A DNA stretch of 63,165 nt, counting the filler. It is 5 parts of 5 records of this genome, joined end to end, with 100 filler letters (N's around TTAATTAATTAA, not from the genome) between each part and the next. Parts side by side here need not be neighbours in the genome. Positions count along the whole stretch, not along the records: positions 19,837 to 36,203 come from SRR33789315_28; 4 more parts are not named here. One strand, written 5' to 3'. The notes beneath the pieces were generated by a model. The model searched no databases and was not told where the DNA came from. It saw only the letters and a list, made by a program, of their open reading frames with translations. Position numbers and translations under genes: made by a program. Positions within the stretch are counted from its first letter, which is position 1. Every line of letters begins with the position of its first letter. This document shows positions 1-63,165 of the stretch, piece by piece.

Positions 1-2
1 GC

Positions 3-674
3 CTTAGAGTCCTTGATGATATCAATCTTTATTGAATCTGGGTCTAGGAGTTGATGGAAGACTGTTTTTTTACTTCGATCGGTTAGGTACTCCATCGCGA
101 AACCGTGTAAAAAGGCAACGTGACCAATGGATGTTAAGTTGTCCATTGTTACTCCGGGGGTCGCCATCATGAATAGTGATCCAAGAGTTAATAGCAATTG
201 AGAGTGAGCTGCAAACCTTTCTTCTGAATTGGAAAGTGTTGTTAATATATTATAATTAGAAATCTTATCTTTCTTAGCTTCGTCCGTTTCAAACAAAGCA
301 AGAGAGATTTTTTTGGCTTTATTCATGACATCTTTCATAAAATCGTCATCACTACAATTTTCTTCTCTATAAAGAGCGTAGGAGAAGAGTTCCTCAGCTT
401 TAGTCGTATCAATAGGCTTATTGCCTTGAAGAGAGCTCTTTAGCTCAAGAGGTAGTTTGTTTTCAAAGTAAGCTGAATGAGCCTCTTTTGTTACGAGTAT
501 TGTTCCACCAGGATACTTTTTTAAACGTTCTTGATCCTCTATGGAGACTTCAAAGCCCGGTTCATAAATCTTTACAACTTTCTTTTCAGAAACTTGCAAG
601 AAGACCTCGTAAGGGTATATTTCCCCTAAACAAAAAGCAGATGAAGAAATTGACTTGAGCTTCACATTTGTCAT
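3..674 (-). CDS. Partial ORF (runs off window start), degenerate HD/HD-GYP-like domain protein
   Basis: Hand translation from ATG 674 (MTNVKLKSISSS...) stays open to position 3; contains HSQLLLTLGSL...IGHVAFLHGF, resembling HS...ALLHD with D->G; not in ORF track. Confidence 0.5.
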   Translation of the reverse strand, partial: MTNVKLKSISSSAFCLGEIYPYEVFLQVSEKKVVKIYEPGFEVSIEDQERLKKYPGGTILVTKEAHSAYFENKLPLELKSSLQGNKPIDTTKAEELFSYALYREENCSDDDFMKDVMNKAKKISLALFETDEAKKDKISNYNILTTLSNSEERFAAHSQLLLTLGSLFMMATPGVTMDNLTSIGHVAFLHGFAMEYLTDRSKKTVFHQLLDPDSIKIDIIKDSK

Positions 675-788
675 GGAAAGTTTTCGGAGCAACTTTGAAA
701 TTAATGAATCAAATATTGGACAAGCCTAATACTATTTTAACTTTTCTCATGAATTCATATTCTTACGTTGATTAAAATTAAAAGTTTC

Positions 789-1463
789 TTATTTATTAAA
801 CCAAGCACCTGTCGCCTGAAGTGGGGTGCCTTTTTCATTTTCAATCCATGCAACGATCGCACTATTTGAAATTGGTTTAGGTTTTAACGATTTAGTATTC
901 CATTGTTTAATAACAAAATCATGTTTAAGTTCAACGCCAGCATTTTCCCCACGCTTTGGTTTTGTTACCTCCGAAAAACTTAACTGTGCGATGTGAACGA
1001 TGGCATTTTTATTCTCTGAGACGGCTTCGAATTCACCATTATCTTTTTTAATAATTTTTAATAGCGAGCCTTTTTCAATAGGTTTAGAAATAAACGCTGC
1101 TCCTTTCCAGTCTCTCGATTCCATTCCAGAAACAAACAGTTCAGGAGTATAAACATTTCTCGCATTAACTCTCGCGGCATGAGCACGTTGGCGATTATTT
1201 GCTCTCTCGTCAGCAAAGCGATCTTTATGACCAATATAATCCCAATAAGAGACATGAAAGGCGATGGGAACAAATTTTTTAAAAAGGTTTGGATGAACGA
1301 CTAAACTAGAAAGCCATTTATCTGCAGGAGGGCAACTCGAACATCCTTCTGATGTATAAACTTCTACCAATGGAATATTGTCAGTCGTTTGAATAAAGAC
1401 TGATTCAGCCCTTGTGACATTTAGAGTAATTAAGAAAAGGATTATCGTAAGTACTTGAATCAT
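789..1463 (-). CDS. DUF1223 secreted thioredoxin-fold protein
   Basis: Signal peptide; VEVYTSEGCSSCPPAD and FHVSYWDY motifs. Confidence 0.85.
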   Translation of the reverse strand: MIQVLTIILFLITLNVTRAESVFIQTTDNIPLVEVYTSEGCSSCPPADKWLSSLVVHPNLFKKFVPIAFHVSYWDYIGHKDRFADERANNRQRAHAARVNARNVYTPELFVSGMESRDWKGAAFISKPIEKGSLLKIIKKDNGEFEAVSENKNAIVHIAQLSFSEVTKPKRGENAGVELKHDFVIKQWNTKSLKPKPISNSAIVAWIENEKGTPLQATGAWFNK

Positions 1464-1511
1464 ATTGACCTCTTTAGTGAGTGAGTCAATTTTTCAAAAT
1501 ATTACAAGCTT

Positions 1512-2303
1512 TTAACCGAGAAAGTTTTTAATGGTTTGTGCCGTCCACTCAGTGCTATCTATCGCTAAGTCATGGCCAGCTTCAGGATGTATTTCTAGTT
1601 TACCACCCCAAGCCTTATGAATTTTTTCAGAGCAACTATAGTGACACAATCTATCTTTTTTTCCGGCCATAATAAGAAGCTTCGGCTTTGGTTTTTCTTT
1701 AGACGCATTGTATGTAAGAGCAGCGGCGATTTGATTGATGAAACTTTTATGAGAAACAGGACGTTCTCTTTGCCACTCAATCCATTTTTTCAAAATAGGT
1801 GGATGCTTATCTCTTCTGTTGGAGACCATCTCTAAGATCCCACGTTCAACTTCGTCTCTATCACGAGTAACAAAAAGCTTCAAAAACGTTTTCATGCTTT
1901 GAGGCTGAAGTCTTTTATGAATAGGGCAGATTCCTTTAAAACTTGTGTTCATGAGAACGCAATTTTTAAAATCATCAGGGTAAAGCTCCATCCATTGACG
2001 GGCCATCATACCACCTAACGAAATGGCAACTAATGTATTATCTTGTTTACCATCAAAGCAATGAGCATACTCTTTGCGCATATCTTCAACATAGGCTTTA
2101 AAATTTCTAGGTGAAATGATTTCATTTTTTTCACCTACGCCTGGATAGTCTAGTCCGATGATGTTGGCTTCTGGGAAAGTTGAGCGCATTACTCCGTAAA
2201 AATCTCCCCAATGTCTTTTTTCTCTAACAAGTCCTTTTAGTAAAAAGATATTCAAAATTTGATTCCTAGTTGAGTTTGCGTCCATCACATCATAATCTAG
2301 CAC
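1512..2303 (-). CDS. Alpha/beta hydrolase
   Basis: AISLGG nucleophile elbow, GKKD, AGHD. Confidence 0.85.
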   Translation of the reverse strand: MLDYDVMDANSTRNQILNIFLLKGLVREKRHWGDFYGVMRSTFPEANIIGLDYPGVGEKNEIISPRNFKAYVEDMRKEYAHCFDGKQDNTLVAISLGGMMARQWMELYPDDFKNCVLMNTSFKGICPIHKRLQPQSMKTFLKLFVTRDRDEVERGILEMVSNRRDKHPPILKKWIEWQRERPVSHKSFINQIAAALTYNASKEKPKPKLLIMAGKKDRLCHYSCSEKIHKAWGGKLEIHPEAGHDLAIDSTEWTAQTIKNFLG

Positions 2304-2346
2304 TTCTCACTCACCAAGTGATTCAAATGTTCCTAGGAGTTGACTC

Positions 2347-2748
2347 ATGTCGTCAGTATTTACAAAGATTATTAATGAAGAGCTACCTTGCTTTAAACTT
2401 TATGAAGATGATCTCGTCATGAGTTTTTTAGCAGTTCCACCAAATCAACTTGGTCACGCTCTCGTTATTCCTAAGGAAGAGATTGATCATATTATTGATG
2501 TACCAACTGACACTTATGCTCGAGTGATGCAAATTGGTCAGTTAGTCGGAAAGGCGATTCATAAAGTTACTGGATCAAAACGTGTTTGTTATATGGTTCA
2601 AGGTTTTGAAGTTCCACATTTTCATTTGCATGTCGTTCCTTGTAATCAGCCAAGTGATTTAGATTTTAGAAATGCAAAAGCAAGATCAGATGCTGATATG
2701 AAAGAGATGCAAGAAAAAATCGTCAAAGAGTTAAGTCAATTAATCTGA
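2347..2748 (+). CDS. HIT family protein
   Basis: GHALVIPK and VPHFHLHVVP histidine triad. Confidence 0.92.
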   Translation: MSSVFTKIINEELPCFKLYEDDLVMSFLAVPPNQLGHALVIPKEEIDHIIDVPTDTYARVMQIGQLVGKAIHKVTGSKRVCYMVQGFEVPHFHLHVVPCNQPSDLDFRNAKARSDADMKEMQEKIVKELSQLI

Positions 2749-3690
2749 GACGAATTTATCAGTTTCTTCAATGAGTTTTGAGCGAATGCCTGTCTCTGCT
2801 AATGCATGTCCACTATCAGGAATAATATGAAGTTCAGCTTCAGGCCAAGCTTTCTTTAATTCCCAAGCATTCTCGACAGGACAAACAACGTCATATCTTC
2901 CGTGCACGATGACGGCAGGAATGTGGCGAATTTTTTCAACATCACGTAGTAATTGGTCTTCAGGTTCAAACCAACCTTTGTTCACAAAGTAATGACATTC
3001 GATGCGAGCAAACGCATCTGCAAATTTGATATCCTCTTCGAAGCCTTGAATATGGGCTTGATCAGGAATAAGTTTACTTGTTCTTGCTTCCCAGACTGCC
3101 CAGGCCGTTGCAGCTTCTCTTCTGACACTGGCATCTTCAGAGGTTAATCTTTTGTAAAAAGCGCTCATGAAGTCATGGCGTTCAGCTTGGGGAATTGGCT
3201 TGATATAATCTTCCCAAAAGTCAGGGTAAATTTTTGAACAACCCTCTTGATAAAACCAATCGAGCTCTTTTTTTCGAAGCATAAAGATACCGCGAAGAAA
3301 TAATTTAGTGCAACTTTCTGGATGAGTTTGAGCATAGGCTAAGGCCAACGTTGAACCCCATGAACCACCAAAGACGGCCCATTTCGAAATATTTAAATGA
3401 TCTCTAATTTTTTCTATATCAGAAACAAGTGTCCACGTTGTGTTGTCTTCAAGCTCAGAGTGAGGTTGAGATCTTCCACAGCCTCGTTGATCGAATAAAA
3501 CAATACGATATTTTTGTGGGTTAAAATAACGGCGATAATTCTTACCGCATCCACCACCTGGTCCACCATGAAGGAATACTACTGGAGTGCCTTCAGGATT
3601 GCCGCATTCTTCAACATAAAGTGTATGAAGCTCTGAGACTTTAAGGGAAAACGTGTGGTACGGTTCTAGTTCTGGGTATAATTCTCTCAT
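2740..3690 (-). CDS. pip: Proline iminopeptidase
   Basis: HGGPGGG, DQRGCGRS, GGSWG, ARIECHYF; start trimmed to MRELYPE at 3690. Confidence 0.93.
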   Translation of the reverse strand: MRELYPELEPYHTFSLKVSELHTLYVEECGNPEGTPVVFLHGGPGGGCGKNYRRYFNPQKYRIVLFDQRGCGRSQPHSELEDNTTWTLVSDIEKIRDHLNISKWAVFGGSWGSTLALAYAQTHPESCTKLFLRGIFMLRKKELDWFYQEGCSKIYPDFWEDYIKPIPQAERHDFMSAFYKRLTSEDASVRREAATAWAVWEARTSKLIPDQAHIQGFEEDIKFADAFARIECHYFVNKGWFEPEDQLLRDVEKIRHIPAVIVHGRYDVVCPVENAWELKKAWPEAELHIIPDSGHALAETGIRSKLIEETDKFVSD

Positions 3691-3707
3691 GGGTACGATC
3701 ATGCCAT

Positions 3708-6125
3708 TTGGAGATGAGTTTGGCACGTGAACAGTTAAATGGTTTTCTAATAAATGGATATTATAGTGAGGAACGAGGACGTCCAAGTCTTGTTCTTTGG
3801 CTGCGCACAAAAGAAGCCCCTGCTAAAGTCGTCATTTCCGATCCTCAACTTGTTTTTTTCATATCGCGCGACGTTTCAAATGATAAATTGTCAGGCATTG
3901 CTAAATTTGAGCGAAAGCTTTTGCCTTTAAAAGATATGGGATTTCGTGATGTCGATGGCCTTTACTTTCAAAATCATAAAGATCTTTTAGAAGCTAAAGA
4001 TACACTACAAAGTGCAGGCGTTAGAACCTACGAAGCCGACATCAGGCCATTAGAGCGATATTTAATGGAGCGCTTTATTCACGCTCATGTTGATGTGTCT
4101 GGTACTATTCAAAATTATGGATCAAGTCTAGTTGTTCAAGATGCTCAGCTTAAAAGTGCAAAGCCTTTTGATGTCACTTTTTCTTTACTGTCCCTAGATA
4201 TTGAAACAAGCATGAAGGGTGATCTTCTTTCAGTTGGTCTGCATCAAATTAATCATGATGGTACAGGCGCTGAAAAATCTTTAGTGCTGATGAATGGATC
4301 TGAAAATGGTGAAAAAGATCCAAGTCTTCCAGTTGAGTGGCTATCAAGTGAGCTTGAAGTCTTAAAGCGTATGCTTGAGACAATCAAAGCTTGGGATCCT
4401 GACGTCATTACTGGCTGGCACGTTATTGGTTTTGATTTTAAATTTCTAGAAAAGAAAGCTAACCAATACGGCATTCATTTAACAATGGGGCGAGAAAACG
4501 ATCGCTTAAATATTTTTGAAAGAAATGGAGCAAGCTTTGCTTCAATGAAAGGAAGAATAGTTCTCGACGGACCTTGGGCCTTTAAAGCTAATTTTTTTTC
4601 GTTCTCAAATTTTAAGCTTGATACTGTTGCTCATGAAGTCCTAGGGGTAGGTAAAGATATTGAAGCTACTGGAATGGAGAAAGTGGCCGAGATTGAAAGA
4701 CGCTACAAAGAAGATCGAACTGCACTTGCTCGTTATAATTTAATGGATGCAGTTCTCGTAAATCAGATCCTTTTAAAGACTGGCTTATTTAATATAATGC
4801 TTGAGCGCTCAAAGATTTCGGGCTTGATGATTGAAAAAACAGGATTTTCTACCGCTGCTTTTGATCACTTTCTTTTACCTAGGCTTCACCGAAAAGGACA
4901 TGTTGCTCCTAATGTTTTAGATATTGATATGGAAGGTGGGGCAAGTGGGGGGCATGTTTTTGATCCTGTACCTGGACTACATGATCATGTGATTGTTTTA
5001 GATTTTAAAAGTCTGTATCCGTCCATAATGCGTACTTTTAAAATAGACCCTTATTCAAGAATGGTGGCGGAGTTTGAATCGAGTGAAGGAAAAAATATCG
5101 ATGATATCCTGAATACTCCGACTGGAATTAACTTTTCGAAAAAAGAACATATTCTGCCTGATTTTTTAACCGAACTTACTCATAAGAGAGGTTTGGCCAA
5201 GAAAGATAAAAATGCGGCACTTTCTCAGGCGATTAAAATTTTAATGAATAGTTTTTATGGTGTTATGGGCTCTCGTGGTTGTCGCTTCTACCACGTTGAA
5301 TTACCTGAAGCGATTACTGGGACTGGACGCTGGATTTTAGAAACTTCTAAAGCCTGGATTGAAGAGCAGGGCAATAAAGTTATCTATGGTGATACTGACT
5401 CTCTTTTTGTTCAGTTAAAAGTAGGCGAAAGTTCGAAAGCATTTGAAAAGGCTCATGATTTAGCTGAAAAACTTAATATTGAATTAGCTAAAATTATTCA
5501 ACAAAGATTTAAGATAACTTCGCATCTAGAAGTAGAGTATGAAAAATATTATAGAAAGATTTTCTTCGCACCTTTAAGAGGTGGAGAAGGAGCTGCTAAA
5601 AAACGATACGCTGCTTGGCAGTGGTCAAGAAGTGATATTGAAAGCGTTAATCCTAAGGGAGAGTTTACTTTTAGTGGTCTTGAAGTTGTTAGACAAGATT
5701 GGACGGAGCTTGCCAAAATCTACCAACGTGAAATTTATCGTCGATTATTTTTAGATGAAGATATTAAAGAGTGGACTAAGCAGTTTATTGAGCGAGTCAA
5801 AAACAGAGAATTCATAAAAGAGCTCATCTATAAAAAAAGACTTAGTAAAACTGCTGATGAATACAAAAAAAATATTCCACAACATGTTCGGGCGGTAATG
5901 ATGCTTTTTGATCATCCTGACTTCGCCGAAGACGCGAAGAGTGCAAGGGATGTTGAATATATGATGACCTCTAGAGGTCCAGTACCAATACAGCTAGATC
6001 CACAAGATATTGATTTTCAACACTATATAGATAAACAAATTCGTCCTTTGGCCGAAAGTGTTTTATGGTATTTTGATACGAGTTGGGATGATTTAGAGGG
6101 CGGGGCCCAATTGGACTTATTGTAG
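3708..6125 (+). CDS. polB: DNA polymerase II (family B)
   Basis: Exo DIET, DFKSLYPSI, KILMNSFYG, YGDTDS, KKRYA; alternative ATG at 3714. Confidence 0.93.
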   Translation: MEMSLAREQLNGFLINGYYSEERGRPSLVLWLRTKEAPAKVVISDPQLVFFISRDVSNDKLSGIAKFERKLLPLKDMGFRDVDGLYFQNHKDLLEAKDTLQSAGVRTYEADIRPLERYLMERFIHAHVDVSGTIQNYGSSLVVQDAQLKSAKPFDVTFSLLSLDIETSMKGDLLSVGLHQINHDGTGAEKSLVLMNGSENGEKDPSLPVEWLSSELEVLKRMLETIKAWDPDVITGWHVIGFDFKFLEKKANQYGIHLTMGRENDRLNIFERNGASFASMKGRIVLDGPWAFKANFFSFSNFKLDTVAHEVLGVGKDIEATGMEKVAEIERRYKEDRTALARYNLMDAVLVNQILLKTGLFNIMLERSKISGLMIEKTGFSTAAFDHFLLPRLHRKGHVAPNVLDIDMEGGASGGHVFDPVPGLHDHVIVLDFKSLYPSIMRTFKIDPYSRMVAEFESSEGKNIDDILNTPTGINFSKKEHILPDFLTELTHKRGLAKKDKNAALSQAIKILMNSFYGVMGSRGCRFYHVELPEAITGTGRWILETSKAWIEEQGNKVIYGDTDSLFVQLKVGESSKAFEKAHDLAEKLNIELAKIIQQRFKITSHLEVEYEKYYRKIFFAPLRGGEGAAKKRYAAWQWSRSDIESVNPKGEFTFSGLEVVRQDWTELAKIYQREIYRRLFLDEDIKEWTKQFIERVKNREFIKELIYKKRLSKTADEYKKNIPQHVRAVMMLFDHPDFAEDAKSARDVEYMMTSRGPVPIQLDPQDIDFQHYIDKQIRPLAESVLWYFDTSWDDLEGGAQLDLL

Positions 6126-7075
6126 TGAGTACTAGAAAAAGAGATATCGCGATTAAAGCCTTTAGGCGCTTTAATCAGCAAAGAGGCACAACACTTGCAG
6201 CTGCGAGCTCTTTTTATTTTCTGTTAACTATTGTTCCTACTGCATTACTTTTAGTTCGAGCTATTGGACTTATTTTTGGTGACCTTTCAACAGCACTAGA
6301 TCAAGTTTTTATTGTGGCTCAAAACTTTTTTCCTAATCTTGCTGATGGTTTTTTGGTAACGATTAGAGATCTAGTTCAAACAGCTCTTTTTGGTTCCGTA
6401 AATATTACGATAGTGAATTTTATCTTCTTGATTATAGGCTCTTTGTCTTTTGTTAACTCACTGTGGACAGGAGTTTATCTCATCACTGAGGACAGAAGTT
6501 ATCTTTCATGGCGAAACTATCTAAATGGCTTGTCTTTATTAGGCTTTTCATCACTTTTTGTTTTTCTCGTTTTATTGATTCCTGTTTTGACAGTTTGGTT
6601 TATCAATTTTTTAAGAACTAATTCATTTATTTTAGCGCTTTATGAAGTGGTTAATCTTCCAAGAGATCTGTTGTTGAAAATTACGCTTTTTGACATTGAT
6701 TCAAACTTTCTTATTAAGTCCGACTACTTTGCTCTGACTCTGTTCGTTTTATATTTTACTTATGCTTTTCGCCAAATTTTTAAATCAAATCTTGCATGGA
6801 AACACGCTTTGATCAGTGCCATAACCTTTTCAAGCGGTGTCTTCATCTTGAAGAAAGTTTTTTGGCTTTACCTGCAAACGCTTAAAGAATCTCTCTTAAG
6901 CAATTATGGTAAAGCCTACACGCTTGTTTTGGGCGCTTTGTGGATTTATTTGTTAATGTGCTTTTTCTTTTTAGTTGTAGCTTTAGGAAATGAGCTGACA
7001 TCGCGGCGGCGCGCCTTGGTGGCCCATTCAACAAAAGGCTACCATGGTGACGGTTTAGAAGGAGAGTTAAATTGA
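6125..7075 (+). CDS. YihY/BrkB family membrane protein
   Basis: AAASSFYFLL N-terminal motif, YG..LVLGALWIY C-terminal motif, multiple TMs. Confidence 0.8.
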   Translation: MSTRKRDIAIKAFRRFNQQRGTTLAAASSFYFLLTIVPTALLLVRAIGLIFGDLSTALDQVFIVAQNFFPNLADGFLVTIRDLVQTALFGSVNITIVNFIFLIIGSLSFVNSLWTGVYLITEDRSYLSWRNYLNGLSLLGFSSLFVFLVLLIPVLTVWFINFLRTNSFILALYEVVNLPRDLLLKITLFDIDSNFLIKSDYFALTLFVLYFTYAFRQIFKSNLAWKHALISAITFSSGVFILKKVFWLYLQTLKESLLSNYGKAYTLVLGALWIYLLMCFFFLVVALGNELTSRRRALVAHSTKGYHGDGLEGELN

Positions 7076-7293
7076 TTCGCGTACTGATCGATCTCTACAC
7101 ATTCTTGCTTATCATCGATATTATTTTGAGTTATCTACCTCAATATCGTCATCAGCCAATCGTAGCCAACATTAGAAGGGCCGCTGACTTTACATGTGCC
7201 CCTATCAGACGTTGGTTACCAAAAGATTTACCTTTTGATTTCTCAGCTTTCATCGTCATTATTCTTTTAAAACTCATCGAAGTTCTCTGGTAG
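7072..7293 (+). CDS. YggT family membrane protein
   Basis: ILSYLP...APIRRWLP...FDFS pattern. Confidence 0.85.
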   Translation: MIRVLIDLYTFLLIIDIILSYLPQYRHQPIVANIRRAADFTCAPIRRWLPKDLPFDFSAFIVIILLKLIEVLW

Positions 7294-7356
7294 CTTGTCA
7301 TATACTTGCAGTGAGTCGTATCATTAGATTTAGGATGATACACAACTGAGGTTTGA

Positions 7357-8163
7357 ATGGATTCAAGCTTAATGCAATTTGATTTAATGGCTAGAGAAAC
7401 TCTCGAGCTTTCTAAAAATTTAGACCCAAGTATGTTTGATGAGATGGAATCTGATTTTCGTCCATCAGGTCAAAACTTCAAACCAATCGGTCCTGGAATT
7501 CTTTATCGCATCGTTACTGGCGGTAGTACTTTCAGTTTACGTGGAATCGCCTGTGAAAGTATTAAAGAAACTTATGATGAATTAAATGATGGCGATCAAA
7601 GTATTCGCTCTAGTTTAAAAATTGAAGATGATGAAGAAGTCGAAATTCATCACTTTCGCTGTGACTTTATTGAACAAGCTGAAGTCGTTATGGATCAGTT
7701 GTTTAATCGTAGATTTCCACTTTATGAAGACATGCTTTGTAATCTAAGTGATCCTGGTTACAGCTGGTGGATGGAGCCGAATGAAGAGAGTTTAATTGTT
7801 TATTTCAAATCTCAAAGTATTGAACGTGAAAATAACCTCATTAAACTTGGTCCCATTGGTGATGATCTTCTAGCTCATCGTCGCTTTGGGGAATTAAAGC
7901 ACTCACTATCTTCATTGTTTAGTGTTCGTGAGTTTAGCTGTGATGATAGACGTCTTATCATTAAGCCCGTTGATGCTAGTTCAAAAGGGTACTTAGCTTT
8001 AAGAGATATTTTTGATTCTGGTCGCTCTCCAAATGACCTAAGTGGTTTTGGAAGCAGTGAAATTGGTCGAACCTTATTTTTCTACTTAAATGAATTGGCT
8101 AGTGTTCGAAATTTCTGGAGTCAATTAGCAATAAAATTAGAGAAAAAAACAAACCTATCTTGA
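7357..8163 (+). CDS. Hypothetical protein, possibly degenerate UvrC/Cho-like GIY-YIG domain
   Basis: Spacing of PGILY..., EQAEVVMDQLFNRRFPLY, KLGPIG recalls the UvrC N-terminus without its catalytic residues. Confidence 0.4.
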   Translation: MDSSLMQFDLMARETLELSKNLDPSMFDEMESDFRPSGQNFKPIGPGILYRIVTGGSTFSLRGIACESIKETYDELNDGDQSIRSSLKIEDDEEVEIHHFRCDFIEQAEVVMDQLFNRRFPLYEDMLCNLSDPGYSWWMEPNEESLIVYFKSQSIERENNLIKLGPIGDDLLAHRRFGELKHSLSSLFSVREFSCDDRRLIIKPVDASSKGYLALRDIFDSGRSPNDLSGFGSSEIGRTLFFYLNELASVRNFWSQLAIKLEKKTNLS

Positions 8164-8223
8164 TGCGATTGCTCGCTTCGTCTATAATTTAATTATCAAC
8201 AGGAAGTTGATTTTGATAACAGG

Positions 8224-8880
8224 ATGTTTACTGTGGAAACTGCTAGTCATTCACAGGGCCTCGGCTCTGATCGTTTAAGAAAAGCCATTGAAAGAAATCG
8301 TGCCAAACAAGCTAAACGTGAGACCATTCAAATGTCACGTCAAAGCCCGAACACCCAGTCTTCATGGACATCTGGCACAACTTCACAAGGCCCGACCATA
8401 GCTCAAGATGCTGAGCAAGTTCGTTTTTCAAGCACATTAAGATCTGGCCCAAGAAAGCCACCAGCACCTGTAAGTTATTCAAAAAGATCAACCGCTTTAG
8501 TGAAAGCAAAGCCAAGAGTAAAAGCAAAATCACCTAAGCGTCGCTCAAACTTGAGTAAACCACTCAACGTAAATGACACTGTCGTTAAAGTTTTTTGGGC
8601 GGTTTGTGGCGTTTTAGTCCTTCGATTGATTTTTTCTGGTGGTGGGGTAGTTGATTATTATGAACGTAATGCTCATCTTAATGAGAGAGTTTACGAAAAA
8701 GAACGTATCTTGGTAGAAAACGAGGCTCTACGCGGTGAAATTGAACTTATTAAAGTTAACAATGCTCACCAAAAGAAATTAGTGAGAGATCACTTAGGCT
8801 TTATTGCAGCTGACGAGTTTTTGATTCTATTTGCGAAAGACTCAAAGGCGCCAGAACTTGCAAGCGCTCACCAACTTTAA
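8224..8880 (+). CDS. Septum formation initiator (FtsB/DivIC family) with long disordered N-terminus
   Basis: Single TM, GG..DY, coiled coil, VRDHLGFIAADE. Confidence 0.7.
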   Translation: MFTVETASHSQGLGSDRLRKAIERNRAKQAKRETIQMSRQSPNTQSSWTSGTTSQGPTIAQDAEQVRFSSTLRSGPRKPPAPVSYSKRSTALVKAKPRVKAKSPKRRSNLSKPLNVNDTVVKVFWAVCGVLVLRLIFSGGGVVDYYERNAHLNERVYEKERILVENEALRGEIELIKVNNAHQKKLVRDHLGFIAADEFLILFAKDSKAPELASAHQL

Positions 8881-9388
8881 GCGCCTTTGCAAACTCACTT
8901 GAAGCCTTAACCTCAAGAACATGCCTAGCTCTAACAGTCTTAGAAAACACAATAAGAGGTGGCTCATCCATTCCTGGATGGGCTTGTAAGTTCTTATCAA
9001 TATCAACGATCGTAAGGTCATCATCTAAAAAAATCAGATCTAGATTAAAGTATGTATCCGGCATCCAAAAACGACGAATTCCAGTAGTTGGATACCAAAA
9101 GAGCACACCTTCATTGTCTTTGAATTCATGATCTTTAGTGCCAGACAGTCCAACTTCTTGCTCTTTTAGTGAAACGAGCAAGACTGTTTCAATCATACGA
9201 CCTGAAGGGTGAGCCAAACGAAAACGTCGCACAGAGTCAAGTGGATCATTCGCATTTGCCGTACGAAGAGCCTTGAAGGTTGCCGGTTCTTTTTGCGTTG
9301 TGACACTTTCATCTTGGCAGCCGATAAATACGCTTAAAGATAAAAAAAGGATGAGTTTTAGGCTTATTTGGGGCATAAATTTATTCAT
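8801..9388 (-). CDS. DUF192 lipoprotein
   Basis: Lipobox FIGC; GL...EGVLF...FWMPDTYFNLDLIF...VLEV. Confidence 0.8.
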   Translation of the reverse strand: MNKFMPQISLKLILFLSLSVFIGCQDESVTTQKEPATFKALRTANANDPLDSVRRFRLAHPSGRMIETVLLVSLKEQEVGLSGTKDHEFKDNEGVLFWYPTTGIRRFWMPDTYFNLDLIFLDDDLTIVDIDKNLQAHPGMDEPPLIVFSKTVRARHVLEVKASSEFAKALKVGERLQVLAPLSLSQIESKTRQLQ

Positions 9389-9423
9389 GCCTTCTATCCT
9401 AGAAGATGCACGAAGAGGTGACA

Positions 9424-11211
9424 ATGGAATCGAATCATACTGCTATAAAAACCGGACTTATGCGTACTCATCATTGTGGTGAATTAAGAGCAAGTGATAT
9501 CGGAAAAGATGTCATCGTTGCTGGTTGGGTAAATAAGTCTAGAGATCTTGGCGGTCTTCATTTCATGGATCTTCGCGATAAGTTCGGTGTAACTCAGTTA
9601 GGTTTTGAGCAATTCAAAGGTGACCTTTCAATATTAAAAAAATGTTCTCTTGAGTCTGTTGTTTTGGCCAAAGGCAAAGTTGGTGCAAGGCCTGATAGTG
9701 CAAAAAATACAAAAATGGATACTGGTGAAGTCGAAGTTCAAGTTGAATCACTAGAGCTACTTTCTCAAAGTGATATTAATACCATTCCATTTCTGCCTTA
9801 TGGTTCAGTTGATGCCACTGAGGATTTAAGACTTAAGTATCGTTACCTTGATCTTAGAACTCAGCGATTGCAAGAGATTCTAAAACTGAGATCAAATGTT
9901 ACAACGAAAGTTAGGAACATTTTGGCGAATGAAGAGTTCATCGAAGTTGAAACTCCGATTCTATATAAATCAACACCAGAAGGTGCGCGAGATTATATCG
10001 TTCCATCTCGTGTTCACCCAGGTGAAGTTTACGCTCTACCTCAATCACCACAAACGCTTAAGCAGTTATTAATGATTGGAGGAACAGATAGATACTTTCA
10101 AATCTGTCGCTGCTTTAGAGATGAAGATTTACGAGCAGACCGTCAGCCAGAATTTAGCCAAATTGATATTGAAGTTAGTTTTGCCACACCAACTTATATT
10201 AAAAAATTAGTTGAAAAAATTATTTCAGGACTTTTTGACTTCCCAAGTGACTTTGTCATGAGAACAATGAGCTATGATGAAGCCATTCGTGACTGGGGAA
10301 GTGATAAGCCAGATGTTCGATTTGGATTAAAGCATTATGATGTCACTGATCTTTTTGCTGATAGTGAGTTTTCTGTATTTAAAACAGTCGCTGATGCAAA
10401 AGGTTTAATTAAAACTTTCTTTGTACCAAGTGAAAACGCGACTTTTTCAAGAAAAGACACAGATGGCTTTACTGATATTGTGAAGCCTCATGGTGGTAAA
10501 GGTGTCGCATTCTTAAAAACTGATGCTGAAGGTGGAATAAAAAAATTCGTCAGTGATGAATTAAAAGCAAAGCTTAAAAAGCGTTGTGAAGTTAGCGGTG
10601 AAGGAACATTCTTATTCTTTGCTGATCCAAATTCCGATGTTTCACATAGCTGTGCTGACGCTTTAAGACGTCATCTTGGTAAAAAACTTGGCTTAATTAA
10701 AGAAGGCTATGAGTTCCTGTGGGTTTATGACTTTCCTCTGCTAGAGTGGGACGGTGAGCTTAATCGCTTCTTTGCTAAGCACCACCCGTTCACTTCTCCA
10801 AAAACAGATAAGTTTGATACCTTCTTAAAAGGTGACACGGAAGAACTAAAAGCACTTAGTGCAGAAGCCTACGATGTTGTTTGTAATGGTTATGAGCTTG
10901 GTGGCGGATCGATTCGTATTTTTAGAAAAGATATTCAAGACAAAATGTTTGAGGTGTTAGGCTTCAGCCCTGAAGATGCTAAAAAACAATTTGGTTTCTT
11001 TGTTGAAGCGCTTAAGTATGGAGTTCCACCACACGGTGGATTAGCCTTCGGTCTTGATCGTATTGTTATGATGCTTGCTAAAACGGAATCAATTCGCGAT
11101 GTGATCGCCTTTCCAAAGACAACAGCAGCGAGTGATTTGATGGCACATGCACCTTCAGTACCTTCTGCTGATCAGTTGAAAGAATTGCATATGGAATTTA
11201 CAAAAAAATAA
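9424..11211 (+). CDS. aspS: Aspartate--tRNA ligase
   Basis: RTHHCGELR, LRLKYRYLDLR, CFRDEDLRADRQPEF, PPHGGLAFGLDR. Confidence 0.97.
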   Translation: MESNHTAIKTGLMRTHHCGELRASDIGKDVIVAGWVNKSRDLGGLHFMDLRDKFGVTQLGFEQFKGDLSILKKCSLESVVLAKGKVGARPDSAKNTKMDTGEVEVQVESLELLSQSDINTIPFLPYGSVDATEDLRLKYRYLDLRTQRLQEILKLRSNVTTKVRNILANEEFIEVETPILYKSTPEGARDYIVPSRVHPGEVYALPQSPQTLKQLLMIGGTDRYFQICRCFRDEDLRADRQPEFSQIDIEVSFATPTYIKKLVEKIISGLFDFPSDFVMRTMSYDEAIRDWGSDKPDVRFGLKHYDVTDLFADSEFSVFKTVADAKGLIKTFFVPSENATFSRKDTDGFTDIVKPHGGKGVAFLKTDAEGGIKKFVSDELKAKLKKRCEVSGEGTFLFFADPNSDVSHSCADALRRHLGKKLGLIKEGYEFLWVYDFPLLEWDGELNRFFAKHHPFTSPKTDKFDTFLKGDTEELKALSAEAYDVVCNGYELGGGSIRIFRKDIQDKMFEVLGFSPEDAKKQFGFFVEALKYGVPPHGGLAFGLDRIVMMLAKTESIRDVIAFPKTTAASDLMAHAPSVPSADQLKELHMEFTKK

Positions 11212-11219
11212 GGTGATCT

Positions 11220-11531
11220 ATGACTCAAAAACGTTATGAAACATTTAAAGAGTTCTATCCCTTCTATCTTTCAGAGCATTCCAATAAAGTGTGTCGTTTG
11301 ATGCATTTTATTGGAACGACTTTAGTTCTAGCTCTTCTAATCTATGGCGTGGCCACTGAGCAGTACAAGCTTCTTTGGTTTTTACCAGTTGCAGGGTATG
11401 GTTTCGCTTGGATTGGACATTTTGTCTTTGAAAAGAATAGACCAGCATCATTTAAGCAGCCATTTTTTAGCTTTATTGGTGATTGGGTTATGTATGCACA
11501 GATCTGGCTTGGAAAAGTTAAAATCTTCTAA
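11220..11531 (+). CDS. DUF962 / Mpo1-like membrane protein
   Basis: FYPFYLSEH, GYGFAWIGHFVFEKNRPASF. Confidence 0.88.
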   Translation: MTQKRYETFKEFYPFYLSEHSNKVCRLMHFIGTTLVLALLIYGVATEQYKLLWFLPVAGYGFAWIGHFVFEKNRPASFKQPFFSFIGDWVMYAQIWLGKVKIF

Positions 11532-12550
11532 GCCACGTCTTTTGACCTGACAGACCAAATAAAACCGTCATACCAAAAATGTAAGATGCGAATGCCGACG
11601 ACGATGGCAACGCCAACTTCCATCCATTCATCAACAATTGTGAATATTAAAAAAGTCGCCAGTAGAGTGATACTGATAAAGATTGTAAGTGAAGCCATTT
11701 TTGGAAGCTTGGAGAACAAGTGATGCTTTTCTTTGTGCCAAACAATCCAATAATATTGCATTGAGTGAAGTAGCGCCATCATTGTTACCGCCATTTCAAT
11801 CGGAAGAAAAATGAAAGCACTAAAAACACTTAGGGCCAAAGATGCATTAAACAACCATTTGTTCTTTGGTAGTGGAGTCGATTGTCTGGCTTGCTGAAGT
11901 TGTCTGAAGAATTTGTAAAAAATAATACTAAAGATCACAGCAAAAATAAAAATAAGGCTGTAAAACTGTGTTTCACCTGGGAATGCTTTTTCTATATAGC
12001 TCATTTCTCCCCAAGGTGTTCGTTGATCAAATAATCTCTCCATCTTCATTCTTCCGTTAAGAAAGAAGCCATAAGCAAATCTTGTCATAAAGAGGGCAGG
12101 GACTAAAAAAATACCAAGATGAATAATTTGATCACTCAATCGATGTCGTAGAGGATTTTTAGAGCTCAGCATTTCATAGATTCTGGCCAGTCCAAAATTT
12201 TGCATTGAGACATGCCATAGATCCCAAAGAGCAACAAAACAGGCGACATAAAAAAGAAATGGACTTGGAATCATGATTAATAAAACAATCAGCAGAGGAG
12301 ATAAAAGCATTCGCCTTTTAAATTTAGTATAAATATTGCGATTGCCATGACTACGCCAAAAAACTAAAAGTAAGTGGGAAAGATCTAGATAAATGATGAG
12401 AGATATTAAAGGCGCAAGCGCCATACTTATTTCATGGCTTTGAACAGTACTGAAAAAAAGTAAAAACAATATGATGGGTAACAATATGATAAAAAGATAA
12501 TCTTGGCCTTTACTAACAATAAAAGACTCATTGATAGAAAGTGATTTCAT
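11528..12550 (-). CDS. Polytopic membrane protein with conserved-looking His motifs, function unknown
   Basis: WHVSMQNFG, LHSMQY, LHFWYDGFIW; many TMs. Confidence 0.6.
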   Translation of the reverse strand: MKSLSINESFIVSKGQDYLFIILLPIILFLLFFSTVQSHEISMALAPLISLIIYLDLSHLLLVFWRSHGNRNIYTKFKRRMLLSPLLIVLLIMIPSPFLFYVACFVALWDLWHVSMQNFGLARIYEMLSSKNPLRHRLSDQIIHLGIFLVPALFMTRFAYGFFLNGRMKMERLFDQRTPWGEMSYIEKAFPGETQFYSLIFIFAVIFSIIFYKFFRQLQQARQSTPLPKNKWLFNASLALSVFSAFIFLPIEMAVTMMALLHSMQYYWIVWHKEKHHLFSKLPKMASLTIFISITLLATFLIFTIVDEWMEVGVAIVVGIRILHFWYDGFIWSVRSKDVA

Positions 12551-13347
12551 TTTAATTTCTTTTGTAAATAGTTAACACCCATTTCAATCGCCTTTGAAGA
12601 AAAAGCAAATGCAAATCCATGACCCCAAAATCCTATGTCATACCTTTCAACTGGTGTTTTATTAATCATCAATTTAGATTCAAAAGCTGTCGTTTGTGAA
12701 TGCTCGACTAAACGATCATTGAGAGCATGATAGAGAAAAAATGGTGGAGTATCTTTACTTAGATGATTCACAGGTGAAGCATCGATATAAGTTTGAAAAG
12801 CTTCATTACGATAGAAGCCCGTATAAGCGTTAACGTAAGGAGAGTGTGTATACCAAGTTAGATCATAGGGAGCACCGCCACTTACAACCGCTTGTACCTT
12901 TTTAGATCTTGTTAGAGCATAAAGACTCACAGTGTGACCACCAGAAGAATAGCCCCAAAGAGCAATCTGTTTTGTATCAAGTTTTAATTCGCTCGCGTGT
13001 TCTAGAAAGTATTGATGAGCAATTTCTAGATCATCAATTGGAGCAGGGTGCTTATTTTTTGGAGCAAGACGATAATTGATATTCATGACCACAAAGCCGT
13101 GACTTGCAAGAGATTTTGAAACCAGGTCCATATCTTCTTTTGATCTTGACTGCCATCCTCCACCATGAACAACTATGACGCCGGGAAATAGACCGTCTTC
13201 TTTGGGTATATAGATATCGGCTAAGGAACGATCGTCTTCGTAAATTGTCGGATTGTATTGAAGATTAAGCTTAGTATCATACTTGCTTGCTCCAATATAG
13301 CTTGCACATGATGTGAGTAATAACAGAGTAAATAATAATGATTTCAT
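12547..13347 (-). CDS. HSL-family esterase lipoprotein
   Basis: Lipobox LTSC, HGGGW, NYRLAP, GYSSGG; start trimmed to MKSLLF. Confidence 0.88.
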   Translation of the reverse strand: MKSLLFTLLLLTSCASYIGASKYDTKLNLQYNPTIYEDDRSLADIYIPKEDGLFPGVIVVHGGGWQSRSKEDMDLVSKSLASHGFVVMNINYRLAPKNKHPAPIDDLEIAHQYFLEHASELKLDTKQIALWGYSSGGHTVSLYALTRSKKVQAVVSGGAPYDLTWYTHSPYVNAYTGFYRNEAFQTYIDASPVNHLSKDTPPFFLYHALNDRLVEHSQTTAFESKLMINKTPVERYDIGFWGHGFAFAFSSKAIEMGVNYLQKKLK

Positions 13348-13431
13348 CTTAAAAGAGTAACACAAGCAAGGGCAAATTCTAGCTAGGAAGTTTTTAAGAA
13401 AATTAGACAAACGTCTATTATAATCATTGAG

Positions 13432-14109
13432 ATGAATCAAAAAATAAAAAAAATATTTGTATTAGATGACGATGACAAAACGAACATAGCCTTAGCCAAG
13501 ATTTTGCAAGGAGCTGGCTATATCGTCAAAATCTTCAATCAAATGAGTCAAATTCAAGCTGCATTAAAAACAGAAGTTCCAGATGCCTTTATTGTCGACC
13601 CACATTCTCAAGATGCTGGTAGTGTGGAGTTCTTAATTTTTAGACAAAATGATCAAGTCTTTAAAAAAATTCCACTTATTGGTTTTACTGAAAAAATTAG
13701 CCGCGAAGAAATTGTTAAAATGCTTTCTCTTGGTGTACATGATTATCTTATCAAGCCCCTCAATGCTAAGTTGATCCTTTCTATTTTAAAGAAGTACCTA
13801 GCAAGTGATGAACATAAGCAATATCTTTTTGAAGATGAAGAAGATGCCATTGGTTCAGTAGATCTTCAATTCACAAGAGTTTCAGAGACAAATATTGTGG
13901 CCGAATCTCCTGTTAAGTTAACTGATGATGAAGATGGATTGTATCGAATCGTATCTCGCGATCTTGAAGATCGTGGTGTCACCAATGCTGCTTTATCACT
14001 CACAAAAAATACAACCTTCGTTTCGCAAGAAGGGCTTTTTAGGGCCTATTTTCGTTGGCGCGGACTGAGTGAGTCTATTCTACAGCTTATACGTTCAGGG
14101 AGGTTTTAA
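13432..14109 (+). CDS. Response regulator (REC + uncharacterised C-terminal domain)
   Basis: VLDDDD, FIVD, YLIKP. Confidence 0.8.
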   Translation: MNQKIKKIFVLDDDDKTNIALAKILQGAGYIVKIFNQMSQIQAALKTEVPDAFIVDPHSQDAGSVEFLIFRQNDQVFKKIPLIGFTEKISREEIVKMLSLGVHDYLIKPLNAKLILSILKKYLASDEHKQYLFEDEEDAIGSVDLQFTRVSETNIVAESPVKLTDDEDGLYRIVSRDLEDRGVTNAALSLTKNTTFVSQEGLFRAYFRWRGLSESILQLIRSGRF

Positions 14110-14804
14110 TGGCACCTGTCAAGAAAACCATCTTTCATATAGACGATGATATTGAAATTCTTAATTTAGTTAAATCGGTTTTTGATAAAAGACTCAGTGT
14201 TAACTATCAAGGCTTTGAAACAGTTGAAGCCTTTTTACACGCTATTAAAAATAAACAGCCAGATCTTTGTATCATTGATCTCAATCTAACTGAGAGTTTA
14301 GGTGCAGGCTTTGCGGTAACAAAAGCTATTCGTAATAAGGCAGAAGGGAAGATGCCTATTATTGTGATGTCAAAACGAAGTCATGCTAAGGATATTTCTT
14401 TGGCCTTAGAGTTTGGCGCCAGTGACTTTTTAGCAAAGCCCGTAGATTTTGATCTTTTGATTGAAAAGGTGATGTATCTGCTTCGTGGGGCTGAAAGTAA
14501 TATGTTTCCCGTTCATAGAATCAAAAAGCCTGTGACTGGAACTCTAGAAGTTCATCTAAAACCCGTCATGCTTGATGAAGCCTATTTGTATGTTAAGTCA
14601 AAATTCTTCATATTAAAAAATACTACGATCAATATGCAGCATACTCTTTTATCAAAAATTTTTGGAGAGTCGAAAAAAGACTTTTTAGTGCATGACTGTC
14701 AGCTTGAAAGTCATGAAGGCCAATACATTTTAAAATTGATTCCTAAGAACCCGAAAGATGATTACTTCGATAAAATTCATCGTTATCTTTTAGAACAAAC
14801 CTAA
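14109..14804 (+). CDS. Response regulator (REC + uncharacterised C-terminal domain)
   Basis: HIDDD, IIDLNL, VMS, DFLAKP. Confidence 0.82.
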   Translation: MAPVKKTIFHIDDDIEILNLVKSVFDKRLSVNYQGFETVEAFLHAIKNKQPDLCIIDLNLTESLGAGFAVTKAIRNKAEGKMPIIVMSKRSHAKDISLALEFGASDFLAKPVDFDLLIEKVMYLLRGAESNMFPVHRIKKPVTGTLEVHLKPVMLDEAYLYVKSKFFILKNTTINMQHTLLSKIFGESKKDFLVHDCQLESHEGQYILKLIPKNPKDDYFDKIHRYLLEQT

Positions 14805-15349
14805 GCAGCTTCATCGAACAGATCAAATTGATCTTCGTCTTCAAGCACTGCTTGATCAATAAGATGTTGCTCAAAGAAATCTTCAAAAACAACTTCTGTA
14901 TTAGAAAAGAAATCCGGTAAGCCTTTTTGGTCTTTTCTTAGAAGCGGTAGAACAAAGAGAAACAATCCTGTTGCGTAACAAACAAGATATCCCAATGATC
15001 TTTTGGCCGATTCGCCAAGGCTAAGATGAAGATCGGGCTTGGTCGGTGAATAAACACGAAGACCAAAAATCATCTTACCTAAAGTCTTACCTTCAGACGT
15101 GTAATAACTAATAAAGAAATAGCTGAAAAAAACAGACATCAACACACTAACGTGAACGACTGGTAGACCATTCGCTACACTTTCTTGAACCTGATATCTA
15201 AGCTGGTAAAAGAAACTAGTGAAAAAGCTTTTATAAGTCAGCATGATTAATTTTGATGTCATGCCAATCATGAACATATCAAAAGTAAACGCGAAGACTC
15301 TGTGTTTTGATAGTAGCTTTAGATCTTGTGTTGGCTTTGCAATTTCCAT
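14801..15349 (-). CDS. RDD family membrane protein
   Basis: RVFAFTFD, GKTLGKMIFGLRV, LPD. Confidence 0.85.
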   Translation of the reverse strand: MEIAKPTQDLKLLSKHRVFAFTFDMFMIGMTSKLIMLTYKSFFTSFFYQLRYQVQESVANGLPVVHVSVLMSVFFSYFFISYYTSEGKTLGKMIFGLRVYSPTKPDLHLSLGESAKRSLGYLVCYATGLFLFVLPLLRKDQKGLPDFFSNTEVVFEDFFEQHLIDQAVLEDEDQFDLFDEAA

Positions 15350-15405
15350 ATAGATCTCATCGGTATAATGAGACCTATATTGAAATAAAAGTGTTTTACT
15401 CGGAT

Positions 15406-18054
15406 TTAACTGAGATTTCGGCTTTCATCCCACGTAGTTTTAAGCTCATGCAGCTTTTGAAGCGCTTCCAGTGGGGTCATTTGCATCACATCCACTTTCG
15501 ATAGCTGCTTTTCAAGACGCTTAAAGTGAACCGGAAGTTCAAACTCTTTAGTATCTTCTTCAAAGAAGCTAAGCTGGGTGTTTTGAATTTTTGGAGCTTG
15601 CTGTTCGTGGTTTTCAAGTCCGTGCAGAACTTCTTGGGCGCGAGCAAGTAGTGGTTTTGGAAGACCTGCTAGTTTAGCAACATATATACCAAAACTTTGA
15701 GAAGCGGCTTTTTCAACTAGTCGATAAAGAAATTGAACGTCACCATCCAAAGACTTTGTTTCTACTGTTAAGTTCTTTGCCGCTGATTTTCTCTCTTCAA
15801 TAAGCTCAATCAATTCGTGATAGTGAGTCGCAAATAAAGTGGTCGCTTTTGTTTCATCAATAAGCCATTCCACAAGGGCCCAGGCAATTGATAGTCCATC
15901 CCAAGTCGATGTACCTCGTCCAACTTCATCAAGTATGATGAGGGAGCGATCAGTAGCATGCCTTAGGATCTCAGCAGTTTCGGCCATTTCAACCATAAAC
16001 GTCGAGTGACCGCGAAGAATATCATCGCTGGCACCTAGTCTTGAAAATAAGAAGTCACAGACACCAAGGTTGGCGGCTTTGGCCGGAACAAAACATCCTA
16101 CCTGAGCTAACAATTGAACGATAGCCACTTCACGCATGACAGTTGTTTTACCGGCCATGTTAGGACCTGTGATCAGTCCAAAACTTCTCTCTTTTGTCAG
16201 AGTTAGATCATGACAAACAAAAGCATCTTTAAGTGTTGCTTTAATCAGAGGATGCCAAGCTCCTTGCAGCTCAACACCACGGTGAGCTTCTTTAACGTTT
16301 GGCTTGGCAAAGTCTTCTTGCCACGAAACAAAAGCAAACGAGGTAAAGGCATCAAGCATTCCAAGTTCAGTTGAAAGTGAGCCAAGTCCTTCATTAAGAC
16401 TTTTAATCTCTTCGATGAGTGCATTAAAGATTTCACGTTCAACTTTCTCAAGACGGATCTTCGCTTGCATCATGTCTTTTTCAAGCGCACTTAATTCATC
16501 TGTAATATAGCGCTCGGTATTGACCAAGGTTTGTCTGCGCTCAAATGTCTTAGGCATTTTATCTGAAAGACTTTTTGGAATTTCTACAAAGTAGCCAAAG
16601 ATATTATTGCTTTTAACTCGAAGTTTTTGAAAGCCCGTGTCTTGTTGGTAGCGCTCTTCAAGTTTTTGAAGTTCTTCTTTAGCGCCACCTGCAAGTTTGG
16701 CCAGTTTATCTCTATTTTTATTAGAACCTGGACGGATCAGGTTACCCTTATCAAGTGCAGCTCCGATTTCATCATTGATGGTATTTCTAATAACTTCTTT
16801 TAAAGCTTCCAATTTTTTTAATAAAGTTTCGCTTAATGGACTTAAGCAATCGATCGGAGCTTTAACTAAAAATAATTCAATCGCCTGATAAACTTCAATG
16901 CTTGAAGCAATATTGAGAAGATCGCCACCAGTGGCTTTACCAGTCGAAATCTTGGCCATGATACGTTCAAGGTCACGAACCTTAGCGAGCTCTTCTCTCG
17001 TATCTTCAAGAGTTGTAATATCACTGATTAAATATTCAATGAAATTTTGGCGCGCTAGAATTTGTTTTTCATCAGTTAGTGGAGAAACCATCAAACGCTT
17101 AATCATACGATTACCAAGCGAGCTTTGACAGCGATCCATAAAACCAAGTAAGGATTCTTTATAATGGTCACGAGACTTAGGTAAAATCTCAAGACCTGTT
17201 AAAGTAGGAAGCGTAACTTGCATACTGCCACTATCATCACTTAGACGAAGGGGGCGAATATGAGTGAAGTTTTCAATTTGTTGAGTGGTACCTACATAAT
17301 AAGCAAGAGCTCCAACAGGACCTAGAACATCAACATGTTTTTTTAGCGTTTGATCGCGATTATAAGTTGGAACAATTTTAGTAAGCCAAGGCTTAGTCAC
17401 TTCACGGCTAAAATAATCACTGCTTAAATGTGTTTTTAAAATCCCTTCATGTTCACAAAGACGATTTATCTCAGGCAGATCATCCCACTGGCCCATAAAA
17501 GTAATAAGCTCGCGCGGGGAGTGAAGGCGAAGTTTTTCAATAAATGTTGAATCGTCTTTACAAGCTTCAGCGACAAAGTCACCAGTCGTAAAGTCGAGTA
17601 GCACAAGCCATAAACAATCTTTCGATCTTGCAGCACAGGCCATAAATTTTTGATCTTTATCGGCACGCTCTAAATCATAGGGAAGGCTAGGCGAGACAAC
17701 TTGAGTAACCGCGCGCTTAACGATACCAACAGCATCTTTTGGATCTTGAATTTGTTCTGCAATTGCAATTCGCAGACCTTGTCCTGTAAGACGATCAACG
17801 TAAGCAGGTGCGGCGTGATGTGGAATACCGGCCATTGGTATTTCAATGTCGCCAACTTTTCCACGATGGGTAAGTGTAATATTTAATCGTTTAGAAACTT
17901 CGACGGCATCTTCAAAAAAGACTTCGTAAAAATCGCCCATGCGAAATAAAACGATGATGCCTGGATATTGAGATTTGATTTCAAAATACTGTTCCATCAT
18001 AGGAGTCAGTTTAACGTCAGCATTGATGACGTCAGTCGTTGTCGCGTAGCTCAA
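15406..18054 (-). CDS. mutS: DNA mismatch repair protein MutS
   Basis: TPMMEQY, FRMGDFYE, TGPNMAGKT, STFMVEM, DEVGRGTST. Confidence 0.97.
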   Translation of the reverse strand: MSYATTTDVINADVKLTPMMEQYFEIKSQYPGIIVLFRMGDFYEVFFEDAVEVSKRLNITLTHRGKVGDIEIPMAGIPHHAAPAYVDRLTGQGLRIAIAEQIQDPKDAVGIVKRAVTQVVSPSLPYDLERADKDQKFMACAARSKDCLWLVLLDFTTGDFVAEACKDDSTFIEKLRLHSPRELITFMGQWDDLPEINRLCEHEGILKTHLSSDYFSREVTKPWLTKIVPTYNRDQTLKKHVDVLGPVGALAYYVGTTQQIENFTHIRPLRLSDDSGSMQVTLPTLTGLEILPKSRDHYKESLLGFMDRCQSSLGNRMIKRLMVSPLTDEKQILARQNFIEYLISDITTLEDTREELAKVRDLERIMAKISTGKATGGDLLNIASSIEVYQAIELFLVKAPIDCLSPLSETLLKKLEALKEVIRNTINDEIGAALDKGNLIRPGSNKNRDKLAKLAGGAKEELQKLEERYQQDTGFQKLRVKSNNIFGYFVEIPKSLSDKMPKTFERRQTLVNTERYITDELSALEKDMMQAKIRLEKVEREIFNALIEEIKSLNEGLGSLSTELGMLDAFTSFAFVSWQEDFAKPNVKEAHRGVELQGAWHPLIKATLKDAFVCHDLTLTKERSFGLITGPNMAGKTTVMREVAIVQLLAQVGCFVPAKAANLGVCDFLFSRLGASDDILRGHSTFMVEMAETAEILRHATDRSLIILDEVGRGTSTWDGLSIAWALVEWLIDETKATTLFATHYHELIELIEERKSAAKNLTVETKSLDGDVQFLYRLVEKAASQSFGIYVAKLAGLPKPLLARAQEVLHGLENHEQQAPKIQNTQLSFFEEDTKEFELPVHFKRLEKQLSKVDVMQMTPLEALQKLHELKTTWDESRNLS

Positions 18055-18179
18055 AACCGTCTCCCTAGATTAAGTGTGTGTCTTAAGTGTGTATCCGAGC
18101 GGTATGCTCAAAAATACCATGAGGCAAAGAGGGTCAGCAAGCCTCAATTGTCCCCATTTTGTTGTATAATAAGGCACTT

Positions 18180-19169
18180 ATGGGTGGTTTTAAGCGCACA
18201 GATCTCTTTCTTCTCTTATTCGTTGCAACCTGTCTGGGGCTGGTTACTTTTTCATGGACCGGCAACTGGGATAGTGATGAATTTAATACGGACAGTCCGC
18301 TGGCCCAGGCTCCAGATAGTGGCTACACCAGCTTCTTTCAAAAAGCGCTTTATTTTAAAATTGTTAAAAATGCACCGTCTATTCATATGGAAGCGAGTCA
18401 GCTGAGTCTTAATTCGCGTAGCAAATGGATTTATTTTTTAGATCCAAGTGGGCGAGCTTTCTCCAATGATGGAACGCCAATTGATTATACTGCGCTCAAG
18501 GGAAGTCTTGATCAAAGCGGTGGTCGCTTAGCGCTTGAAGAAGATGTTCAAGTCATCTCAAGAGATTCAACCATTTCATCTCAGCGAATGAGTTATGTGA
18601 TTGCACAGGATTTACTGACTAGTACTGGAAATGTGAAAGCGAAGTCACTCAATAAAGAAAATGGTGATCTGGTTTGGATCAATAGCGATCAATTGGTGGC
18701 CAATCCAAAACGTCGTGAGGCGGTTTATAGCGGAAATGTGCAAGGTCGGATTCAGAGATCTCGCGTCTATGAGGAAGGAATCTCGTTTGCTTCCGATCGT
18801 GTGGCGCTTGATTTGAACCAACAACATGTCGAACTTCAGGGCGAAGTCTCTATGAAAAAACAGCAACTTACAGCTCAAGCCCGTAGGGGGGAGATATTCC
18901 TCGAGAATTATAACAAAAAGCTCAAGTATTTCGTCCTTTATGACGATGTGAAGCTTAGAGAAAAGGTATCAGCAAAAGGTGAGCGCTTGGAGCGCAAGGC
19001 CTTCGCTGAAAAATTAGAAGGCATAATGAGTGAGGATAGAATTATCCTCACCGGCTTTCCTAAAGTGCTCCAACGTGGAGATATCATTAAAGGAAACCGC
19101 ATTACGCTTAGAGAGAATAACGAGGTGGTGGAAGTGGAAGACGCTAACACCAACTTTAAACTACGCTAG
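18180..19169 (+). CDS. LptC-like TM-anchored protein with additional LptA/OstA-like beta-jellyroll repeats
   Basis: N-terminal TM, repeated jellyroll patterns (GNVK, GNVQG, GEVSM, ILTGFPKVLQ), directly upstream of lptB. Confidence 0.7.
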   Translation: MGGFKRTDLFLLLFVATCLGLVTFSWTGNWDSDEFNTDSPLAQAPDSGYTSFFQKALYFKIVKNAPSIHMEASQLSLNSRSKWIYFLDPSGRAFSNDGTPIDYTALKGSLDQSGGRLALEEDVQVISRDSTISSQRMSYVIAQDLLTSTGNVKAKSLNKENGDLVWINSDQLVANPKRREAVYSGNVQGRIQRSRVYEEGISFASDRVALDLNQQHVELQGEVSMKKQQLTAQARRGEIFLENYNKKLKYFVLYDDVKLREKVSAKGERLERKAFAEKLEGIMSEDRIILTGFPKVLQRGDIIKGNRITLRENNEVVEVEDANTNFKLR

Positions 19170-19184
19170 TAGAAAAAGGATTGA

Positions 19185-19736
19185 ATGCAACCAACTGTGC
19201 TTGAAGCTCAACATTTAAAAAAATCTTATGGCGGAAGAACCGTTGTGAAAGATGTTTCATTGAATGTGAGTCAAGGTGAAGTTGTTGGATTGTTAGGTCC
19301 TAACGGTGCGGGAAAAACCACGTCGTTTTATATGATCGTTGGTCTTGTGAAAGCCGATGAAGGATCAATCACCATGGATACGGATGTGCTGACTCAGCTT
19401 CCGATTCATGAGCGAGCTATTAGAGGAGTGGGATATCTTCCTCAAGAAGCTTCGGTGTTTAGAGATTTAAGTGTGGAAGAAAATATCTTCGCCGTACTGG
19501 AAAATAGAAGATTACCAGTAGAGAAGAAAAAAAGTTTGCTAGATGCTTTGATTAGCGATTTTGGTTTAGATCATATTCGCAAATCGCAAGGTGGAGCTTT
19601 GTCAGGTGGTGAAAGACGACGTGTTGAAATCGCTCGTTGCTTAGCCCTTGAGCCAAAATTTGTTTTACTGGATGAGCCATTTGCTGGGGTTGACCCAATT
19701 GCAGTCGGTGATATCCAAGAAATTATAGCTGGTTTG
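19185..19736 (+). CDS. lptB: LPS export ABC ATPase (3'-truncated by contig end)
   Basis: [40 protein letters not shown]. Confidence 0.95.
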
Positions 19737-19836
19737 NNNNNNNNNNNNNNNNNNNNNNNNNNNNNNNNNNNNNNNNNNNNTTAATTAATTAANNNNNNNN
19801 NNNNNNNNNNNNNNNNNNNNNNNNNNNNNNNNNNNN
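19737..19836. other. Artificial contig linker
   Basis: 44 N + TTAATTAATTAA + 44 N; identical at four places. Confidence 0.98.
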
Positions 19837-19846
19837 CTATTGTATT

Positions 19847-19872
19847 TGGTGGAGCTGGCGGGATTTGAACCC
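19847..19872 (-). other. ssrA: att core: duplicated 3' end of tmRNA (fragment, not a full gene)
   Basis: Reverse complement reads GGGTTCAAATCCCGCCAGCTCCACCA, the gammaproteobacterial tmRNA T-arm/acceptor end; similarity stops at 19872. Confidence 0.85.
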
Positions 19873-19888
19873 AATTACAGCCCTTTAA

Positions 19889-19980
19889 AATCAATAACTT
19901 ACAATTAAATCAATAAGTTAGTGAAGCGTGTAGGGGCGTAAAAAGGCGTGAAAGCTGGCAAGTGTGGTCGCAATGTGGTC
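19889..19980 (+). promoter_or_regulatory. att arm: two IHF sites and two integrase arm-type repeats
   Basis: AATCAATAACTTA (19889) and AATCAATAAGTTA (19908) fit WATCAANNNNTTR; TGTGGTC at 19963 and 19974 (P2 arm consensus TGTGGACA). Confidence 0.75.
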
Positions 19981-20098
19981 ATTATGATGTTAGGAATTTA
20001 GTTTGATTTTTAATCTCTTCTTTTTCTTTATTGTTTTTACAACAACTTAATAGTATAAAAAAACACTAAAAATGTTGAGATTTTTTAAGGAAGAATAG

Positions 20099-21535
20099 AT
20101 GTCATATGCAGAAAAAGTTTTTGTTGGAACTCTTGATGACGTAGTCGCACGATATCCTTGGGATGAATCTAAGAAGCCATATACTTTAGAAGGTTACTTA
20201 AGCAATCAATTTGAGCCAGGATTACTAGAGCAGCTCTTGAAAGATTTTAATAGTACTTTTCAATTTAATGCATTATTCGGTAGAGAAATCTTAATGAATG
20301 ATGGTTATTTGTTAAATCATCCTGCATCAAAAATATCTATTCTTGAGCCAAATCTTTCCCCCTTAGCTGCTTTGTTAGATGCAGGAAAAGTTAAGATTTT
20401 AAGAAAAAAAGTTAACGTTGGCCTAGATGAAACAGTTTATGACATGGCTGGTCAGAACAATAGATCATATCAATTGCTCACTAAAATGGATGATTGGATG
20501 CAGTATAGGGAGCAATTACAATTAATTTCTAAAAAGTCTGAAAGTATGCTTCCATGGCCAAAAGTTGATGTAAGTCAGGGCCTTGATAAATTTTTTAATG
20601 AATTTCTTTCCAATAAAAAGGATAATTCGACGGAATTCCTTTCCAAAAAAGAAATGAAAAAATTTGAAAAGCAATTCAGGTCTATAAGAGAATCAACAGC
20701 ACCTAGAGACGCATGGGAGAAAGCTGCAATAAAAACATTCGGTTTAAACAAAAAGCCTATATTTCATTTAATGCAGATAGCAAATTCATATTATCATTTT
20801 AACTTTAGCTTGTGTTTGGCATCCGAAACTTATGGCCCGGTTGCAGTGGAAAGTTCTCCTAATATTTATACTAATCAATATTTAGATGTAGAAGATTCTA
20901 ATCTATTTCACGAAGATTTTTACGAAGACATTAAGAATGCTTTTAAGAAAATAGGTAAATTACACTACTTCCCTTCTTCTGATATACTCCTTGATGGTGA
21001 AAAACTTGTTCAATTATATTTTTACTCTAAAGGAAGTCCTGGACTTGCCAAGCAGAAATTTTTAAACGGACTCGAAAAATTTAAAAGGGGAGAGATTGGT
21101 GAGCAGGTATTTTTCGATCTAGTTTATGACTACTCTAATGCTTTACAAGAACTTTTCAGTCCGAATTCTATCGATAGACAGAGTAAATTTAAAATTGATG
21201 TTAATAATTTAAGCTTATGTTTGCCTACCCGTGATGAAATTTTTAATGGAGCCTCAACAGGTATTCTGTCTACTTCTTATCTATCTATTAATGAAGCATT
21301 TGCAACTGGTGCTATTGTAGGATTACATCCAGCTTTTAAGCGTTCAGTCTTAATGCTTAGTTCAAGTTATGATGTTAAACGAATATTATCATTTTCCCAG
21401 TCTCCAATACGTGAACAATCTCTACCTTTGCAATATGCTCAAAATAAAAGTGAATTTTTTTCTAATTTAATTTTTAGCACTTCTGTTAATAATAAATTCG
21501 CTATTGAACATGTTAAAAATTTAAATAGATTTTAA
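20099..21535 (+). CDS. Orphan cargo protein (478 aa), function unknown
   Basis: Long AT-rich ORF with AAGGA RBS between att and integrase; no motif recognised. Confidence 0.75.
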   Translation: MSYAEKVFVGTLDDVVARYPWDESKKPYTLEGYLSNQFEPGLLEQLLKDFNSTFQFNALFGREILMNDGYLLNHPASKISILEPNLSPLAALLDAGKVKILRKKVNVGLDETVYDMAGQNNRSYQLLTKMDDWMQYREQLQLISKKSESMLPWPKVDVSQGLDKFFNEFLSNKKDNSTEFLSKKEMKKFEKQFRSIRESTAPRDAWEKAAIKTFGLNKKPIFHLMQIANSYYHFNFSLCLASETYGPVAVESSPNIYTNQYLDVEDSNLFHEDFYEDIKNAFKKIGKLHYFPSSDILLDGEKLVQLYFYSKGSPGLAKQKFLNGLEKFKRGEIGEQVFFDLVYDYSNALQELFSPNSIDRQSKFKIDVNNLSLCLPTRDEIFNGASTGILSTSYLSINEAFATGAIVGLHPAFKRSVLMLSSSYDVKRILSFSQSPIREQSLPLQYAQNKSEFFSNLIFSTSVNNKFAIEHVKNLNRF

Positions 21536-21539
21536 TAAA

Positions 21540-22526
21540 TTACGCCAACGGATTTAGCTTTATTGCTTCCTCCAAATGCTTAGGTGCAAAGTGTGAATAC
21601 TTCATGGTATCCACAATGCTGGCGTGGCCTAGTATTTCTTTTAATACCATAATGTTGCCACCATTTTGCATGAAATGACTAGCAAATGTATGTCTTAATG
21701 AGTGTGTCATTTGTCCGGACGGCAGTTCAACTCCCGATCTCTTTAAAGCTGAGCGAAACGCACCCCAACAATTCTGAAAAATCCGCCCATTTTTTTTGGG
21801 TAGAGAATTAAAAAATTCTGTATCAATGGGAACTGATCTGCGCTTATTGCCTTTCGTTTTTTCAAAAATTAGTTTGCAGGGTTCGCCATGTATTAATTGA
21901 TTACCAGTAATCGTTTCAGCTTCTCCCCATCTTGCCCCCGTTCTTAGGCACATACTCGCAACTGGCAAAACATCAGGATTCGAACTGTTTTTCAATTCAC
22001 TAAACAGTAATTTAATTTGTTCTGGTGATAAGAACGCCATTTCAGGCTGAACATGTTTAAGGCTTCTAATTCCTGCGATTGGGTTTTCATATTCCCATTC
22101 ACCCAATCGTTTTAACTCGTTAAACATAGCATTAAAGTAAGTTTGGTCATTATTAACTGTTTTGGCCGAAACTGGTTTTTCACCTGTTGTTCTGGATACG
22201 CGATATTGTCCAAACAATTTTGCATCAACGTTTCTAGCAATAGGATTTCCCATTGCTTTTGATATAGCTAAAAGTGTTTTTCTTTGTCTAATTCCACCGG
22301 ACAACGCATGCCCGTGAACTTTGAACCAAGTTTCTATTAAGTCATCAATGGTTCTTAGCTCAATGCTTGGATTCCATTCTTTACCAGAGTGTTTCAGAAC
22401 CATTATGTGATTCTCAAATCTTACTGCTTCACCTTTAGATTTAAACTTTTTGCGTATTCTTTTACCCTCTCGGCCATCTGGCCTTAAGTCTACTTCATAG
22501 CCGCCTTTTACTTGTTTTATTGACAA
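21540..22526 (-). CDS. int: P2/186-like tyrosine integrase
   Basis: YEVDLRPDGREGKRIRKKF arm-binding N-terminus; TGAR, HSLRHTFASHF, LGH, KYSH catalytic residues. Confidence 0.95.
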   Translation of the reverse strand: MSIKQVKGGYEVDLRPDGREGKRIRKKFKSKGEAVRFENHIMVLKHSGKEWNPSIELRTIDDLIETWFKVHGHALSGGIRQRKTLLAISKAMGNPIARNVDAKLFGQYRVSRTTGEKPVSAKTVNNDQTYFNAMFNELKRLGEWEYENPIAGIRSLKHVQPEMAFLSPEQIKLLFSELKNSSNPDVLPVASMCLRTGARWGEAETITGNQLIHGEPCKLIFEKTKGNKRRSVPIDTEFFNSLPKKNGRIFQNCWGAFRSALKRSGVELPSGQMTHSLRHTFASHFMQNGGNIMVLKEILGHASIVDTMKYSHFAPKHLEEAIKLNPLA

Positions 22527-22665
22527 TTTAATAATCCTAATTTTATTTATTTTCTAAAAATATCATAGCCTTATCACGATAACTATTTGGTTGCCGATAT
22601 TTATACTTGGGTATGAAATTACTCCTGTGTAAACACTAACAATTTGGTATTTAAGGATTGTACTA

Positions 22666-22803
22666 ATGAAAAAAAATGTATATAAAATTACCCTATTAAT
22701 TCTGCTATGTTCATTATTTTGTATTAATGCTCAGGCTGGGCAAGGCGGGACTAAAAAACCACCTTCTATTTTTCAAGGTAATGAATGCAACACTTGTTTT
22801 TAG
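22666..22803 (+). CDS. 45-aa secreted prepropeptide (not in ORF track)
   Basis: AAGGA RBS; MKKNVYKITLLILLCSLFCINAQA|GQGGTKKPPSIFQGNECNTCF; basic n-region, hydrophobic h-region, A-Q-A site; overlaps next gene. Confidence 0.75.
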   Translation: MKKNVYKITLLILLCSLFCINAQAGQGGTKKPPSIFQGNECNTCF

Positions 22804-23414
22804 AGATTAATAATTATCTCGTAGCTATATACTTGCTGGTTTTACTAGCAAGTATTTTTATTTTCAAAGAGTTTAATAGCCACACATTATCAGCCTTATT
22901 AATGCTGACTTTCGAGATAATAATGAGATTGGCTGAAAATCCTATATATGATTTTATTTTAACGCTCGGTGTGCATTTTGGCCGATTATTTTGGTTTGGG
23001 TTTTGGTCAGTATTTAACATTTTATTTGTTCGGATTATCTATTATTTGCATGATAGATTGAGCTTGAAGAAGGGAAGGGCGTCTCGTCTAGTAACTAAGG
23101 CTTTAATGTTATTTGTAGTGATACATATATTGGGTTATTTCGACGCTTATTTCATACGTACAGAATTCAGTGAAATCTGTTTTTTAGCCCTCAAGGCTGC
23201 GGGTCAAATAGCCATAATACTTGTGTTGCTCTATGACTTGGGGAATAAGAGCTATAAAGAAGTGGCTTTTTCAAAAGCGGCACATAATAGATCTGTTAAT
23301 TGGTATCAACAAATTATGAAATTGCCTGTCGAACAACGTCCAATTGAATTACTTAAGTGGCGTGAATTCACTGAAAACTTAGAAACCAATAACAATATTA
23401 TGCGGATAAAGTAG
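22785..23414 (+). CDS. Polytopic (about 5 TM) membrane protein with soluble C-terminal tail
   Basis: Five hydrophobic segments then about 55 hydrophilic residues; start overlaps the peptide gene. Confidence 0.75.
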   Translation: MQHLFLEINNYLVAIYLLVLLASIFIFKEFNSHTLSALLMLTFEIIMRLAENPIYDFILTLGVHFGRLFWFGFWSVFNILFVRIIYYLHDRLSLKKGRASRLVTKALMLFVVIHILGYFDAYFIRTEFSEICFLALKAAGQIAIILVLLYDLGNKSYKEVAFSKAAHNRSVNWYQQIMKLPVEQRPIELLKWREFTENLETNNNIMRIK

Positions 23415-23814
23415 ATTGGCTATTTTCTGAAATAGTTTGTGAGTTGATTGTCTTTTTGTACATCATCCTAGCAATCATTATCATTGCTTCCGGTGTCGCG
23501 TCTTTCGTAGGATTTAAAATACCCATTTCAATCGCGCTGTTTACCGTTTCCAAAAAGTCATTTTTAAGCTTTTCTTCATTGATTTCAGGTGGTGTTGAGT
23601 CTCCTTTTTTTTGTGGACCCTTACCCGTCAAAATCCATTCGGCATAATACCCAAATTTATCAGCAGCAATAAAACATGCTTGATATGGAATAGTCCCTCT
23701 GTCTTTCCAGTTACCAGCAATATTTTTGCTAAATCCTAGTTCAACAACCATTCCGCTATCTGTTTTTTGACCTGTCGCTAGTCTCAAGCGCTCTAAAATC
23801 AAGTCTAATTCCAT
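23398..23814 (-). CDS. Phage repressor (CI-like HTH, no S24 peptidase domain)
   Basis: ILERL...ELGFSKNIAGNWKDRGTIPY...EWILTGKG; divergent from cox-like gene. Confidence 0.85.
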   Translation of the reverse strand: MELDLILERLRLATGQKTDSGMVVELGFSKNIAGNWKDRGTIPYQACFIAADKFGYYAEWILTGKGPQKKGDSTPPEINEEKLKNDFLETVNSAIEMGILNPTKDATPEAMIMIARMMYKKTINSQTISENSQSTLSA

Positions 23815-23849
23815 TCAGGAATACCCATATGTATATAAATTATTTCACA

Positions 23850-23916
23850 TCACACAAACGTGTGGCCTAGTATTCACACATTGGTGTGATTGTGCATAAG
23901 AACACATAAACGTGAT
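23850..23916. promoter_or_regulatory. Three putative operators CACAC-N4-GTGTG in the divergent switch region
   Basis: CACACAAACGTGTG (23851), TCACACATTGGTGTGA (23874), degenerate CACATAAACGTGAT (23903). Confidence 0.7.
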
Positions 23917-23930
23917 TAAGGATTATATAT

Positions 23931-24149
23931 ATGGCTACATCATTTGCAATTCAGGCACCATTTGTATCTGTGACTAAGTTTGCTGAACTTACTGGTCAAC
24001 CCCTAGGCGCGGTAACTGAACAGCTCAAAAATGGTCAATTACCAGAGTTTATTCTTCCCGCCTCGGTTAGGCAAAAAGATCCATCTTCAACCCGTCGTAA
24101 AAAGTTTATCAATCTCGTTCGTTTATACGCTGATGCTCAAGAAGCTTAG
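23931..24149 (+). CDS. Cox/Apl-like excisionase-regulator
   Basis: PFVSVTKFAELTG...GQLP...FINLVRL; divergent from repressor; AAGGA RBS. Confidence 0.8.
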   Translation: MATSFAIQAPFVSVTKFAELTGQPLGAVTEQLKNGQLPEFILPASVRQKDPSSTRRKKFINLVRLYADAQEA

Positions 24150-24159
24150 GGTGTTTGAA

Positions 24160-24606
24160 ATGACTAATCAATCTGTTTTATCTCAAACCCTCTTTTATCA
24201 AACCATAACCTTTAGTTACCCCTGTACGGTAACCCTAGAGCAATACTTAGAACTTTGCGCCCATTGCCCTGAAGGTTATGAGCAATCCTTAACCGTCACC
24301 GATAAACCCACTCAATTTCATTTTAATAACCAAGCGGTACTGAATGCCGTTTTACATTCTCTCCCTGTGATAGAGCCTGTCCTCCTGTTTGATGATGCAA
24401 TTAGGCCTTGCAAAAACTGTGACGTTGACGGCATATGTACCGCCAAATGTCTGAGTCAACCTTGTCAACCTGAAGGCGCACCGACATGCCTACCAAAAAA
24501 ATCTACTACGACCGTATGCTTGGCACATACGCCTTTGAACCTGAGTACCCGCATTCAATCATTGAATTCGATTACTACTCAGAACTCGTCGCGCATTGCG
24601 TCTTAA
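24160..24606 (+). CDS. Hypothetical phage protein with Cys cluster
   Basis: ATG just after cox stop; CKNCDVDGICTAKC; 3' end overlaps next ORF, so extent is uncertain. Confidence 0.45.
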   Translation: MTNQSVLSQTLFYQTITFSYPCTVTLEQYLELCAHCPEGYEQSLTVTDKPTQFHFNNQAVLNAVLHSLPVIEPVLLFDDAIRPCKNCDVDGICTAKCLSQPCQPEGAPTCLPKKSTTTVCLAHTPLNLSTRIQSLNSITTQNSSRIAS

Positions 24607-24689
24607 CGTACGGCCAAGACATTGAATTCATCGAAGTCACAGAAGACAACTGGCAAGAACTCCACGATGCCGGTGCCTTCAACCGATAA
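24486..24689 (+). CDS. Small acidic phage protein upstream of rep
   Basis: 67-aa ORF with GAAGG upstream, overlapping rep start. Confidence 0.55.
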   Translation: MPTKKIYYDRMLGTYAFEPEYPHSIIEFDYYSELVAHCVLTYGQDIEFIEVTEDNWQELHDAGAFNR

Positions 24690-25761
24690 GTGCATTATCG
24701 ATTACCTGTCATTGGTGTTTGATAACGATGAATTAGACCGTTTAAAAATGCTGGCTAAACTGCAATTTGAGACCGATAAAACCCGTAGTTTTCAAGATTA
24801 TTATCATCAGCTTTTATCCCCTGAAGACGTCAACAACTTTGACCAAGTGCTAGGGGCAAATATCGAGCATTTTATCTCCAAGCTCAATACCACCATGAGC
24901 AAATATTACTACGACTTAAAAGAGTGGGAAGCGATTTCAGGTGAAGGGTTCATCCCGAATGATTATCAATTTTGGACCATCAAGAATAACCACTTTGGCC
25001 GCTTTAAATATGACAACTCCGCTAACTTATACTTTGAAGGTCAGCTCGTCGGGTTGGTGTGTTGGGGCTGTAAAAACTATGGGGCGATGGTCAGCTTTTC
25101 CGGTAAAGCCTGCGGCTCACTGAACTTTGATGAAATGTTTAAAATCTGTGATGACTTGGGCTATGTCCGCATATCCAGAATCGACATTGCGCACGATGAT
25201 TTCACCGGCACTCACAACGTTAACACCTGTCGTCAGATGTTTAAAAACGGCCTATTTACTGTCACCTCAGAGCCAAGCTATCAATATTTTGAATCCGGTG
25301 TATTAACCAAATCTGGCAAGCTTATTCCCAGCAATGGCCGTTCGTTCTATGTCGGTAAACGTACCTCTGGAAAAATGCTCAGATGCTACGAGAAGGGCAA
25401 GCAGTTAAAAGACGAAGCCAATCCCGATTGGAACCGCTGGGAAGTAGAGCTTCGCAACATCGACAGAGTCATTCCCCTTGATGCTCTGAAAGACCCCCAC
25501 AAGTATTTTGCAGGGGCCTATCCCGCCCTTGCTGCATTCAGTCAGCGTCAAGAGCGCATTGTCTTAAAAGTTAAAAAATTGGTGGCCACATACAACCACT
25601 TATTCAAATACCTAAAACAAGGGTATGCCCCCTTAATGAATTATGCCTTTCAGGCTTTAGGTATGACCAAAGAAGAAATATTCGATGAAATCACCCAAGG
25701 GCTTTTTATCGATGATTTTCCAAAGCGCCTCAAATGTGAAGCGCTCGTTCTTTCCACTTAA
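24667..25761 (+). CDS. Rolling-circle replication initiator, Rep_trans (RstA/pT181-like) family
   Basis: IDYLS, SRIDIAHDD, FYVGKRTSGKMLRCYEKGKQL, WNRWEVEL; start trimmed to ATG 24667. Confidence 0.92.
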   Translation: MPVPSTDKCIIDYLSLVFDNDELDRLKMLAKLQFETDKTRSFQDYYHQLLSPEDVNNFDQVLGANIEHFISKLNTTMSKYYYDLKEWEAISGEGFIPNDYQFWTIKNNHFGRFKYDNSANLYFEGQLVGLVCWGCKNYGAMVSFSGKACGSLNFDEMFKICDDLGYVRISRIDIAHDDFTGTHNVNTCRQMFKNGLFTVTSEPSYQYFESGVLTKSGKLIPSNGRSFYVGKRTSGKMLRCYEKGKQLKDEANPDWNRWEVELRNIDRVIPLDALKDPHKYFAGAYPALAAFSQRQERIVLKVKKLVATYNHLFKYLKQGYAPLMNYAFQALGMTKEEIFDEITQGLFIDDFPKRLKCEALVLST

Positions 25762-25782
25762 CCACAACAAAGGTAATTAATT

Positions 25783-26088
25783 ATGGGCTTACAAGTAACA
25801 CTTTTATGCGTATCGATGGGTAAAGGGGTATCCACTAAATCCGGTTTACCTAAACCTTACGAGTTTTCCTTTGTGGAATACCTCGTGCCTGCCACGAACT
25901 ACATTCAAGGCGACCACAATATTCAAAAAGCGGGGTATGAGGTCAAGCAAATCGCCATGATAAGCAACGAGCAGTTATACAAAAAAATTGCCTCGGCTAA
26001 ACCTTTATCACTGGTGGATTTAGAGCTCAGTGCCGATCCGCAAAACCCAGCAAAAAACATTGTGACTGATATCAAGGTTGCGGCTTAA
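25783..26088 (+). CDS. ssDNA-binding protein (pV-like)
   Basis: About 100 aa directly after rep; GVSTKSGLPKPY hairpin motif. Confidence 0.8.
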   Translation: MGLQVTLLCVSMGKGVSTKSGLPKPYEFSFVEYLVPATNYIQGDHNIQKAGYEVKQIAMISNEQLYKKIASAKPLSLVDLELSADPQNPAKNIVTDIKVAA

Positions 26089-26091
26089 CTC

Positions 26092-26406
26092 TTGGCCAGT
26101 TGCTACCAGTTCACAGGAACGGCCACCCACAACAATGGCGAAACGGTGCATACCTTCTTGCCTAATGTTGTTTCCGACCCCTCAGAGTGTTTGGCCGTTC
26201 TGGATGGTTTTGTTGTGCTGACTCCTCGTGAGTACGTGCAACAAAAAGCGGATGCTGATGCACTGACAGAGATTGCCAGTGTGACAGCATTTGTCGACCC
26301 CGTAGAAGTCAGCGCGGTTTACGGGACAAGCTTTGCATTGATTTTTTTTCTCTCTGCCATCGCTTACAAAATCAAAGTCGCTAAACGTTTTATTAAACTT
26401 TCTTAA
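26092..26406 (+). CDS. Minor virion protein (pVII/pIX-like position)
   Basis: VVLTPREY, C-terminal TM with basic tail; between pV and coat. Confidence 0.65.
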   Translation: MASCYQFTGTATHNNGETVHTFLPNVVSDPSECLAVLDGFVVLTPREYVQQKADADALTEIASVTAFVDPVEVSAVYGTSFALIFFLSAIAYKIKVAKRFIKLS

Positions 26407-26422
26407 ATTAGGAGTACATAAC

Positions 26423-26557
26423 ATGGCTGATATTTTTGCCGCTGTAGACTTAGAGACCGTAGCAACCTTCGTGGCTGCCATTGGTGTATTGATTATCGGT
26501 ATTGCCCTTGCAGAAAAAGGGATTTCTATCGGTAAACGCAACGTCCGCAAGGCGTAG
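26423..26557 (+). CDS. Major coat protein pVIII, 44 aa, leaderless (not in ORF track)
   Basis: AGGAG RBS; MADIFAAVDLETVATFVAAIGVLIIGIALAEKGISIGKRNVRKA: acidic N, TM, basic C. Confidence 0.9.
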   Translation: MADIFAAVDLETVATFVAAIGVLIIGIALAEKGISIGKRNVRKA

Positions 26558-26563
26558 CGAATT

Positions 26564-26662
26564 ATGTTGGCGGGGATTTTCCTCGCCCTCATTTACACCC
26601 TTGTGGGTGTCATGGGGGCGCTATCGGGGTTCATTGTATCATGGCTTATATTTACAGATTAA
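26564..26662 (+). CDS. 32-aa hydrophobic minor coat protein candidate (not in ORF track)
   Basis: MLAGIFLALIYTLVGVMGALSGFIVSWLIFTD between coat and pIII. Confidence 0.65.
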   Translation: MLAGIFLALIYTLVGVMGALSGFIVSWLIFTD

Positions 26663-28212
26663 CAGCCGCGCTTTTTGCGGTTTTTTTTGCTTTTCAATCC
26701 TCCGCGATTCGGCTTGGTAACGATAAGCCTAACGATGTTTGGGATGACTCATTGTTCGACTATGCCTTTGGCAAGCGTCCCTTAATGATTATCCCCAAAA
26801 TCTATAACTGTCATTATTTAAGTGAGTACTTAGAAAAAAACCTAGGCGACTGTCAAAGCTATGCCCTTAGCACGTTCCTTGAGGCATTGTCGGAGCAGTT
26901 TCCTTCGAAATCCTGTGTGGCTACATCAGAATGGGATTTCAGCATTGATACAGAGAATTATAAAAAAGCCTCTCGTCAAATTACCTGCACTGACCAAAAT
27001 AATAAATCAACTCGATACTCCACAGCGTTTACATGGGGCTATTCGCTGGGCGAAGAAGGCCCGCAATGTCCCCCTGAGGAGGAAAAATATATTGAATATA
27101 GAACCCTCGCGTATGTGGGTGAAGCGCCTTTTTGCTGGAACGTAGACGATTTAAACGAACGAGATTCGTGTCCTAATTCCACGTCTGACGGAGACTATGT
27201 TTTACCCGTTGGCAATAATCAGTCTGAAAAGGTTTGCTTAGAAAAGGATGACGGCTCTTTTTGTGCTTATCAAAAAAACGGGGATGTTTATGTGGCTGAT
27301 TTTGAGCGCAGTTGTTACGACACGCCTTCTCTTGAAACGGCTTACGATGCGCCCGATGTGTCTCCCGCTGATGACAATGAATGCGCTGTTATCGCCTCTT
27401 CATCTGGTATTTATTTGTGTCCTGAAGACCCCCAAGATAAATGCACCGTGAGCGGCACGGTTAATGGTCAACCTGCATATTCTTCTTGTGAGACAGGGTG
27501 CGGGTATGTTGACTTGAAAGGCTCAGGTCAATCAACCTTTCAATGTATTTCTTCAGATGAAGACGGGGACGGCATTCCCGATGTGCGCGACCCTGATTAT
27601 GTGCCCCCTGATGAAACCGATCCCCAAGACCCAACCGACCCTGAAGAGCCAGAAGACCCAACAGAGCCCACAGACGATTCCGATAAGTCGATTACGACGC
27701 GCATTGATAGAACAAATTATGAGCTTGCAAAGGCGAATCAGTCCCTAGCCTCTATTGACGCTAAGGCCACACAAACGAATTCACAGCTCAACGCTGTTAA
27801 CAGTGAATTGGATAATATAGCCGGTGGCATAGGGGCCTTGAATAACAAATCTGATGGCATATTAACTGAAGTTAAAAAAATCACTGCAGGTGATACTTCT
27901 GGAACACCTTTTAGCTCCGAGCCTAGCACCAATTTAACAGGGTTCTACACCCCAGTTTATGAAAACGGATTTCAATCGATTTGGAGCAACAACGAGCAAG
28001 CGTTCAACAATTCATCAACAAAACAATATATTGAGCAGTGGAAAGTCACCGTCAACGGGGATTTCACTTACCCTTCGTTTTGTTTTGATTTGGGCTTCGT
28101 CAATCTAGGCTGTCACGTTATCGAGATTGATGGCCGTATCCTTTCTTTTATCCGCATTATTTTAATTATTAGCGCCTTGATACTGGCACGACAAATTACC
28201 TTAGGGGGTTAG
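26641..28212 (+). CDS. Adsorption protein (pIII-like)
   Basis: Signal peptide, Cys-rich domains, P/D/E linker, C-terminal TM anchor. Confidence 0.85.
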   Translation: MAYIYRLTAALFAVFFAFQSSAIRLGNDKPNDVWDDSLFDYAFGKRPLMIIPKIYNCHYLSEYLEKNLGDCQSYALSTFLEALSEQFPSKSCVATSEWDFSIDTENYKKASRQITCTDQNNKSTRYSTAFTWGYSLGEEGPQCPPEEEKYIEYRTLAYVGEAPFCWNVDDLNERDSCPNSTSDGDYVLPVGNNQSEKVCLEKDDGSFCAYQKNGDVYVADFERSCYDTPSLETAYDAPDVSPADDNECAVIASSSGIYLCPEDPQDKCTVSGTVNGQPAYSSCETGCGYVDLKGSGQSTFQCISSDEDGDGIPDVRDPDYVPPDETDPQDPTDPEEPEDPTEPTDDSDKSITTRIDRTNYELAKANQSLASIDAKATQTNSQLNAVNSELDNIAGGIGALNNKSDGILTEVKKITAGDTSGTPFSSEPSTNLTGFYTPVYENGFQSIWSNNEQAFNNSSTKQYIEQWKVTVNGDFTYPSFCFDLGFVNLGCHVIEIDGRILSFIRIILIISALILARQITLGG

Positions 28213-28213
28213 C

Positions 28214-28531
28214 ATGTGGGCAACATTAAAATCGTGGTGGCAAACGTCGATAGATTTTTCTTACCGCTTAATACTCACGGTCTTTGATTTTTTCAAAGAT
28301 TTTCTATTCTACGTTCTTGATACCTTAATGGCGATTGCCATTGGTTTTTTAGATTTGGTCGGCGGGGCATTTTCAAGCCTTAACCCTTTGCAATATGTCA
28401 GCGCGATACCGCCTGAGACACAAGGCATGATGCAAGCAACCGGCTTTAACGAGTGCATGAGCATTATCGTTGCGGCAATTGGTATCAGGTTTCTATTACA
28501 ACTCATTCCCTTTGTTCGCTGGGGGTCATAA
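28214..28531 (+). CDS. pVI-like minor coat protein (DUF2523-like)
   Basis: Hydrophobic 105 aa ending IRFLLQLIPFVRWGS; between pIII and zot. Confidence 0.85.
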   Translation: MWATLKSWWQTSIDFSYRLILTVFDFFKDFLFYVLDTLMAIAIGFLDLVGGAFSSLNPLQYVSAIPPETQGMMQATGFNECMSIIVAAIGIRFLLQLIPFVRWGS

Positions 28532-29748
28532 TGATAAACGGTATTGTCGGACGGCCAAGAACGGGTAAAAGCTACGAAGCAACCCGATATCATATTATTC
28601 CAACGGTGCTAAATGATAAGCGCCTTGTTGTGACCAACATCCCCATCAATAAGGAATACATCGCTAAAATTCACGGCCAAGAATACGCTGATCTCATTGT
28701 CGTTGTTGACGGTCAATTTAGTGAGTACGGTAAAATCAAACCCTTTGCTCACGAAAACGATTTTTTAAAGTACAAGGATTGGAAAAACGACAAAGGCCAA
28801 GGTGCCTTGTTTGTCACCGATGAAGTCCATTTAACCTGTGGAGCAAGAAGCGCCCGACCCGAACTATTAGAATATTATTCCTTACATGGTCACTATGGCC
28901 ATGACCACTTAATTCTCACTCAGAACGCTCGAAAAATTCATCGTGATTTAAAAGACATGACCGAAATTGTGTGGCGAACCACGAAGTTATCCGCTTTTGG
29001 AAAAGATGAAACGTACTTCCGCAACACGCATCACGGTTTTGACAACCTGAGGGAGTCTGTACACCGCTCTGAAAGGCAGTATGACCCTGAGTGGTATCCT
29101 TACTATAAGAGTCATACTTTGTCAGAAACGAGCGTCATTGAAGCGGTCAGCAAAGAAGTTAAAGCGGTCCTTAATCCTTACAAAAAAATATCCACTATTT
29201 TTATCGGGGCAGGACTTTTATTCATTACGTTTTTACTGGTACGTGTTTTTACCAAAGAGCTGCAACACATTGACCTGTCTCACCTTGAAAAAAATGTTCA
29301 GCAAGAAGACCAAGAGCAAACGTTAAAGTCTGACACGCTTACTTATGTAAAGCCGATTAAACCGCTATCTAATGAGCAATCTTCACTAGAAACAAGGGAT
29401 AAAAAAACAACTTCAGACGGTAAAACCTTAATCCTGAGCGCGAACGCCAAAGAGAAGCAACGCCTCAAGGAAAAAAGCCAAGAATATCACCCTTTTTATA
29501 AAGTGAAGCTTCACGTATCCGGTTACGGCTCCGATACTCGCACCAATCAAATGTATTACTTCTCGGCCAGCTCTAACGGTCAAGAGCTGTTTGAACTCTC
29601 ATTAAAGGATCTCATCTTAGCCGGTTACACCGTGCGCGTTCTGGGTGGCTGTGCTGTTGAGATTATGTATTTTGATTACCGTGATTTTATTACGTGTGAT
29701 GTTCCGACGATTAGTGTTTCTGCTCCTGCTTTAGCCAAGGTTGATTAA
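28531..29748 (+). CDS. zot: Zot / pI assembly ATPase
   Basis: MINGIVGRPRTGKS Walker A, VTNIP, DEVH, LTQ, single TM; TAATG coupling to pVI gives start 28531. Confidence 0.93.
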   Translation: MINGIVGRPRTGKSYEATRYHIIPTVLNDKRLVVTNIPINKEYIAKIHGQEYADLIVVVDGQFSEYGKIKPFAHENDFLKYKDWKNDKGQGALFVTDEVHLTCGARSARPELLEYYSLHGHYGHDHLILTQNARKIHRDLKDMTEIVWRTTKLSAFGKDETYFRNTHHGFDNLRESVHRSERQYDPEWYPYYKSHTLSETSVIEAVSKEVKAVLNPYKKISTIFIGAGLLFITFLLVRVFTKELQHIDLSHLEKNVQQEDQEQTLKSDTLTYVKPIKPLSNEQSSLETRDKKTTSDGKTLILSANAKEKQRLKEKSQEYHPFYKVKLHVSGYGSDTRTNQMYYFSASSNGQELFELSLKDLILAGYTVRVLGGCAVEIMYFDYRDFITCDVPTISVSAPALAKVD

Positions 29749-29812
29749 TTTAAATTTCGTCGGAAGGGGCCCCCGTTTCGTCGGGGAAGGACCCGACGAA
29801 ATTTAATCAACC
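29739..29812. repeat. Long inverted repeat after zot
   Basis: GGTTGATT[AATTT]AAATTTCGTCGG ... CCGACGAAATTTAATCAACC. Confidence 0.8.
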
Positions 29813-29872
29813 CTTTACTATGATTGCAAAATTCGTCCAGGCTCACGCGCCGGCAACAGCAAAATGCAATCA

Positions 29873-30124
29873 TTAATCAGGCTGCAGCAGCGTTGCCAGG
29901 ACAGAATCTGCCATCACTTTATCTCGGTACGCTTCTTTAATATTCCACAGCTCTTTTTCTAGTGTTGCAATGAAGGCGGTTTGTTCTTTTATCGTTTCGT
30001 GTTGCACAACGGCCAAGCCTGCACACCTTATCAACGTTTTAGACGCCGATTTCTCACTAAGCAAACGACTCGCTTTTTCAATAAGTTTATCGTCTTCTGG
30101 TGTCGTTCTGATGGTTAACGCCAT
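29873..30124 (-). CDS. Small hypothetical protein (possible ribbon-helix-helix plus coiled coil)
   Basis: MALTIR beta-strand start, helical rest; coupled to upstream ORF. Confidence 0.55.
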   Translation of the reverse strand: MALTIRTTPEDDKLIEKASRLLSEKSASKTLIRCAGLAVVQHETIKEQTAFIATLEKELWNIKEAYRDKVMADSVLATLLQPD

Positions 30125-30336
30125 TAGAAATCACTCTCTCTAAAAGTGACTTGCTGACTGTCACCATACACAACCGCATCAAATCGGTTTTTGCTCTGTG
30201 CTAGTTTCGCGAGTCTTCTTTTGATGATGACTTCAGTTTTATCAAAGGGTTTATCTAACGTGCTTCTGCTTTTTTTGCCTGTTGTGAAATTCGTAATAAT
30301 CAAAGTAACCATGCTGTTATCCCCAAAGTGAATCAT
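30124..30336 (-). CDS. Small basic hypothetical protein
   Basis: 70-aa ORF whose stop overlaps the next start; alternative start at 30312. Confidence 0.5.
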   Translation of the reverse strand: MIHFGDNSMVTLIITNFTTGKKSRSTLDKPFDKTEVIIKRRLAKLAQSKNRFDAVVYGDSQQVTFRESDF

Positions 30337-30546
30337 TCATTAAGTGTGGCGGCTGCTTGCCAGCCATTTGCCGCGCTTACTGAGTGATAACGAAGAGGAC
30401 TAAGACACAGAATCTTGTCAATGAAATAAATCGCCCGTAGGGTCGCAACGCGAGGGGGTCCCCTTTGGGGTTCCGATTTATGTAATTGATTAGATGATGG
30501 GGTGTGTCATTGGGGTTTACTGCCTTTCGCGGCGAGCGAACCCATG
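30334..30546. other. Highly structured GC-rich intergenic region (candidate single-strand origin / packaging signal)
   Basis: Hairpin 30334-30386; multibranch 30426-30481; hairpin about 30512-30546. Confidence 0.6.
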
Positions 30547-30634
30547 TGGGAGCATAACGCTTTAATACCTCAACTACAAAATGATGTCTTTTAAACTATA
30601 TTTATGTTGAAGCTTTTAAAATAAAAGGTGTTTT

Positions 30635-30853
30635 ATGGACAAGTACATTACAGGCAGTGACCTTACACTCATCAGAAAAGAAGCAAGGATGACAACCACA
30701 AAGACGGCAGAGTTTGCTGGCGTTAAAACACGAAAAACCTATGAAAATTGGCAAAGAGAAAATGGCGAACCGAATATCAATCAATTCATCTCTATCCTGA
30801 TAGGGTGTGGTAAAGACCCCTATGAGTACTTTAAATCCTTGAAGCTTGATTAA
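30635..30853 (+). CDS. XRE-family HTH protein
   Basis: LIRKEARMTTTKTAEFAGVKTRKTYENWQRENGEP; AAGGTG RBS. Confidence 0.8.
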   Translation: MDKYITGSDLTLIRKEARMTTTKTAEFAGVKTRKTYENWQRENGEPNINQFISILIGCGKDPYEYFKSLKLD

Positions 30854-31063
30854 TCGGCATCAAACTTACAAGGGTGTTTTCAATAGTTAGAGTTAGTCTG
30901 ACTAGGCACTATGTGCCAACACCAATCGTTCGGCTTATCTTCCTATGCATGATATCAACTTTGGTTTTATATTTTGAGTTTGTGGATAGGCTATTTGATT
31001 TCTTTCACTTTATGAGAGACTATTTGTACAAAATATAAACAAATAAAGTTTTGGAAAGGAATC

Positions 31064-32638
31064 ATGAAAATAAATCAGGAACAAAAAAATATTCTGCTTG
31101 ATTACTTCAGCGATGAGGAGCCATTTGGTCCTGTAAATGCTGCTGAGATAGAAGATCCTAAAGTCTTAGAACTAATATTTGAGCAACATAATAAGTTGTT
31201 TAAGGCACTCAAGAAACGCCCTACCATTGTTGTTGGCCGAAAAGGTGCTGGAAAAACCTCTTATTTGAATTCAGTATTTTTCGAGGGCGTATATGATTTC
31301 AAAGTCGAATTAGATACTGCGAAAGCTCTGACTTCTGTTATTGAAAGTATTGCATTATTCAAAGGTGGAGCAATTTTTGCTGAGTCTGTGGCTGAAATTT
31401 GGGAGAACGTTTTATTCACTGGTGCTTTTTCTGAACTGCGGAATCAACTCAAAAGTAATAGTAAAGCTAAAAAGCTAATTAACGATTATCTTGCAAAAAT
31501 TGGAATACGCGATGCGGGAACATTCGATGATGTTCTTTGGCACATGGCAGATATTTTCGCTGATAAGAGCAAGAACGGCAGTATCAATGTGATTGCAGAG
31601 GTGTTGAGAGCATTATCCAACAATGAGTTTAAGGATGTAAAGACTGAGCTTTGTAAAGAGCTTGCCCAGGAGAATAAGCGAGCAGTAATACTTCTGGATT
31701 CACTTGACAATTTTCAATTGGATATCAACGAAGTCGCGCGAGCAATTCAAGGGTTACTAAAACGAATAGGTGAGTCGAATAAGCCTTTAAATCGCATTGA
31801 TATAAGATTTTGCCTACCTGCTGAACTATTTCACGTTTTTGTTCCTTTATCTTCTAATCCTACAAAAGACTTTAAGAGAAAAATACTACTCCATTGGGTG
31901 GCTTCTGAACTGGTCATGCTTGCTGCACATCGCTTAAAAATTTACTCTCAACTTGACCTGGAAAAATTGCCAACCATTATTGATGATTTGGAAATATCAG
32001 ACAAAGAATCAGCCCAGACGATCATTAAAAGTATTCTTCCATCAAGCATAACTTGCAGGCTTGGTGTTCGAGAGGACTCTCTGGCTTACATATTAAGACA
32101 TACTCAGCTATTACCTCGTCATTTATTACTAATTCTAAATTCAATCTGTGATCAAAATAAAAAGCTGAATAATAGGGGTGAAACGTTTTCTGTTAGCGAG
32201 GATGCTGTAAAAAAAGGAGTAAGAGATATTGAAGATATGATTGTTCAGGAAATCTTTGGTGCATTTTCGGGACTATATCCACACGCAAAAGTTGTCTGTG
32301 AGGGATGTTTACCCGAATTGCACAGTAAATTCTCCCGCGGAGATCTAGAGAGAGTATTTAGGCGAAATGGTAAAAGATTATTTCAATCCGATGAGTTTGA
32401 TGATTTTCAACAGATGTTAATAGAAATTGGCTGTATTGGCAGAGTGTTAGATGATCAAGGCAAGTATATTCAAGGTCAATTTGAATATACCGTCCCATAT
32501 AAATTGGTCACTAGCTCTGATGACCTTTTGTGTATCCATCCTCTTTTTTGCGAATTGTTTAATGTAAAAATAAGAGAACAGAAACCAATCTATCCTTATG
32601 GGTCGAAAATTGAAGATAAGGATGTGCGAGAGTTATAA
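31064..32638 (+). CDS. Stand-alone P-loop ATPase (Sll1717-like), cargo
   Basis: VVGRKGAGKT Walker A, VILLDSLD Walker B, RHTQLLPRHLL, C-terminal IHPLF. Confidence 0.78.
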   Translation: MKINQEQKNILLDYFSDEEPFGPVNAAEIEDPKVLELIFEQHNKLFKALKKRPTIVVGRKGAGKTSYLNSVFFEGVYDFKVELDTAKALTSVIESIALFKGGAIFAESVAEIWENVLFTGAFSELRNQLKSNSKAKKLINDYLAKIGIRDAGTFDDVLWHMADIFADKSKNGSINVIAEVLRALSNNEFKDVKTELCKELAQENKRAVILLDSLDNFQLDINEVARAIQGLLKRIGESNKPLNRIDIRFCLPAELFHVFVPLSSNPTKDFKRKILLHWVASELVMLAAHRLKIYSQLDLEKLPTIIDDLEISDKESAQTIIKSILPSSITCRLGVREDSLAYILRHTQLLPRHLLLILNSICDQNKKLNNRGETFSVSEDAVKKGVRDIEDMIVQEIFGAFSGLYPHAKVVCEGCLPELHSKFSRGDLERVFRRNGKRLFQSDEFDDFQQMLIEIGCIGRVLDDQGKYIQGQFEYTVPYKLVTSSDDLLCIHPLFCELFNVKIREQKPIYPYGSKIEDKDVREL

Positions 32639-32791
32639 TTTTATTTTAACTATTGTAAATGCTTTAAACGAAATCAGCTCCAATTAACGATACATTTTCA
32701 ATGTTTACGTTAATTGTATGTCCCCTTCGCTCAAAGCCGCCTTTCGAAAAATTATCAAACAGACCAAAAGGCTAAAATCTTAGCGCTGACC

Positions 32792-32822
32792 GATACCCCC
32801 CATTACTAATAGGGGGGGTATC
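32792..32822 (+). other. Putative double-strand origin (Rep nick hairpin)
   Basis: Stem GATACCCCCC/GGGGGGTATC with loop ATTACTAATAG containing CTAATAG, as in pT181-family nick hairpins. Confidence 0.7.
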
Positions 32823-33295
32823 TTTTTCAAAAACTAACACTTTTTATTTGACACCGCTCAACTCTAACTTTCGTTAAACAAAAAGATTTAGTAATTTTCT
32901 GTTCGTCCACAACTATATATTGTTTCTGGTGCGTTATCTTATTGGGCCGCTGGTGTCGTACTAGATGAAAAAGAAGACTATTTATTTCTTTAATTAAACA
33001 AGCTTAATTTGGATAAGTTAGTTAGGAGTATTAAATTATGCCCAACACATCATTTTACCTCTACTGAACTAGGTACGATCCACGATGGCGGTTTAAATTA
33101 ATCAGTTCATGTCTCGTATTTTCTTATGAGAGCAAGAGCTAATACCAAAATCAAACTAATAAATCCATTTAAGCCATATCAAAAACTTTCTTTTGTTTTT
33201 ATTTGCTACAAATGATAGCTGTAAAGAAATTATTTTTTCAGGGCAAGTCGAGAACAGTGTAAAATAGAAAAACATTTAGTTTTGGGGTAACAAAT

Positions 33296-34819
33296 TTGTA
33301 TCAACAGTCATTAATTGAGGCAAGAAATTACACGCATAGTCTTCAGAATGCGTTTTTACTCAATAAACCTCTAGAAGAGAGAAAAACACTAGGGCAATTT
33401 TTCACAAGTCCTGTCGTTGCTGACTATATGGCTTCGATGCTACATAAGTCTGAAGTAACCAATATACGGATGCTAGATGCGGGTGCAGGAACAGGTATTT
33501 TGACTTCTGCTGCTGCTGTGAAATTATTAGAGTTAGGATTTGATGCGGTTCACGCCGTTTTGTATGAGCTTGATTCTTCAGTTATCACCCATCTTAATCA
33601 GACGATGAAGGTTATTGAGAATCTCTACCAGTCCAAGAAAAGTAAATTTACATTTGAAGTTAGGAACATTGATTTTGTTCTTGATCGACCAGACAAAACA
33701 GAATCTTATGATGTTGCGGTAATCAATCCACCTTACTTCAAATATAATGTTAAAACCTCACCTTATGCGAAAGCAGTTGGTGACTTGTATAGCGGTGATC
33801 CCAACATATATGCATCTTTTATGGCTATTGTTGCTTCCAGCCTCAGTAAAGGTGGTCAAATGGTGGCAATAACTCCGCGTAGTTTCACTAATGGACTTTA
33901 CTTCAAAAACTTCAGGGAATATTTGTTAAACGTCACATCAGTTGAATTAATTCATATATTTAAACACCGTGACCGCGTTTTTAAAAATGATGCTGATAAG
34001 GTTCTACAAGAAAATATTATTTGTAAGTTTGTGAAATCTGCGAATTATGAAAATGTTGAAGTTCGAACCAGTGATTGTGATTCAAGTCTAGAAAAATTAA
34101 AAACTCAAAACTATCCTGTTGAATTGATCGTAGATCCGTCTAATGACCTGAGGTTTATAAGGATCCCTGAATCACCTACAGAAGCAAACGTTTTAAAACA
34201 AGCTGAACAATTAGAATCAACATTTGCAGATTCAGGGTATTTCATTTCAACTGGTCCTGTGGTTGAACACCGTACACGAAACTTCATTGTTCCAGCCGAT
34301 AATCAAAACAACACTGTTCCACTTTATAGACCACACAATGTTACACCCTACGCGGCTCTGTGGACTGGCGAGAATAAAAAAGATGTTCGCTTTGAATTAC
34401 AAGAAAGACATGAAAAACACACCTTGAACAATAAAAACTATGTGCTTCTAAAGCGATTTTCATCCAAAGATGAAAAGCGCCGTTTAGTTTCTGGGGTATA
34501 TCTGGCAAAGTACTTTGATGACTTCGAATTTATTGGATTTGGAAACAAGGTCAATTACATTGGTGTGAATTTTGGGGAACTGACAAAAAAAGAAGCCTAT
34601 GGCTTGTGTGCTATTTTCAATGGTTCTTTCTTTGATCGTTACTTTAGGTGTATTTCTGGAAACACCCAAGTAAATGCAACCGAAATCAGAGCAATGCGAT
34701 TTCCAACCAGTGACCAAGTAAAAATGATAGGCGAAGAGGTTCTCAAGAGTAAAGCCTTTGATTCAGTGTACAACAATACTATTGTAAACAGAGTTTTAGA
34801 GATCAAAGAAATCTTTTAA
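33296..34819 (+). CDS. N6-adenine DNA methyltransferase, BsuBI/PstI-type
   Basis: [40 protein letters not shown]. Confidence 0.92.
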
Positions 34820-34830
34820 GGAATAGAATA

Positions 34831-35814
34831 TTGGAATTTACAGAAGAACAACAAACTAAGCTTGAACAGGCAAAAAAAATACTGAAAGAACTTGGACTAC
34901 CTGCTGCACAGTACAACGACCGCTCAGCGTGGGTATTTTTAGCGCTTGCTAATGTAAAGCCTGATGAAACTTGGGCAATGGCTAGTGCACCGTTATTACC
35001 AACATATATGATTATGGACTTTATACGCAACCATTACGGTAAAGACTACAAACCCAATAGTAGAGAAACGGTAAGAAGGGAAACCCTTCACCAGTTTGAA
35101 CAGGCGAGAATAATTGACCGTAACCGCGACAATCCTACACGAGCTACTAACAGCAAAGACAATAATTATTCTTTGAATAATCCAATTATTGAAATACTGA
35201 AGACGTATCCTAACGGTGATTGGAAACAACGTATTAATTTGTTTAAACAAACTTTTCCTGAACTTCGAGCTCTATATGAACGTAATATTCAAAAACATCA
35301 AATCCCGATTACTTTACCCAATGGGGATGTCATAAAGTTATCACCCGGCAAACATAACCAACTTCACGCAGATATTGTTCATCACTTTTGTTCTCGTTTT
35401 ATTGGTGAAGGCGGACGTCTTCTATACATTGGTGACACAGCTAGTAGCCGCAAGGAAGGTGGTAAGCTTATGTATTTAGAGTCTGATTATTTAGAACACT
35501 TGGGTGTTCCGCCAATGTCACACGACAAACTGCCGGATGTTGTTGTTTATGATGAAAAACGGGAATGGTTATTTTTAATCGAAGCTGTTACTAGTCATGG
35601 ACCAGTGTCACCAAAGCGGTGGATTGAACTTGAACAGGCTTTTGTACAATGTAAAGTTGGCTTGGTTTACGTTACTGCTTTTCCGGACCGCGCGGAATTC
35701 CGAAAAAATGCGGCCGATATTGCATGGGAAACTGAAGTCTGGATAGCAGACAATCCTGATCATATGATTCATTTCAATGGCGACCGTTTTCTGGGGCCAC
35801 ATGAAAAAATTTAG
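34831..35814 (+). CDS. BsuBI/PstI family type II restriction endonuclease
   Basis: [22 protein letters not shown]...[28 protein letters not shown]. Confidence 0.92.
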
Positions 35815-36152
35815 CTAAAAAGTCGCTCATTTAAAGGAAGGTACTAGTCTTAATACATTTAAAAAAAAGATCCTAAGCTCCAATAAATTAAACTTTAATT
35901 TTTTACAAACTTAACAACCGTTCTCATTTTACCAAAAACGTTTGACAGCATTTTATTTACATTAATTTATACTTCTTCATATTCGTCTTTAAGCACTGAA
36001 CACCAAATTTGATCCAGTTGTACTTGTAGAGTAAGTGTTTTTCAATGCAGTGAGGACGTTATTTTTAAGTTCTTTCTTTTTTCATATCCTTAAATACAAA
36101 GTATTTTATTTTGTATAATTCTCAAATAAAGAAGTGATTAGCTTAAAAAAAG

Positions 36153-36203
36153 TGTGGTCAATTTGTGGGAGTGCAAAAATAAAAAAGCCCCTAACTTATT
36201 GAA
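36153..36203 (+). promoter_or_regulatory. Right att arm: integrase arm repeats and IHF-like site
   Basis: TGTGGTC (36153) and TGTGGGA (36164), same 11-bp spacing as left end; TAACTTATTGA (36192) is the reverse complement of left TCAATAAGTTA. Confidence 0.7.
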
Positions 36204-36303
36204 NNNNNNNNNNNNNNNNNNNNNNNNNNNNNNNNNNNNNNNNNNNNTTAATTAATTAANNNNNNNNNNNNNNNNNNNNNNNNNNNNNNNNNNNNNNNNN
36301 NNN
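36204..36303. other. Artificial contig linker
   Basis: Same N/TTAATTAATTAA/N pattern. Confidence 0.98.
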
Positions 36304-36304
36304 A

Positions 36305-39265
36305 AATGCCATTTGCGATGAAAACAATGCCCAGATTATCGTTGATCCAATAAAATATTGGAAAAACTACCAATTAAGCATCAATGGAGATGATATTTAT
36401 TCTGATACTATTTCTGGGCTAGATCAAGGCAATTATATTTTAGAATTAACCGATTCAGCCTGTACCGTTTCAGAAGAACTTACCATTAACCGAATTTCAA
36501 CTTTTGAGCTTGTTGATACCACTTTAGTAAGACCAACCTGTAACCAAAGCAATGGTAGTATAAGCCTGTTTATAAATGCCGGAGCAAGCGATTTTACTGT
36601 CTTGTGGCAAGATAACAATAGCACTTCGCTAGAGAGAAACAACTTACCTGCCGGCACTTATACCGTTTTGGTAAAAGACTCATTATGCGAAAAGGAATAC
36701 ATCATTGCACTAGCCAATTATAACGGGCCTGAAATAAGCGAAACAACAACTCCAGAAACTTGTGAGGCTAACAACGGTAAGATTTCACTTTCGGTTACAG
36801 GAGGCAGCGGCAGCTACACTTATTCTTGGATAGATTTCCCCGACTCTCTTGGAGCTGAAATAAGTAATTTGAATGCAGGTTTTTATGCAGTAGAAGTAAA
36901 TGACGGCATCTGTAGCAACTACATTGGTATTGAGTTAGAAGAAATTCCATTATTTACCTACGAGTTTCAAACGGTACCATCGCACTGTAATTTACCCATT
37001 GGTGAAATCTCTATTTCTTCAGACAATTACCATGGTGCCTTTGCTAGTATGACAGATAACGATGGAAATTGGTCGAACGACTTCTCCCATACCTATCTAG
37101 ATACAGGTTGGCATAGCTTAACTGTATCCGATGAATATTGTACCCTAGATACCACTTTCTTTATCGATAACATTCCGGGACCAGAATTAAGTTACACCTC
37201 TAATTCAGAATCTTGTGAAAGCAACAATGGTATAATTTCACTTTCGGCCAATGCCTACACAAGCGATCTGAGTTACTACTACGGAAATAAAGAAAACGAA
37301 ACAGAAAATCCTATTTACAATTTAGATTCGGGTTGGCACAAAACTTATGTTTTTGATGGATATTGCTGGGATTCGGTTCTGGCACAAGTAAACCAAATTG
37401 AAGTTCCAAAGGCTTTTGTTAGCTCCGCACCAGATCATTGTAACTTAGGCATAGGAAGCTTTACAGTAGACAGTTTACAAGGAACAGGAACAACTCAAAT
37501 ACTTCTTAATAACCAATATTTAAACGCAGGAGATCAAGTAAATAATTTAGATAGTGGCTGGCATTACTTTACCGTAATTGACGATTTGTGCGAGATGCCA
37601 GATTCGGTGTTTATTAATGAAATTCAAGCTCCAATTATTGTTACCGATTCCTTAAAAGGACTTAGCTGTAGAGAAGTAAATGGGTTAATCAATTTATCAG
37701 CTCAAGGCGATGAAGATAACTACAATATAACTTGGACCGATGGCAGCACAGAATGGCAACGAGATAGTTTAGACCTAGGTACCTACACCGCAACAGTGAG
37801 TGGCGTACATTGTAGCACTACACAAACTTTTACCATAGTAGAGTTACCTGCCTTAAATGTGGATTATGAAATTATTCACCCAGCCCATTGTAACAACGAA
37901 TTGGGGAGTGTTCTAATAAATTATTCCGATAACGTTGGAGATGTAAACCTTCATACGGGAAACAATAACTTACTAAATCCAGATACTATTTTCCCTGTAC
38001 CTTCAGGAAATTATAAATACTACATTTCTGATGACTATTGTAGAGACAGCCTAAGCTTTATTATGCCAGAAGGCAGAACAATAGAGCTTTCGGCCACTGG
38101 TATTAATGAAAGTTGCGAATACCAAAACGGATCTATAATAGCCAATGTTAACCAAGAAGTGGGTAACTATACTTTCACACTAAATGGTACAGCAAGCAGC
38201 AATCCATTTAACAATTTAAGCGCAGGAGACTACGAAATAATAGTTTTCGATAGTATATGTAGCGATACCACTATCATCTCACTAATAAACCTTCCAAGTC
38301 CTGACGGTGAATTATTGATTTTACAAAAAGAAGCCTGCGACCTACAAAACGCCATTGCCGAATACCAAAGCAACACCACCGAAACTTTAACTTTTAAATG
38401 GAATAACCATCCAGGGACCTCTAGAAATGAAAACTTATCGGCAGGAAACAATACCCTATTGGTAAGTAATGAAAACTGTACGGATACCATTCCTTTTCAA
38501 ATTGAGGATTTCCCAGAGTTTATTACCAATATCTCGGTTACTCCAGATTACTGTAACTTAGGTAATGGTTCTATTACTCTTAGCGCCACAGGTGAAACAA
38601 ATCCATTCTACTTATTAGACCAAACCGATTCGTTAACTCAAACAATAGATTCGGTAAAAGCCGGCACCTATGTTTTCGACATCGTTGATAGATTTGGGTG
38701 TATACAAACCGATAGTGCTATAGTAGAAAACGAAATAGTTTTATTGGGTAACGAGGCTAAAATTGTGTTTAATCCGAGTTGGATTTTAGTTGGCGATAGC
38801 ATAACGGTTTCGCCAGATTTACCTCCAGATTGGGAGTTTTATTACTGGATACTAGCTGCTGGCAACCACACTGATACAAGCTACCAAATAGTTTTAGAAA
38901 ACAGTCACGATTATCATCGTACCACATTAGTTGCAAAACATGTAGGCGGTTGTATTGATTACTTAGAAAGCACTATAAAACCTAGTGTTAAAGGCATTAT
39001 TTATGCTCCAAACGCCTTTACCCCAGATGGCGATGGTGTAAATGATTTCTTTAAGTTTTATGGCGAACATATAAAGTCTATAGAAGGAGAAATTTACGAC
39101 CGTTGGGGGCATGTTATACAAACATTCTCTGGCATTGAAGATACTTGGGATGGAACCAAAAACCATGAACCCGTTCAAATTGGGATATACAATTATCGCG
39201 TAAATGTAGAGTTTGAAAGTGGTTACAAAAAATTTGTTTCAGGCCATGTAAGTTTAATTCGTTAG
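36305..39265 (+). CDS. SprB-repeat protein with T9SS type-B (gliding motility-associated) C-terminal domain, 5'-truncated
   Basis: Frame open from contig start; repeated C..NG.I...L.AG.Y.V.D..C units; PNAFTPDGDGVND, IYDRWG, WDG, G.VSLIR. Confidence 0.88.
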   Translation, partial: NAICDENNAQIIVDPIKYWKNYQLSINGDDIYSDTISGLDQGNYILELTDSACTVSEELTINRISTFELVDTTLVRPTCNQSNGSISLFINAGASDFTVLWQDNNSTSLERNNLPAGTYTVLVKDSLCEKEYIIALANYNGPEISETTTPETCEANNGKISLSVTGGSGSYTYSWIDFPDSLGAEISNLNAGFYAVEVNDGICSNYIGIELEEIPLFTYEFQTVPSHCNLPIGEISISSDNYHGAFASMTDNDGNWSNDFSHTYLDTGWHSLTVSDEYCTLDTTFFIDNIPGPELSYTSNSESCESNNGIISLSANAYTSDLSYYYGNKENETENPIYNLDSGWHKTYVFDGYCWDSVLAQVNQIEVPKAFVSSAPDHCNLGIGSFTVDSLQGTGTTQILLNNQYLNAGDQVNNLDSGWHYFTVIDDLCEMPDSVFINEIQAPIIVTDSLKGLSCREVNGLINLSAQGDEDNYNITWTDGSTEWQRDSLDLGTYTATVSGVHCSTTQTFTIVELPALNVDYEIIHPAHCNNELGSVLINYSDNVGDVNLHTGNNNLLNPDTIFPVPSGNYKYYISDDYCRDSLSFIMPEGRTIELSATGINESCEYQNGSIIANVNQEVGNYTFTLNGTASSNPFNNLSAGDYEIIVFDSICSDTTIISLINLPSPDGELLILQKEACDLQNAIAEYQSNTTETLTFKWNNHPGTSRNENLSAGNNTLLVSNENCTDTIPFQIEDFPEFITNISVTPDYCNLGNGSITLSATGETNPFYLLDQTDSLTQTIDSVKAGTYVFDIVDRFGCIQTDSAIVENEIVLLGNEAKIVFNPSWILVGDSITVSPDLPPDWEFYYWILAAGNHTDTSYQIVLENSHDYHRTTLVAKHVGGCIDYLESTIKPSVKGIIYAPNAFTPDGDGVNDFFKFYGEHIKSIEGEIYDRWGHVIQTFSGIEDTWDGTKNHEPVQIGIYNYRVNVEFESGYKKFVSGHVSLIR

Positions 39266-39349
39266 CCTACTTCCACTCTCTTCAATTACCCTCCTTACAT
39301 CTAGTACATTGCAGTATTTTGTTTTCTTTGCTTTACAAACAATAGCAAC

Positions 39350-40231
39350 ATGAAACACGCCTTAATATTTCCTGGTCAAGGATCGCAGTTTAGCGGTATG
39401 GCCAAAGACCTATACGACAACAACGACACTGTAAAAACCATGTTTAACAATGCCAACGATATCTTAGGATTCGACATTGTTAAAACCATGTTTGAAGGTT
39501 CGGCTGAAGACCTAAAAGAAACTAAAGTAACTCAGCCTGCCATTTACTTACACTCTTGTGCTGCATTTGAAGTAAACAAAGCCTACCTTAAAAAAGATAT
39601 GGTTGCAGGTCACTCATTAGGAGAATTTTCTGCTCTTTTTGCCAATGGTGCTCTTTCATTTGAAGATGGATTAAAACTGGTATCTGCACGTGCACAAGCA
39701 ATGCAAAAAGCTTGTGAAATGGAAAAATCTACCATGGCAGCGGTATTGGCTTTAACTGACGAACAAGTAGAGCAATTGTGTGAAGAAACTGAAGGAGTTG
39801 TGGTTGCTGCAAACTATAACTGCCCAGGACAGTTGGTTATTTCTGGAGCCTACCCTGCTGTAGAAGCTGCCTGCGAAAAAGCCAAGGAAATGGGAGCCAG
39901 AAGAGCCCTTATTTTACCTGTTGGAGGTGCTTTTCACTCTCCACTAATGCAACCGGCACAAGACGAACTTAAAGCCGCTATAGAAAACACCACATTTAGC
40001 ACACCAGATTGCCCTGTATACCAAAACGTAAACGCCAAAGCGGTAAGTAGCCCAGATGAAATAAAAGAGAATTTGGTAGCTCAACTAACCGCCGCAGTAA
40101 GATGGACACAAAGTGTACAAAATATGGTAGCCGATGGTGCGTTACACTTTACTGAACTTGGTCCTGGAAAAGTGCTTCAAGGTTTAGTAAAAAAGATACA
40201 TCGCGAAGCCGAAACACAAGGTTTTCAGTAA
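39350..40231 (+). CDS. fabD: Malonyl-CoA:ACP transacylase
   Basis: FPGQGSQ, GHSLGE, GAFHS. Confidence 0.96.
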   Translation: MKHALIFPGQGSQFSGMAKDLYDNNDTVKTMFNNANDILGFDIVKTMFEGSAEDLKETKVTQPAIYLHSCAAFEVNKAYLKKDMVAGHSLGEFSALFANGALSFEDGLKLVSARAQAMQKACEMEKSTMAAVLALTDEQVEQLCEETEGVVVAANYNCPGQLVISGAYPAVEAACEKAKEMGARRALILPVGGAFHSPLMQPAQDELKAAIENTTFSTPDCPVYQNVNAKAVSSPDEIKENLVAQLTAAVRWTQSVQNMVADGALHFTELGPGKVLQGLVKKIHREAETQGFQ

Positions 40232-40259
40232 ATTAGTGCAATTATAAATTGAACTTAAA

Positions 40260-40976
40260 ATGAGTGAAACTAAATACACCCAAATAACCCGAGAAGAAGC
40301 TCAAAAAGCATTTATTTCTCGTGTGTTTTCATACCTAGCGGCTGCCTTAGCTATTACAGGTGTTGCAGCTTATTGGTTTGGAACCAGTCCAGAATTATTA
40401 CAATACCTTATCAATTTCGAAACCGGATCTAATACCATTTTAGGTTGGGTAGTAATGTTGGCTCCCTTAGGTTTTGTTTTCATGCTAGGGAAAATGATAA
40501 GAGATTTTACCGTAGGTCAGATGACGGCTGCTCTTGTTGCTTTTTCAGCATTAATGGGAATGAGCATGAGTTACATATTCTTGGCTTATACCGCAAGCAC
40601 CATTTACTCTACCTTCTTTATTACGGCAGGTACCTTCGGTATTATGGCATTTGTAGGCTACACTACCAAAACCGATTTAAGCAAATTCGGAAAAATTTTA
40701 ATCATGGCACTCATAGGTCTTATTCTAGCTTCTGTAGTAAACTGGTTTATGGGAAGTAGCATGTTAGATTTTGGTATCTCATGTATTGGAGTTCTGATAT
40801 TTACAGGGCTTACAGCTTATGATATGCAAAAAATAAAAAACAACGCAGCAGAAATGCTTGCTACCGGTCCAGAAATGGCAACTAAGCTTGCAATGTACTC
40901 TGCAGTAGATCTTTATTTAGATTTTATAAACTTGTTTTTATTCTTGCTTCGTCTATTTGGTGGAAGAAGAGACTAA
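40260..40976 (+). CDS. Bax inhibitor-1/YccA family protein
   Basis: GLTAYDMQKIK, LYLDFINLFLFLLR. Confidence 0.92.
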   Translation: MSETKYTQITREEAQKAFISRVFSYLAAALAITGVAAYWFGTSPELLQYLINFETGSNTILGWVVMLAPLGFVFMLGKMIRDFTVGQMTAALVAFSALMGMSMSYIFLAYTASTIYSTFFITAGTFGIMAFVGYTTKTDLSKFGKILIMALIGLILASVVNWFMGSSMLDFGISCIGVLIFTGLTAYDMQKIKNNAAEMLATGPEMATKLAMYSAVDLYLDFINLFLFLLRLFGGRRD

Positions 40977-40997
40977 CACTATCGAAATATTTAAAAT

Positions 40998-41028
40998 AAA
41001 AGCAGGTCATAAGACTTGCTTTTTTTTT
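40998..41028 (+). terminator. Rho-independent terminator
   Basis: AAAAGCAGGTC-ATAA-GACTTGCTTTTTTTTT. Confidence 0.75.
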
Positions 41029-41065
41029 GTTTGATTAAATTGTTGGCAATTCTCTCATTGCTGAT

Positions 41066-42535
41066 ATGACACTTCATTTAAATGATACCAATCTTTCGTT
41101 TCACCAAATTGTGGAATCTATGCCAAACGCCATTGTTTTGGTTAACGAAAGAGGTAAAATTGAATATGTAAACAACCGTACCGAAAAACTATTTTTATTT
41201 CATCGTGACGAGTTAGTAGGCAAAAGCATTGAAGTTCTTATTCCAGATCGTTTCGCTAAGCATCATCCGCATTTTAGAGAGAACTATATGCACAGCTCAA
41301 GTGTAAGACCCATGGGAGCTGGAAGAGATTTATTTGCAAAAAGAAAAGACAACACAGAAATACCGGTTGAAATAGGCCTAAACCCAATTGAAAGCGACAA
41401 GGGTAAACTGGTACTTGCCTCTATAATAGACATTAGCGAGCGTAAAAAAGCTGAAAAACGATTTAGACAAGTAGTGGAATCGGCACCAAATGCCATGATT
41501 TTAGTTGACACAACGGGTACCATTAATTTGATAAACACCGAGTGCGAGAAACTTTTTGGCTATGATAGGTCTGAGTTACTTGGTCAGAAAATGGAAATTT
41601 TACTACCTCATCGTTTCAGAAAAGCACACCCTAGTTTTAGAAATCATTTCTTTCAAGTACCTAGTGCCCGACCAATGGGTGTGGGTAGAGACCTACATGC
41701 TATGCGTAAAGATGGGTCTGAAGTTATGGTTGAAATTGGCTTAAACCCAATAGATACTGATGAAGGACAAATGGTACTGGCAAGTATTTTAGACATAAGT
41801 GAACGAAAGCAGAAAGAGCTAACGATACAGCTGCAACTAGAGGAGCTAGGAATTAAAAACAAGGCACTTGAACATTTTGCCTACATCGCTTCGCACGATT
41901 TACAAGAACCTTTAAGAACTATATCAAATTACATAACCGTAATTCAAGAAGATTTTGAGAACAACTTAGATCCGGATTTGGCCGATTACCTTAACCACAT
42001 TGGCAATGCCAGTGAAAGGATGAAAAACTTGGTAAAGGCCCTTCTGAATTTTTCAAGATTAGGCAGAAACAGTACGCTTAAAAAATGTAATCTCAACAGT
42101 TTATTGCACGAAGTACTAAGCGATATCAATACATTAATAGAAGAAAACAATGTTGAAATAGATACCGATGAACTCCCAAATATCAATGTCTACGAATCGG
42201 AGTTAAGACAAGTATTCCAAAACATTATAAGCAATGCTGTTAAGTTTAGAAAAGATGACAAAAAAGTTGAGTTAAACATTAACTACAAAAAAACGAAGGA
42301 TTTTCACCAATTCAGTATCTCTGATAATGGTATAGGGATAGCACCAGAGCACCAAGAAAGAATCTTTGATATTTTCTCAAGATTGCACGGACAAGAAAAG
42401 TATTCTGGTTACGGAATAGGCTTAGCTAATTGTAAAAAAATTGTTGAACTACACGGTGGAACTATATGGGTAGACTCTGAATTAAACAAGGGTAGTACTT
42501 TCCATTTCACTTTAAAAGAATTAGAAAATGTCTAG
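41066..42535 (+). CDS. PAS-PAS sensor histidine kinase
   Basis: Two FixL-like PAS (RPMG.GRDL), SHDLQEPLR, NAVKF, DNGIG, GIGL. Confidence 0.92.
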   Translation: MTLHLNDTNLSFHQIVESMPNAIVLVNERGKIEYVNNRTEKLFLFHRDELVGKSIEVLIPDRFAKHHPHFRENYMHSSSVRPMGAGRDLFAKRKDNTEIPVEIGLNPIESDKGKLVLASIIDISERKKAEKRFRQVVESAPNAMILVDTTGTINLINTECEKLFGYDRSELLGQKMEILLPHRFRKAHPSFRNHFFQVPSARPMGVGRDLHAMRKDGSEVMVEIGLNPIDTDEGQMVLASILDISERKQKELTIQLQLEELGIKNKALEHFAYIASHDLQEPLRTISNYITVIQEDFENNLDPDLADYLNHIGNASERMKNLVKALLNFSRLGRNSTLKKCNLNSLLHEVLSDINTLIEENNVEIDTDELPNINVYESELRQVFQNIISNAVKFRKDDKKVELNINYKKTKDFHQFSISDNGIGIAPEHQERIFDIFSRLHGQEKYSGYGIGLANCKKIVELHGGTIWVDSELNKGSTFHFTLKELENV

Positions 42536-42932
42536 AGCTATAAATCACATATTATTGGTTGATGACAACGTACACGACAACTTTTTTCATGAGCGAATAC
42601 TCAAAAAGAATGGCTTTGGCAACAATATTAGCGTAGCAACAAACGGTTACGAAGCATTAGAAATGCTATTAAAGCCAAGTGCAAATACCAGCTCCTTACC
42701 CGATCTTATTTTCCTTGATATAAATATGCCAGGAATGACTGGTTGGGAAGTGCTTGATAAACTTAAGGCAGCTGCTTTTGATGTAAAGCAATCTAAAATT
42801 TTTATGCTCAGTACCTCCAATAACCCCGACGATCAGCGTAAAGCTTCAAACCACGACAGCTTGCTAGGCTTTATTACAAAACCGCTTACCAAAGACCATA
42901 TAGAATCTATACTTAGCAACTACTTTGAATAA
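42528..42932 (+). CDS. Single-domain response regulator
   Basis: LLVDD, FLDINMP, KP; overlaps kinase. Confidence 0.9.
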   Translation: MSRAINHILLVDDNVHDNFFHERILKKNGFGNNISVATNGYEALEMLLKPSANTSSLPDLIFLDINMPGMTGWEVLDKLKAAAFDVKQSKIFMLSTSNNPDDQRKASNHDSLLGFITKPLTKDHIESILSNYFE

Positions 42933-43281
42933 ATTAATCTTTTCCTTTAAAGCGGCTTTTCAAGGACTAAAAAGAGGATTAGCAGAGCGAAATTTTAGAA
43001 TTCATTTATTCGCCACCATTCTTGTTATTGCTCTAGGTATTTACTACTCCATTTCCTATATAGAATGGATAATTATAACCTTGTGTATAGCGGCAGTACT
43101 TTCTGCTGAATTATTCAATACCGCTATTGAGTTGATATGCGATTTCATTGAACCAAATATTAACCCAATTATTAAACAAATAAAAGATTTGAGTGCGGCG
43201 GCAGTTTTAATCTTAGCTATAGGTGCCGCAACTGTTGGTGGAATAATATTTATTCCAAAAATTCTAGGAAATTTAACTTAA
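42925..43281 (+). CDS. dgkA: Diacylglycerol/undecaprenol kinase family
   Basis: ERNFRIH, AELFNTAIE, KDLSAAAVL. Confidence 0.88.
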   Translation: MNKLIFSFKAAFQGLKRGLAERNFRIHLFATILVIALGIYYSISYIEWIIITLCIAAVLSAELFNTAIELICDFIEPNINPIIKQIKDLSAAAVLILAIGAATVGGIIFIPKILGNLT

Positions 43282-43734
43282 GGCTTTTTGCCCCAAATAC
43301 ATACTAGTGGCTATAATAGCACTAGAAATAGTTACCCCAACCGATATAGCTAGCATAGACCGTTTGTAATCCATCCCAAATATATAAGCCGCTAAAGTAC
43401 CCATGTATGAGCCCGTTATTGGTAGAGGAATCATTACAAATACCATAAGCCCCCACAAACCATATTTGGCAATACTGTTTTTGGTTTTTTTCTTCGCTCT
43501 TTTAGATAAATAAACGGCCCCCTTTCGGTAAGATCTGTTTTGCCATAAAAACTGATTACTAAGCTCTATAAGTTTATAAAAGAAAGGAAAGACAAATAAA
43601 TTAGCGCTCCATCCTACTAAAAAAGCAGTAAGAACAGGCAAACCAGAGGTAACTCCAACAGGAATACCTAATCTAGCTTCACCTGCAGGGGAAATGCTAA
43701 TTAAAAAAGTCCAAAATATTTCTTCTAACATCAT
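43273..43734 (-). CDS. COG2426 small multidrug export-like membrane protein
   Basis: P.GEAR.GIP, FVMIPLPITG. Confidence 0.82.
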   Translation of the reverse strand: MMLEEIFWTFLISISPAGEARLGIPVGVTSGLPVLTAFLVGWSANLFVFPFFYKLIELSNQFLWQNRSYRKGAVYLSKRAKKKTKNSIAKYGLWGLMVFVMIPLPITGSYMGTLAAYIFGMDYKRSMLAISVGVTISSAIIATSMYLGQKALS

Positions 43735-43773
43735 TTAGCTTAAGCGTGTAAAGGGTAGTAAGTAAAGAAACGT

Positions 43774-44553
43774 TTAAGCTTTCGTTTCTGGTTTTCTCAC
43801 AAAGGGGACAGGTTCATATTTAGGTAGGCAATAACGCTGTTTTTGTTCTTCACCTATACTTCCCGCAAAATCTTCAAAACTAACTTCAAAGCCAGCGTTT
43901 TCAAGGTGCTTAGGATAATCTAAACCAAACAAACGAACATGGTCTTTTTGCCAATAGTGTTTTAATCTATCTTCTTCTGAAGTTATAGATGGGTCTTCGT
44001 AAGTGTCTTCTCTATCATAATCAATGGGTACTTGCATAATTCCCCATCCACCTGGTTTCATTACACGGTACATTTCTCTCATGCACTGATTATAATCATC
44101 TACATGTTCTAATACGTGGTTACAGAATATTACATCAAAGGTGTTTTCTTCAAACGGAATATCATGTAAATCCATCTTCACATCAGCCAAAGGCGAGAAA
44201 AGATCTCCGGTGGTATAATCTAAATTGGCTTGCTTTTTAAACTTACCAAAGAAACATTGCTCTGGAGCTATGTGTAACACCTTTAACTTAGGAGCAGTAA
44301 AGAAGTTGGTCTTTTGTTTTAGAAACAACCACATAAGGCGGTGTCGTTCTAATGACATAGCGCCAGGTGCCAAAGCATTTTCTCTAATATTTAAGGCTCC
44401 ATAAGGCAATAACTTTCTGTACTTAGTACCATCAATAGGGTCTTCGAACTTGTTTCCGCTTAACCATATTTTATATAGTGGTCGGGCTATGTAACTAGCT
44501 CTTATAAGAATAGGTCTTGGTACCTTGGTAAGTATAGTGTGTAATAATCCCAT
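43774..44553 (-). CDS. Class I SAM-dependent methyltransferase
   Basis: SLERHR, LHIAPE, CNHVLEHV, RVMKPGG; start trimmed to MGLLH. Confidence 0.85.
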   Translation of the reverse strand: MGLLHTILTKVPRPILIRASYIARPLYKIWLSGNKFEDPIDGTKYRKLLPYGALNIRENALAPGAMSLERHRLMWLFLKQKTNFFTAPKLKVLHIAPEQCFFGKFKKQANLDYTTGDLFSPLADVKMDLHDIPFEENTFDVIFCNHVLEHVDDYNQCMREMYRVMKPGGWGIMQVPIDYDREDTYEDPSITSEEDRLKHYWQKDHVRLFGLDYPKHLENAGFEVSFEDFAGSIGEEQKQRYCLPKYEPVPFVRKPETKA

Positions 44554-44566
44554 GTAAGATAATTTT

Positions 44567-45355
44567 TTAATCGTGGCTTCTTGGAATTCCCAAGGCATCT
44601 TCAACAAAATGGAAAGAAGACAAAAGCTCTGCTTTACCATTAATAATGGCAACATCGTGCTCAAAATGTGCCGAAGGTTTACCATCTCTGGTAACTATGG
44701 TCCAACCATCGTTTAATTGTGCCACGTCTTTAGTACCCATATTAATCATAGGTTCAATGGCTAAGGTCATACCGCTTTTTAAAACGGCACCTCGGTTACG
44801 TCTTCCATAATTTGGTAACTCTGGTTTTTCATGAAGATCTCTTCCTATACCATGACCTACCAACTCACGTACTACTCCATAACCATGTTTTTCGGCATGT
44901 TGCTGCACGGTAAAGCCAATGTCTCCGGTTTTCTTTCCAGATTTCATGGCAGCAATACCTTTATAAAGACACTCTTTGGTAACTTCAATTAATTTTTTGG
45001 TTTCTGGCGCTACTTCTCCTACCTCAAAAGTATAGGCATGATCACCATAAAAACCATTCATAAAAGAACCACAATCTACACTTACTATATCACCCTCTTT
45101 AAGCGGTTTTTCGGTAGGCATACCATGTACTACCTGCTCATTTACCGAGGTCATTATAGTGTAAGGGTAATCGTACATTCCTTTAAAGCCAGGTTTAGCT
45201 CCCTGACTTAGTATGTACTCTTCTGCTTTTTGATCTAGCTCCTTAGGGGTAACTCCTGGTTTAATTAATTCGGCCATTAACCCTAGTGTTCTTGAAACAA
45301 CTAAGGCGCTCTCCCTCATCAATTCTATCTCTTCTGCCGTCTTTAATATTATCAC
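44567..45355 (-). CDS. map: Methionine aminopeptidase type I
   Basis: VVHGMP, DCG...GD, GHGIG..LHE, IEPM, SAHFEH. Confidence 0.96.
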   Translation of the reverse strand: MIILKTAEEIELMRESALVVSRTLGLMAELIKPGVTPKELDQKAEEYILSQGAKPGFKGMYDYPYTIMTSVNEQVVHGMPTEKPLKEGDIVSVDCGSFMNGFYGDHAYTFEVGEVAPETKKLIEVTKECLYKGIAAMKSGKKTGDIGFTVQQHAEKHGYGVVRELVGHGIGRDLHEKPELPNYGRRNRGAVLKSGMTLAIEPMINMGTKDVAQLNDGWTIVTRDGKPSAHFEHDVAIINGKAELLSSFHFVEDALGIPRSHD

Positions 45356-45807
45356 TTGCTACCGAAAATTTTTGCAAAGAAAGATTTTTTTGGATAGTTA
45401 TTATGCGCTTCGGCATTCTTAACTACGTGCTCAAAGTCTTTACCATTGGGATGCAAACGTTGCCATACTTCACCCCAACCTAAAAAACCACCTATATTTC
45501 TATCGTCTATAAAAATATCGGCATTGAGTTTTCGTGGTGTAGTTGCATCTATAACTTCTTCAGGATAGTTTTTATTAACGGCATAAAACTCTACCCCTCT
45601 TTGTTTACAGAAATCAACGGCATCATCCAGTTCCTTTCCAACTCGATAAGTCCATAAAATAAGTCTATGTCCCTTTTCTTGCAGGGCTTTAAGGGTATCG
45701 GTTGCAAACATCATTTCCTTACCTATTTCTGGATATTTGTGTTCTACAATGGTACCATCAAAATCTACTGCTATTACTAATCCACTTTCGCGTTTAATAT
45801 CGTCCAT
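45352..45807 (-). CDS. BT0820-like HAD hydrolase
   Basis: IAVDFDGTIV, LILWTYR, FIDDRN. Confidence 0.85.
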   Translation of the reverse strand: MDDIKRESGLVIAVDFDGTIVEHKYPEIGKEMMFATDTLKALQEKGHRLILWTYRVGKELDDAVDFCKQRGVEFYAVNKNYPEEVIDATTPRKLNADIFIDDRNIGGFLGWGEVWQRLHPNGKDFEHVVKNAEAHNNYPKKSFFAKIFGSK

Positions 45808-45813
45808 GCCTTA

Positions 45814-46377
45814 TTATTTGAGCCTTAAAGCTTTTGCGTTTTGCATTTCAAAAGTACTGAAATTACTTGGGCTACAAAGACCATAATTTAGCGCCATAGC
45901 ACGCAATATATTATTATGTGCTACTACTAAGATTTGCGAATACATATGATGTAAAGTATCTAAGCTAATCTGAAACGATTTTGCCCTTGACAACACCTGC
46001 GAAAAGTGCTCTCCATTTGGCGGATTAGAATTAATATCCCTTCGGTAAAAATAAAGCTTTTCAACTCCAATTTTGTTTGCCAAATCATCCTTATTTTCTC
46101 CTTCTAGATCACCAAAATATTGCTCCGTAATAATAGGGTACACAATCTGCGTAAGTTGTAATTCTGTTGATACAATATTGGCTGTTTCGTATGCTCTGCT
46201 TAAAGGACTAGAAATAACCAAGCTATTCTCTCCTTTATTAAAACCAGCTTTTAATAAATCTTGCGCCAATTCTTTTGCCTGATTTCTACCTTTATCAGTT
46301 AAGGGTGAATCTATACTACCTGCCATGGTGTTTTCTAAATTGGCTACAGATTCTCCGTGTCTGGCAATTAATATCAT
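45814..46377 (-). CDS. Histidine phosphatase family protein
   Basis: RHGES, SSPLSRA, VVAH. Confidence 0.9.
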   Translation of the reverse strand: MILIARHGESVANLENTMAGSIDSPLTDKGRNQAKELAQDLLKAGFNKGENSLVISSPLSRAYETANIVSTELQLTQIVYPIITEQYFGDLEGENKDDLANKIGVEKLYFYRRDINSNPPNGEHFSQVLSRAKSFQISLDTLHHMYSQILVVAHNNILRAMALNYGLCSPSNFSTFEMQNAKALRLK

Positions 46378-46475
46378 GAATTAGGAAATTATTATTAGTC
46401 TAAAACTATTAAATGATGTGTGGTTGCGAAAAAAGCTTATTTTTTAACACCGTTTACATTTACTAAAAACCAAGA

Positions 46476-48488
46476 ATGCATTTACCTTTACTACCCGACA
46501 TTGTTATTATTCTGGGCGCTTCTATGCTCATAGTTTTACTTTTTCAGAAACTAAAACTCCCATCAATACTAGGTTTTCTTCTTACAGGAATATTGGTTGG
46601 ACCCCATGGGTTAAACCTTATAGAAGCTATAGAAGAAGTAGAATTACTTTCAGAAATAGGCATTATTTTTCTGCTCTTTGTAATCGGAATTGAATTCTCC
46701 TTAAAAGGACTTTCAAGTATTAAACGAACCGTATTTATAGGCGGGGGCATACAGGTAAGCGTAACCATAGCTTTGGTATGCTTAGCAAGTTATTATTTGC
46801 TTAATTTAAGTTTAGAGTCCTCAATTTTTATGGGCTTTTTACTTTCGCTAAGTAGTACCGCCATTGTGCTAAAAATGCTCCAAGAAAATGGCGAAATCAG
46901 CTCTCCTCACGGTAGGGTTACAGTAGCTATTTTAATATTTCAAGATTTGGTGGTGGTAGTAATGATGTTACTTACCCCAATATTGGCCGGACAAACCGCT
47001 AACCCAGTTAATACCTTGCTTTTGTTATTGGTGAAAGTCATTGGGGTAGTTGTTTTCATCATTCTTTTAGCCAAATACATAGTGCCCTTACTCTACCGAT
47101 TAGTAGTAAAAACCAAGAGCAAGGAACTGTTTATTTTAACCACCGTGGTAATTTGTTTTGCTACAGCTTGGCTAACTTCATCTGTAGGATTATCACTTGC
47201 TTTAGGAGCATTTTTTGCCGGATTGGTGATTTCAGAATCGGAATACAGTCACCAAGCAAATGCCAACATTTTACCTTTTAGAGAAATTTTCATCAGTTTC
47301 TTTTTTGTATCGGTTGGGATGCTGCTAAACCTAGAGTTTTTCGTAAAACACCTGCTTATAATTCACATAGCCGCATTGGGCATTTTAATTCTAAAATCTA
47401 TCATTGTGGTTATAGCGGTTATGGTTCTCAGATACCCTATTAAAACAGTTTTACTATCTGCATTAAGTATATTCCAAGTAGGTGAATTTGCGTTTTTACT
47501 ATCGGCTACTGGTATGGAATACAACTTACTTTCCGAAGAAACTTACCAGTACTTCTTATCCATTTCTATCATTACTATGGGGGCTACACCGTTTGTAATA
47601 AACTATGCCCCAAGAATGGTAAAAAATATTTTACTAACCCCACTTCCTAAAAACGTAAAATCAAGACTTAACGGCATGGCAAAAGTTAAATCTTTAAGTA
47701 CGGCCGATATCCAAGAAACTTGTCATGATCACATTGTAATTATTGGTTATGGATTAAATGGAGAAAATGTAGCCAAAGCGGCAAAGCAAATTGGTTTAGA
47801 TTATGTAATCATTGAATTAGATCCCATTAGAATTGCTAAAGGAAAAGCCGAAAATCATCCAATAATTTATGGTGATGCTACCGATGATGAAATACTAAGA
47901 CATGTAAATATTCACGAAGCCAGAGTAGTTGTTGTGGCCATTTCTGAAATAGAGAATACCAAAAAGATTATTAGTACGGTTAGGTTATTTTCCGAGACCG
48001 TACACCTTATAGTGCGTACCCGATACATAAGACAAATTGAAGAATTAATAACACTTGGGGCCGATGAAGTAATACCTGAAGAGTTTGAAACATCGATAGA
48101 AATATTTACGCGGGTTTTAAAAGAATATCTTATTCCTCTAGATAAGATAGATGCCTTTGTAAGCGAAATAAGATCGCACAACTACGAAATGCTTAGAGGA
48201 TTACCTGGCATAAAAAGTAAACTTAAAAAGCACAATAACATTACCATACCCGATATGGAAATTGCTACTTTACCGGTGCAACAAGGAAAAAACAAGGTGG
48301 TTGGCAAAAGCATTGGTGAATCTGAGTTAAGAAGCAACTTCGGAGTAACGGTTTTAGCCATTAAAAGAAACGATGAATACCTTACCGACATTAATGAGGA
48401 AAACAAAATATTAGCTGATGACATCCTTTATGTTTTTGGTAAACACGATGATATTTATAAGCTCAACAAGCATTTTCAATTCAACTAA
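46476..48488 (+). CDS. CPA2 cation:proton antiporter with TrkA-N/TrkA-C domains
   Basis: LSSTAIV, FQDL, IIGYG, YGDA, RCK-C. Confidence 0.9.
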   Translation: MHLPLLPDIVIILGASMLIVLLFQKLKLPSILGFLLTGILVGPHGLNLIEAIEEVELLSEIGIIFLLFVIGIEFSLKGLSSIKRTVFIGGGIQVSVTIALVCLASYYLLNLSLESSIFMGFLLSLSSTAIVLKMLQENGEISSPHGRVTVAILIFQDLVVVVMMLLTPILAGQTANPVNTLLLLLVKVIGVVVFIILLAKYIVPLLYRLVVKTKSKELFILTTVVICFATAWLTSSVGLSLALGAFFAGLVISESEYSHQANANILPFREIFISFFFVSVGMLLNLEFFVKHLLIIHIAALGILILKSIIVVIAVMVLRYPIKTVLLSALSIFQVGEFAFLLSATGMEYNLLSEETYQYFLSISIITMGATPFVINYAPRMVKNILLTPLPKNVKSRLNGMAKVKSLSTADIQETCHDHIVIIGYGLNGENVAKAAKQIGLDYVIIELDPIRIAKGKAENHPIIYGDATDDEILRHVNIHEARVVVVAISEIENTKKIISTVRLFSETVHLIVRTRYIRQIEELITLGADEVIPEEFETSIEIFTRVLKEYLIPLDKIDAFVSEIRSHNYEMLRGLPGIKSKLKKHNNITIPDMEIATLPVQQGKNKVVGKSIGESELRSNFGVTVLAIKRNDEYLTDINEENKILADDILYVFGKHDDIYKLNKHFQFN

Positions 48489-48562
48489 ATAAAAAAATTC
48501 GACATCCACATAGTTGGTCTATAGTAAATAAGGAAGAGTTGTTTGAATGGATGATGAAATAA

Positions 48563-50353
48563 TTAGTACAAGTTAGCCTCGGCTATCTTCTTTTCTTTTT
48601 CGGGTCTAGAGATTTCTCCTTTCAGATACTTTTCTATCATCAAACTAGAGATTGGTGCTGCCCAAGTACTACCAAATCCTACATTTTCTACATACACGGC
48701 AACCGCAATTTTAGGATCATCTTTCGGTGCAAAAGCAATAAAAATAGAATGGTCTTTACCATGCGGGTTTTGGGCCGTACCTGTTTTTCCACATACCGGA
48801 ATTTCTTTATCAAAGTCTACCCCATAACCAGTACCCGACTTTACCACATTACGCATACCAGTAACTACTTTTTCGAAATGTTCTTTATCAATGTCAACAT
48901 CAAACCTTTCGAAGTTCAATGTGGTATCGCTAATATTTTTAACCAAATGCGGCTTAATGTAAAACCCACGATTAGCCAAAATAGCACAGTAATTAGCCAT
49001 TTGTAATGGAGTAACTCCTAGTTCTCCTTGCCCAATAGCTAACGAAATAATGGTACTTGAATACCAAGAGCCCTTTCCGTAAATTCTATTGAAGTAAGAA
49101 TTCTGAGGTACAAAACCTGGGCTTTCATTTGGTAAATCTATGCCCAAGCGATCACCTAAACCGAATTGCTTAAGATAGTTGGTCCAAACCTTATAAGATG
49201 TCTCCGTGTTTTTGTACTTATCTAGGATTAATTTAAATGCATTACAGTAAAAGCCATTACAAGAAGTTTGAATGGAATAATTAAAATCAACCGGATTTCT
49301 GTGCGCATGACAGCCAACTTTTCCGCCAGGATAGTAATAACCTCTATTACAAGTCACTTTACTATTGGTATCTAATACGCCTTCTTGTAAACCAATTAAT
49401 GCATTGATTAACTTGAAGGTACTTCCCGGAGGATATTTAGACATTAAAGCCCTATTAAACAATGGGTTAAGTGTATCGTTTAATAATTTCATGTAGTTGC
49501 TTCCCCGTACTCTACCAATCAATAAATTAGGATCGTAAGTAGGGTTAGTTAACATGGTAAGCACCTCGCCAGTTTTAGGTTCTATGGCAACAACAGCTCC
49601 TTTTTTGTTCTGCATTAAATACTCGGCATAGGCCTGCAAGTCAGCATCAATGGTTGACGTAATGTTTTTACCCGCTACCGATTTTTTATCATACTCACCA
49701 TCCTGGAACTTGCCTCGTCGGTTATTATGTACATCAACCACCACATAATTCACCCCTTTTTCACCTCTCAGAACATCCTCATATTTTCTTTCTAAACCAT
49801 TGGCACCAATGTAGTCTCCCTTTTGGTAATAATCGTTTTTCTCAATAATTCTGGGCGATACTTCAGAAATATAACCCATGGTATGCGCTGCAATTCTGTA
49901 TGGATAGTTTCTTAAGGTACGCGGCTGGCCATAAATGCCTTTATATTTATACAGTTTTTCAGAAATTCGGGCGTATTCGTCGGCAGGAATTTGCTTAACC
50001 AATGAAGATGCTTTTTTGCGAGAATACTTCTTACAATCGGCCAGTTTATTTTTAAAATCAGTAAGGCTTAACCCCACCATTTCGGCAAAAGCCAAGCTAT
50101 CTTTAACCTCAAACTGTTCGGGCACCACCATGAGGTCGTAAACTGGGGTGTTGGCAACCAAAATGTTACCATTTCTATCGTAAACTAACCCTCTTGAAGG
50201 ATACTTAACCACTTGCCTTTCCGACATGTTGGCTGCTGCTTCTTTCCAATTTTTTTGAACAACTTGAAGAAAAAACAAACGAATTACGAATAGCAAACTA
50301 ATGCTACCTATTAGTATAAGTAAGGTATTTCTTCTAGATTCAGGTGAAAACAA
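48563..50353 (-). CDS. mrdA: Penicillin-binding protein 2
   Basis: PPGSTFK, SCN, KTGT; downstream of mreD. Confidence 0.93.
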   Translation of the reverse strand: MFSPESRRNTLLILIGSISLLFVIRLFFLQVVQKNWKEAAANMSERQVVKYPSRGLVYDRNGNILVANTPVYDLMVVPEQFEVKDSLAFAEMVGLSLTDFKNKLADCKKYSRKKASSLVKQIPADEYARISEKLYKYKGIYGQPRTLRNYPYRIAAHTMGYISEVSPRIIEKNDYYQKGDYIGANGLERKYEDVLRGEKGVNYVVVDVHNNRRGKFQDGEYDKKSVAGKNITSTIDADLQAYAEYLMQNKKGAVVAIEPKTGEVLTMLTNPTYDPNLLIGRVRGSNYMKLLNDTLNPLFNRALMSKYPPGSTFKLINALIGLQEGVLDTNSKVTCNRGYYYPGGKVGCHAHRNPVDFNYSIQTSCNGFYCNAFKLILDKYKNTETSYKVWTNYLKQFGLGDRLGIDLPNESPGFVPQNSYFNRIYGKGSWYSSTIISLAIGQGELGVTPLQMANYCAILANRGFYIKPHLVKNISDTTLNFERFDVDIDKEHFEKVVTGMRNVVKSGTGYGVDFDKEIPVCGKTGTAQNPHGKDHSIFIAFAPKDDPKIAVAVYVENVGFGSTWAAPISSLMIEKYLKGEISRPEKEKKIAEANLY

Positions 50354-50356
50354 AGT

Positions 50357-50875
50357 CTATCTTCTTTTTTGCTTTTTGTTTGGAAACAGCAACATTATTA
50401 ACGCTATAAAAATAACGCTAAGTATGGTAGAAATTAAAGCCTTTAGTTGAAACAAGAAAAAGCCCGAAAAAGAAAAATGGGTAATGTTATACAGGCATAG
50501 CATAAACACCAAAGTCGGCACTAAGGCAAACAGCAAAGCCCTAACCATTACAAAATCTCTAATTCCTGATTTATTTACATCTACCTCTTCTTTTGAGAAT
50601 AAAAACTTTCCGTAAAGCGGAGTAATGTAAGCCCCTACACTCATAGAGAAAGTATACAAGCCATAGGTACCATCGAAGCTATCGGCAATTAAACCGCTTA
50701 CAAAAGCCATGGCAATTAGCTGTACCCTATTGGCTGTAAGAGGCGCTGCTAAAAAAACGAATGGTAAAATGTTAATGTGGGCCATAGATCCAAACAAATT
50801 GAACTTGTTTAGAAACAGCATTTGAGCCAAAAGCAAAACAAAAAAGTTTATGACATACCTAACAACCCAATTCAT
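50357..50875 (-). CDS. mreD: Rod shape-determining protein MreD
   Basis: Polytopic membrane protein between mreC and mrdA. Confidence 0.8.
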   Translation of the reverse strand: MNWVVRYVINFFVLLLAQMLFLNKFNLFGSMAHINILPFVFLAAPLTANRVQLIAMAFVSGLIADSFDGTYGLYTFSMSVGAYITPLYGKFLFSKEEVDVNKSGIRDFVMVRALLFALVPTLVFMLCLYNITHFSFSGFFLFQLKALISTILSVIFIALIMLLFPNKKQKRR

Positions 50876-51687
50876 AATTCTATTTGGCTTTCTTCAATTA
50901 ATGAATCTAACTCTTGGCGTTGGTAATCTTCTACCCAATAAACATACCTCAGTTTGGCGTAGTTCTCAAACAAACGAATTCTGATATCTAAATAATTTTC
51001 GCCTTCAATTTTATCTACATAGCTTACCGTACCTAAAGGGATGTCTCTTGGATAAACACTCCCGCCTCTTGAAATAAGTGTATCGCCAACTTGTATATCA
51101 GCATAGTTTGCTACGTCGGCTAATACCATTTCTGTACTGTACTTGGCATCCCATTTTAGTATCCCGAAATATCCTTTATCCTTTATTTCGGCTGCTGCAC
51201 GAAATCTTTCATTTAAAGCTGGTAAAACCAAAGAATAAGATCGGCTAGTAGAAGAAACTACTCCTACCAAAGCACTATCCGAAACTATTGCAACGCCTTC
51301 TTTTAGGCCTGCTGCTTCGCCTTTATTAATTACAAAATAGTTGTTGCTTTTGTTGATGGTACTGTTTACAATTTGGCAAGGGTGATAAATTTTGTTGGCC
51401 GAAACTGTATCTGCAAAATTCACAGGTTTTTCGGCATACATCATCAACAAATTGCGCAATGCCGTGTTTTCGTCAAGCAATCTTTTACTCTCTTGTGGTA
51501 AATTAAAAAACTGCGTTACGGAATTACGTACACTATACATGGAGCTAGCAACCGACCCCATAGATTTAAAAAATACAGTTTGATGGCTACCGCTAAAATT
51601 GTTCAACAAATTTAACGACACCAAAACACAAAGAATTAAAATCCATTCTGGCAGGAAGCGACTAAGAATTAGAAAAATGTTTTTCAT
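50872..51687 (-). CDS. mreC: Rod shape-determining protein MreC
   Basis: TM, coiled coil, INKG...G, LVG; follows mreB. Confidence 0.9.
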   Translation of the reverse strand: MKNIFLILSRFLPEWILILCVLVSLNLLNNFSGSHQTVFFKSMGSVASSMYSVRNSVTQFFNLPQESKRLLDENTALRNLLMMYAEKPVNFADTVSANKIYHPCQIVNSTINKSNNYFVINKGEAAGLKEGVAIVSDSALVGVVSSTSRSYSLVLPALNERFRAAAEIKDKGYFGILKWDAKYSTEMVLADVANYADIQVGDTLISRGGSVYPRDIPLGTVSYVDKIEGENYLDIRIRLFENYAKLRYVYWVEDYQRQELDSLIEESQIEL

Positions 51688-51704
51688 TTCCTGCTAAAGC
51701 AATT

Positions 51705-52721
51705 CTAATCTTTCATTAAGAAAGGGTAACGATCTATGTTTTTAAGCGCTATACCAGTACCTCTAGCAACTGCTCTTAATGGATCTTCGGCAATGTGTAC
51801 TTTCAGTCTTGTTCTGGCAGATATACGCTTATCTAAACCTCTTAACATGGCACCACCACCTGCTAAATAAATACCTGTTTTATATATGTCTGCAGATAAT
51901 TCTGGCGGAGTCATTTCAAGAGCAGAAAGAATGGCTTCCTCAATTTTTGAAATAGACTTATCCAATGCCAAAGCGATTTCGGAATAAGAAACTTTAATTT
52001 GTTTCGGTACCCCTGTCATTAAGTCTCTACCTCTTACATCAAAATCTTCTGGTGGCGTTTCTAACTCAGTTAGTGCCGATCCTACTTCAATTTTAATTTG
52101 CTCAGCAGTACGTTCACCAACTAATATGTTATGCTGACGACGCATATACTCTTCAATGTCATTGGTAAACTCATCACCAGCAACTCTTATAGATTTATCA
52201 CAAACGATACCTCCTAAAGAAATTACAGCAATTTCCGATGTTCCTCCTCCTATATCGATAATCATGTTACCCATAGGTTCTTCAACATCTATACCTATAC
52301 CTATTGCCGCAGCCATAGGTTCGTGTATCAAGTAAACCTCTTTTGCACCTGCATGCTCAGCAGAATCTTTTACCGCACGTTTCTCTACCTCAGTAATACC
52401 AGAAGGGATACATACCACCATCTTTAGTGATGGAGTAAACCATTTTTTCTTGGTACTAATGAGTTTTATCATACCACGTATCATGTGCTCTGCAGCATAA
52501 AAATCTGCAATAACCCCATCTTTAAGTGGACGAATTGTTTTTATGTTTTCGTGTGCTTTTCCATGCATTTGCTGCGCCTTACGACCAATGGCGATAACCT
52601 TATTTGATCGTCTGTCTTGCGCAACTATAGAAGGCTCATCTACAACTACCTTATCATTGTAGATAATCAGCGTATTTGCTGTACCTAAGTCAATTGCAAT
52701 TTCTTGAGTAAAAAATCCCAT
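51705..52721 (-). CDS. mreB: Rod shape-determining protein MreB
   Basis: IAIDLGTANT, EPMAAAIG, DIGGGT. Confidence 0.97.
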   Translation of the reverse strand: MGFFTQEIAIDLGTANTLIIYNDKVVVDEPSIVAQDRRSNKVIAIGRKAQQMHGKAHENIKTIRPLKDGVIADFYAAEHMIRGMIKLISTKKKWFTPSLKMVVCIPSGITEVEKRAVKDSAEHAGAKEVYLIHEPMAAAIGIGIDVEEPMGNMIIDIGGGTSEIAVISLGGIVCDKSIRVAGDEFTNDIEEYMRRQHNILVGERTAEQIKIEVGSALTELETPPEDFDVRGRDLMTGVPKQIKVSYSEIALALDKSISKIEEAILSALEMTPPELSADIYKTGIYLAGGGAMLRGLDKRISARTRLKVHIAEDPLRAVARGTGIALKNIDRYPFLMKD

Positions 52722-52733
52722 TAAATATTTTTC

Positions 52734-53963
52734 TTAATGTTTGAAATGTCTTGTTCCTGTAGTTGCCATAGCCATTCCCAGTTTATTTGCGGCTTCTATA
52801 GACAATTCGTCTTTAATAGAACCTCCTGGTTGTACCACGGCAGCTATTTTTTCTTCGCCTGCAATCTCCACACAATCAGGGAAAGGGAAGAATGCGTCTG
52901 AAGCCATTACAGCTCCTTCTAAACCAAATCCAAAGCTCTTGGCTTTGTGTATGGCTTGTCTTAATGCATCTACTCTACTGGTTTGTCCAGTACCCGATGC
53001 TAAAAGCTGTTTACCTTTTGCCAATACTATGGCATTAGATTTAGTATGCTTAACAATTTTAGAGGCAAAAACTAAATCTTCTTTTTGCTCGGCCGTTAAT
53101 GCGGTTTCAGTTACTTGATTTAAATCATCAACCGTTTCGGTTTTATTATCTGGCTCTTGCACCAAATAACTACCTAAACACGAACGAACAGATATATTAT
53201 TGCTTGGATAAGATTTTGTTCTTAGAATTATCCTGTTTTTCTTACTGCTTAATTCAGCAATGGCTTCATCACTGTAACCAGGAGCTATTAAAACCTCAAA
53301 GAATAATTTGTTAATTTCTTTGGCAGTAGTAAGATTAACTTCAGTATTGGTTGCTAAAATTCCACCGAAAGCCGAAACTGGATCACCCGCAAGTGCATCA
53401 GCCCAAGCTTTATCAACGGTATCTCTTGTAGCTAAACCACAAGCATTGTTATGCTTAATTACAATAAAAGTTGGCTTATCATCTTTAAATTCCGAAATCA
53501 TAGACATGGCAGCGTCTACATCCAATAAATTGTTGAATGACAATTCTTTACCGTTCAATTTCTCAAAAACTTTATCTAAATCGCCGGCAAATCTTCCTTG
53601 TTGGTGAGGGTTTTCACCATATCTTAAAGTCTTGCTTTCTAGTTCAGAAATCTTAAGCTTGTTTAGTTGGTCGCCATCCTTATTGAACCAATTATGAATT
53701 TTGGTATCGTAATGAGATGACATGTTAAAAGCATCAGTAGCTAGTTGCTTTCTGTCTTCAACAGAAGTAGCACCCTTTTGCTCTTTTAACAAAGCAGTAA
53801 ATGATTCGTACTGACTGATGTTGCTAATAATGGCTGTATCCTTAAAGTTCTTTGCCGCAGCTCTAATTAAAGAAATACCGCCTATGTCAATTTTCTCAAT
53901 AATATCCTGATCGGCTGCACCAGATTCTACTGTTTTTTCAAAAGGATATAAATCAACCACTAC
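52734..53963 (-). CDS. purH: Bifunctional AICAR transformylase/IMP cyclohydrolase, 5'-truncated
   Basis: IDIGG, LRYGENPHQ, KHNNACG, ASDAFFPF, RHFKH. Confidence 0.96.
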   Translation of the reverse strand, partial: VVVDLYPFEKTVESGAADQDIIEKIDIGGISLIRAAAKNFKDTAIISNISQYESFTALLKEQKGATSVEDRKQLATDAFNMSSHYDTKIHNWFNKDGDQLNKLKISELESKTLRYGENPHQQGRFAGDLDKVFEKLNGKELSFNNLLDVDAAMSMISEFKDDKPTFIVIKHNNACGLATRDTVDKAWADALAGDPVSAFGGILATNTEVNLTTAKEINKLFFEVLIAPGYSDEAIAELSSKKNRIILRTKSYPSNNISVRSCLGSYLVQEPDNKTETVDDLNQVTETALTAEQKEDLVFASKIVKHTKSNAIVLAKGKQLLASGTGQTSRVDALRQAIHKAKSFGFGLEGAVMASDAFFPFPDCVEIAGEEKIAAVVQPGGSIKDELSIEAANKLGMAMATTGTRHFKH

Positions 53964-54063
53964 NNNNNNNNNNNNNNNNNNNNNNNNNNNNNNNNNNNNN
54001 NNNNNNNTTAATTAATTAANNNNNNNNNNNNNNNNNNNNNNNNNNNNNNNNNNNNNNNNNNNN
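53964..54063. other. Artificial contig linker
   Basis: Same N/TTAATTAATTAA/N pattern. Confidence 0.98.
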
Positions 54064-54193
54064 CTAGTATACTTATCCCTACAAAAGATCCAATAAATGA
54101 CCACCACAGTTCAATTGGTTCGAGTAAGGTTTCACGGTATATAACATACCTACTTATTCTATATCCCCTTTTTAATGTTTTCTTTTGTCTCAC
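54064..54193 (-). CDS. HPP family membrane protein, N-terminal fragment
   Basis: RYVIYRETL...WSFIGSFVGI; cut by contig end. Confidence 0.55.
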
Positions 54194-54228
54194 AAAATTA
54201 GGAATCCTAACAATGCGAGGCAAATTTT

Positions 54229-54462
54229 TTATCCTTGTAGATCAGCTATAGAGGCACCAAAATTTATGTGCAATACATTTCCATTTGGTGTCAATAATGC
54301 TGGAACGGATTTTACTCCTGCCTTTTTTGCCTCTTTAATTCGAGATTTGTCTTCACCAAAGTGAACAATTTCAACATTAGATTGACCCATTAAGTTTACA
54401 ATGTCATGTTCTGCACTTACGCATACCGGACATCCTGCGTGATAGAAAATTGATTTTTCCAT
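54229..54462 (-). CDS. Small thioredoxin-family protein
   Basis: HAGCPVC, VKSVPAL. Confidence 0.85.
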   Translation of the reverse strand: MEKSIFYHAGCPVCVSAEHDIVNLMGQSNVEIVHFGEDKSRIKEAKKAGVKSVPALLTPNGNVLHINFGASIADLQG

Positions 54463-54530
54463 TTCGTGTGGTTTAAATTAGTTATTAGGCAATATTGCCA
54501 CCGCTAATATAGTAAGGAACACTAACTATA

Positions 54531-55109
54531 TTAATTTAGATTTGTTTTTTTTCTAGCTAATTGTTCGGGTACTGTGTTGGCGCTTATTAAAACTTGAGCA
54601 ATAACTAAGAGAACAATAAGAATTGCCGTTTCAAAATAATACCCTGTCTCTTGGCTGTGTTTGGCTTTTTTAATCAGGGCCATTTGCTTTTTTGCCTCTT
54701 CAATTTGTATTTCTTCTAGTCTATACAGCGAATTTTTATGTTCTGCAATTTGTTGTTGAGTGAGTGAATTTCTATCTTTTATTTGCCTAATAATATCATC
54801 AGAAAACTTAAGGATCAAGTTTTTTTCTTCTGAGGTAAGTTTGGTGTTTAAATATTTTCGAGTAAGCTTTTTCGCAATAACTAAATGAGTATGTCCATTC
54901 GGTGTTAGTTGGAAATTATCGAGTAGGTTGTTGTAAGAAAACAATAGATCCTGAACCATTAACCGGTCTTCATATATAGATTGCACCGCTTCTCCTACCT
55001 TGCCTGATAATGTTTTTAGGCGGTAATTGCTTAAAAATACCACACCGCAAAGTACCAATAAAGTCAGTCCGGCTTGTATCTTGTTTTTTAGGCTGAATGT
55101 CCATTTCAT
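54531..55109 (-). CDS. MCP-type four-helix-bundle sensory domain protein, no output domain
   Basis: TM-SIYEDRL...TKLTSEE...IQIEE-TM. Confidence 0.7.
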   Translation of the reverse strand: MKWTFSLKNKIQAGLTLLVLCGVVFLSNYRLKTLSGKVGEAVQSIYEDRLMVQDLLFSYNNLLDNFQLTPNGHTHLVIAKKLTRKYLNTKLTSEEKNLILKFSDDIIRQIKDRNSLTQQQIAEHKNSLYRLEEIQIEEAKKQMALIKKAKHSQETGYYFETAILIVLLVIAQVLISANTVPEQLARKKTNLN

Positions 55110-55333
55110 AATTAAAGTTTGAAGTTGTTCTTCTATTTTTTTGTTGAATTATCCATCGTGTTACCTCAATACTTATGACAGATAGATTTTTTGAAAATAT
55201 TAGGTTTAATCAAAAATGGGTCTTCCAATATAGGTTGTAATGGTAAAGGAATAGGAATGCTACTTTTCAAATAGTAGTTTTTTCCTAGGTAAATACTGTG
55301 TTTTTAATGGTGCACGGTGTTGCTAACCTATGG

Positions 55334-56641
55334 TTAGGTACTAATTTTAGCGTACTTGTTAAATCGTAAAATACTGTAACCAAGAATTGCTGAAATAAAG
55401 GAGCCTATTAAAATTCCGATTTTTGCAGAATCTATTAACTCTGGCGATGAGCTAAATGCAAGACCAGCAATAAAAATAGCCATAGTAAAGCCAACTCCTG
55501 CCAAAAATGCAACACCTATTATATGGTATGTGTTTATTTCCTTAGGAATATCAATAAGCTTTAATTTTTTCGCAAAGAGTACTATAAGGCTTATCCCTAC
55601 GCTATTACCCGCTACTAAGCATAATACAATGTTTGATACAAGAGTATAATTTATGTCTGAATTATTGTTAAACGAAACACCAGCATTGGCTAAAGCAAAG
55701 ACAGGTAATACAAAGTAGGCTACCCAATTATGAAGCCTATGCTCTATATGTTGTAAAGGTGATTGATATTTGCTTGTCCAATTTTCAAGTTCATCAACAT
55801 GTTCAATTTGTTCCTTACTTAGTATAGGAAGTGCTGATTTTTTGGAATGTTTTATTTTATCAATAATTTCATTTAGTTTTTCAAGAAAGTCATTGGTTTT
55901 AGCTTTTTGTCGTACTGGAATAGAAAAGGCTAATAATATACCAGCAATAGTTGGATGTATACCAGATTTAAGAAATAGAAACCAAACTATAGCACCCACT
56001 ATTAAACTAAAGAATTTCGAAAAGAAGCTTCTGTAAGCTAAGTAGTATGCAATGATTAAAATAAATAGGGCAATACCTATGTACAGGAAGTTAATGTTGG
56101 CGCTATAGAAAATAGCGATTACAATTACAGCTCCTATATCATCTACAATGGCAAATGCTGTTAAGAAAAGTTTTAAACTGAGTGGTACTCTTTTTCCAAG
56201 TAAATTTAATATGGCCAATGAAAAAGCAATATCCGTTGCCATGGGGATACCCCAACCGCTTTCGGTGCTGGGAGTAGTGTTAAGTATTAGGTACAACAAT
56301 ACAGGGGTAAGCATGCCTCCTAAGGCACCAAAAAGAGGAAAAGAGATTTTTTTTATTGAGTTTAGATCTCCAATTAAAATTTCTCTTTTTATTTCTAGAC
56401 CAATTAAGAAAAAGAAAATACCCATCAGACCATCATTAACCCATAGTAGCAGAGGTTTGAATAAAGAAAAATCGCCTATTTTAAATCCAATTAATTGATT
56501 CCAAAAAAGGTTATAGCTATCAGAGTAGGAAGAATTTGCCCAAAATAAGGCAAGTAGGGTAGTGCAAAATAGCAATACCCCACCCATACTTTCTGTGCTT
56601 ACAAATCTCTCTAAAGGTGTAATGATTTTGTCTTTTATCAT
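55334..56641 (-). CDS. nhaA: Na+/H+ antiporter NhaA
   Basis: WVNDGLM, GWGIPMATDIAF, AIVDDIG, GVGFTM. Confidence 0.96.
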   Translation of the reverse strand: MIKDKIITPLERFVSTESMGGVLLFCTTLLALFWANSSYSDSYNLFWNQLIGFKIGDFSLFKPLLLWVNDGLMGIFFFLIGLEIKREILIGDLNSIKKISFPLFGALGGMLTPVLLYLILNTTPSTESGWGIPMATDIAFSLAILNLLGKRVPLSLKLFLTAFAIVDDIGAVIVIAIFYSANINFLYIGIALFILIIAYYLAYRSFFSKFFSLIVGAIVWFLFLKSGIHPTIAGILLAFSIPVRQKAKTNDFLEKLNEIIDKIKHSKKSALPILSKEQIEHVDELENWTSKYQSPLQHIEHRLHNWVAYFVLPVFALANAGVSFNNNSDINYTLVSNIVLCLVAGNSVGISLIVLFAKKLKLIDIPKEINTYHIIGVAFLAGVGFTMAIFIAGLAFSSSPELIDSAKIGILIGSFISAILGYSILRFNKYAKIST

Positions 56642-56656
56642 AAAAACAGCTAAGTG

Positions 56657-57052
56657 TTATGCTAAGATTTTATTTTTAACTTTTATAATTTTTATGGTTC
56701 TTTCACCAACAGGAAAGTTCCACTTTACTTCATCTCCTTCTGCATAGCCAATTATAGCAGAACCTATTGGCGATAATATAGAAAGTTTTTTCTTAAGTGG
56801 ATCGCGCTGAGATGGTACTACTAATTCGTAGTTTTCTAATAAGCCAAATGGGGTTTCTATATTAATCGTTGATTGGAATTTTACTATATCCTGCGGTAAG
56901 TCTTTTTCTTCTACAATTTTTACGTTTTCTAGCTCATTAATAAGAAGATTATAGTTGGCTTCACTCAATTCTGTGGACATATTCCAGTTTAAGAGTATCA
57001 ATTTTAATAAATCATAATCTCTTTTTGTAAGTATTAATTGACCGTATTTCAT
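56657..57052 (-). CDS. rnk: GreA/GreB-family Rnk-like protein
   Basis: Short N-helix, LSILSPIGSAIIGY. Confidence 0.8.
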   Translation of the reverse strand: MKYGQLILTKRDYDLLKLILLNWNMSTELSEANYNLLINELENVKIVEEKDLPQDIVKFQSTINIETPFGLLENYELVVPSQRDPLKKKLSILSPIGSAIIGYAEGDEVKWNFPVGERTIKIIKVKNKILA

Positions 57053-57053
57053 G

Positions 57054-58439
57054 TTAAACCAGTTTTAATTCGTTAATAATCTGCTGTAAACTTTGCTTAG
57101 CATCACCAAAAAGTAGCTTACATGATTTGGTGTCGAATAATTCGTTCTGAACACCTGCGTACCCCTTACTCATTCCACGTTTCAGTACTACAGAACTTGC
57201 GCAATGGTAGGCTTTTATAATGGGCATTCCATAAATTGGACTGTCAGGGTTTTGCACTGCAGCTGGATTTACCACATCATTAGCGCCAATAATTAAGGCT
57301 AAGTCATAGGTGTTCATTTCATCGTTTACTTCATCCATTTCTTTAAGAACATCGTATTCTACGGATGCTTCGGCTAATAGTACATTCATGTGGCCGGGCA
57401 TTCTACCTGCAACAGGATGTATGATGTAGTGAACTTCGACGTCTTTTTCCGTTAAAAGTTTTTCAATTTGCTTACACAAATGCTGTGCTTGTGCTACAGC
57501 TAATCCATATCCAGGTATTATAGCTACTTTATTGGCTAGAGATAATTGAAGAGCTGTTTCTGAAATACTTGTTTCAATAATTTCTTGTTCTTTTTCATCG
57601 CCTTGTGTCGCGTTTTTTGCTTTAAAAGACCCCGTTAGTACCTTCCATAAGGAGCGGTTCATTGCTCGGCACATCATTACAGTTAATAATATACCGGCCG
57701 CCCCTACAATTATACCACCTGCTAACATTACTTTATTGCTATACAAGGCACCTGCAAAAGCAGTGGCAATTCCTGTAACTGCATTTAATAGGGAAATAAC
57801 TACAGGCATATCGGCTCCGCCTATGGGCAAAACGAACATAATACCATAGAGCAATGAAATAACTACCAGAACTAAGGTATATTCAATAAAACTAAAGTTA
57901 AACAAACCTATACTGGCCGAAATGATGAGTGCAATAATCCCTAAAAGAGCCAGTTGTGAACTCATTTTAAGTAACTTAGATCGCCTATCTATTAATTTGC
58001 CAGATAGTTTTCTTAAAGCAACTATACTTCCGGACGCGGCAATAGCACCAGTTACTGTACCAAGTAAGAGTATTGTTTTCTCAAGAGAAGAGAAATCGTT
58101 GATTTGGTTGGCTTCAGAAATTCCTAGGATAAATGCGCAGGCTCCGCCAGTGGCGTTAAAAAAAGAAACCAACTGTGGCATTTCAGTCATTTCGACTTTA
58201 TTTGAGAGGGATCTACCAATTAAAGTTCCAACCACCAACATAATGGTTATTAGCAAATAATTGGTACTAGATAAAACTTGGTTTTGGAAGGAAAACACAC
58301 TGATTAGTATGGCCATAATCATTCCAATGGCTGCTATCGTGTTTCCTAATTTTGCCTTTTTAGGATTGCTTAAAAATTTTAATCCTCCTAAAAATGATAG
58401 GATAGAAATAAAATAAGTTCCTTCAATAATTGCTGCCAT
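57054..58439 (-). CDS. pntB: NAD(P) transhydrogenase beta subunit
   Basis: IGGADMPVVIS, HPVAGRMPGHMNVLLAEA, GANDVVNP. Confidence 0.96.
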   Translation of the reverse strand: MAAIIEGTYFISILSFLGGLKFLSNPKKAKLGNTIAAIGMIMAILISVFSFQNQVLSSTNYLLITIMLVVGTLIGRSLSNKVEMTEMPQLVSFFNATGGACAFILGISEANQINDFSSLEKTILLLGTVTGAIAASGSIVALRKLSGKLIDRRSKLLKMSSQLALLGIIALIISASIGLFNFSFIEYTLVLVVISLLYGIMFVLPIGGADMPVVISLLNAVTGIATAFAGALYSNKVMLAGGIIVGAAGILLTVMMCRAMNRSLWKVLTGSFKAKNATQGDEKEQEIIETSISETALQLSLANKVAIIPGYGLAVAQAQHLCKQIEKLLTEKDVEVHYIIHPVAGRMPGHMNVLLAEASVEYDVLKEMDEVNDEMNTYDLALIIGANDVVNPAAVQNPDSPIYGMPIIKAYHCASSVVLKRGMSKGYAGVQNELFDTKSCKLLFGDAKQSLQQIINELKLV

Positions 58440-58738
58440 TATTTTTTCTTCGAATTAAACATGGCCAACATGCGGTTAGTTACAAAAAAACCTCCTGAAA
58501 TATTAATGCTTCCAAGTAATACGGCTAGGCTACCTAAAGTTAAGTTTAGGTAATCGTTTGCATCTACTTTAAATAGCATAATAATTGCACCTACCGTAAT
58601 AATTCCGCTAATAGCGTTGGCTCCAGACATTAGAGGGGTATGCAAAATAGCAGGAACATTGGTGATTACTTCTACACCTATAAGTATGCAAAAGCAAATA
58701 AAGTAGAGTTCGTTTATGTTCTCAATTATGTAATTCAT
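58439..58738 (-). CDS. pntA: NAD(P) transhydrogenase alpha subunit part 2
   Basis: VPAILHTPLMSGANAISG. Confidence 0.93.
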   Translation of the reverse strand: MNYIIENINELYFICFCILIGVEVITNVPAILHTPLMSGANAISGIITVGAIIMLFKVDANDYLNLTLGSLAVLLGSINISGGFFVTNRMLAMFNSKKK

Positions 58739-59847
58739 TGTATTAAATTATGAGTATTTAATTCTTGTAGTTGAGGATGAATTATTTCACCTTTCTCTAT
58801 AACTTGGGTAGTCTTAATAAGATGATGTTTACTGTCTTTTAAATACATTTTTATATAATTTAAATAGTTGTTTGACAACAGTTGCGAAGCGGCATAAGGA
58901 ATAGCTTTAGATAAATGTGAATTGCCAATTATGGTTATTCCATTGTGCTGTATGGCTTTGTTGTTTTGCGATAATTCACAATTGCCGCCTTGTTCGCTAG
59001 CTAGATCAATTATAACAGCACCCTTTTTCATTTCCTCAACAGTATTTGCTCTAATTAGAAGAGGTGCTTTTTTCCCAGGTATGTTTGCCGTTGAAATAAT
59101 AATGTCTGCATCAATAGCAGAATTATGAATGAGCTGTTTTTGGCGTTCTTGAAAGTCTTCAGATTGGGTAATGGCATAGCCACCTGCAGAATTAGATTCT
59201 TGAGCACCTTCTACTTCTATAAACTTGGCGCCTAAACTTCTTACTTCTTCACCTGCCGAACTTCTTACATCAAATGCTTCAACAATTGCCCCCATGCGTT
59301 TTGCGGTAGCAATTGCTTGTAAACCAGCAACGCCTGCTCCTAAAATTAAAACACGAGCTGGCTTTATGGTGCCCGCTGCGGTTGTGAACATAGGTAGGCT
59401 ACTTTTAAGGTAATTTGCAGCCATTACTACAGCTTTATAACCTGCTAATGATGCCATACTAGATAGTACATCCATGTTTTGGGCTATGGTACTTCTTGGC
59501 AGTAAATCAAGCGAGTAAACCGAAGTCCATTCAGAATATCTTTTTAGCTCTTTTGAATGAAAAAGCGGATTAAAAACGCCTACAAAGTTAGCCTCGGAAT
59601 TTAGGGTTTCGTTGTTGTATCTATGGTTTATAGAACAAATTAAATCTGCTGCCTCATAAATTTTTTCGGCAGTGGTACAGACTGCGCCTGCCTTTTGATA
59701 CTCAACGTTTAATAACCCTAACCCTGTACCAGCATGTGATTCAAATAATACATCTATGCCTTGAGAGGTAAGTGTTTTGACGGTTTCGGGTAATATGCAA
59801 ACCCTACTGTCGTTATTATCTTCTTTTAATATACCTATGGTACTCAT
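58735..59847 (-). CDS. pntA: NAD(P) transhydrogenase alpha subunit part 1
   Basis: DVLSSM, GAGVAGLQAI, GGYA, GGNCE. Confidence 0.94.
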   Translation of the reverse strand: MSTIGILKEDNNDSRVCILPETVKTLTSQGIDVLFESHAGTGLGLLNVEYQKAGAVCTTAEKIYEAADLICSINHRYNNETLNSEANFVGVFNPLFHSKELKRYSEWTSVYSLDLLPRSTIAQNMDVLSSMASLAGYKAVVMAANYLKSSLPMFTTAAGTIKPARVLILGAGVAGLQAIATAKRMGAIVEAFDVRSSAGEEVRSLGAKFIEVEGAQESNSAGGYAITQSEDFQERQKQLIHNSAIDADIIISTANIPGKKAPLLIRANTVEEMKKGAVIIDLASEQGGNCELSQNNKAIQHNGITIIGNSHLSKAIPYAASQLLSNNYLNYIKMYLKDSKHHLIKTTQVIEKGEIIHPQLQELNTHNLIQ

Positions 59848-59864
59848 ACAAATTTAGTTTTTGA

Positions 59865-60338
59865 TTAAGGGAAAATTCCTCTTTGTAAGTAAGCTTGCTC
59901 AACTCTAGCTATTGCCTCTATAAATGCAGCTGTACGCCAATCTGTGTTGTACTTGCTAGCTGATTCAAGAATTCTTTGAAAAGAAATTTTCATTTTGGAC
60001 TCTAGCTTTTCTAGTACTTCTTCCATGGTCCACACTTCGCCATTTCGGTTTTGTAGCCATTCAAAATAGCTGGTAATAACTCCTCCTGAGTTACAGTAGA
60101 TATCTGGGATAATATCTATGTTTCTTGATAGTAGAATGTCATTTGCGACTGCATCTGTAGGCCCATTTGCTCCTTCTGCAATTACACGCGCCTTAATAGA
60201 ATTAGCATTATCCTCCGTAATTTGGTTGCCTAATGCAGCTGGAATAATAATATCACAATTCAAGCTGAAAAACATCTCGTTTGGTAGAGCACTAGCCAAA
60301 GCATAGTCTTTAATGAAACCTCTGTTTTCATTCATATA
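59865..60338 (-). CDS. Glu/Leu/Phe/Val dehydrogenase C-terminal part (5'-truncated)
   Basis: PAA, EGANGPT, PD..CNSGGV..SYFEW. Confidence 0.9.
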   Translation of the reverse strand, partial: YMNENRGFIKDYALASALPNEMFFSLNCDIIIPAALGNQITEDNANSIKARVIAEGANGPTDAVANDILLSRNIDIIPDIYCNSGGVITSYFEWLQNRNGEVWTMEEVLEKLESKMKISFQRILESASKYNTDWRTAAFIEAIARVEQAYLQRGIFP

Positions 60339-60339
60339 C

Positions 60340-60439
60340 NNNNNNNNNNNNNNNNNNNNNNNNNNNNNNNNNNNNNNNNNNNNTTAATTAATTAANNNNN
60401 NNNNNNNNNNNNNNNNNNNNNNNNNNNNNNNNNNNNNNN
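60340..60439. other. Artificial contig linker
   Basis: Same N/TTAATTAATTAA/N pattern. Confidence 0.98.
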
Positions 60440-60708
60440 GTGTTTATCTTTCGAGGTTAATTTTGCAGCTGTAGTTGGTTTTTTACACAATGTATCGCAT
60501 ATGCAGTGTGGCGGTTCCCCATAAATGTGTGATAACGAAATATAAAGACCAACCTCGTGCCGCACTTAGGGTTCTGCCTAAGACCCTCTGTTGCTCGAAT
60601 TACATAGAATAACTATGCTACAGTCCTCGCACCGCAATTAACTTGCTCCTAGGTTGATTCTTTCTTTTGGTTCGCTTTTTATTTTGCTCGGTCTTCAGAA
60701 TTTCTAAC

Positions 60709-62019
60709 TTATTCAAGTTCGTTTGACAAATGAGCTACCGCATCAACCACTTTTTGCGCACCTTCGCGGATGTCTTGAATAACCTGACTGGTAGTTTTAA
60801 TCCGCTCAACCACATCAGAGGCCGTATCTCTTCCGCTATTGATTGTCGCTACCGAGGTTTTGGTTAATGTTTCGTTCTTGGCGACAACTCGAATAATCTC
60901 CTCTGTTGATTTTGATGTGCGGGATGCTAACTCTCTGACTTCATCAGCAACAACTGCAAATCCACGGCCTTGCTCACCTGCTCGGGCGGCCTCAATGGCG
61001 GCATTTAATGCCAATAGGTTGGTTTGGTCTGCAATACTACTAATTGAATTTACCATAGAGCTAATAGCGTTTGACTGTTCTTCTAATGCATCGATATTTT
61101 TTGACGCCGCTATCATCTGTTCAGACAGTTTTTCCATGGCGATTGCCGTGTCATGCATTAAAATAGACGCTTGACTCGCATATTTGCCGGTGACCTCAGA
61201 AGTCTCGTTTGCTAATAAGGCTGCTCTATTTACTTCACCTTCACGGTCCACTTGTTTGGTAATATCAGTGGCAAATTTAATAATCTTGTACAGTTTGCCA
61301 TAGTTATCAAAGATAGGATTGTACGATGCTTCAAGCCACACTTCGCGCCCACTTTTATGTATACGTTTAAAACGCGAAGCAATAAAGTCACCCGTATTTA
61401 GACTGAGCCAGAAGTCAGAGTAAGCTTTGCTATTACTTTCTTCATTTGTACAAAATATTCTATGGTGCTTATGTTGTATGTCACTTAAAGAATAACCTAC
61501 TGTATTAAGAAACAAATCGTTTGCAGTGATAATCTCGCCACTGGGTAAAAATTCTATTACAGCCATAGAACGCTTTAAGGCTGAGACTAAATTTTGGTCT
61601 TGTTGTGAATTTTCGATAGTTCGGGTTAGATTGGAGCCAAAAATATCAATATAAAGGCATTCTCCATGCTCGTTTAAGATGGGTTGCAGTATAATTCTTA
61701 GCCATATAATTTTTTGATTATGCGCGAGTTCAACCGCACCAGCCCAATGTTGTCGTTGTTTAATCGCAGAGCTAAGGGCTTTGAAATGTTCTGATATTTT
61801 TGCTGCTTGTGGAATTAATTGAATGAAATCGCTACCTATGGCGTCCTGCTTCTGTATGCCTGTTTCCTTCGTAAATAAAGAATTAACTTCTATTACTGCT
61901 CCATTTGCACTCAATGTTAGGTGAACCATCTCTTCTTTTAAACTAGCCATAATTTGTGCATAAGACTTAATTTGAGATTTTGCTTCGGCAAGTTCTTGTT
62001 TAAGAAGTTTGTTGAACAT
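60709..62019 (-). CDS. Cytoplasmic PAS-PAS methyl-accepting chemotaxis protein (BdlA-like)
   Basis: Two PAS domains, [38 protein letters not shown]; no TM. Confidence 0.92.
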
Positions 62020-62241
62020 TGGTTATTACCTTTGGCTGAAATTTAATCAATTATAAGTCGAAAGGTTTGATAAACAAAGAAAGTTAATCTAAATCAAAAG
62101 CAAGTGCTTTGAAAAAAATGTTGGACTTGGTTCAAAATCTAAGAAAATTTAGCGCTCATAGTCTTAAATATTATTAAAATAGAAAGAGTGAATATCGTTA
62201 TGGTTGTGAAATCACTTTCACTGATGAAAAACACCAAAAAT

Positions 62242-62276
62242 AAAAAAGCCGCACACAGAATAAATTCTGTAGCGGC
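62242..62276 (-). terminator. Rho-independent terminator with no credible upstream CDS (possible sRNA 3' end)
   Basis: Minus strand GCCGCTACAGAAT-TT-ATTCTGTGTGCGGC-TTTTTT. Confidence 0.65.
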
Positions 62277-62574
62277 CCAGGGGAGATGACAGTTCACTAC
62301 GCTGTCAGTTATTAAGACGCACAAGTAATCAAAAAGTTTATTTTCCCATCGAAAAAAATCCTAATACTTAGTTATATATTATTCTTTTAGTCAGTATCTT
62401 TCATAAACTTGTCTTGAACCGTAAAAAGCAGGTTGGTAGTCTCATTAATAAAAAAACTGATATCGTTTGAATAAAGTAGTCAAATTAAGTATCACTAATC
62501 CTCGTTTTATTACAAAAGCACTAAATTTTTAAATTGCTCTTCAGTTAAATTTATGAAAAAAATAAGGATTTTTA

Positions 62575-62985
62575 ATGCCATCGTCTGATTGGATGTATAG
62601 AAACAGAGATTTAATAATAGGCGCTTTTGCCGGTTTAGTACTCGGTTTACCCCAGGGACTTAGAGATTTACCTCAATTCAACCAAGTGCTCAGCTCCTCA
62701 GACTTGTGGCTCGGATATAGTGTTGCAGGAGCTTTTGCGGGATTTTTTGCAGGAGCACATCTAATCAGTAGGGCTAACCCCAGTATTAGAAAACGCACAT
62801 TATTTAGTTTATTGATGGTAGGTAGCTTATCAGTAGGAATACCGACAATTGTTCGACATTATAATGGAATTGTTCTACAAAGCCTTACTTTACCAGGCAT
62901 TTTATTTACCTCTATCGGTATTGCTATGTTTGTTGGTGCAGGGGTGAGTTATAAATTCAGCAAAGGGATCAATACCAAGAAGTAG
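62575..62985 (+). CDS. Small 4-TM hypothetical membrane protein
   Basis: AAGGA RBS, four hydrophobic segments, terminator follows. Confidence 0.7.
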   Translation: MPSSDWMYRNRDLIIGAFAGLVLGLPQGLRDLPQFNQVLSSSDLWLGYSVAGAFAGFFAGAHLISRANPSIRKRTLFSLLMVGSLSVGIPTIVRHYNGIVLQSLTLPGILFTSIGIAMFVGAGVSYKFSKGINTKK

Positions 62986-62989
62986 CTCA

Positions 62990-63015
62990 AAAATGACCTC
63001 GGGAGAGGTCATTTT
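62990..63015. terminator. Bidirectional-type terminator hairpin
   Basis: AAAATGACCTC-GGGA-GAGGTCATTTT. Confidence 0.75.
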
Positions 63016-63165
63016 CAAAGTTCAGTGACAAGTTTCTAGCTAGCAGTTAAAGAGCTTAAAGAAAAAGTTAGCTTTACCTTAAGCTGGCCTCTGAGCTTGT
63101 AGTAACTCAAAACTCACTACTTAAATTCTTAGATACGTTCGTTTAATGCAGCCACGATAGGTGAG

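What the first reader, a model, noticed from the sequence alone, without database searches (positions are those of the whole stretch)
22666..23414. Unannotated secreted peptide + membrane protein operon inside the lysogeny module: candidate peptide communication system of a Gram-negative filamentous prophage
Seen: a 45-codon ORF missed by the ORF track, with a good RBS, encodes MKKNVYKITLLILLCSLFCINAQA|GQGGTKKPPSIFQGNECNTCF. This is a textbook Sec signal peptide releasing a 21-aa mature peptide with a GxGGxKxPP head and a C-terminal CxxC. Its end overlaps the start of a gene for a roughly 5-TM protein with a soluble C-tail. The pair sits between the integrase and the repressor, and the membrane gene overlaps the convergent repressor gene. 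Known: arbitrium (AimP/AimR) of Bacillus phages uses a secreted prepropeptide next to the lysis-lysogeny switch, but with a cytoplasmic RRNPP receptor. Inference: this may be a different architecture (exported peptide sensed by an inner-membrane receptor that signals to the repressor or integrase). Alternatives are superinfection exclusion or a toxin/immunity pair.
Basis: partly seen in the sequence, partly recalled or inferred. Interest (0 to 1): 0.88.

Follow-up and report, generated by a model that had tools for sequence, protein, structure and literature searches.

The report
Secreted peptide plus membrane protein cassette
A tiny exported-peptide gene and the membrane-protein gene it overlaps, sitting in the lysogeny switch of a filamentous prophage, are one copy of a widespread and undescribed gene cassette of marine bacteria that may sense a peptide, though its function is untested.

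Summary
The 45-codon ORF (22666-22803) has a good ribosome-binding site, a Sec-type signal peptide and a 21-residue mature part. It overlaps a 209-residue protein with five membrane helices and a cytoplasmic tail. Both lie between the integrase and a phage-186-CI-like repressor of a CTXphi-like filamentous prophage.

The pair is not an isolated oddity. It belongs to a cassette with no match in Pfam, NCBIfam, PADLOC or the PDB:
- a small, usually signal-peptide-bearing protein carrying 1-13 copies of a G-x-G…P motif;
- a 5TM protein;
- a membrane-anchored helical tail, fused to the 5TM protein here and a separate gene elsewhere;
- often a convergent CI-like regulator.

A motif-bearing small ORF precedes 46 of 55 evaluable 5TM genes, against 46 of 939 control ORFs. 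The cassette occurs in filamentous and P2-like prophages and in phage-free chromosomal sites, at 1 to at least 17 copies per genome. Between related phages, the mature peptide plus 5TM domain form a hypervariable island.

Function is not shown. My best reading (about 0.4) is a periplasmic peptide paired with a variable membrane sensor whose tail acts on the CI-type switch. Superinfection exclusion is the main rival. The cassette is not phage-specific.

The parts
22653..22657 (+). Ribosome-binding site (AAGGA) of the peptide gene, 8 nt before the ATG
   Evidence: The same AAGGATTGTA-N-TAATG start region occurs in L001.
22666..22737 (+). Signal-peptide part of the 45-codon ORF (MKKNVYKITLLILLCSLFCINAQA)
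   Evidence: It is conserved in L001, L003 and P0040-P0044. dN/dS over SP codons 1-24 (window-L001, window-L003, L001-L003) is 0.95, 0.29 and 0.20. Cleavage after AQA is inferred from the (-3,-1) rule.
22738..22803 (+). Mature 21-residue peptide GQGGTKKPPSIFQGNECNTCF plus stop. It holds one copy of the family motif (G-x-G..P-P) and a C-x2-C-F end.
22785..23243 (+). 5TM domain (residues 1-153) of the 209-residue protein. This is the hypervariable part.
   Evidence: Family of 35 representatives whose alignments start at residue 1. phrog_31674 at 1.9e-7. AF2 pLDDT 92.6. 28.6% identity to L001, against 57-83% for the backbone genes.
22829..22865 (+). 12-bp hairpin (22829-22855) followed by a U-run, 26 nt after the peptide stop and inside codons 15-27 of the 5TM gene. 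It is a candidate partial terminator or attenuator.
   Evidence: MFE -14.6 kcal/mol, z -4.4, 0 of 200 shuffles as stable. It is kept in L001 and L003, with 5 of 11 pairs changed on both sides.
23244..23414 (+). Cytoplasmic helical tail (residues 154-209, AHNRSVNWYQ...). In relatives it is a separate gene with its own membrane anchor.
   Evidence: Tail-only proteins P0007, P0024, P0029 and P0035. Separate 77-aa ORFs in L001 and L003. 62% identical to L001. Tail HMM hits downstream of most copies.
23398..23814 (-). CI-like repressor (138 aa). It is convergent, and its 3' end overlaps the tail coding end by 17 nt.
   Evidence: Phage_CI_repr E 2.4e-4, 21.8 bits against a cut-off of 22. Profile A8 hits phage 186 CI (2fjr) at 2.1e-5. 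Its C-terminal domain is shared with cassette-linked regulators in other loci.
23851..23889 (.). Two palindromes, CACAC-N4-GTGTG (23851-23864 and 23874-23889), between the repressor and cox genes. They are candidate operators.
   Evidence: L001 has different palindromes at the same place (TCACATGTGA twice). DNA identity drops to 35% here.
21540..22526 (-). Tyrosine integrase, divergent from the peptide gene
   Evidence: Int_N 3.4e-32, Phage_integrase 7.3e-18, phrog_1 5.6e-63.
23931..24149 (+). Cox/Apl-like excisionase-regulator, divergent from the repressor
   Evidence: phrog_575 1.1e-8; Phage_Cox 2.9e-3, below the cut-off.

Best explanation
The peptide gene and the 209-residue membrane-protein gene are a minimal, fused copy of a conserved and so far undescribed cassette of marine gammaproteobacteria and their temperate phages.

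Shown:
- The parts of the cassette are (1) a small exported protein with 1-13 copies of a G-x-G...P motif, often ending in a Cys pair; (2) a 5TM protein; (3) a membrane-anchored cytoplasmic helical tail; and (4) in over a third of copies, a convergent CI-like HTH regulator.

Inferred mechanism:
- The peptide is released into the periplasm by signal peptidase.
- There it is the cognate partner of the fast-evolving 5TM domain.
- That domain's state is passed through the conserved cytoplasmic tail to the CI/Cro-type switch next door, for instance by holding or releasing the repressor at the membrane. In the prophage this would bias the choice between maintenance and excision or replication.
- A conserved hairpin plus U-run just after the peptide stop would let more peptide message than receptor message be made.
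- Convergent transcription into the repressor gene may add mutual interference.

Whether the peptide acts only on the producing cell or also reaches neighbours is open.
For: The ORF is real. It has a conserved position and ribosome-binding site and relatives in the protein database. dN/dS is 0.21 for window-L003 and for L001-L003.

The association is family-wide. 46 of 55 evaluable 5TM genes have a motif-bearing small ORF ending within -90 to +450 nt of their start, against 46 of 939 control ORFs. Of those 46, 33 have a hydrophobic N-terminal segment, 19 have 2 or more motif copies and 19 have a Cys pair.

The topology fits a relay across the membrane. The N-terminus is out and the tail is in. 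Among the most conserved residues, W70, W74, L54 and Y133 lie toward the periplasmic side, while S32 and H89 lie at the cytoplasmic ends (helix limits).

The evolution is modular. Between the window and L001 the backbone is 57-83% identical: integrase 71, repressor 68, cox 83, tail 62. The 5TM domain is only 28.6% identical and the mature peptide is unalignable. DNA identity falls to 0.41-0.57 over about 22716-23300 and recovers from 23302.

The cassette is linked to the regulator:
- 21 of 58 5TM genes have a convergent HTH gene of one of two clusters directly downstream.
- 14 of 22 CI-like copies in G001-G003 lie within 5 kb of a 5TM gene. About 0.4 would be expected from 230 kb of target in 11.9 Mb.
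- Stand-alone chromosomal modules pair the cassette with a CI-like gene, and in three of four loci also a Cro-like gene, and have no phage genes around them.
- The same cassette plus the same regulator C-terminal domain occurs in P2-like elements.

The hairpin is supported.
Against: - No binding, processing, export or expression is shown.
- 13 of the 46 small proteins lack an N-terminal hydrophobic segment, so a periplasmic site of action is not universal.
- 37 of 58 copies have no HTH gene of the two main clusters directly downstream (35 if the two weak L004/L005 ORFs are counted as HTH), and some sit among ordinary chromosomal genes.
- The core motif is shared by all paralogs within one genome. 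That fits a generic docking or processing site as well as it fits a private signal.
- No operator-like sequence is shared between the peptide promoter region and the repressor-cox region.
- A 21-residue disulfide peptide has no evident route across the outer membrane. This is general knowledge of porin size limits and was not tested here.
- The terminator-like hairpin is not family-wide: 20 of 58 against 31 of 197 control windows.
- Rows are not de-replicated or corrected for phylogeny.
- Window-L001 dN/dS for the ORF is 0.96.
Confidence: 0.4

Rival explanations
1. Superinfection exclusion or another envelope-level defence. The periplasmic peptide and the membrane proteins would be made in the lysogen and block entry of incoming phage (DNA or pIII-type entry) at the inner membrane. 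The neighbouring repressor would simply be the other half of the immunity region. Chromosomal copies would be retained remnants of immunity regions.
For: - The position between integrase and repressor is where Sie genes such as sie2009 and ltp sit in other temperate phages (recalled knowledge).
- The cassette travels between unrelated phage types like a moron.
- Hypervariability fits an arms race.
- The contig also carries other defence genes.
Against: - No match to any PADLOC model or to a PHROG family with a named function.
- Copy numbers of 5 to 17 or more per genome, tandem arrays, and sites syntenic across three genomes with no phage genes nearby would be unusual for Sie genes.
- A conserved cytoplasmic tail, and a short motif repeated up to 13 times, are not explained.
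- The tail evolves with the backbone rather than with the variable part.
Confidence: 0.25
2. Peptide maturation or export unit. The small protein would be a precursor with one or several core units, the repeats. The 5TM protein would be an intramembrane processing enzyme or exporter, and the tail an accessory. The product would act elsewhere, as a signal, an adhesin-like factor or an antimicrobial.
For: - Tandem repeats of 9-20 residues, up to 13 copies, resemble multi-core precursors.
- A conserved short motif in every paralog fits a recognition or cleavage site.
- A hairpin after the precursor gene is typical of precursor-enzyme operons (recalled knowledge).
- Conserved polar residues lie in or near the membrane: S32, E44, H89, N/Q141.
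- Variants without a signal peptide would need another export route.
Against: - No similarity to any known peptidase, transferase or transporter family or fold.
- A 5TM protein of about 165 residues with no invariant catalytic set. The best-conserved positions are two Trp.
- The hypervariability of the 5TM domain is unusual for an enzyme.
Confidence: 0.12
3. Toxin and immunity pair. The secreted peptide would be a bacteriocin- or microcin-like toxin and the membrane proteins would protect the producer.
For: - Small secreted peptide with a C-terminal Cys pair (19 of 46) next to a polytopic membrane protein.
- Many paralogous, hypervariable cassettes per genome, as in bacteriocin/immunity arrays.
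Against: - The peptides are hydrophilic, Gly/Pro-rich and repetitive, not amphipathic.
- The leader is Sec-type rather than double-glycine, and no dedicated exporter was seen next to the cassettes inspected.
- 13 of 46 lack any export signal.
- A cytoplasmic tail and a linked CI-like regulator are not expected.
Confidence: 0.08
4. Regulatory leader ORF. As with SecM, MifM or VemP, the exported nascent chain would stall the ribosome at the G..PP motif, and the stall would set translation or transcription of the membrane-protein gene. The peptide itself would have no function.
For: - A signal-peptide-bearing small ORF overlaps the start of a membrane-protein gene.
- It has a PP-containing motif.
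- There is a conserved RNA hairpin close by.
Against: - The motif is repeated up to 13 times, and in many members it has a single Pro (GGGVEPV), which is not a known stalling context (the stalling rules are recalled knowledge).
- The hairpin lies after the start codon of the 5TM gene and does not cover its ribosome-binding site.
- In many copies the ORF ends 30-340 nt before the 5TM gene.
- C-terminal Cys pairs are conserved beyond the motif.
Confidence: 0.05

Closest known systems
Arbitrium (AimP-AimR-AimX) of Bacillus phages
   Same: Both are phage-borne. Both have a signal-peptide-bearing pro-peptide gene next to the lysis-lysogeny genes, and the peptide differs between related phages.
   Different: In arbitrium the receptor is a cytoplasmic TPR (RRNPP) protein and the peptide is re-imported (recalled knowledge). 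Here no TPR/RRNPP protein is encoded nearby. The partner is a 5TM protein with a cytoplasmic tail, the host is diderm, and the cassette also exists outside phages. There is no homology.
Rap-Phr cassettes of Bacillus
   Same: Both occur as many paralogous two-gene cassettes per genome, often on mobile elements and prophages. Both have overlapping genes and a Sec-exported pro-peptide (the Rap-Phr features are recalled).
   Different: Rap is a cytoplasmic TPR protein and the phr gene follows the receptor gene. Here the peptide gene precedes a membrane protein. There is no homology.
agr locus (AgrD peptide, AgrB membrane peptidase, AgrC sensor)
   Same: Both have a small peptide gene beside a polytopic membrane protein of about 170-210 residues. 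In both, a hypervariable block covering the peptide and the membrane domain is flanked by conserved sequence. Both have Cys near the peptide's C-terminus (the agr features are recalled).
   Different: There is no AgrB family match, no histidine kinase and no response regulator. The peptide here has a Sec signal peptide and Gly/Pro repeats.
Superinfection-exclusion genes between int and repressor (sie2009, Ltp, P1 Sim, Pf PfsE)
   Same: Same map position and the same kind of product, either secreted or membrane-bound. A PfsE paper appeared in a search listing only (PMC8764522). The other examples are recalled.
   Different: There is no sequence or family match. This cassette has several parts with a cytoplasmic tail, is multi-copy, and sits in phage-free chromosomal sites.
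Phage 186/P2-type CI-Apl(Cox) switch
   Same: The repressor N-terminal domain matches 186 CI (2fjr, 2.1e-5). A divergent Cox-like gene is present, and two palindromic operators lie between them.
   Different: In 186/P2 the repressor and integrase genes are adjacent and co-directional (recalled). Here the cassette is inserted between them in the opposite direction, and the repressor has its own short C-terminal domain shared with other cassette-linked regulators.

Membership tests
Filamentous (CTXphi-like) prophage | Rolling-circle initiator, ssDNA-binding RstB, and the Zot/pI morphogenesis ATPase, in that order | tested here: met
   Rep_trans 1.7e-28 and Zot 1.5e-20. CTX_RstB 5.2e-28 and DUF2523 9.2e-6. 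pIII-like PHROGs.
phrog_31674 (unknown function) | Match to the family HMM | tested here: met
   E 1.9e-7 over residues 6-161. 21 of 33 family members match, best 4.6e-15.
Arbitrium / RRNPP peptide signalling | Signal-peptide-bearing pro-peptide gene beside the switch | tested here: met
   The signal peptide is judged by rule, not by SignalP.
Arbitrium / RRNPP peptide signalling | Adjacent cytoplasmic TPR-type receptor (AimR/Rap/PlcR-like) | tested here: not met
   No TPR or RRNPP family among the nine neighbouring proteins scanned. The adjacent protein is a 5TM membrane protein.
Arbitrium / RRNPP peptide signalling | Short mature peptide released outside and re-imported by Opp | not testable with these tools
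   Needs mass spectrometry and genetics.
agr-type autoinducing peptide system | AgrB-family membrane peptidase next to the peptide gene | tested here: not met
   No Pfam match for the window protein at E up to 0.1 nor for 33 family members at E up to 5. The fold searches are inconclusive.
agr-type autoinducing peptide system | Histidine kinase and response regulator in the operon | tested here: not met
   None among the neighbours scanned.
Superinfection exclusion (Sie) genes of temperate phages | Encoded in the lysogeny module, between integrase and repressor | tested here: met
Superinfection exclusion (Sie) genes of temperate phages | Blocks entry of a superinfecting phage | not testable with these tools
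   This is a functional definition. There is no homology to named PHROG or PADLOC families.
SecM/MifM/VemP-type arrest leaders | Single C-terminal arrest motif whose stall opens a hairpin that hides the downstream ribosome-binding site | tested here: not met
   The motif occurs in 1-13 copies. The hairpin lies 44-70 nt after the 5TM start codon. In many copies the ORF ends far upstream.
Class II bacteriocin/microcin with immunity protein | Double-glycine leader with a dedicated ABC/C39 exporter | tested here: inconclusive
   The leader is Sec-type. No exporter was seen beside the cassettes read, but not every gene of every locus was scanned.
Phage 186 CI-type repressor | Phage_CI_repr HTH domain | tested here: met
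   21.8 bits against a cut-off of 22 for the single sequence. 11 of the 42 convergent-ORF candidates (A6, which includes the A8 CI-like sequences) match, best 1.5e-11. The profile hits 2fjr at 2.1e-5.

The most novel reading that the evidence does not exclude
A family of peptide-gated switches in Gram-negative bacteria and their temperate phages. An exported peptide would be read by a private, fast-evolving 5TM receptor. The receptor's cytoplasmic tail would control a CI/Cro-type bistable switch. On this reading, filamentous and P2-like prophages, and many stand-alone chromosomal modules, would decide their state by a peptide signal. That would be a diderm counterpart of arbitrium and Rap-Phr built from entirely different parts.
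Probability: 0.3. Interest if true: 0.95.

Novelty: categorically new. Interest (0 to 1): 0.8.

Why it matters
Peptide-based decision-making by phages is known only from Gram-positive hosts, and there the receptors are cytoplasmic. This study defines a conserved cassette by sequence rules that anyone can search for:
- the motif;
- the 5TM family;
- the tail;
- the linked CI-like regulator.

The cassette lies inside the lysogeny switch of two unrelated phage types and also stands alone in bacterial chromosomes in many copies. If it is a signalling unit, it opens peptide communication in diderm bacteria and inoviruses to direct test. If it is an exclusion or defence unit, it is a new and abundant one. 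Either way, a sizeable family of small, mostly unannotated genes and their partners gets a definition and a set of culturable hosts, for example Alteromonas sp. a30.

Tried and rejected
Searches that found nothing:
- tblastn of three family members against 50,697 phage records gave no match.
- The word-index protein search with the 209-aa protein found only the protein itself.
- Pattern scans with alignment A2 in genome contigs and viral contigs found nothing confirmed.
- Foldseek against the PDB had no hit at E up to 1e-3. VIA-align wide gave a best Z of 8.6, to designed helical bundles, and nothing stood out.
- The PDB sequence profile search had 0 hits at E up to 5.
- The protein Atlas returned only unnamed clusters, plus one auto-named MreD.
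- Rfam found nothing on the contig, and ARAGORN found no whole tRNA.
- Four literature searches found no description of the cassette.
- Passages of PMC12715192 were read. They concern exchange of lysogeny modules between phage groups, not this cassette. That paper's supplements were not seen.

Leads dropped:
- A weak MASE3 lead (E 0.07) was not borne out. No Pfam family recurs among 33 members at E up to 5.
- The small proteins without a signal peptide looked FlgM-like to me from memory, but Pfam gives nothing at E up to 1.
- A second look-alike cassette in L006 is not homologous (hhalign probability 0.2).
- No k-mer of 10 or more, and no palindrome, is shared between the peptide promoter region and the repressor-cox region.
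- Charge covariation between motif and 5TM residues was not pursued, because the motif classes follow clades.

No result either way:
- Complex prediction on tail residues 150-209 with the repressor gave no verdict (score 0.00, mark 0.34; the alignments were not used).
- The look-up of sequencing runs listed no run and no RNA holder.

Tools not available:
- No own genome is held for this window.
Full report
**1. What is in the window**

The window is several contigs joined by N...TTAATTAATTAA...N linkers. The finding lies on the contig spanning 19837-36203.

That contig opens with a 26-nt copy of a tRNA 3' end (19847-19872). It is the only copy in the window, and ARAGORN finds no whole tRNA. 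The genes then run in this order:

| Position | Strand | Product | Evidence |
|---|---|---|---|
| 20099-21535 | + | 478-aa ORF, no family | |
| 21540-22526 | - | tyrosine integrase | |
| 22666-22803 | + | 45-codon ORF | |
| 22785-23414 | + | 209-codon ORF | |
| 23398-23814 | - | CI-like repressor | |
| 23931-24149 | + | Cox-like gene | |
| 24622-25761 | + | Rep_trans initiator | |
| 25783-26088 | + | RstB | |
| further on | + | coat-like genes, pIII-like protein, DUF2523 protein, Zot | |

It is a CTXphi-like filamentous prophage with a P2/186-type switch. Another contig of the same record encodes LptB and LptC/LptA-like proteins, so the host is diderm if the contigs belong together.

**2. The observation**

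- The ORF and its translation match.
- AAGGA lies 8 nt before the ATG.
- The N-terminus has a Lys-rich start, a 13-residue hydrophobic core and AQA before the predicted cut. This is judged by the (-3,-1) rule, since no SignalP was available.
- The mature peptide of 21 residues has GQGGTKKPP at its head and C-N-T-C-F at its end.
- The peptide ORF overlaps the next gene by 19 nt, and that gene overlaps the repressor gene by 17 nt.

AlphaFold2 on 68 sequences models the 209-residue protein with pLDDT 92.6. It has five membrane helices and a two-helix tail. K+R counts are 15 in the even loops and tail against 2 in the odd loops and N-terminus. By the positive-inside rule, the N-terminus is outside and the tail is in the cytoplasm.

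**3. The small ORF is a gene**

- Three metagenome contigs (L001-L003; L002 duplicates L001) carry the same prophage type. Between integrase and membrane gene they have an ORF starting MKKLGYKI... with the same ribosome-binding-site context.
- Over the alignable 35 codons, dN/dS is 0.21 (window-L003), 0.21 (L001-L003) and 0.96 (window-L001).
- A profile of the three finds five small proteins that others have called in public assemblies (P0040-P0044). One of them has two copies of the G-x-S-x-R-P-P head.

**4. The membrane protein is a family with three architectures**

An exhaustive HMMER search of 1.84 billion representatives gives 35 proteins at E up to 1e-3:
- Three are full length and fused like the window's (37-39% identity).
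- Most are 129-178 residues long (one other is 77) and cover only the 5TM part, from residue 1.
- Four proteins of 59-81 residues match only the tail. At least two of these (P0007, P0024) have their own N-terminal membrane helix.

In L001 and L003 the 5TM protein (169 aa) and the tail protein (77 aa) are separate, overlapping genes.

The family matches phrog_31674, of unknown function. The window protein scores 1.9e-7, and 21 of 33 members match. It matches nothing in:
- Pfam, NCBIfam or PADLOC;
- PDB sequences;
- Foldseek against the PDB;
- VIA-align, where the best Z of 8.6 is to generic helical bundles.

**5. The cassette**

I read 53 loci, among them the window's own contig. L002, L009-L016 and L062 were dropped as duplicates. 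Rows are not de-replicated, and many are close relatives. These loci hold 58 5TM genes at E up to 1e-3.

Of the 55 with at least 350 nt of upstream sequence, 46 have a same-strand ORF of at most 175 residues that ends between 90 nt inside and 450 nt before the 5TM start and carries (G-x-G or GG)-x1-4-P. The rate is 46 of 939 for other ORFs of 40-175 residues in the same loci.

The nine misses are:
- L001 and L003, which have the homologous ORF with a degenerate head (QGKSVRPP);
- the second gene of two tandem 5TM pairs (L037, L039);
- L055, which has no upstream ORF within the 445 nt of sequence held;
- L022, L048, L050 and L057.

Among the 46:
- 33 have a hydrophobic N-terminal segment, 29 of them with K/R before it;
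- 19 have two or more motif copies;
- 19 have a C-x2-6-C pair;
- the median gap to the 5TM start is a few nucleotides, and 14 overlap it.

Examples:
- NGGGLKPDPLI four to five times (Alteromonas sp. a30 and a Paraneptunicella MAG);
- VGGGGVEPIA, counted 13 times (L043);
- GDGLEPPRPSS twice, followed by FCILGMCFGV at the end (L017).

The window's peptide is the minimal form, with one motif and one Cys pair.

Downstream, most copies have one or two genes for a membrane-anchored helical tail.

**6. Where it occurs**

The cassette is in:
- the filamentous prophage type of the window;
- P2-like elements with Ogr-type zinc-finger genes (L004-L008; my own reading of the translations, not a family search) and L027 with a gpA-type initiator;
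- chromosomal sites with no phage genes around them, for instance next to antiporter, dGTPase-like and photolyase-like genes by my reading of the translations. Three of these sites are syntenic across genomes.

Copy number is 7, 11 and 5 in the three genomes first found. Sampling of genomes gave:

| Sample | Genomes with a match at E up to 1e-5 | Note |
|---|---|---|
| order | 28 of 401 | |
| class | 1 of 400 | the centre genome itself |

**7. Link to the regulator**

- Directly downstream and convergent, 13 of the 58 5TM genes have a CI-like gene of one cluster, which includes the window's repressor. Another 8 have an HTH gene of a second cluster. Two more (L004, L005) have a weakly HTH-like ORF.
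- Among 42 candidate ORFs, Pfam finds Phage_CI_repr in 11 and HTH_3 in 13.
- The CI-like cluster shares a short C-terminal domain.
- In G001-G003 that regulator family has 22 copies, and 14 lie within 5 kb of a 5TM gene: 5 of 9, 7 of 7 and 2 of 6. Conversely, 11 of 23 5TM genes have such a neighbour (my comparison of coordinates).
- In chromosomal modules the unit is peptide, 5TM, one or two tails, then a convergent CI-like gene; a divergent Cro-like gene follows in three of the four loci read; nothing phage-like is beyond them.

**8. Modular evolution**

Between the window and L001, protein identities are:

| Protein | Identity |
|---|---|
| integrase | 71% |
| repressor | 68% |
| Cox | 83% |
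| Rep | 67% |
| RstB | 57% |
| tail | 62% |
| 5TM domain | 28.6% |

The peptides align only through the signal peptide and head.

DNA identity in 75-nt steps is 0.59-0.80 in the integrase gene. It is 0.41-0.57 from about 22716 to 23300, aside from one gap-filled step. It is 0.64-0.84 from 23302 through the tail and most of the repressor gene (one step at 0.56). A second dip, to 0.35, falls at 23827-23901, where the two phages carry different palindromes.

So the mature peptide and the 5TM domain change together. The tail stays with the repressor and the backbone.

**9. A hairpin after the peptide stop**

A 12-bp stem (22829-22855) followed by a U-run lies 26 nt after the peptide stop, inside codons 15-27 of the 5TM gene. 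Its MFE is -14.6 kcal/mol with z -4.4. L001 and L003 keep a stem plus U-run at the same place, with 5 of 11 pairs changed on both sides.

A different conserved stem occurs at nt 92-120 of the 5TM gene in another clade. Family-wide, the feature is only modestly enriched: 20 of 58 against 31 of 197 control windows. I read it as a partial terminator that favours peptide message, which is an inference.

**10. What it does**

Nothing here shows function. I commit to the reading that fits most of the anatomy:
- the exported peptide is the partner of the variable, outward-facing 5TM domain;
- the conserved cytoplasmic tail passes that state to the CI-type switch.

My confidence in this is 0.4. The anatomy it fits is the topology, the conserved residues at both membrane faces, the variable-sensor and conserved-transmitter pattern, the statistical and physical link to a dedicated regulator family, and the stand-alone modules.

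Against it:
- 13 of 46 small proteins have no export signal;
- most copies have no adjacent regulator;
- all paralogs in a cell share the core motif;
- there is no route for a 21-residue peptide across the outer membrane;
- no operator is shared.

The rivals are:

| Rival | Confidence | Main point |
|---|---|---|
| Superinfection exclusion or defence | 0.25 | The map position and mobility fit. The copy number, tail and phage-free modules do not. |
| Precursor plus processing or export unit | 0.12 | The repeats and conserved motif fit. No enzyme-like family or fold was found. |
| Toxin and immunity | 0.08 | The peptides do not look membrane-active. |
| Arrest-type leader ORF | 0.05 | The motif copy number and hairpin position do not fit. 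|

**11. Comparison with the known**

It works most like arbitrium or Rap-Phr in logic, and like agr in its hypervariable peptide and membrane block. It fails the defining tests of each: there is no TPR receptor, no AgrB and no kinase. It shares a map position with Sie genes but no homology. The repressor and Cox genes are ordinary 186/P2-type parts.

Four full-text searches found no description of such a cassette. I saw listings and abstracts only, except for passages of PMC12715192. That paper reports exchange of lysogeny modules between unrelated phage groups, which is in line with the cassette-plus-regulator unit being shared by inoviruses and P2-like phages. Its supplements were not seen.

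**12. Limits**

- There are no expression data, and no run was listed.
- The one complex prediction gave no verdict.
- The counts are not corrected for relatedness.
- Taxon names are known only for L006-L008.

Noticed in passing
window 18159-19169: One 336-aa ORF matches both the LptC model (residues 25-197) and the LptA model (206-331). It may be a fused LptC-LptA. LptB follows at 19185 and is cut by the contig end.
   Followed up: no
window 19847-19872 and 20099-21535: The finding's contig starts with a 26-nt copy of a tRNA 3' end, with no whole tRNA present. This is a likely att half-site. A 478-aa, low-GC (0.32) ORF with no family sits between it and the integrase.
   Followed up: partly
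window 31064-35814: Downstream of Zot on the same contig there are a NACHT/PDC-M28C-like ATPase (31064-32638) and a type II methyltransferase plus restriction enzyme pair (33296-34819, 34831-35814). These are defence genes next to the prophage.
   Followed up: no
L006 4056-5439: There is a second look-alike unit just upstream of the cassette. It has a signal-peptide protein with GVGFGFGDP three times, a 250-aa multi-TM protein with a soluble tail, and a convergent 103-aa ORF. It is not homologous to the family (hhalign probability 0.2).
   Followed up: partly
L021 (G002:C8) 4805-6744: An IS66-like insertion sits between the 5TM gene and its tail genes: a 526-aa ORF and a 111-aa ORF that I read as IS66-type (not scanned against a family library). 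This cassette copy is probably disrupted.
   Followed up: no
L041, L051, L053, L056, L059, L061 (about 450-1080, opposite strand): In one clade with small genomes, the cassette lies next to a divergent 199-208-aa rhomboid-like membrane protein. That identification is my reading of the translation and was not scanned. In that clade the small proteins start MFE(S/T)IAMICYLS, without a basic N-terminus.
   Followed up: no
L043, L049, L052, L060: In another clade the cassette sits after a gene I read as rsmI-like (except L043) and before what looks like an RNA gene, where spurious ORFs are conserved. The small proteins there are almost pure repeats, with (V)GGG(G)VEP(V/I/L) five to 13 times.
   Followed up: no
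window 23851-23889; L001 2045-2078: The repressor-cox intergenic palindromes differ between otherwise similar phages. They are CACAC-N4-GTGTG twice in the window and TCACATGTGA twice in L001. This suggests different immunity groups.
   Followed up: partly
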